A stretch of 39,457 nucleotides of DNA from Parvularia atlantis (taxonomy: Eukaryota). Below, one piece after another: positions 1-39,457 of the stretch. A program made the translations under genes and the position numbers. Location of the stretch: NCBI GenBank assembly GCA_943704415.1, contig CALSCO010001754.1, positions 1 through 39,457 on the forward strand, written 5' to 3'. How positions within the stretch are numbered: position 1 is the first letter of the stretch; every line of letters starts with the position of its first letter. The notes beneath the pieces were generated by a model. The model was not told the DNA's origin and ran no database searches. It worked only from the letters and a program-made list of their open reading frames with translations.

Positions 1-208
1 GGGGGGGCGGCAACGGGCGCGCTGAGGTCAGGCGCGCAACGGGGGGCGCACGCGCGCGCGCGCCACTCACGCGTCGCGGGCGGGTTTATGCACGCCGGCT
101 CGACGACGTGCCTGGCCTCCCAGGGGAAATTTTTTGCGCCACGCCTTCGAGGCGCTGCATGTCGGCTCGCTGAACGGCCCGTTCGTTGACGCACGTGCTA
201 GGACGCAG

Positions 209-560
209 ATGCAGCGCGCACTCACTGCCCTGCGCCGGCGCTCGCGCGTGGGCGCCGAGCCGTCTGCAGACGTGACGGGTGGGGCGAATGCCGATTCCGC
301 CGCCAATGCCGTGACCGCCGCGCACGACACGGCCAAGAGCAGCGCCGCCGCGTGGGCCCCGAGATGGCTGCAGTTCCGCCGGCCGCGCGCCAAGAAGGCG
401 TTCTCGACGCTGGGTGCGTGAGACGCCGCTGCGACGCCGCGTGCGACATCAATAGTGACGCGATGCATCGTAGACATCCGGCCCGACCGCCTCACCGACA
501 TCGAGCAGCAGGCGCTGAGCAAGCACCAGCAGCACCAGAAGGAGCACCAGCACCAGAAGG

Positions 561-591
<31 letters not shown>

Positions 592-2413
592 GGAGCAGGA
601 TGCGCCCGCATGCAAGCCGCAGCCGCAGCCGCAGCAGCCGCAGCCGCAGCCGCAGCCGCAGCCGCAGCCGGCCAAGCAGGCGCCAGCGCCGTTCGAGGAC
701 CTTGTCGGGCTGCCGTCGTCGGCCAGCATCCTGCGCTCGCGCCGCGAGGAGGCGACGCTCGTGCTCCTGGGCAAGATCGCGCTGCACGGCGACTTTGCGG
801 CGCGGTACGAGCTCGTGGGCGAGCTCGGCGTGGGCGCGTTCGGCTTTGTGCTGCTGGCGCGGCAGCGCGCGACGGGGACGCCTGTCGCGGTCAAGCTCAT
901 CTCGCGCGCGAGCGTGAGCGCGTCCAGCCTCGTGCCCGACGTCGAGCACGGCCTCGTGCCGGCCGAGATCGCCGTGCTACGCCGCGTCGAGCACCGCAGC
1001 ATCATCCGCTACCTCGACAGCTTCGTCGACCAGCTCTTCTTCTACATCGTGACCGAGATGCACGGGTGCTCGTGGGCCCCGACCTCGCAGTTTGACCACC
1101 TGCGCCACCGGCCCGAGGGCAACGCGCCGTTCTCAGACCCGCTCGGCGACCTCTACGCGAGCCGGCGCAGCAGCATCGCCGCCTCATCGACCGCGCCGCG
1201 GCGCCCGCGTGCTGCCGGCGTGGCCGCGCTCCGGACCGAGGCCGCGGACCAGAAGCGCCCCTTTGGCGAGAGCCCGACGACGTCGCTGTCGACCATCACG
1301 AGCGCCTCATCGCACCACGGCTCGGTCGGGTCGCTCGATCTCGAGGGCGACGCCGACGCCGACGACAGCGCGGCCGGCATGGACACGGGTGACGAGACCG
1401 ACGAGAGCGAGGAGGCGAGCGGGAAGCTGCTGGCGTCGCCGAGCCGCGACGCCGACGACGAGGACGAGGAGCTGCCGCTGCCGCGTGCGGCCCGGGCCGA
1501 GGCCGGCGGCAACGGGCTGCGGCGCACGGTGACGCTGGGCAACCTCGCCGACGAGGATGAGACGCAGGCGGCCATGTCGCCGCGGCCGTCGCACCACCAG
1601 CACCTCGGGCACTCGGCCGCCGGCGCCAATGCACCCGTCGCCGCGCGCTCGCCGTCCATGACCGCGCCCCGCGCCGCCCCATCGATCATCGGCCGCCGTC
1701 ACCGCCGCGCATCGCTCGCCGCGTCCATGTTCAGTCGCCAGACGAGCCCCTCAGCGCGGCTGCTGCACACGAGCGCGCCGCTCTTGCGCCGCGAGTCGTT
1801 CATCACGCCGCCGAGTCACCCGGTCGAGCGCGCGCCGCGCCGGCGCACGGCGTCCGACCCGAGCAACCAGCGCTTCCTGCCGCTCGCGCTGCGCCGGACG
1901 TACACGCACGACCTGTTTGACTGCATCGAGCACTTCCGGCGGCTGCCCGAGCGCCTGGCGCGGCACGTGTTTGCGCAGGTGGTGGACGCGCTTGAGTACC
2001 TGCACGGGCAAAACCTGTGTCACGGCGACATCAAGGACGAGAACATCCTGGTGGACCGGCGGTTCAACGTGCGCCTGGTGGACTTTGGGGCGTGCACGCC
2101 GCTGGACCGGGCCGGGAGGCTCAAGGACTTCACGGGCACGATCCACTACGCCGCGCCCGAGGTGATCGAGGGCAGCGCGTTCAGCCCGGCCGCGGCCGAG
2201 GTCTGGACGCTGGGCATCCTGCTCTTCACCATGGTCACGGGCTCGACGCCGTTCCCGAGCGTGCACCAGGCGATCGCGGGCGTGTACCAGCGGCCGCGCG
2301 GGGTCTCGCCGGCGTGCATGGACCTGATCAACCGGTGCCTGCAGCCGCACCCGTACTTCCGCGTCTCGCTGGCCTCGATCCGCGCGCACGAGTGGCTGGC
2401 GGGCAAGGCGTGA
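209..2413 (+). CDS. Ser/Thr protein kinase, PASK/CAMKL-like (no PAS domain seen), with a large low-complexity insert in the kinase domain; exons 209-413 and 474-2413
   Basis: Kinase motifs GVGAFG, VAVK, HGDIKDENIL, DFG, GTIHYAAPE; the TEMHG...DLFDCIE and DIKDEN signatures are PASK-like. A 60-nt GT-AG intron (414-473) joins the ORF from ATG 209 in frame. Confidence 0.85.
522..670 (+). repeat. CAG / CAGCCG coding repeats (poly-Q and QP tract) in the kinase N-terminus
   Basis: Visible (cag)n and (cagccg)n runs encoding QQQQQQQQ and PQPQPQ. Confidence 0.9.
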
Positions 2414-2430
2414 CAGCGAGTGGAGCGAGG

Positions 2431-2454
2431 GAGAGAGAGAGAGAGAGAGAGAGA
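2431..2454. repeat. (GA)n microsatellite just downstream of the kinase stop
   Basis: Perfect GA run. Confidence 0.95.
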
Positions 2455-2651
2455 AGAAGGGAAAGAGCTGTGCAAAGTGTACCAGCAGTGCGCTCAGAGA
2501 GAAGATTATCGAAGACGGCAGCATCCTCGCAGCCTGTGGGGGCTGCTCTGCAGCGCCGCCCGCCACTCGGCGCGGACCCCGCGCGCGAAGGGCGGGTCCG
2601 TCGTCGCGGCGAGCCGCGCCTGCCGGTCGGTCTCATCACCGCGCGAGCGAG

Positions 2652-2653
<2 letters not shown>

Positions 2654-2725
<72 letters not shown>
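2654..2725. repeat. (GA)~36 microsatellite between the convergent kinase and NUXM genes
   Basis: Perfect GA run. Confidence 0.97.
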
Positions 2726-2728
<3 letters not shown>

Positions 2729-2832
2729 TGAAGGCGCACGGGCACCATCCTCACAACGAGCACCAGCCCAGCAAACGAGCACGGTCCACGACACCGCCAG
2801 ACAGAGACAGACATCGGCCAGAGTTGCCGCGG

Positions 2833-3354
2833 TCACTGCAGGCCCGCGCGACGCGCCTCGTCCGCGTTAGGCAGGAGGCCCATGAGCCGGCCTTCAATTA
2901 TTTTCCCCCCGCGCGACACGCACGTGAGCACACGAACGGCAGCAACAGCAGCGCGCACAGACGGCGCACCGGAGCTGTTCTGGTACGCGAGCATGAAGCC
3001 GCCGATGCTCGCGAAGAGGATCGCGCCCGAGACGCCGAGCGTGACGTTCTGCGTCTGCCTCCGCGCTGCCGCGTGGCCCGCGCGCGCACGTCAGGCCATT
3101 GACCAGGTCGCGCCACGTCGCGCGCCGCCCACGCACTGAACCAGAGGCCGTAGGCGTACCCGCCCCCCGTCGCCACGCCCCACAGCGCGTAGTCGTTCTC
3201 GCTGAAGTTGCCCACAACGTCCCAGAAGCGCGGCACCTCCTTCACGACCGGGTACGGCCGCGGGTCGGTCCTGCACCGCCGCCGCGTTGGCGCGCGTGAG
3301 AGGGGAGGGGGGAGGGGGGCCGCGCGCGCACTCGGAGAGGTGCAGGTTCTTCAT
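2833..3354 (-). CDS. NUXM: Mitochondrial complex I accessory subunit, NUXM / 20.9-kDa family; 4 exons
   Basis: Spliced product MKNLHLSETDPRPYPVVKEVPRFWDVVGNFSENDYALWG...IGGFMLAYQNSSGRLMGLLPNADEA; the YPV..P.F..VV.NF...DY and GF..AYQ.S..RLMG..PN motifs are typical of the family. Confidence 0.85.
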
Positions 3355-3473
3355 CCTGGCGGCGTGTGTACGTAGGTGAAGGTCTAACAGTTGTACGTTA
3401 CATCACAGCCGCTGTGCAGATAGCTTGCAGCCTCACGAACACTTGTGCTTTGCTGCACAGCCGCTGCGTACAG

Positions 3474-4972
3474 ATGGGCACAACGGGTCAGGCGTTCCTG
3501 CGCTTCCTCGAGAAGTGGCAGCCGGTGCTGAAGGACTCCAAGTTCAAGGAGACGGGCGTGCTGACGCCGGAGGAGGTGCGGGCGGGCGGGCGCTTGAGCG
3601 GCGCTGATCCGTGACACGCGCGCCCAAGTTTGTCGCCGCGGGCGAGTTTCTCGTCTACAAGTTCCCGTCGTGGCAGTGGTGAGCGCTGCGCGTGCGGGGG
3701 CCGTTGTGCGCTGCGCGTGGTGCTGAGCGCGCGGCAGGGGCGCGGGCGAGGAGGCGAGCCGGCGGCCGTACCTGCCGGCCGACAAGCAGTACCTGGTGAC
3801 GCGCAATGGTGCGCGTGATCTGCGCACACGGCGCGGCGGCTGACGGCTGATCGCGCGTGCGGGGCCGCAGTGCCGTGCTACAAGCGCGTCAAGGACATGG
3901 AGTACGTCGAGGGCGACGAGGAGACGCTGGGCGACGGCGACGGCGACGACTGGCTCGCAACACACGCGTCGGGTTCGCGCACGCGCCTTTGTCAATGCGT
4001 CATCGGCCGCTGAACGCGCGCCCCTCTGCGCGCCGCAGCCAAGAGCAAGGCCGACGAGGAGCCGATCGAGATGCTGCCGTCGTCGGCCAGTGCGAAGCCC
4101 GCGGCACCGCCCGCGAACGACGAGGATGACGACGACGAGTGCGCTCTGTGCCGCCACGCGATGCGCTCGCGGGCTGACGGACTGCGCGCGCGCGCGCCCT
4201 GCAGCGTGCCCGACCTGGAGGACCTGGACCTCGAGAACAACCTGGTCGAGGAGGAGGACCCGGTGCGGCCGGCCGTCTCCACCAGGCGGGCGCGGCGCGC
4301 GCTGAGACCGGTACCCCGCGTGCTCGCAGGCCGCGCTCAAGCCGCAGGCGGACGACAAGGCCACGGGGGACAACATCCTCAAGACGCGCACGTACGACCT
4401 CAGCATCACGTATGACAAGTATTACCAGACGCCGCGCATGTGGCTGTACGGCTACGACGAGGTGCGCGGCGGCGCCGCGACCCCCGCGTCGTTAACTCAC
4501 GAGCCCTCGCGCGCGCAGAACCGGCGCCCGCTCACGCACGAGCAGCTGTACGAAGACATCAGCCAGGACCACGCCAAGAAGACGGTGACGATGGAGCCGC
4601 ACCCGCACCTCAACATCACGCAGGCGTCGATCCACCCGTGCAAGGTGCTGCTGCTGCACCCGCGCCGCTGCCGGCCCGGCCCGCGCTGACCGCGGCCACG
4701 GCCGCCGCAGCACTCAAACGTCATGAAGCGCATCATCGACAACCTGACCGAGAACGGCAAGGAGCTGCGCGTGGACCAGTGCGGGGTGCCGCGTGCGACG
4801 GAAGGGGCGACCGCTCACGTCGCGCGGCGCGCGCACAGGTACCTGCTGCTCTTCCTCAAGTTTGTGTCGGCCATCATCCCGACGATCGGTGAGACGACCC
4901 GGCGGCCGCGCCCCGCCTGACCCGCGCCACCGCGCCGCAGACTACGACTACACGTCGTCGATGGACGCATGA
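3474..4972 (+). CDS. ATG3: Autophagy E2-like conjugating enzyme Atg3; about 11 exons
   Basis: [59 protein letters not shown], catalytic [24 protein letters not shown]; all introns GT-AG. Confidence 0.97.
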
Positions 4973-5093
4973 GCTCGTTCCGTGTGTGCCAGTTGTAGTG
5001 TTCAGAGCTCGGCGTGGTGTGGCCTCGCGGCCGTGCGCGTGCTGAGCACGGCGTCCACACCCGCGGCGTGGCTGAGGTCGCGCACTTTCCACC

Positions 5094-6259
5094 ATGAAGC
5101 TCACGGCCGAGCTCATCAGCCTCTCGGCGCAGTTCACGAACGCGCTGAAAGAGCGCGAGCTGGACCTGCGCTGTGCGCCGTGTTGCCGCGCGCGCGTGTG
5201 CCGTACGCGCACGCTGGTTGCTGATGTGCGCCACGCACCGCAGCCAACAAGATTCCGCAGATCGAGAACCTCGGCGCGACGCTGGTGCGCTGCGCTGCGC
5301 GCTGGTCGACGGCCCTTTCGCGCTGACGCGCACGGTGCGCCGGGCACGCAGGACCAGTTCGACACGATCGACCTGAGCGACAACGAGATCCGGAGGGTCG
5401 AGAACTTCCCGCTGCTCAAGCGGCTGGGCACGCTGCTCATCAGCAACAACCGCGTCGGCCGGGTCGCGCCCGACCTGCAGCAGGCCCTGCCGCGCCTGCA
5501 CACGCTCGTGCTCAACAACAACCTCGTGCGTGCCTACAACCGCACGGGCCGCGTGCGCCTGCATGCTGGCACGTGACGCCATGTGCCGCCCCATGCGCCG
5601 CGCCGCAGCTATCGGAGCTGGCCGATTTGCAGCCGATGGCGCAGCTCACGAGCCTCAGGACACTCTCGCTCATCGACAACCCGTGCACGAGAAAACAGCA
5701 CTACCGTCTCTACGTCGTGCACATCATGCCGCACCTGACCCTGCTCGACTTCCGGCGCATCAAGCTCAAGGTCGGGGGCTGCGCGTCGGCGTATCGGCTG
5801 CATGGCGCTCACGCGTGCGCCTTTGCAGGAGCGGCAGGAGGCCGCCGCGCTGTTCAAGGGCGCCGAGGGCAAGTCGCTTGAGAGCGCCATCAACGCGCAG
5901 CGCACCTTCGTCCCCGGCAGCGTCTCGGACGAGCCCAAGACGGCGGGCCTGTCGGCCGAGGACGCGGCGCGCATCCGGGTGCGCCGCTCCCGTGCGGCTG
6001 CTCGTCAGTGAGGGCTGACGGCCGCGCCGCGCCAGGCCGCTATCAACAACTCGACGTCGCTCGACGAGATCGCCAGGCTCGAGCGCGTGCTCAAGAGCGG
6101 CGGCATGCCCGAGGCGGCCGGTGCGCACACGCTCTTAACTGGCGGACGAGCACTCAGACGCCGCACGTTTGCGCGGAAGGCGCCAACGGCAGCAGCAGCG
6201 GCGGCGGGCTGGCGACGTACATGCAAGGCAACCAGATCGTCGAGATGGAGGAGGACTGA
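5094..6259 (+). CDS. SNRPA1: U2 snRNP A' protein (LRR); 7 exons
   Basis: MKLTAELI...QFTNALKERELDLRSNKIPQIENLGATLDQFDTIDLSDNEIR; LRRcap HYRLYVVH...LLDFRRIK. Confidence 0.95.
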
Positions 6260-6357
6260 GACGGTGCGCGCCACAGCACCAGGGGCAGGCATAGAGGCCG
6301 GCGGCGCTGTGTCGTGTGTTTCGCGCGCGAAAAGAGAGACAGGCTGATACAAGCAAG

Positions 6358-9300
6358 CTACACGGTTGTCTGTGCGGCGAGCACGAGCATGGCGACGACA
6401 AGCGCGTTCGGCACGCCCGCGCTGCGCCCGGCCTCGTCGCTCGCCAGCACGAAGCGCACGATCCGCGTCGCGTCCAGGTACGCCTGCGCGCGGCCACAGA
6501 CACCCGTCAGCAGAAAAACACGAGCACGGGCAGGCACAGCACCAGCGCGATCACGCGGTCAAGCAGATCGTTGTCGGGCGGCAGGGCGCGCTGCAGCGCC
6601 TCGTAGATGTCGAGCAGGCGCAGCTCGAGCACGGCGCGCACGGGCTCGGTGAAAATCTGCGCGGCGGCCGGCTGCTGCTGCGCCGCGAGCGCGTGCGCAA
6701 AGACCTCGGCCTCGCGCTGCGCCATCAGCGGCGCACGCACGTGCCCGAGCGCCAGCACGACCTCGCCAAAGAGCTGCAGCGTCGCGCTCGCGTCCGGCCG
6801 CAGGCTCAGCCGCTGGATGTGCGCCTCGAGCGGCTCGCCAGGAACGACGAGGCGGCACGTCAGCGCCATGTGTTGCAAAATCTCGAGCGTGAGGCGCGAG
6901 AGCGGCGGCAGGTCGACGATGGCCGTGATCTGCAAGAACGGGCCCTGGAAGATCTTGGCGGCCACGACCGCGCCCCACAGCGCCAGCAGCAGCGTGTCCT
7001 CGTACACCTCGCGGTACTCGCCCGCTCGTGCGGCGTCGCCGCGATTGGCGGCCGCGCGCATCGTGCCCTTGCGCGGGATCCACTCGTCGGCCCACTGCCA
7101 CGCGCGCCGCAGCGTGCGCTCGAGCGGCAGCTCGCCCACCGGCGCGCTCGCGAGCTGCAGCGGGTTGGTGAGCACGCGGTCGACCAGCTCGTTCTCTGCG
7201 TCCGCGGTCAGCGTACGTACTGCCCAGCACACGCCGCAGGGCTACGCACCCAGCTGGCCGCACCACTGCGCCGGCGAAAACACTGTGCCCGTGGCCTGGC
7301 ACGCGAGCGCCGTCGTCTGCTGCCGGTCGAGCGCGAGCAGGCACGTCTTGACGTCGTGCAGCGTCACGGGGCTCCCGAGCGCCATTGCGTCGGCCAGGGC
7401 GTCGCCGCCGGTGAAGTAGCGCTGGCACGCGCCACACGGGCACACGATGAGCTGCACGCAGGCGCAGACGCGTCAGAGGGGCAGAGCAGGCAGCGAGAGC
7501 GCACTTCGTCGACGACCTTGACGCCGGGCTGAGCCGCGGCGAGCACGGTGCGAACGTGGCCCGGGACTAAGGCCGTGCCCAGCAGCTGGCTCTGCAGCAG
7601 AGCGAGTGGGCCGGCCGCCGGTGCCGCGGGGCGCAGGAACACAAGCACGAGCGAGCGCGAGCGCGCAAACCACGCCACGAGCGCGCGCCCGTCCTGCTCA
7701 CGCCGGCCGTTGGCCACGAAGCCGTTGCGCCACGACGCGCCCACGTCCAGGTCCAGCAGCGACGCGCGGCGCACGTCCACCAGCAGCTCCACGCCGAGAT
7801 CGGCCGCCGGCTGCGGCGCGAGACGAAGCACGCGCACGGTGCTCGTCCACGCTGCCGGCTCGACGCGCCACGGCCGCGCTGGCTGCTGCGCGCCCAGACC
7901 CCACGGCAGGAGCAGCTGCTGCAGGCCCGGCACGGTCGGCGTCTTGGCGTCGGCCGGCTCAAACAGCGGCACGGTCACGCCGAGCTCGCACAGGCACGCC
8001 GAGAAGGCCTCGCGCAGCGGCTTGGCCAGACGACGCCACGGCGGCACCTGGCTGAAGACGTCAGCGTGGCGGAAGACGGGCAGCGGCGTCGTCGTGGCTT
8101 CGCCCACTTGGTCGCGATGCTGGTGCTGCACCCAGCGCGGGAGCATCTGGCGCACGGCCGCGAGCGAGTCACCCAGCCACTCGGCCGCAAACACGATCAG
8201 GTCGCCGCCGGCCGCGCACGCCGCACCGCGGTCGCCGCCGCAGTAGAGCACCTCGCCCAGCGCGTGCAAGAAGCTCAGCGCCCGCGCAACCTCGCCGCCA
8301 TCCCGCACGCCGTCGACGTCGGCCCGGCGCGCGACCGGTACGAGCCACCGGCGCGCCTTGACGACCGTCGCACCCACGAGCGGTGCCGTGCCGCCAGCTG
8401 CCGTCGCTGCGCCCGCACCGCCGCCGCTGCCATCGAGCGCTGAGTCGCCGGACGCAGCCGCCGGACCGCGCCGCCGCTCGAGCGGGATGCGCTCCTCGAC
8501 GTCGGTGAGCGAGAGCCGCTCGATGCCGTCGGCCTCGTCGTCGTCGCTGAGGGCTCCGCTCGCGGCCGCACCGCCTCGACGCCACAGCCGGTTGTGCGGG
8601 CGCAGTTCGGGGCTGGCGGGCGAGGCGCTGCGCTGCGCGTTGGCGGGATGGGCGAGCTGGCGCACGTCGTCCGACTGCGAGAACGAGAGCGAGTTGCTTT
8701 TGGGGCGCATCTTGCCCGTGCGCGGCGACTGCAGCCCGGGCGCGGCGAGGCCATCGCCGACGTCGATGCTGACGATCGTGTTGGAGTGCGCGCTCGTGAA
8801 CACCTGCAGCACGCCCGGCGACGTCGGCCGGCTGCCCGGGTTGCTGCTGCCGCCGCCGCCGCCGCCGCCCGCGTCGCCGCCCAAGCCCGTGCTGGGCGAG
8901 CGGTGCCCGCCGCCGCCACCGCCGAACCAACTCGACAGCGCAAAGCCCGACGACGCGTGCGGTAGCGGCTGGTGCAGCGCCGTGCGGCTCGAGAGCAGCT
9001 GCAGATGCTCCTCGCGCACGCGGTCGACCAGCGCCTGGTCGCGCCAGCGCCAGATCTGCCGCCACACGTCCGCGTACGTCGGCGGCAGGTCCATCGCGAC
9101 ATACGGGCGCGTGCCGACGATGGTCAGGAGGTGGTTGCGCAGCAGCTGCACGTCTGCGCGCTCGTGCAGGTTGAGGCAAGGGATGATGTGCATCGACCCG
9201 GCCAGGTGCGCGCGCTCGACGGCCGAGCTGACCACGGCCAGGCACACCTTGGCAAACGCGTGCTTCTGCGCGGGCGTGGGCCGGTCGACGCCGAGCGCGC

Positions 9301-19561: not shown

Positions 19562-22500
19562 ATGGCCGCGGAGGGCACGGTGCACGAGGCGGCGCGGCAG
19601 GGCGACGTGCGCCGCGTCGAGCTGCTGCTGCAGCAGGGCGCGAGCGCGCTGGCGCAGGACGCCGGTACGCTGCCGTTCGGCGTGCAGCAGCGGTGCGCGC
19701 ACCTGACGCGGCCTGTGAGCAGACGGCATGACGCCGCTGCACGTCGCCGTGCGCCACGACCGCAACGACGTCATGCTCGCGCTGCTGCGGCGCGGCGTGC
19801 CCGTCGACGTGGCCGACGCCGCCGGCAAGACGCCACTGCACCTCGCGGCCGAGACCGGCCAGCCGGACGTGCTGCAGCATTTGTTTGAGCACATGGCCGA
19901 CGTCGACGCCGAGACGCACAGTGCGCGCCCGCCGGACGTGTTGCGCTCGCCGCGCCACTCAAGCACCCGCACGCGCGCAGCCGGATGGACGCCGCTGCAC
20001 TGCGCCGTCGCGCACGGCCACGCCGCCGTCGTGCTGCTGCTGCTGGAACGCGGCTGCGCCGTCAACGCAGCCACCGCCGGTAGCACGCACGGCGAACTGC
20101 ACCGCGCAAGTGCTGACAGCGTGCGCGCGCACACATAGACGTGCAGACGCCGCTGCATCTCGCGTGCGCGCGCGGCAGCCACAGCCTCGCGCAGCTGCTC
20201 GCGGCGCACGGCGCGGATCTGAACGCGGTCGACGCCGGTGCGCGGCCTGTGGGTGGCGCCTGTTCTTGCCTGATTTGCGCATCGCAGTGCGCCGGTCGCC
20301 GCTGCACCTGGCCGTGCAGAGTGAGCACGACGAGGTCGTCGCGTGGCTGCTGCAGAGCGGCGCGCGGCCCGCGCCCGTGGACCGATGTGCGGCGCCGTGC
20401 GCGCTTCTTGTCGCGTTCAAGCTGACACACGCGCACGGCACGCAGACGACCGCACGCCGCTGCTCATTGCCTGCACGATCCCGCGCGCGTCGCTCGTCGC
20501 CGTGCTGATCGAGCACGGCGGCTTCGTGCCGGCCATCCGCGGCGGTGCGGTGCGCGCACGTCATTGCACACTCGGCTGAGCACAACGGCAGACGGCCCTG
20601 CGTCGGTGCTGCTGGCGACGTGCCGCGCGCTGCTGGAGCACGTGACGAGCGCAGGGGCCGGTGTGAACGCGACGCTGCTGCTGGCTGGCTTCGAAACCGT
20701 CATCGGCCTGCTGCTCAAGCACGGCGCCGACGTCGACGCGCGCTCGGCCGACCTGCAGCAGACGCCGCTCATCTACGCGTGCCTGGCCGGTAACGTTCGC
20801 CTCGCGCAGCGCCTGATCGACCACGGCGCGAGCCTGGACGCGCAAGACAGCAGTGCGTGGCCGCACAGCCCCGCCGGCTGCTGCGCTCAAACCGGTGCGC
20901 CCCCCTCGCAGCCGGCGCCACCGCGCTGCACTACGCCACGCGCAAGGGCCACGTCGCCGTCATGCAGACGCTGCTGCGCAACCACGCCGACATCGGCGTG
21001 AAGGACGCTTGTGCGTGGCCGTCTGCGCCCGCTGCATGCCCCGCCTCACGCGCGCTGAGCAGACGACCGCACGCCGCTGCACGACGCGGCCATGCGCGGC
21101 TTCGCCGTCACAGCGGCCGAGCTGGTCGAGCGCGGCGCGGCGATCAACGCGCGCGACTGCGGTGTGCGCCTGCGCCCTTGCGCGCTGCGATGCTCACGCG
21201 CGCGCCGCCGCACAGACCTCAACACGCCGCTCGCCCTCGCCGTCAAGCACCGCTTCATTGAGGCCGCGCAAGTGCTGCTGTCGCTTGGAGCGGACCCGCA
21301 CGCCAAGAACGGTGTGCGCGGGCAGCGTGGCACGTAGGAGCTCATTGTGTACCGCATGCAGCTGCGCATCAGTCGCCCGGCGAGCTGGCGCCCGAGGACC
21401 TCTCCGCGCACGTGCAGCAGCTGTTTCGGCCCGGTGTGTGCGCGGGCCCGTGCAGACGTGTCGCGCCTCTGACGCAGCGGTCGCGCAGCCGTCGACCTGC
21501 AGGACCGCCAGCTGCTCAACATCCCCGAGGCCGCCGTGCAGCAGACGCGCCCATTTGTGCTGCGCCTGACCAACAACTGCCTGCACGCGGGCTGCCTGGA
21601 CCAGCTCGGCCGCGCGGCGCCGGCGCTGCTCACGGGCCTGTTCCTCGACGGCAACGTCGTGTTTGGGAGCATCGCGGCGCAGCACATGGCCTCGCTGCGC
21701 ACGCTCTACAGCCTTTCGCTCGCCGGCTGCAACCTGAGTAGCAAGGACGTCGTCGGCGTGTGCGCCGCGCCCGCACTGCGCACGCTCGTGCTCGCCGACA
21801 ACGCCCTGGGCGACCTACCGCGCGAGTTCAGCCAGCTGCAACAGCTGCGCCGCCTCGTGCTCGCGCACACCGCGCTCACGGCCGTGCCCAACGTCCTGTC
21901 GACGCTGCATACGCTGACGTCGCTCGACCTGCGCGACAACGCCATCTCGTCGGTGCCGCACGGTGCGCGTGCTTGCATCCTGCCTGGCCACGCAAGCACT
22001 CACGCGCGTGCGGGCTGCAGCGGTCGCGCTCCTGCCCAACCTCGTGCACCTCGACCTCGGCGGATGCACGCTGACGGGCGCGCTGGCGTTTGTGCGGCGC
22101 GAGCGCTCGGCCAACGTGCTCGCGTTCCTGCGGGACGTCGCATGGGAGAGCGAGCGGGTGTTTGCGACGCGCGTCGTTGCGCTCGGGCACCGCGGCACGG
22201 GCAAGACGACGCTCTGCAGCGCGCTCTTCCCGCCGCGCGGCGTCCTGCTCAAGCGCCGCACCAACGTGATGAACGTGCTGATGGACACGTGGAACGTGCC
22301 GATGGACACGTGGAACGAGCGCCTGTGCGAGCTCGAGTGGGGCGCGTTTGTCTACTCGCGCCCGGGCAAGGGCGGCCTGTGGGAGCGCGCGGCGCCGATC
22401 GACCTCGCCCGCTCGCGCGTCATGCCGCTGCCGGACAGCCACACGGACTTTCGCATCCTGCTCGAGGGCGAGTACCGGCCGTTTGACTTTCGGTGCACCC

Positions 22501-25500
22501 GCTGCCGGGCTTGCTGCGACCGCGCGGGTTAACGTAGACGCATGCGTGCGCGCGCAGGTGCGCTACCGCGAGCGAGTGCGCCGACTGGCTGTACGCGCTG
22601 CGTCAGCGCGTGGCCATCGCCGTCATGCCGCTGCCCAAGCGGCCGTGGCTGGCCGCGCGCACGTTCACCAGCAGCCAGCTCGACGACGCCCAGCTCTACG
22701 CCCCGCCGAGCTACCCCGCGCTGATCACGAGCGCGGCCGCGGCCAAGCAGCGCAGCAACCGCGTCCCGCATGGCGCCAAGCTCGCCGTGCACGTGTACGA
22801 CGTCGGCGGCCAGCGGCACATCTTTGATGGGCATCGGCTACTGCTGGCGCGGAGTGTGCCGACGCTGTACCTGGTCGCGTGGGACACGCGCACGCGCAGC
22901 TCGTCGCGCCGGATGGTGGCCCTGGCCGAGTTGCGGCACTGGCTCGCGGCGCTGCAGCAGCAGCACCTCGCCGCGCCGGACGACCCCGCTCGCGCCGGCG
23001 CGCTCGTGTACATCGTCGGGACGCACGCGGACGAGCTCGCGGACGACCCGCTCAAGCTTGAGCAGTGCACGCACGCCGTCATGGCGCTCGTGCAGGCGCT
23101 CAGGTTTGCCCTGCCGTTCCGCATCGTCAACATCGACAGCTGCAGCGCGACGCAGGCCCACCAGCTCGCCCAGACCGCGCTCGCCGACCTCGCGAGCCAG
23201 CATCACCTGGGCGAGGAGCTGCCGCGCGTCTACCTGCGCGTGAGCCGCTGCCTACTTCAGGCGAGCCTGCACTTCCAGGGCACGGCGCTGCTCACGCAGC
23301 TGCAGAGCGTCGCAGCGCGCTCGCAGGACGGCGATGTGCCCGCTGCCGGGCGACTGCGACCGCGCGTGGTAAGCGACCAGACGCCGACGACGACGCTACC
23401 GCCGGCTGACGGTGCCGCAACGCCAATTGTGCCATCTGCGGTGATGCCAGCCCGCGTGCGCACGCCCGTGACGCCGAGCGAGGTGCTCGTGCGTGCCGAT
23501 GCGCTGGACGCCGGCATCGTGAGCGGCCTGTCGAGCGCGGCCGTGCTGCGCGTCTTGCGCTTCTGGGCGCGCCGCGGCGAGCTGCTCGGGCCGGCCGGCG
23601 GCGCCAAGGGCGTCGTCGCGGGGGCGCCGCTTTGGCTGCTCGAGGAGCTGTTTGCCGAGACGGCACACCGCCTTCGAGCGCAGCTGACGCCGGCTACGGG
23701 CGACGAGCAGGGACCGTTCGGCTCCGCGGGCGACTTTGTCTTCATCGACGACGTGCGCGACAGCGACGCAGCACACACGCCTGTCCTCGAGCATGCCCGC
23801 CTCTTCGCCGCGCCGTACGCCGGCATCTGGGCCGCGCTCCTCGACAGCCCCGCGCAGCTCGAGGCGGCCTTCACCGTGCTGCACGCGCTCGAGCTCGCCG
23901 TGCCGTGCGACGGCGCGCAGATCGGCCGGAGCGACCCCGCGCGGCCCTTCCGTGACCGCGCATCGTTCATCCCCGCGAGCCTACCGAGCTTTCCGCCGCC
24001 CGCCTTCGAGTGGCCTGCCGCGCCCGCCAGCGATGGCGCGACGACGAGTGACCGCGTGCACGGCGTGGAGCTCGACGGCGTGCCGCTCGGCTTCCGCTCG
24101 CTACTCTTTGCTCGCCTCGCCGTGGCGCTGCCTGGCGCGGACCTGGCAAGCAGCTGGCAGTACGTCGCTTCAGCGCACTCGCTCGCTGCGCACTGACGTC
24201 TCTTGTGCTCGCGCGGGGCAGGAGCGGCCTGCTGTTTGTGCAGGGCGAGCGCTCGATCCTGGTGACCGTGCACGACAACACCGCGCGCGTGCGCGTGTGC
24301 GTGCGCGGGCCCCGCGACGCCAGCGACGTCTTTGACGTGTGCCTCGGCACGCCGGCCAACCCGGGCGTGCTGCGGCTGGTGCTGCTCGACCACTTCCCGG
24401 ACACGCGCGTGGCCAACTACGTGCGTGCGCCCGTCCGCCATCACGAGCGCTGATATGCACGCGCGTGTGCAGTTTGTCGAGTGCACGTGCGCAGGCTGCC
24501 GCCGGGTGCACGCGTGGCAGTGGACGAGTGCGGCAGGCACGCACGTCATCAAGGTGCGCGAGCCGATCAGTGCCTGTGCGCGTGCCCTTACACGTACGCG
24601 CATGCAGGACAAGACGATGGGCATGCTCGGGCGGCGCGAGCTCTGGCACGACATTGCGCGCGCACTCGAGCCGTTTGTGCACCCGAGCGAGCCCCCGCAC
24701 GACTACTCGCTTAAGGAGCTGTTCCAGGCGGTCGGCGCGCACCAGCAATCGGGGGCCGCGCCGACGCTAGCATGCGTGCGCACGGGCGAGACGGTGACGC
24801 TGGCGTCGCTGATGGAGGGTGTTCGTGCGTGCTGCACCCTGCACCCGTCGTGCCTGACGCATCTCACGCGTTCGCCCGTCCCGCAGCGCTGCGCAAGACG
24901 AGCGGCAAGACGCGTGACCCAGTCTCGAAGCGGCTGACGCTGGTGCGGTCGCGGGTGGCATTGCCACGTGCCCTAACGCGCGTTTGTGCCGTCCAGCGCA
25001 CGCCGCTTGTGCCGCTGGTGCTGCCGAGCGTGATGGGCTCGCCGCCGACGTCGCCGCCCGCGACCGCGCGAGCCACCGTAGCCTCGCCGGCGCTGGCGCC
25101 GTCGCCGCTGTCTCCGCCGCTGCTGCCGCCCGCTGCCGCTGCGCGCCGGTCGTCGGTGGCGTCGGGCGCACCGCATCCGGCAGGCGTGCGCAGCCGCTTG
25201 CAGGAGATGCAGGACTACGTGCGCGCGTATTACAAGCTGGCGGACGAGCGCGCGCTCACGCGCCGCGGGCGTCTGAACGCGACCATCTTCGAGCAGCCGC
25301 TGACGTGCGCATACTTTGATGTACTAGTCGAGGCGCTCGCGGGCGTGTGCCTGGCGGGCCTGCTGCTGCGCGCGGGTGTGTGCGGTGTGGCCGAGCTGAC
25401 GGACTTTGGCGTCGCGACGACGGCGGGGCCCTGTGCGGCGCTTGTTGCGGCGCTCGCGTCGGCGATCGTACTGCAGATCTCGACGACCGACGAGGAGGTG

Positions 25501-25976
25501 CGTGCGCTCTCGTCTCTGTCCGCACTCGACTCACATGTCGCGCGCAGGCGCGTGACCGCCTGCTCGTCTTTGCGCTCGCAGGCAGCCGCGACCGCACCTT
25601 GGCACTAGTGGAGCGCCTCGCCGAGCTCGGGTGCATGGTGCGCGCGGCGCAGGTGCTCGCGATCGACCAGCCGCCGGCCGACCAGCCGTCGGCGCTCGTG
25701 CTGAGCCTGTGTGGCGCGGATGTGGCGCGGGAGGCGATGGCGGCGCGCATCGCCTGGGACGGCAAGGCGGCGGCCAGCACGGCGCAGCGCCTGGTGCGTT
25801 CTTGCTCGCTGCGCCGCGATGTGTGGCGCTGACAACGTGCACGGCAGGCGTGGCATGACGCGGACGCGCTCGTGCAGCTGTGGCTGCAGCAGCCCACACC
25901 CGCGCGCGAGCTCACGGAGCCGCCGCAGCTGGACGAGTTTGCGCAGACCCTGGCCATGGTTATGCAGGGCCGGTGA
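19562..25976 (+). CDS. Roco family protein B: ankyrin repeats - LRR - Roc GTPase with inserted PH domain - COR - unknown helical C-terminal domain; no kinase; about 20 exons
   Basis: Ankyrin repeats (GMTPLH, GKTPLH, GWTPLH and others); LRRs LRTLVLADNAL and LTSLDLRDNAI; P-loop RVVALGHRGTGKTT; G3 VYDVGGQ...H; LYLVAWD; G4 IVGTHAD; COR VLRFWARRGEL, FIPASL, VPLGFRSLLFARL; CTCAGC...LAC. Confidence 0.87.
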
Positions 25977-26033
25977 CATTGCTCTTGTGACCAGTGTGCC
26001 TGTGCTCTAAGACGAAGCCGATGGATAGGAAAG

Positions 26034-26333
26034 CTATGCCCTGGGAAGCCCGAGCCTGGCCAGCGCCTGCTCGAGCTGGGCGAGCTCGGCCAGCAGTGCC
26101 GGCTCGGTCTTGATCTTGGCGATCTGCATGTGCGCGTGAGTGCGGCAGGCTGAGCGCGGCGCGCACGCACCTGCGTCTCCTCAAGCGGCGCGCCCTGGCG
26201 CTGCTTCTCCTTGAGCGGGTCGATCTGGCGCAGCTTCTTGGTCAGCGCGCGGATCTTCTTTTCCACATCCTCGGCGTTGAGCGGCACGTCGACCTCGGCG
26301 GCTGCAGCGGGTGCGGCAGACGACACGGCGCTC

Positions 26334-26382
<49 letters not shown>

Positions 26383-28409
26383 CAGCAGCAGGGGCGGCAG
26401 CCCGAGCGCCGTTCGCACTGGCCTCCTGCGCAGGCAACGGCACAACGACGACCGAGGCCAGCCGGCGCCAATCAAACCGCAGCAGCTGCTTGCCCTTGTC
26501 GTTCCAGACGCGGTAACCCTGGGTGGGCGCGTGGCTGCGGGCGGGCGCGCACGCTAAGCAGCCAGCCGGTGCGCACGCGCGTGCACACACGGCAGGTCGA
26601 CTGTCGTCGCCGTAAGGACGAGGCGCCCCGTCGGCGAGATGAACTCGGCCACGACCGTCTGCTTGTCCTTGAACTCATTCAGCAGCTTGCACTCGGCGCC
26701 TGCGCGAAAGCACCGGTCACACGCTTACCGCACGCCGGCGGGCGGGCGCACCCGTCGACGACACCGACCACGTCTGGATCGGACACACGTCGTCAAGGAG
26801 GCCGGCTAGGAGCAGACGGCTGCCGTCGAGCGAGAAGCGCACGGTGGCCTGCCCCACGCCGACGAGGTCTGCCGGCAGGTCGTCAGCGGCAGCGCTGGCC
26901 AGTCGGGCTCGCGGGCGCACCCTTCAGCAACGACACGCGCTGCCCGGCCAGATTGAACAGCGCACACCGCTGGCCCGAGTGGTAAGCTGGCAGCGACGGC
27001 CGTCAGACAGGTCCCGGGGCACTGCCCGCCACGCCGCACGCACAGTACAGGAGCGCAAAGAGACTCGAGCGCGGGCTCCAGGTGATGCCGCGGATGGGCT
27101 GGCTCTCGACCTCGACGCGTGTGACGTCTTTGTAAGTGACGACATGCACGGTCACGTCGCCCGGCTGGCCCGCGATCACGACGGCTGCCGTGCCGGCGGC
27201 GTTCCAGTGGACGGTTGCGCTCTTGGCGCGGTAGAACGTCTTCTGCACGATGGTGACGGCAGGCTGGTCGATGTGCAGGTGCCGGATGCACGCGGGCGAG
27301 CTCTTGGTCTCGGTCAGGAAGAGCACGACGCGCTTCGACGTCTGCACACATCGGTGAGTGACAGCACAGTGACAGCGCCGCCCACGCACGGGCTCGAGCG
27401 CAGCCGCGACGACGTGCTCAACGCGCACGGTTGAGTAGTGCTCTTTGGCAAAGCTGCCTTCCTGCGCATCGGTGTCGGCGGTGAGCGCCGACCAGCCGCG
27501 CGGTCGCGCTGAGCACGCGCGCACCCGGTGCACATGCAGCGTGTTGTTGCTCAGGCGCAGGCACACGCGCTCGTCGGCCGACCACTGCGGCGCCCAGCGA
27601 CTCTTCTCGCGCTGGCAGAGCGAGAGCACGGCCTCGCCCGTGGCCACGTTCCACACCTGCACGTTGTCCTTGGCCTGCTCGCCGGGCGCCGTGCCGGCGG
27701 CGGACGGCTCGTCGCCGTCGGCCGAGTGCGCGTAGCGCTGCGATCGCCGTGAGCCGGCGCGTGCGCGCGACGGTTCGACAACGCACCGTCACTTGCAACC
27801 GCCCGGCGAGCTTCGGGTCCGACAAGCGGATGTCCTTGGACGTGCTAGCCGCGCCCTCACGCTCGTGCCTGACAAAGTCGCCCTTCTTGTACGTGGCCAG
27901 GAAGGTGCCCTGGGCGGCGCGGAAGTTGAGCGCGCAGATGCGATGCTGCAAGGTGCGCACACACCAGCGGCGACACGACCGCGTCGTCGGCCACGACGGG
28001 CACACGCGCACGCACCGTGCCCGTTTCCAGATCGACCTAGTCCGCGTACACACGTCAGCGCCGTCTCACCGCGTGCGCAGCCGCCGCACCACGTGCGTGA
28101 AGCCCTCGCTCGCGAAGACCATCCATCGTCCGTCGTGCGACACGGTGCTGAAGCGCACCTGCGGCATGCGCATCTGCGTGCGCACGTGCTCGTCACAGCC
28201 GTAGTGACGACGGTCCGCAAAGCCCGGTCCCGCCGCACCTCGACCACGGCCGCGGGCGTCGCGTCGTACGGCCACGTGACGGACTCGTCCACGCGCTCAT
28301 CGCCGAGGGCGCCCGGCGCGCGCAGCCCGTGCACGGCCACGGCGGGCATGCTCATCGCGTCAGCGCCGCTGACGGGCCCGTGCGTGCGCGCGATCCACGT
28401 CGCGGGCAT
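26034..28409 (-). CDS. eIF2A-like WD40 beta-propeller protein with eIF2A-type C-terminal helical hairpin, strongly divergent; start 28409 (or a Met about 55 nt downstream)
   Basis: SPLGTFLATY, WAPQWSADE, KTFYRAKSATVHWNAAGTA, PIRGITWSP, ISPTGRLVLTATT...GYRVW and VEKKIRALTKKLRQID.LK.KQ..G..LE.TQ..KI follow eIF2A order, but signature loops are lost. Confidence 0.78.
26334..26390 (-). repeat. (GCA/TGC)n trinucleotide repeat encoding a poly-Ala linker in the eIF2A-like gene
   Basis: About 19 triplets with one interruption. Confidence 0.92.
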
Positions 28410-28568
28410 TCGATCGGCTGCGCATCGCCGTGAGCGAGACGTCGCACCTGGGGGGAAAAGTCAAAACAGCATGGCCGGCTGTCACTGTTCGGTGGCCACG
28501 TGGACGGGCCGATCGATCGCCCTTCTTCAACTCTCGCCGCCGTTCCCGCAGCCGTTCCGCGCCCAGCC

Positions 28569-29893
28569 ATGGTCTTCGTGCTGGACGCGTACTACCTGGC
28601 GATCACGGCGCTCGTCGTCGTGCCGTACCAGCTGCTGTTCTTCTTCTTCGCGAGCGGGCTCAAGGTGCGGCGGCCTGCACACACGCGCGTGCAGGAGCCG
28701 ACGCACCTCGCGCGCGTGCGCGGCCAGATCGACACCGTCACCGACTTTGCCGGCGGGACCAACTTCATGGTGCTGGCGCTGCTCACGCTTCTGCTCGGCC
28801 AGACGTACACGGCGCGGCAGATCGTCGCGACCGTGTTTGTGCTCGTGTGGGGTGCGCGGCTGTCGGGTGCGCGTCGTGTGCGACTCGCGCTGTGCGTGCG
28901 GTCGCTCACATCTGCGCGCGGCGCGGCGCGCAGGCTTCCTGTTCTACCGCATCCTCAAAACCGGCACAGACAAGCGCTTCGACGACAAGCGCGACAACTT
29001 CTGGGCGTTCCTCGGGTTCTGGGTCTTCCAGATGTTTTGGGTCTGGTGCGCGTGCCGTCCCGCGCGGCGCCGCACTCGATGCACCTGACGCGCCCGCAGG
29101 ACCGTCTCGCTGCCGCTGACCGTGCTCAACGCGCTGCCGGACGTTTCGCCGTTTGGCAACGCGACCGACATCGTTGGCGTCATCTTGTTTGCGATTGGCC
29201 TGCTCGTCGAGACCGGTGCGCGCTTGCTTGCGTGCTCGTGCGCGCGGACGCTGCCTGCTGACGACTGCGACGCAGTTGCGGATCAGCAAAAATTCAACTT
29301 CAAGGAGAAGCCCGAGAACAAGAAGGCGTTCTGCAACGTCGGGTTGTGGGCGTACAGCCGGCACCCAAACTACGCGGGCGAGGTGCGCGGGCGAGCGGTG
29401 AGCATTGTGTGCGTCTGATGCCGGGGGCGCAGATTGTGCTGTGGATTGGCCTCACGATCCTGTGCAGCACGGTCGTGCGCTTTGACCCGAAGACGTGGTG
29501 CGTGCTGAGCGTTGCGAGCTGCGTGCACGAGGCGACTCACACGCCCCGTGCGCATGCGCGGGCGCAACAGGTTCATCCTCGCCAGCCCGGCCTTTGTCAC
29601 GTCAATCCTGCTGTTCCTGAGCGGTATCCCGATGCTCGAAAAGTCGAGCGACGAGGTGCGCACGCGCGTGCCACTCGGTCGTGCGCGGCTGACAGGGCGC
29701 GGCCGCCGCACAGCGCTACGGCCAGGACCCGGCGTACCAGGACTACAAGGCGTCGACGAGCTGCCTGCTGCTGTTCCCGCCGGCGCTGTTCCAGCCGCTG
29801 CCGCGCTGGGTCAAGGCCGTCTTCTTCTTCGAGTGGCCCATGTACAACTACCTGACGAGCGCGCCGCTGCGCTCGCTCGAAAGCAAGGCGTGA
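28569..29893 (+). CDS. DUF1295 family membrane protein (steroid 5-alpha-reductase-like); about 8 exons
   Basis: MVFVLDAYYLAIT, TDFAGGTNF, WGARLSGFLFYRILKTGTDKRFD, ADQQKFNFK, GLWAYSRHPNYAGEI, LSGIPMLEK. Confidence 0.93.
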
Positions 29894-29939
29894 GACGCTC
29901 CGTTGTGTGTGTTTGTGTTGTGAGGCGAGACCATCGACG

Positions 29940-31601
29940 ATGGACGGTGTGTGCGCCGGCCTGCGCGTCGTGGAGCTGTCGATCTACGTGGCCGTGCCGG
30001 CCGTGGGCGGTGCGCGCGCGTGAGCAGGGTGGCTGCGGCTGCCACGGCGCCGGGCGCTGAGCCGCGCCCGCAGCGATCATGGCCGACTGGGGCGCGGACG
30101 TGATCAAGATCGAGGTGCGCGCGCGTCGTGGGCCTGCGCGCGTCGTGGGCCTGCGCGCACGCACGCGTCGCCGCTGACGATCGCCCGCAGATGCCCACGG
30201 GCGACCCCGTGCGCCGCTCGGTCGTGTCCAAGGAGCTGTCCAAGCCGCGCTCGCTCGTGTTTGAGGCGCGCACGCATGCGCGACGCTACGCATCGAACGC
30301 GCGTCCTGATCCGAGCCGTGCGGCAGGTCAACAACCGCGGCAAAAAGTCGGTCGTGCTCGATCTGGGCACGCCGGCCGGACTCGAGGCGCTGCACGGCCT
30401 GCTGGCGACGGCCGACGTCTTCGTGACCAACTTCCGCCAGGAAGTGCTCGAGTCGCTCCGGCTCACGCCCGCCGAGGTCAGCCGCCGGCACCCGCGCCTG
30501 GTCGTCGGCCTGCTCTCGGGCTACGGCAACGCCGGTCCCGAGAAGAACCGCCCGGGCTTTGACGTGACCGCGTTCTGGGCGCGCAGCGGCCTCGACAGCA
30601 CGCGCTTCCCGGCGGGCGGCGAGCCGCCGCGCGACATCCTCGGCGTCGGGTGCGGGCGACAGGCGGCTGCTGATCGCGCTCTCACGGGCGCGCACCCGCA
30701 GCGACAACACGACTGGCCTGGCGCTGCTGGCGGGTGTGCTGGCCGCGCTGCGCCACCGCGATCACACGGGCAAGGGCCAGGTCGTGACGACGTCGCTGCT
30801 GCGCGCGGCGCTGTTCGCCAACAACTGGGTGCGCGCTCTGCGGCCGTGCGCCGATTGCAGCTGACCGCGCGTCGGCAGGCCACGAGCGTCGAGCTCACGT
30901 CCAACAAGAGTACCGTGCCGCGCCCGCGCACCGAGGCGTCCAATTGCCTCCAGAACAGCTACCGCGCGGGCGACGGCAAGTACTTCTGGCTCGTGCACGC
31001 GGCCGACCGGCGCTGGCCCGAGCTTTGCAAGGCGCGGTGGCACCCTTGTCCCGCCTGCGTCGCCGTCTGACTGCGTTGTTTGCAGATCCTCGGCCACGCC
31101 GAGTGGGAGAAGGACGCGCGCTTCAGCACGCCGCTGCAGCGCGCCAAGAACGCCAAGGCGCTCATCGCCATGATCGACGCCGAGTTTGCCAAACAGCCGC
31201 TGGCGCACTGGTTGCGTCGTGCACGTGGTGTGCGTGCCGCCCGTGGCTGACGCGACTGTGTGCGCGCCACGCCGCACGCAGGGCCACGCAGTTTGACGCC
31301 AACGACCTTGTATGGGCGCCTGTGCAGACCGTGCGCGAGGTCGTCAACGACCCGCAAGTGATCGGTGCGCGCGCGCGCGCGCGCGTGGCCCCTCTCATGC
31401 TGCTGCTGCTCACGCTCGATGCTCGCAGCGGCCGGCGCATTTGCACCCATCCCGAACGGCGTCATCGCGCGCACGGTCGCCAGCCCCGTCGACTTTGAGA
31501 GCTTCCAGTCGCGCCCGCGCGGCCCCGCGCCCGACCTCGGGCAGCACACGGCCGACGTGCTCACGGCCGCGGGCGTGCCCGTCCCGCGCGCCAAGCTCTG
31601 A
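29940..31601 (+). CDS. CoA-transferase family III (CaiB/BaiF) with C-terminal PTS1 (-AKL); 9 exons
   Basis: GLRVVELS, MADWGADVIKIE, NNRGKKSVVLDL, ADVFVTNFR, PGFDVTAFWARSG, catalytic-Asp region GVGDNTTG, APDLGQHTADVL; ends RAKL-stop. Confidence 0.93.
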
Positions 31602-31626
31602 CGTTCACCCCGTCCACTCCGTGTGA

Positions 31627-32563
31627 TCACAGCTTGTTGTTGCTGCCGGCGGGGCGCGCCGCCCGTGCGGCCTGGCGCGCCTTCTCGATGTCGTCGATGA
31701 CCTCCTTGCGCACCTTGGCAAAGTCGTGGTCCTTGCGTTGGCGCATGTGGGCACATGGGTGATGCACCGTGCGTGTGCGCACCTTGAGTAGCGTCTCGTA
31801 CAGCAGGCGTAGCTTGGGGCGGCCGGCGAGCGGCGTGAACTTGAGGCGGCCGCCAAAGATCTCAATGTGCACGAGCCTGGGAAGGCGCGGGTGTCGGTCG
31901 CGTGCAGTGCACAGACGCGCACGCACATGGTACCAATGGCGATGTCGCTCAACACCGGCCGGCGGTTCTTGGTCACGAGCGGGCCCTCGATCTGCGTCTG
32001 TCGACGAGCGCATCGCTCAGTTCTGCGTGCACTGAGTGCTGTTGTGAGCGCAGACCTCGATCGCGTCAAACGCCGTGTTCATCGCCTCGATCGCCTTGGC
32101 GACCGTGTCGGCGTCGACCTTGGACCATAGCACGAACGCGTTCGCGCCGACGTACAGGTCAACGAGGCGCGAGATCTGCGCGTGCGGCGTCAGGGCGTGT
32201 GCGTGGGCGAGCGCGCAGTCGTGCGCACCGAGCGCGAGTGCGCGCGCTCCTCGGGCGCCTCGGGCAGCAGCGGCACAAACACCGGCGGGCGGCAGATCTC
32301 GGCAAAGTACTCGTTGATGACCTCGCTCTCGAAGATGTGCGCGCTGCCGATGCGGCGATGCACGTGTGAGCGCGGATGTCGTGTGTGGATGCGCGCCACC
32401 CGCTGTCGGTCACGAGCGCGGGCACCTTGCCGAGCGGGCTGACCTCGCGCAGGCCGGCCATGTCGGTGTCACGCGACACGATTGCGCAGGGGATGTTGCG
32501 CGAGTAGATGAAGTAGCGCACGCGCGCGCAGTAGGGAGACAGCTGCCAGTCGTACAGCTTCAT
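31627..32563 (-). CDS. Glutathione S-transferase family protein ending in -NKL; 6 exons
   Basis: MKLYDWQLSPYCARVR, SPLGKVPAL, IFESEVINEY, LLP..PEERA, N-cap motif LSDIA. Confidence 0.88.
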
Positions 32564-32632
32564 CCGCGGCAGTGGTAGTTGAGCTGGCGCAAAGTGCACT
32601 TGTACGCAGACAGAACGGCCACAACGGGAAGC

Positions 32633-33972
32633 ATGCCGGCGACCACACGATCGGCACGCCTCGCGGGCCCTGCCGTGCAGCTCGCGTACGAGACTGAGCC
32701 GCTGCGCAAGCGCGTACGGCGCGCGCTGGACGCCGTGGCCGAGCCCGAGACGAGCGCGGTGGCCGCGGCGGACGTCGCGAAAACGGAGGCGCCGGAAGCG
32801 GTCGCAAAGCCGCCGCGCTCGCCGAGCCGGTCGCCGAGTCGGTCGCCGCGCAAGGTAATGTGAGGCTTGAGCGCGTGCACAACGACTGACGCGCACGGGG
32901 CACCGGCAACGCAGAAGTGTGTCGAGCCGTCCGGCTGGCGCGCCAGCTACGAGGCGATCCGCGCGATGCGCGCGCAGCGACGCGCGCCCGTCGACGACAT
33001 GGGCTGCGAGCGCCTGGCCGACCCGGGCGCGGACCCAAAGGTGGCTGCGCGCGCGACGCCGGCTGCTGCACGGCGCGCTGAGGCGCACAGCGCGGCTGCA
33101 GGTGTTCCGGTACCAGTCGCTCGTGTCGCTCATGCTCAGCTCGCAAACGCGCGACGGGATGACGGCGGCCGCGATGGCCAACCTGCGCGCGGCCGGGTGC
33201 ACGCCGGCCAACATCGCGGTGCGCCTGCTGCGCGTGCCACCCGCGTGTGCTCATCGCGCGTGCACACCGTCCAGGCGATGGACCCGCAGCGCCTCGACGA
33301 GCTGATCAGGATGGTCGGGTTCCACAACAACAAGACGCGGTGCGCCGCGCGCTCGCCCGTGCCGCGTGCCAGCCGCTGAGCGGCGCGCGGCACAAGCTTC
33401 CTGCAGAGCACCGCGCGCATCCTGCTCGAGCGCTACGACGGCGACATCCCCGAGACGGTGTCGCCCGCAGCCGCTCACACGACCGACTGACCCGTGCGTG
33501 CGCGCGCGACAGCTCGAGGGCCTGCTAGAGCTGCCCGGCGTTGGGCCCAAGATGGCCTTTTTGGCGCTGCAGACGGCGTGGAACAAGTGCGAGTGCGCGT
33601 GCGCGCGTCATGCGCACGGCTGACGGGCGCACGGGCGCCAGGAACGCGGGCATCGGTGTCGACGTGCACGTGCACCGCATCACGAACCGCCTGCGCTGGG
33701 TCAACACGCTCAAGGACCCGAAGGGCCCCGAGGCGACGCGGATGGTGCGCGTCGCTGCACGTGGACGCGCGCGTGCGCTGACCAAGGCGCCCAAGGCGCT
33801 CGAGGACTGGCTGCCGCTCGAGTACTGGAAGGAGATCAACTTCATGCTCGTAGGCTTTGGCCAGACGGTCTGCCGGCCCGTGCGGCCGCTGTGCGAGGAG
33901 TGCACGCTCAATCAGACCTGCCCCGCGTCGCTGCTCAAGCCGCACAACCGGGTGAAGCGCGCGCGTGAGTGA
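32633..33972 (+). CDS. NTH1: Endonuclease III homologue (DNA glycosylase/AP lyase); 8 exons
   Basis: [25 protein letters not shown], Hh[24 protein letters not shown], 4Fe-4S motif [17 protein letters not shown]. Confidence 0.96.
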
Positions 33973-34274
33973 AAGCGTGTGGGGAGCGCAATGACTGATG
34001 GCGATCCGAGCGGCAGCCACATGACATCGCCGATCTTGGCGATCGCGCTTCTATGTAGCTGCTTTTGCAAAGCGGCGGCGGTGAGTCTTCCACCCGCACT
34101 CACGCATCGCACAACGACCACCGCCATGGACACCACGCAGAGCGTCCTCGGCGCTGTCGGCGCTGCGTCGGCGACGACGAGCACCGCGCCGCCCTTGCTG
34201 ACGGTGCGTGAGGAAAGAGTCTACAGCTGTATACGCGTCAGTTGACAATTCTGACATTGCGCAACTATTCCATC

Positions 34275-37200
34275 ATGGCGGCGAGAGGTGCGAGTGACGA
34301 GGGTCGCGCGCCGCGTGCGGCTGCCTCACGCCTCGTCGGCGCGCGCACGGCAGGCGGGAGACCGCCGCGAGGACGGCCGCCACCGCGCACAGGGGCTAAC
34401 GGCGGGGGAAGCAACGGCGGCAGCGGCGGGGGCAGCAGCCGCTACCAGTATCACAAACCAACGGCGCCTGCCGCGGCTGCCTCGACTGCTGCGCCCACGC
34501 CAGCAGCACAGCCAGCAGCACTTGCACAGCCGGAAGCAGCACCGGCCACGGCTGCGCGTACGACATCGGACTCGGCACGGCGCGCGCTGGACCTGCAGAC
34601 CGGATGGCTCTCGACCGCGACGCCCGTGCACGTCGCGCCCTACATCCCGCGGCGCGCCTGGGCCGAGCTGCCCGAGAACAGGCGCGTCGAGACGCTGCGG
34701 CAGCAGAACAAGGACCTCGAGCGCCTGCTGTTCCTGCCGCACGCGCGCTTCTGGCCGACGGTGCGTCCTGTCGCGCGCACGCACCTCGGCTGAGCCACGC
34801 GCGGCGCGAGCAGGTGCTGCAGGACCCGAGCGTGGCCGTGTTCGTCGACAGCTACGCGCGCCTCGCGCCGCGGCCGTACGAGAGCGTTGCGCCGCGCCTC
34901 AGCGACGATGACGGCGACGAGAGCGACGAGAGCGAGGCCGCCGCCCTCGAGCGTTCGCTCGCCCAGCGCGTCTTGCGCCTGGTCTGGCGCCTCGTGACGC
35001 GCGTCGAGTCGGCTGCGGCGCTGCTCTCGCCCGAGGGCTACGCCAAGCACGTGTCCAGGTCGGGCCTCGTGAGCGGTGCGTCGATGGCGATGGCGTCGTG
35101 TGCGCGCATCTGACCGTGCGCGCCAGTGTCGTTGCTGATGGACGTGAGCGCGATCTTCTGCCCGGTCAACGCGCGCCTGGTCCAGTCGGTGCAGCAGCGC
35201 GCCTTCGACCTCATGCCGGTCTTCCTCGACACGGAGGTACGAATGCCGCTGCCTGTCGCGTGCACTGATACACCGAGCGGGCAGTGCGCCGAGGCGTTTG
35301 CCGGCGTCGTGGCCACGCTCAACCGGCTCAGCGAGTCGCTCGACGGTGCGCGCGCTCGGTTGTGTTGCCGCGGAGCTCACATGCTCGGCACACACAGGCC
35401 CCGAGGCGGTCGTGCGCAGCCCGAGCTGGGATCTGGCGCGCCTGCTCGACATGCACCAGTACTACGAGGTGCTGCCTTGCGTGCGTTGCGCATGCCGACG
35501 TGCCGTGCTCACGCGCCCGCGCGCGCGCGCCTTTCATCAGGACATTGGTTGGACGCTCAAGCAGTTTTGCGACGTGTGCCCGTCATCCGTCTCGCTCAAG
35601 CTCGCGCAGACGCCCGACCTGCTCGTCGCGCTCTTGAAGGCATACGACGGCGGCCTGTCGGCGCTCGGGCACTCGTTCGACGCGCTGTTGCGGCGTGCGG
35701 CGCCCACCTCGCTCGCGGTGCGTGCGGCGCCCACCTCGCTCGCGGTGCGTGCAGTGTGTGCGCTGGGTCTGCAGCCGCTGACGGTCGCGCAGGACGACTT
35801 TGCCGAGCAGCACCAGCGCATCCGCTTGCTGTGGGTCGCGCTCGTGTACCGCCTGCTGAACGACCGCTTCTTCAGCCGTATCGGGTCCAAGGTCGGCGCA
35901 GACCTCGTCAAGGTGCCCTGCAGCGCCGTGAAGCGCGGGCGGCTAGGGCGTAAGTCTGACGCGAGCTCGCACGACAGGTGACGGAGGAGATGTACGACAC
36001 GTTCTTGCGCGCGGTCGAGCACGAGCAAGAGAACTACGACGAGTTTTCGCACCACATGCTCATGCGCGACGTCAACGAGCGCTTCCGCCTGTCGCGCACG
36101 TTGCGCGAGCTTAGCCCGCACGGGTGCGCTCTTCCACACTATTCACGTACAGGTCTCACCGCGCACGCCAGTGCCGACGCGCGCCTTGACTTTGTGCGCA
36201 TGGCCCTCGGCGACGTCGCGCTGCAAGACGGCCAGCCGGATCGGACGCCGGCCGTGGTTGCGACGGCTGGGCACACGCCCGAGGTACGCATCGTGCGATC
36301 GCACACCCGCCCGCAATCCTCACTGCTGACGCGCGTGGGCGCACAGCAACTGTCGCTCATCGCCGCGGTCAAGGACCTGCTGCCGGACCTGGGCGACGGC
36401 TTTGTGGACGCGTGCCTGCAGTACTACCACGGCGAGGTGTGCGCGCGCGTGCACGTGTGTGCGCGGACGGCATGCCTGACTGCGCACAGGTCGAGGCGGT
36501 GGTCAACGCCGTGCTCGAGGACTCGCTGCCGCCGGCGCTCAAGGCGCTCGACCGCGCAGCGCCGCACGTGCCCGTGAAGCCTGCTGCGGCACCGGCCACG
36601 CCTGCGCAGCCCTCCAAGGACAGGGGCAAGGGCAAGGCGAAGGCGGGCACGGACACCGCACCTGCGCACGCCGCAGTCCCGGCCGCTGACGCGGTCACGT
36701 CGCGCCGCAACGTCTTTGACAACGGCATGTACGACCTCAGCCAAGCGATGGGCGGCGTGCACATCAAGGGCAAGGCCAGGTTTGCGTGCGCCGCCTCAGC
36801 GGCGCTGGCGTGTGCCTGATGCGTTGGGCGCAGCCGCGGCAAGGTCGACAGCCACGTTCTCCTGTCGGGTGGCCGGCCGAGCGGGGCCGAGCGCGAGCGC
36901 ATCCTGCGCACGCAGTACGACGAGTACGAGGACGAGTACGACGACACGTTTGACGACGGTGCGGGCCACCGTGCACGCTGCCTCGCTCGCGACTCATGCG
37001 CACTCGTGCAGAGGACGTGCAGACCGGCGTGCTGCGCGGCGACGCGGGTACGGTCGAGGTGGAAGCAGACGCGTTCGACCCGGTACTGCGCACAGCCTGG
37101 TACGCATTGCTGCTCGGCTGACTGCGCGCGCCAGCTGCGTGCGTTCGACGCGGGTGTCGTGGCCGAGCTGCTGCGCGCGCGCGGCGAGGACCCGTCGGCA

Positions 37201-37698
37201 TTCGACCGCACGGCGCAGGCGCGGCGCTCGCAACTGCGCAAGCGCCTTGTCGAGCGCCTGGGCCTGAGTGACGAGCAAATCGAGGGGTGGCACATGATGA
37301 TGCTCCGGTGCGCACGGGACGCGCTGCGTGGCGGGCATGTGCGCTGATGCAACACGACACCGCCGCAGGCACCCGCCCAAGCCCAAGAGCCTCGAGGAGT
37401 TCCAGCTGCTGACAGAAGAGGCGCCCGGCGCCGGCGCGCAGGGCGGCGACGACGACGAGGGCGACGACGGGTGCGCTCGCTCGCATCCTGGCCGAGCGTG
37501 CTGACATCTGCGCGCACCGACAGCGAGCAGGGCAAAGCCGCAGCCGGCGGGCGGGGCCAAGGACGCGGGCGCGGCGGACGAGGCGGTGGTGGCGGCGGGC
37601 AGGGGCGCGGGCGCGGCGGCGGCCAGCCGCCCAACCGGCGCGACGCGCAGCTGCAAAAGATGAACCGGGGCATGGGCGGGCCGCTGGCCTCCTCCTGA
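34275..37698 (+). CDS. ASCC2: ASCC2 / Cue3 (CUE-domain subunit of the ASC-1/RQT complex); about 17 exons
   Basis: LLFLPHARFW, CUE domain IAAVKDLLPDLGDGFVDACLQYY...VVNAVLED.LPP.L, RRNVFDN, YEDEYDDTFD, LGLSDEQIEGW, RGG-rich tail. Confidence 0.87.
35694..35752 (+). repeat. Perfect 27-nt tandem duplication spanning an ASCC2 exon-intron boundary
   Basis: cgtgcggcgcccacctcgctcgcggtg twice (35694-35720, 35721-35747) followed by cgtgc. Confidence 0.95.
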
Positions 37699-37815
37699 TA
37701 GTCCGCATTCTGAGCATTCTGATCATGACAAGCTCGCTCTGCTCCGCAGTCCTTGGTTACGCCGAATTCTTCAGCCGTCTGATCATGCACCAGCTACGTA
37801 GTGAGCTTTCGCTCG

Positions 37816-39177
37816 TCACCGCTTGCGGAAGGCAAAGACGTTGTACAGCCCGGCGGCCTCCCACTCGTCGGCGGGGACGGTGCCCTCCGCGTTGAACACC
37901 TTCATCCTGTGCACCTGCTCAGCCGCCAGACGCACACGCCGCACGTGTGCCCGTACCGGTCGAGCAGGTCGGCGTTGACCGCACGGTGCTGCTCGAAAAA
38001 CTCGTGGAACGGTATGTCGAGCTCGAGCTCGAGGCCGTGCTCCTCGGCGATACTGCGCTGCGGCTGAGCGCCCCCACGGTGCACACACTCGCGCGGCGCA
38101 CCTGCGCAGCGTGGGCATGTGCGTGACGTACTCGGGCAGATCGTCGATCGCGTCCTCCAGACGGAACGTGTAGCGGTAGCCAAACAGCGGCGGCGGCTCC
38201 TGCGCCACCGTGTCAGCCTCTGCGACGTGGCCGTCGGGACACGCACGATCCGCTTGTCGAAGCGCACTTGGTACACGGCGTTGCCAAACGCGAGCTCGCC
38301 TTCGGGCAGCTCGCGCAGGCGCCGGCTGCCGCGCACAGGCATGAGCACGCGCAGGCTGCAGGAGGGCGTGCGCGCGCACGCACATGAGCCGGCACGCGTT
38401 CGGCAGCGTCCCGACAAAGTGCCCGCCCGACCGCAGGCGCGCGGCGGCGTTGCGCATGAGCTGGCGTGCCTGTGTCGCTGTTCAGCTGCTGATGAAGACC
38501 GCGCGCGCGGGGCCGCGCGCCTTCGCCTCGCTCTCGAAGCTGTAGTGCAGCGCAAACTGGCAGCTGACGAGGTCAAACTGGCGGCCGGACGGGAACACGC
38601 CCTCGCGGTCGAGGTCGATCTTGCGGGCGCGCGCGTCTGTAGTCAGCCGCCTTGGTCGTCACACGAGCGTGCGCGTGCCCTGCAGCAGTCGACCGCGACA
38701 AAGTCGGCGCGGAACGCCTGCGGTCGGCCCGCGAAGCGCCGTCGCGCCTCGTCGATGGACCCGTCGGCGATGTCTGGCGGCGTTCCGTGCTGAGCCTCGC
38801 AGTCCTCTGAGAGGGCACGTCGCGCACCGGCGCCAAAGATGTAGCCGACCCGCGCCGCCGCAAACTTGAGCAGGTCGCCGCCCTTGCCGCAGCACAGGTC
38901 GAACACGGCCATGCCACGCTCGAGGTACTGCGCACGATCAGCCGCGGATGGGGGCGCGGCGCGGCGAGGGCGCACCAGGCCAAGCAGCACGCTCTTGATC
39001 CAGTTGTTGAGGTTGCGCAGTTGGAGGATGCGCGACTGCGGGCGCTCGTCGAGGCCGCGCTGCGCCCCTCGCGGCGACGTGAGCGGACGGCCGTGGGGCG
39101 ACGGGGAGCGACGGACGCACGTGGCGCGCATTGTAGTGTGCGCGCACATCGGCCGCGAGATCGCCCTGTTCGTCCAT
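37816..39177 (-). CDS. RNMT: mRNA cap guanine-N7 methyltransferase; about 10 exons
   Basis: VRAHYNAR, SRILQLRNLNNWIKSVL, VFDLCCGKGGDLLKF, FDLVSCQFALHYSFESE, GGHFVGTLPN, FGYRYTFRLEDAID..PEY, LYNVFAFRK. Confidence 0.96.
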
Positions 39178-39337
39178 CTGTAAACCGTGGAGACCTTTTC
39201 GCGCTTTATGAAGCCTGAGCAAAGTACGCACTTCTCTCCATTTTCTCTTTTCCGTCTGCGCACTCTGCTCCAGTGAGCGATTCCGCTTTGTTTGCTTTTG
39301 CACAAAATAATGTTTGCAATTCGGCTTTACAGGTGCG

Positions 39338-39345
39338 TATAAAAG
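39338..39345 (+). promoter_or_regulatory. TATA-box-like element in the AT-rich region upstream of RNMT
   Basis: TATAAAAG within a low-GC stretch, upstream of ATGs at 39369 and 39404. Confidence 0.35.
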
Positions 39346-39457
39346 TGCGCGCCTTGTGTCTTTCCAACCATGATGAACCATTATGCTATTCTGATCTGCA
39401 AACATGTCTGCATCAACGACCACACACGTGTTCCTATCAGGCAAGGAGATCCGCAAG

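Follow-up and report, generated by a model that had tools for sequence, protein, structure and literature searches.

Two divergently oriented kinase-less Roco genes with a PH-like insert inside Roc in a contig of Parvularia atlantis

RocoA and RocoB, two genes that point away from each other in a contig of Parvularia atlantis (CALSCO010001754.1; its whole length of 39,457 nucleotides was analyzed and is called the window here), are a variant of the Roco family with a PH-like domain placed in the switch region of Roc and a conserved asymmetry between the two paralogs. What is new here is that the T-x-G of switch I has been lost in all four of the A-type and B-type proteins (RocoA, RocoB and one ortholog of each from a second organism), and that the glycine of switch II (G3) has been lost in the A pair only. 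At a rough probability of 0.55, and judging from sequence comparison, the two proteins may be GTP-binding scaffolds that are recruited to membranes and have diverged since a local duplication, with RocoB as a residual switch and RocoA as a pseudo-GTPase.

Gene models, common introns and C-terminal tails

The exon models of both genes, which were built by coordinates, contain no internal stops (ATG at 12950 to TAG at 6358 in RocoA; ATG at 19562 to TGA at 25976 in RocoB), and both are backed by spliced transcript data (Table 1). Two sequencing runs, X2 and X3, are presumed to be RNA, and the contigs of X2 skip GT..AG introns. These contigs join 14 of the 20 introns of RocoB at GT..AG ends and set the donor of its intron 17 at 24825; for the remaining six there is no X2 joint, and at one of them a loose end matches the upstream exon. 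The last 304 residues of the RocoA model are reproduced exactly by the EukProt protein P0151, which spans introns 13 and 14 and confirms the stop, and an X2 piece also ends at the exon borders of these two introns. The other 12 introns of RocoA have no X2 joint among the matches listed, where the joints are mostly those of the PMCA gene; the RocoA joins A9-A11 are crossed by a single open reading frame in the ortholog P0021. The run X3, which carries the label of another organism, covers hardly any of either Roco at a likeness of 85% and carries no weight. The window is 65-75% GC, and introns are 46-70 nt long.

Table 1. Positions in the window of the two Roco genes, their parts and the two genes that they enclose
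Feature	Position	Strand	Remarks
RocoA gene	6358..12950	-	15 exons, 14 introns, 1943 aa; Ank-LRR-Roc(PH)-COR-Cys cluster-tail
RocoA ankyrin repeats, aa 1-516	10980..12950	-	8 internal introns, all in phase 1, of which 7 share one repeat position
RocoA LRR, aa 517-728	10242..10928	-	several repeats per exon
RocoA P-loop (G1), aa 736, intact	10194..10220	-	
RocoA PH-like insert within Roc, aa ~753-850	9806..10169	-	split by a phase-2 intron
RocoA switch II (G3)	9554..9574	-	DVNH, without the DxxG glycine; ortholog DVNR
RocoA COR, with low-complexity insert of ~240 aa and Cys cluster at its end	7250..9091	-	
RocoA C-terminal ~260 aa	6358..7195	-	no family match, non-kinase; predicted helical at low confidence
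TPR gene	13130..13858	+	intronless, 242 aa, C-terminal hydrophobic segment; head-to-head with RocoA
PMCA-type Ca2+ ATPase gene	13958..18809	-	head-to-head with RocoB; TIGR01517 is the top match for 4 of 6 fragments
RocoB gene	19562..25976	+	21 exons, 20 introns, 1766 aa; domain order as in RocoA
RocoB ankyrin repeats, aa 1-441	19562..21433	+	
RocoB LRR, aa 442-647	21489..22163	+	
RocoB P-loop (G1), aa 655, intact	22185..22211	+	
RocoB PH-like insert within Roc, aa ~674-772	22242..22603	+	same phase-2 intron as RocoA
RocoB switch II (G3)	22793..22813	+	DVGG, canonical DxxG; ortholog DVRG
RocoB COR-A, COR-B and Cys cluster	23219..24824	+	
RocoB Pro/Ser linker and C-terminal domain	24887..25976	+	no family match, non-kinase

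An earlier sequence-only reading of the window had described a divergent pair of Roco genes with starts about 6.6 kb apart, a common domain order, at least six common intron positions and strong sequence divergence, enclosing a TPR gene and a Ca2+ pump, and this description holds up: the starts are 6612 bp apart, both proteins have the order Ank-LRR-Roc(PH)-COR-tail with no kinase, all six intron positions were recovered outside the Ank region, identity is 33% over 1030 BLAST columns (32% over LRR-Roc), and both enclosed genes are confirmed. Ankyrin repeats were found in all four exons scanned, and LRRs in both proteins.

Among the common introns, those outside the Ank region weigh most. Five of the six in RocoA match one of the 10 in RocoB in both alignment column and phase, and random placement of introns gave three or more matches in 0 of 200,000 trials. 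The sixth was placed by a local anchor, 17 residues past a conserved Cys, and is in phase 1 in RocoA, RocoB and the ortholog of RocoB, which has exactly the six non-Ank introns common to the two paralogs. The last common intron sits in the tail, where the 40 residues around it are significantly similar between RocoA and RocoB (4 and 1 of 2000 shuffles); taken as wholes, the two tails show no significant homology (86 and 52 of 200 shuffles; 149 of 300). Six further matches in the Ank region weigh less, because nearly all Ank introns are in phase 1 at one repeat position. An old local duplication is the likely origin of RocoA and RocoB. A more recent one, or gene conversion, was considered and rejected, the longest blastn match between the two genes being 124 bp at 73%.

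The absence of a kinase, also claimed from the sequence alone, is borne out: neither RocoA nor RocoB has a Pfam kinase match. Short motifs resembling those of kinases occur in both tails, but decay from a kinase was rejected, as a Roco-kinase profile (two sequences, scored on the tails of RocoA, RocoB and the RocoB ortholog) did no better than shuffles; the look-alike motif of RocoB is not kept in its ortholog. The tail that follows the Cys cluster, about 230-260 aa long, has no Pfam or PDB match, and the ESM Atlas gave no usable match for the tail exon of RocoA; a PDB sequence search with the Roc-COR and tail exons likewise returned nothing significant. AlphaFold models of the tail are all-helical and of low quality (pLDDT 38.7 for P0151 from one sequence, 43.0 from three rows). 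The C-terminal domain of RocoB is 36% identical to that of its ortholog.

The Roc-COR core, its GTPase motifs and the PH-like insert

A home-built profile, made from 10 retrieved Roc-COR sequences of canonical type, scores 31.9 bits on RocoA, 68.8 on RocoB and 63.1 on the ortholog of RocoB, with none of 100 shuffles reaching each score, and its matches run in the order Roc, COR-A and then COR-B, the last in RocoB and its ortholog. The COR-B region of RocoA matches neither this profile nor Pfam COR-B. Pfam Roc and COR models have no match above threshold on the exons of the window, and Pfam COR-B on an exon of the RocoB ortholog falls below its cut-off (E 0.003).

In both paralogs and their orthologs, the insert lies between the P-loop (G1) and switch II, so placed that G1 and G3 are 175-241 aa apart in these four proteins. 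Of the 10 canonical Rocos, 8 have a spacing of 45-56 aa, and the remaining two (P0012 and P0011) carry their own inserts. The Pfam PH match is weak on the RocoA exon (E 0.021) and nearly reaches the cut-off on the ortholog P0001 (E 3.4e-5; 24.7 bits against 25.1). The corresponding exon of RocoB has no Pfam PH match and was assigned by its 39% identity to the PH-like insert of RocoA; PDB matches to PH domains are weak (E 0.066). The insert ends in a Trp-bearing helix, as is typical of PH domains at their C-terminus. Of the signature by which PH domains bind phosphoinositides, K..(K/R)xR, the Lys and the final Arg are present in all four proteins, the middle basic residue being Q or N and the next residue D or E. 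With a PH-like domain, membrane recruitment is plausible.

The P-loop, GxxxxGK[ST], is intact in all four proteins. The strict switch I (G2) pattern of Rocos is T-x-G-hydrophobic, for which the retrieved Rocos served as a check, and it occurs in none of the four. It is found in 9 of the 14 retrieved Rocos, and the Roco fragment P0014 has it right after an insert. The absence of G2 proves little, because G2 is naturally variable, as this count indicates. Rocos use a G4 variant of the GTHxD type, which is exact in RocoA, its ortholog and RocoB; in the ortholog of RocoB the Asp is shifted by one. DxxG of G3 is kept in both B-type proteins, and its glycine is lost in both A-type proteins, which have a glycine one residue later; this displaced glycine might substitute for that of DxxG. 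According to excerpts of a review (PMC6337361), the G3 region is the most conserved in Rocos and G2 is variable. RocoA is likely a pseudo-GTPase, because both A-type proteins are without the G3 glycine that RocoB keeps, and RocoB is likely a partial or residual switch; such an asymmetry, as predicted from the motifs, would fit a pair of one dead and one active partner.

Orthologs, gene neighborhood and proposed function

A HMMER search with a two-exon profile (LRR end, P-loop and PH) of 1.84 billion representatives, from which the proteins of the host itself are absent, gave 20 matches with E<0.001, two of them below 1e-10: P0001, which is A-like, and P0002, which is B-like. Over LRR-Roc, RocoA is 52% and RocoB 50% identical to its ortholog, compared with 32% between the paralogs. 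A tree of 18 rows (14 retrieved Rocos and the four A-type and B-type proteins, with low-complexity parts of RocoA and RocoB left out) joins RocoA to its ortholog (100/100), RocoB to its ortholog (99/99), and these four to P0014 (100/99). RocoA and RocoB are sister paralogs within this set (90/86, not starred); a family phylogeny was among the checks proposed in the sequence-only reading. Four outgroup rows of the tree have long branches. The duplication predates the split of the two organisms, because the second organism has one ortholog of each gene; its neighboring genes and introns in common with the window suggest that this organism, known from metagenomes, is a related amoeba. Other searches added nothing: one with a RocoB exon against 2246 longer-protein candidates found no homolog and was insensitive, having also missed the 50%-identical P0002; one with the profile A4 was swamped by generic LRR proteins; and scans of viral_contigs with P0001 and P0014 found no relative.

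The divergent orientation does not amount to a promoter shared by the two Rocos, since RocoA faces the TPR gene (start-to-start gap 179 bp) and RocoB faces the PMCA gene (752 bp). A metagenome scan found the ortholog of RocoB in three of four loci (GC about 58%), and it is head-to-head with a PMCA gene in L001 and L003, the two that reach far enough upstream; L001-L003 end within or before the PMCA gene, with the RocoA side beyond their reach. Within 4 kb downstream of the ortholog are a GST-like gene, a small membrane-protein gene and a kinase gene (identified by Pfam), of which the counterparts in the window are at 32563-31875, 3248-3006 and 719-2413, respectively, in changed order and orientation; the first two in the window we take to be GST-like and NDUFB4-like. 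The longest contig listed measures 80,514 bp for P0021 (A type) as well as for P0024 (B type), and the two orthologs are probably on one contig. Of the synteny that had been proposed for inspection in related species, the adjacency of RocoB and the PMCA gene is therefore kept and the linkage of RocoA and RocoB probably so, the TPR side being outside L001-L003. This linkage needs no functional link, because unrelated neighbors have also been kept nearby in the second organism, and RocoA and RocoB likely lie close to each other as a leftover of their duplication, which ordinary microsynteny has maintained. A functional link of the Rocos to the enclosed genes had been called speculative, and it is still only adjacency that ties them.

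As membrane-recruited scaffolds, RocoA and RocoB would bind anionic membrane lipids through the PH-like insert, which, lying in the switch I loop, would couple membrane binding to the conformation of Roc in place of the lost threonine. COR-B would mediate dimers, like that of other Rocos, and the Ank and LRR arms together with the conserved tail would carry the signal output in place of a kinase. The most likely role would be in feeding or endolysosomal trafficking. Each Roco gene faces a different neighbor across its own promoter, and binding of RocoA to RocoB would not be required.

The strongest competitor, possible though distinctly less probable, is an obligate COR-mediated heterodimer on membranes, in which a dead RocoA and a switch-competent RocoB complement each other and have been retained jointly for that reason. 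Exactly one gene of each type has been kept in two organisms of which the orthologs are only about 50% identical, the G3 asymmetry is conserved, the longest contig listed for the A-type and B-type orthologs is of the same length, the single run X2 has contigs for both genes, and COR-B is better conserved than COR-A between RocoB and its ortholog (52% versus 35% identity). According to PMC4104024, Rocos dimerize by way of the C-terminal half of COR, with both homodimers and heterodimers under discussion. Joint retention is nevertheless weakened by the lack of a promoter common to RocoA and RocoB and by the unrelated genes kept nearby, which account for the linkage, and the COR-B of RocoA, with its failure to match either Pfam COR-B or the home-built profile, is the more degenerate of the two. 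A bolder form of the heterodimer of pseudo-GTPase and GTPase is more doubtful still: the PH-like domain in switch I would have taken over, so that lipid rather than threonine drives the Roc-COR cycle, with the helical tail as the output.

It is improbable that RocoA and RocoB belong to a diversifying family of immune-like sensors of the kind proposed for the LRR-ROCOs of brown algae. Both combine repeat sensors with Roc-COR and no kinase, and the Ank introns, which share phase 1 and, with few exceptions, a single repeat position, would permit exon shuffling; but the hallmarks of the brown-algal genes, one LRR per exon and hypervariable LRRs, are absent. Most LRRs lie in one exon of about 160 aa in RocoA, RocoB and the RocoB ortholog, orthologs are conserved in the LRR about as well as anywhere (57% identity for RocoB and 54% for RocoA, compared with 40-46% for the remainder of Roc), and only the two close clusters were found among the 1.84 billion representatives, which do not include proteins of the host. 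Least probable of all is a functional cluster of the four genes, with the Rocos taking part in Ca2+ signaling alongside the PMCA and the membrane-anchored TPR protein as adaptor: the head-to-head pair of RocoB and PMCA has survived while other neighbors were rearranged, and the starts of RocoA and the TPR gene are close, but compact genomes often contain head-to-head pairs, whose common promoter DNA protects them from being broken up, no TPR ortholog is present in L001-L003, which end inside or before the PMCA gene on that side, and the domain search of the two Rocos gave no Ca2+-binding domain.

Comparison with known Roco systems

Among the literature matches listed, none describes a PH domain inside Roc or Rocos of nucleariids, although Bosgraaf and van Haastert 2003, Marin 2008 and supplements may list such inserts; no paper was found that joins Roco and pseudoGTPase. 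By the EukProt label of its exact match P0151, Nuclearia_a, the host is a nucleariid; Nuclearia is an opisthokont rotosphaerid. Nucleariids are the deepest holomycotan branch, according to portions of a preprint (bioRxiv 10.1101/2023.12.07.570557), and fungi are reported to be without Rocos, which are tied to chemotaxis and phagocytosis, in sections of PMC4104024. With Rocos present in a nucleariid, of the phagotrophic sister lineage of fungi, their absence from fungi is likely a loss, consistent with a role in amoeboid feeding.

The animal proteins LRRK1 and LRRK2, the latter known from Parkinson's disease, have the order Ank-LRR-Roc-COR-kinase-WD40. RocoA and RocoB have the Ank-LRR-Roc-COR part of this order in common with them, and LRRK1 is the best PDB match to the profile of the LRR end and P-loop (E 0.0018). 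Unlike LRRK1 and LRRK2, they are without kinase and WD40, carry a PH-like insert in Roc, have lost G2 and, in RocoA, the G3 glycine, and end in a tail without family match. For LRRK2, the way in which Roc-COR links nucleotide state to dimerization and to recruitment to membranes is a matter of continuing debate, as stated in parts of PMC6337361, and the pair provides a test case for whether dead/active heterodimers work.

CtRoco of Chlorobium, human MASL1/MFHAS1 and placozoan Rocos likewise have no kinase and join repeat arms to a Roc-COR core, and CtRoco dimerizes via the C-terminal half of COR (PMC6337361 and PMC4104024, both in excerpt). In these kinase-less Rocos, Roc is uninterrupted, according to the partial descriptions available and to the retrieved bacterial-type sequences (45-56 aa between G1 and G3), whereas RocoA, RocoB and their orthologs have 175-241 aa there, with the PH-like domain.

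The LRR-ROCOs of brown algae are kinase-less LRR-Roc-COR proteins like RocoA and RocoB, and excerpts of PMC11378527 report one LRR per exon in their genes and, in some, non-conserved insertions inside Roc. In RocoA and RocoB, by contrast, the LRRs are conserved and not one per exon, there is no sign of expansion, and Ank and PH are added. P0014, a metagenomic Roco fragment of 663 aa with LRR, Roc and COR-A, carries an insert of about 80 aa where RocoA and RocoB have theirs. P0014 differs from RocoA and RocoB in that both G2 and G3 are kept in canonical form and the insert has no Pfam PH match, and so far as its motifs indicate it looks like the undegenerated state. Three states, canonical in P0014, half-degenerate in RocoB and further degenerate in RocoA, would offer a comparison for identifying the motifs that the Roc-COR cycle needs.

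Ankyrin-region introns and Roc inserts

The introns of the ankyrin regions of both Roco genes are phase 1 throughout and mostly occupy one position of the repeat, three residues upstream of a motif resembling TPLH (7 of 8 in RocoA, 8 of 10 in RocoB), and thus delimit frame-neutral exons of 1-3 repeats each. For the RocoA intron predicted to have GC-AG borders, no RNA joint was found among the matches listed.

Among other retrieved Roco proteins, the interval between the P-loop (G1) and switch II (G3) of Roc contains a Pfam DEP domain in P0011 and an insert of ~80 aa with no assigned domain in P0012 (labelled Thecamoeba); in P0014 the insert is PH-like. Domains appear to have been inserted repeatedly into the switch I loop of Roc. 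The first loop of RocoB's PH-like insert is longer by seven residues owing to a 21-nt tandem duplication, which is spanned with 0 differences by a contig of sequencing run X2 (presumably RNA) and is missing from the RocoB orthologue.

Positions of features in the window and in L001, the metagenomic locus of a second organism
Feature	Sequence	Position	Remark
Protein kinase gene	window	422-2413	Pfam Pkinase; long low-complexity insert
Protein kinase gene	L001	11006-12469	
Neighbouring genes	window	2900-6260, 26000-39457	named by eye
RocoA ankyrin region	window	10980-12950	
GC-AG intron	window	11395-11451	predicted; RocoA ankyrin region
TPR gene	window	13130-13858	
Last PMCA exon	window	13961-14053	
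PMCA, X3 contigs	window	14053-18287	spliced
(GA)38 tract	window	19030-19105	752-bp PMCA/RocoB intergenic region
43-bp tandem repeat	window	19386-19471	same intergenic region
RocoB ankyrin region	window	19562-21433	
21-nt duplication	window	22271-22317	RocoB PH-like insert, first loop

Neighbouring genes

Both organisms retain a protein kinase gene close to the Roco block, each on a different side of it; the gene is not supported as a partner of the Rocos, which themselves have no kinase domain. The other neighbours are genes that we take to encode NDUFB4, ATG3, U2A', eIF2A, a DUF1295 protein, a CaiB/BaiF protein, GST, endonuclease III, ASCC2 and a cap methyltransferase.

The enclosed TPR and PMCA genes

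The TPR gene has no introns, although the genome is intron-rich, and its stop codon is 100 bp from that of the convergent PMCA gene. Its product ends in a strongly hydrophobic C-terminal segment (mean hydropathy 2.8) that resembles a tail anchor. Spliced PMCA contigs were found in run X3, which is labelled as a different organism; their intron joints are identical to those of the window and few letters differ, which points to a close relative as the source. The final exon of the PMCA gene codes for a segment that is basic and amphipathic, similar to the calmodulin-binding tail of animal PMCAs; it has no Pfam match.

Follow-up and report, generated by a model that had tools for sequence, protein, structure and literature searches.

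Two neighbouring Roco genes with a PH domain inside Roc

The window (39,457 nucleotides, contig CALSCO010001754.1 of Parvularia atlantis) holds two neighbouring genes, Roco-A and Roco-B, both encoding kinase-less ankyrin-LRR-Roc-COR proteins. Roco-B lies on the plus strand (19562..25976; 21 exons, 1766 aa) and has the order ankyrin repeats, LRR, Roc with a PH domain within it, COR and helical tail. Roco-A lies on the minus strand (6358..12950; 15 exons, 1943 aa) and shares this architecture, with 33% identity to Roco-B over 1030 columns. Both translated models are free of internal stops. A second organism carries syntenic orthologues of both genes, each with the insert. In Roco-A and Roco-B alike, a PH domain of about 100 residues occupies the switch I loop directly behind the P-loop helix, joined to Roc helix 1 via only two or three residues. 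The first-pass annotation had described this insertion for Roco-B and its paralogue, and all of its motifs were recovered in place.

In Roco-B the P-loop GHRGTGKTT (G1, GxxxxGKT; 22185..22211) aligns with that of the bacterial Roco profile. PH strands 1 to 7 (22236..22492, based on a four-member family alignment) share its exon. A phase-2 GT-AG intron of 65 nt (22493..22557) then splits the Arg codon preceding a Cys, after which comes the C-terminal PH helix with its conserved Trp (22558..22621, the helix starting at 22559 and corresponding to 164-186 in the modelled Roco-A orthologue). The remaining Roc (22646..23245) comprises strand 2, an extra helix, a linker, G3 (DVGGQ, from 22799), G4 (GTHAD, from 23018) and the last helix. 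COR, as aligned with HHalign, spans 23462..24830, and a CxCxxC motif at 24482, which 36 of 67 bacterial Roco sequences also have, closes the domain. On the minus strand, Roco-A has its P-loop at 10220, the PH insert at 9797..10166 interrupted by a phase-2 intron of 70 nt (9927-9858) at the equivalent codon, a degenerate G3 at 9554..9568 (DVNHG replacing DxxGQ; DVNRG in the orthologue) and G4 at 9316.

Judged by sequence, both proteins can be classed as Rocos, having Roc, COR after it and LRRs before it. Once the PH is cut out, Roco-B matches a profile of 71 bacterial Roco sequences as a single alignment at 27.1 bits (shuffle maximum 3.7), and an orthologue scores 11.8 bits (shuffle maximum 6.6); of the 500 shuffles run for each, 206 and 272 were reported. 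HHalign of Roc against 45 bacterial Roco sequences gives a probability of 87.9 (E 3e-6), and that of COR 93.5 (E 2e-7). In the orthologue, Pfam COR-A (E 0.018) and COR-B (E 0.014) occur in the right order, both below cut-off, as are the Pfam Roc scores in the Roco genes and the orthologue. Profiles of the Roc C-half and COR recovered no LRRK or bacterial Roco chain among PDB sequences, and the tail profile gave no meaningful match there. Pfam LRR_8 is above cut-off in both orthologues, and the LRR stretches of the paralogues align. After COR, no kinase motif set is present in either model and no Pfam match was obtained in the tail exons scanned. A Roc split by PH escapes Pfam Roc searches; Roco surveys may therefore undercount such proteins.

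Several results identify the insert as a PH domain. Pfam PF00169 scores 30.6 bits (cut-off 25.1) in the Roco-A orthologue, which is intron-free here, and the 5' exon of Roco-A alone gives Pfam PH with E 0.021. The first match of an Atlas search is PH (0.92), and all six matches of the four-member profile among PDB sequences are PH domains, though with weak E-values (0.04-1.4). Structure prediction, suggested in the first-pass annotation, was applied to the Roco-A orthologue, which folds as an LRRK-like Roc plus PH. This model is moderate overall (pLDDT 68, pTM 0.60). Bacterial Roco rows informed its Roc part; the PH strands, though covered by family rows only, reach pLDDT 75-84. The PH has the seven-strand sandwich, strand 1 being unresolved in the model, and the closing helix with conserved Trp. 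Foldseek ranks LRRK1 first (E 1.5e-3), followed by the PH domains of ASAP1, FAPP1 and CERT, with no match reaching E 0.001. The distance from G1 to G3 is 177-243 residues in the family against 42-61 in 120 bacterial Roco sequences.

Transcripts, introns and age of the insertion

Transcript support comes from contigs of one public run, X2, which is listed as 'RNA?' (a guess) and whose GT-AG joints show it to be spliced. One contig contains 22212-22491 and 22557-23440 in one piece, with exactly 22493-22557 removed. Since it joins both sides of the PH intron, the insert is present in the Roco-B mRNA; removal of the insert by splicing, an outcome considered in the first-pass annotation, is at odds with these contigs. 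Run X2 provides exact joints for at least 10 of the 20 predicted Roco-B introns and joints for 7 of the 14 in Roco-A. It also covers the PH-coding exon of Roco-A (9974-10387), with no contig bridging the PH intron there. Runs X3 and X4 yield short pieces only over both genes.

The phase-2 intron does fall at the same codon in both paralogues, as first reported. However, introns with the same codon and phase make up 11 of the 14 in Roco-A, and the one in the PH is absent from the Roco-A orthologue, where the insert is contiguous in one open frame. It therefore says nothing about function, and its sharing is ordinary inheritance via gene duplication. The Roco-B orthologue has a 64-nt intron at the equivalent codon. 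No exon of the Roco-B model codes for the PH alone: one side is fused to the P-loop and the other to G3/G4, which makes clean exon skipping impossible. Exon shuffling as the origin of the PH is unsupported, there being no flanking intron on either side.

The inserts of Roco-A and Roco-B are identical at 39 of 97 aligned residues, and their local score of 137 far exceeds the maximum of 53 among 2000 shuffles, so the significant alignment expected of a common origin is indeed found. Insert identity is higher between orthologues (54/98 and 45/92) than between paralogues (39/92 and 33/94). As both orthologues carry the insert and their inserts are closer than those of the paralogues, the insertion appears to predate the duplication and to have been kept in both copies, in agreement with the first reading. 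The same ordering led us to reject recent gene conversion between the inserts. Orthologue identity amounts to 59% and 50% for the PH, 43-61% for the G-domain parts and 24-40% for the linkers. On these figures conservation of the insert is close to that of the G domain and above that of the linkers, which indicates constraint. Counting dN/dS gives 0.58/0.58 for the paralogues and 0.40/0.96 and 0.49/0.97 for the orthologues, dS being a lower bound. We reject these ratios as evidence: at 91-93% G+C, third positions have reached saturation, which makes the paralogue comparison suggested earlier uninformative.

The suggestion that the insert defines a family holds for a narrow clade only, PH-in-Roc being known so far from two species and four genes. 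A HMMER search of 1.84 billion representatives returned six matches: the two orthologues, a Roc fragment without the insert, a multi-PH protein and two repeat artefacts. Word-index searches against longer proteins found no relatives of the Roco-A exon or the Roco-B orthologue exon, and a further word-index protein search gave only P0002 itself (all weak blanks). Viral contigs gave 20 pattern matches and no relatives. No published description of a PH inside Roc was found, the key Roco surveys lying outside the literature search.

GTPase motifs and the role of the PH domain

All four proteins have G1 (GxxxxGK[TS]), and none has the switch I motif T-x-G-[IVLM], against 70 of 71 bacterial Roco sequences. 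G3 (DxxG) is intact in Roco-B and its orthologue and degenerate in Roco-A and its orthologue. Both observations are new with respect to the first-pass annotation. The B pair has retained G1, DxxGQ and G4 over about 50% sequence divergence, suggesting that nucleotide binding is under selection. Lacking the switch I Thr, Roco-B may hydrolyse GTP poorly. High-affinity phosphoinositide-binding PH domains carry the signature K-xn-[KR]-x-R in strands 1-2. The strand-1 Lys-Arg and the strand-2 Arg are kept in all four proteins, but the middle basic position is Gln or Asn followed by an acidic residue in each, leaving the signature incomplete; tight phosphoinositide binding is not predicted.

On balance we think it probable that these are two expressed kinase-less Rocos in which the PH in switch I likely serves to anchor the G domain to membranes or to a protein partner, Roco-B being a predicted nucleotide-controlled switch and Roco-A likely a pseudo-GTPase. 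According to PMC6337361, the length of switch I varies among Rocos and the nucleotide state is relayed by switch II. A single insertion into this variable loop of an ancestral ankyrin-LRR-Roc-COR gene, followed by local duplication and then speciation, would account for the four genes. Roco-B would bind GTP and GDP via G1, G3 and G4 and might pass its nucleotide state to COR through switch II, as in bacterial Roco proteins, whereas Roco-A could act as nucleotide-binding scaffold or partner. The PH would keep the nucleotide pocket at the membrane with weak lipid affinity, and may offer a docking surface that replaces switch I at the position of the helical domain of G-alpha. In bioRxiv 2020.10.31.363457, PH accretion is described as anchoring Arf-family GTPases to membranes, and a helical insertion as the origin of G-alpha. 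A more specific version seems quite unlikely to us, namely a distinct Roco subfamily with PH replacing switch I, in which active Roco-B and pseudo-GTPase Roco-A, a pair encoded in one gene cluster, dimerise through COR and the Roc cycle is driven by the PH domains binding to the membrane instead of by a GEF or GAP.

Alternatively, the PH might work intramolecularly: much as the helical domain does in G-alpha, it would cover the nucleotide pocket as a lid or regulate it from within, rather than anchor the protein to a membrane. Its position straight after helix 1 almost without linker fits this, as does the incomplete lipid-binding signature, and between paralogues the insert is more alike (39/92) than the Roc C-half (46/152), as expected for structural contact. 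Nonetheless, the PH is equally kept in Roco-A despite its degenerate G3, and the conserved basic residues of strands 1 and 2 also argue against a lid, so that we regard it as somewhat unlikely. That both proteins are pseudo-GTPase scaffolds, with switch I lost through the insertion and the Roc fold reduced to a carrier of the PH, would agree with the missing T-x-G motif and the weak Roc scores; it is unlikely given the motifs retained by the B pair. A tolerated passenger has a parallel in brown algal Rocos, reported with long non-conserved insertions inside Roc (PMC11378527), but here the insert is conserved like the core. A gene-model artefact (two genes or a skipped exon) conflicts with the shared exons, the spliced contigs and the single open frame of the orthologue. 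Passenger and artefact are together largely refuted and very improbable.

Comparison with known systems

Kinase-less LRR-Roc-COR Rocos (bacterial CtRoco type, MASL1/MFHAS1 group) share the order LRR, helix 0, Roc, COR without kinase, the signature of switch II and the following strand, and CxCxxC after COR. The present proteins differ in their N-terminal ankyrin array, PH in switch I, absent switch I Thr motif, helical tail and a low-complexity insert separating Roc and COR. LRRK1 and LRRK2 have the same ankyrin-LRR-Roc-COR order; LRRK1, the top fold match, also matches by sequence in the stretch from LRR to P-loop, and G4 of LRRK2 is of the VGTHxD type found here. The PH insertion and the lack of kinase and WD40 set our proteins apart, with no sign of orthology. 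For LRRK2, the Parkinson's protein, Roc switching and membrane recruitment are still debated. A Roc with PH in place of switch I, kept as one intact and one degenerate copy across species, would suggest that Roc can do without switch I, and offers a test case for whether the Roc cycle can run via switch II and COR alone.

In G-alpha the helical insertion lies after helix 1, at switch I, and the switch I Thr is retained. What G-alpha shares with our proteins is a folded domain lodged within the G domain of a Ras-superfamily GTPase (bioRxiv 2020.10.31.363457). Here the insert is a PH, and the likeness is an analogy of build rather than membership. The same source describes PH-Arf fusions in choanoflagellates and trypanosomatids, where a PH joined to a small-GTPase domain is read as membrane anchor; these fusions carry the PH at the N-terminus, set off by a long linker, whereas here it lies within the G domain. 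Dictyostelium Roco5 and Roco6 also have a PH within a Roco protein. It follows RhoGEF in Roco5 and lies behind COR in Roco6, in both cases outside Roc and in a protein with kinase. The Figure S3 text of PMC1420674 includes a PH label in its Roco drawings.

A PH domain inside Roc

Two P-loop genes were located by a motif scan of the window, a eukaryotic contig that is GC-rich (about 70%) and has short introns. Gene models, with introns picked among donor, branch and acceptor candidates, yielded Roco-A (12950-6358, minus strand; 15 exons, 1943 amino acids) and Roco-B (19562-25976, plus strand; 21 exons, 1766 amino acids), both without internal stops. Aligned from the ankyrin repeats through Roc (1030 columns), the two proteins show 33% identity, and COR contributes an additional weak match. 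All motifs listed for Roco-B in the first-pass annotation are present at their place. The inserts of both paralogues align significantly: 39 of 97 residues are identical and the score is 137, where the best of 2000 shuffles reached 53.

The insert is a PH domain. In the Roco-A orthologue of a second organism, where no intron interrupts it, the insert reaches 30.6 bits with Pfam PH, above the cut-off of 25.1. PH clusters rank first for it in the Atlas (0.92, 160 shared features), and a four-row profile drew six hits from PDB sequences, all of them PH domains and each weak. Structure prediction, proposed earlier as a check, also points to a PH fold: an AlphaFold2 model of this orthologue (pLDDT 68, pTM 0.60), covering helix 0 through Roc and built with four rows from the family and 36 from prokaryotic Roco, shows the long helix and six of the PH strands well formed, with strand 1 not resolved. 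Its Roc part leans on the supplied Roco rows, and the PH part was built without outside PH rows. Foldseek matched the model to LRRK1 first (E 1.5e-3), then to PH domains, LRRK2 and Arf-like GTPases; the E values all stay above 0.001.

The PH domain sits inside Roc, at switch I. In 120 of 121 prokaryotic Roc-motif matches the P-loop (G1) lies 42-61 residues before G3, against 177-243 residues in the four proteins considered here (Roco-A, Roco-B and the orthologue of each in a second organism). Once PH is taken out, Roco-B gives a single unbroken alignment, reaching from helix 0 as far as the COR entry, to a profile of the 71 matches that were long enough, and HHalign against 45 of the prokaryotic Roco sequences gave 87.9% for the C-terminal half of Roc and 93.5% for COR. 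Matches to Pfam Roc and COR stayed below cut-off and PDB sequence searches with the Roc C-half and COR profiles retrieved no Roco chains, so the family is strongly diverged.

Long low-complexity inserts lie between Roc and the COR body (about 8960-8440, minus strand, in Roco-A; 23250-23460, plus strand, in Roco-B) and occur in both orthologues too, with unlike sequences.

A second organism and the order of events

The Roco-A exon, searched against 1.84 billion representatives, gave six hits; relatives with the insert are P0002 (56% identical) and P0003 (41%). A metagenome scan yielded five loci among 131 pattern matches, and their 99.8-100% identity in overlaps indicates one region of one organism (57% G+C). 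Its gene order is kept: Atg3-like, U2A'-like, Roco-A, TPR, calcium pump, Roco-B (neighbour names here are readings of translations rather than database calls).

Orthologue inserts (54/98 and 45/92 identical) are closer than paralogue inserts (39/92 and 33/94), which argues for insertion, then duplication, then speciation and bears out the earlier proposal that the insertion predates the duplication. Counted dN/dS values for the inserts, suggested at the same time, are saturated and say nothing either way on constraint. Identity in the two orthologue pairs is 61% and 56% around G1, 59% and 50% in PH, 50% and 43% in the C-terminal half of Roc, 37% and 40% in the linker that follows PH, and 24% in Roco-B's low-complexity segment.

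The six-gene order (window 3470-25976 versus metagenome loci L001-L003) is common to organisms of 70% and 57% G+C, with rearranged flanks. Genes read as kinase, small membrane-protein and GST-like lie beyond Roco-B, and in the second organism an endonuclease III-like gene lies beyond Atg3. A small intron-rich gene at about 2870-3360 (minus strand), with a counterpart in L003, presumably resembles complex I subunit NUXM (21 kDa) and may be of use in placing the lineage. Long microsatellites of the (GA)n/(TC)n type are found at about 2655-2725, upstream of the kinase gene, and at about 19030-19105, between calcium pump and Roco-B.

Splicing and the shared intron

In both paralogues a phase-2 intron (Roco-B 22493-22557, plus strand; Roco-A 9927-9858, minus strand) interrupts an Arg codon; the next residue is the Cys with which the last PH helix begins. 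Contigs of X2, a public run presumed to be of RNA type, show at least ten GT-AG joints in Roco-B, all coinciding with predicted introns (20 predicted). A single contig starts shortly after the P-loop, covers the PH exon, lacks 22493-22557 and extends beyond G3 and G4. Splicing out of the whole insert, the objection foreseen in the first-pass annotation, is therefore not what Roco-B shows. For Roco-A, 7 of 14 introns were observed in RNA contigs, plus one further non-canonical row; its PH exon is covered, and no X2 contig bridges its PH intron. PH is not skippable as a cassette, since its strands lie in the P-loop exon and its helix in the G3/G4 exon.

An extra X2 joint row in Roco-B, with a 23-base side, was rejected as an intron and is found in the DNA-like run X1 too. 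X1 holds the whole stretch in one piece and, as it may be the source of the window, lends no independent support. A 21-base tandem duplication in the Roco-B PH (22281-22317, plus strand), gap-free in an X2 contig, adds seven residues to the strand 1-2 loop that have no counterpart in the other three proteins. A predicted GC-AG intron lies at an ankyrin boundary of Roco-A (11451-11395, minus strand), with no bridge among the RNA contigs listed.

The identical intron position holds to codon and phase; as a sign of function it does not stand. In a global alignment 11 of the 14 Roco-A introns coincide with a Roco-B intron in both codon and phase (many at ankyrin boundaries, the last in the weakly aligned tail), so the PH intron is a case of ordinary inheritance by paralogues and does not speak for function. 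As an argument, the shared intron is weak. In the Roco-B orthologue an intron of 64 nt occupies the same codon and phase, and the Roco-A orthologue reads across the site intron-free in a single frame throughout, which independently confirms the PH join. The latter gene (L002 4788-7130) lacks three consecutive introns common to Roco-A and Roco-B (LRR start, LRR end and PH), apparently a series of adjacent intron losses.

Nucleotide motifs and possible roles

The Roco variant with PH in Roc, known here from two species, is real, expressed and conserved. Its points of interest are where PH is inserted, the absence of the switch I Thr and the pairing of an intact with a degenerate copy. All four proteins have G1 and G4; the switch I T-x-G-hydrophobic motif is found in none, against 70 of 71 prokaryotic Roco sequences. 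G3 reads DxxGQ in Roco-B and its orthologue; it reads DVN[HR]G in the Roco-A pair, which lacks the switch II signature. Basic residues are kept in PH strands 1 and 2 of the four proteins, and the commonly known phosphoinositide signature of PH domains is incomplete.

Most likely, PH would act as a tether between the G domain and a membrane or partner, and would form the outer surface in lieu of switch I. The main rival has PH working within the protein, as a lid or regulator comparable to the helical domain of G-alpha. Under the tethering reading, Roco-B may still read nucleotide via G1, G3 and G4 and pass its state through switch II to COR, and Roco-A may be a pseudo-GTPase scaffold; a third reading, in which both are inactive scaffolds, would have to accommodate the G1, G3 and G4 kept in Roco-B. 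The proposed Roco-B route would be like that described for CtRoco in the part of PMC6337361 consulted, where switch I length is also said to vary.

The PH domains of Dictyostelium Roco5 and Roco6 are located outside Roc. Brown algal Roc carries non-conserved insertions, according to the part of PMC11378527 consulted. No published description of PH inside Roc was found in the accessible parts of these two papers or of PMC6320773, PMC4104024, PMC4017136, PMC8923023, PMC2927912, PMC3458246, PMC1420674 and bioRxiv 2020.10.31.363457, and the variant is apparently undescribed; domain drawings in the 2003 and 2008 Roco family papers and in the 2010 survey of Dictyostelium Rocos, outside the reach of the search, may matter for this.

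No kinase is found behind COR. Where other Rocos carry it lies a helical C-terminal domain of about 220-300 residues (Roco-A 6358-7250, minus strand; Roco-B 25180-25976, plus strand), with no Pfam or PDB hit. This tail is 58% identical between the Roco-A orthologues and aligns weakly to that of Roco-B.
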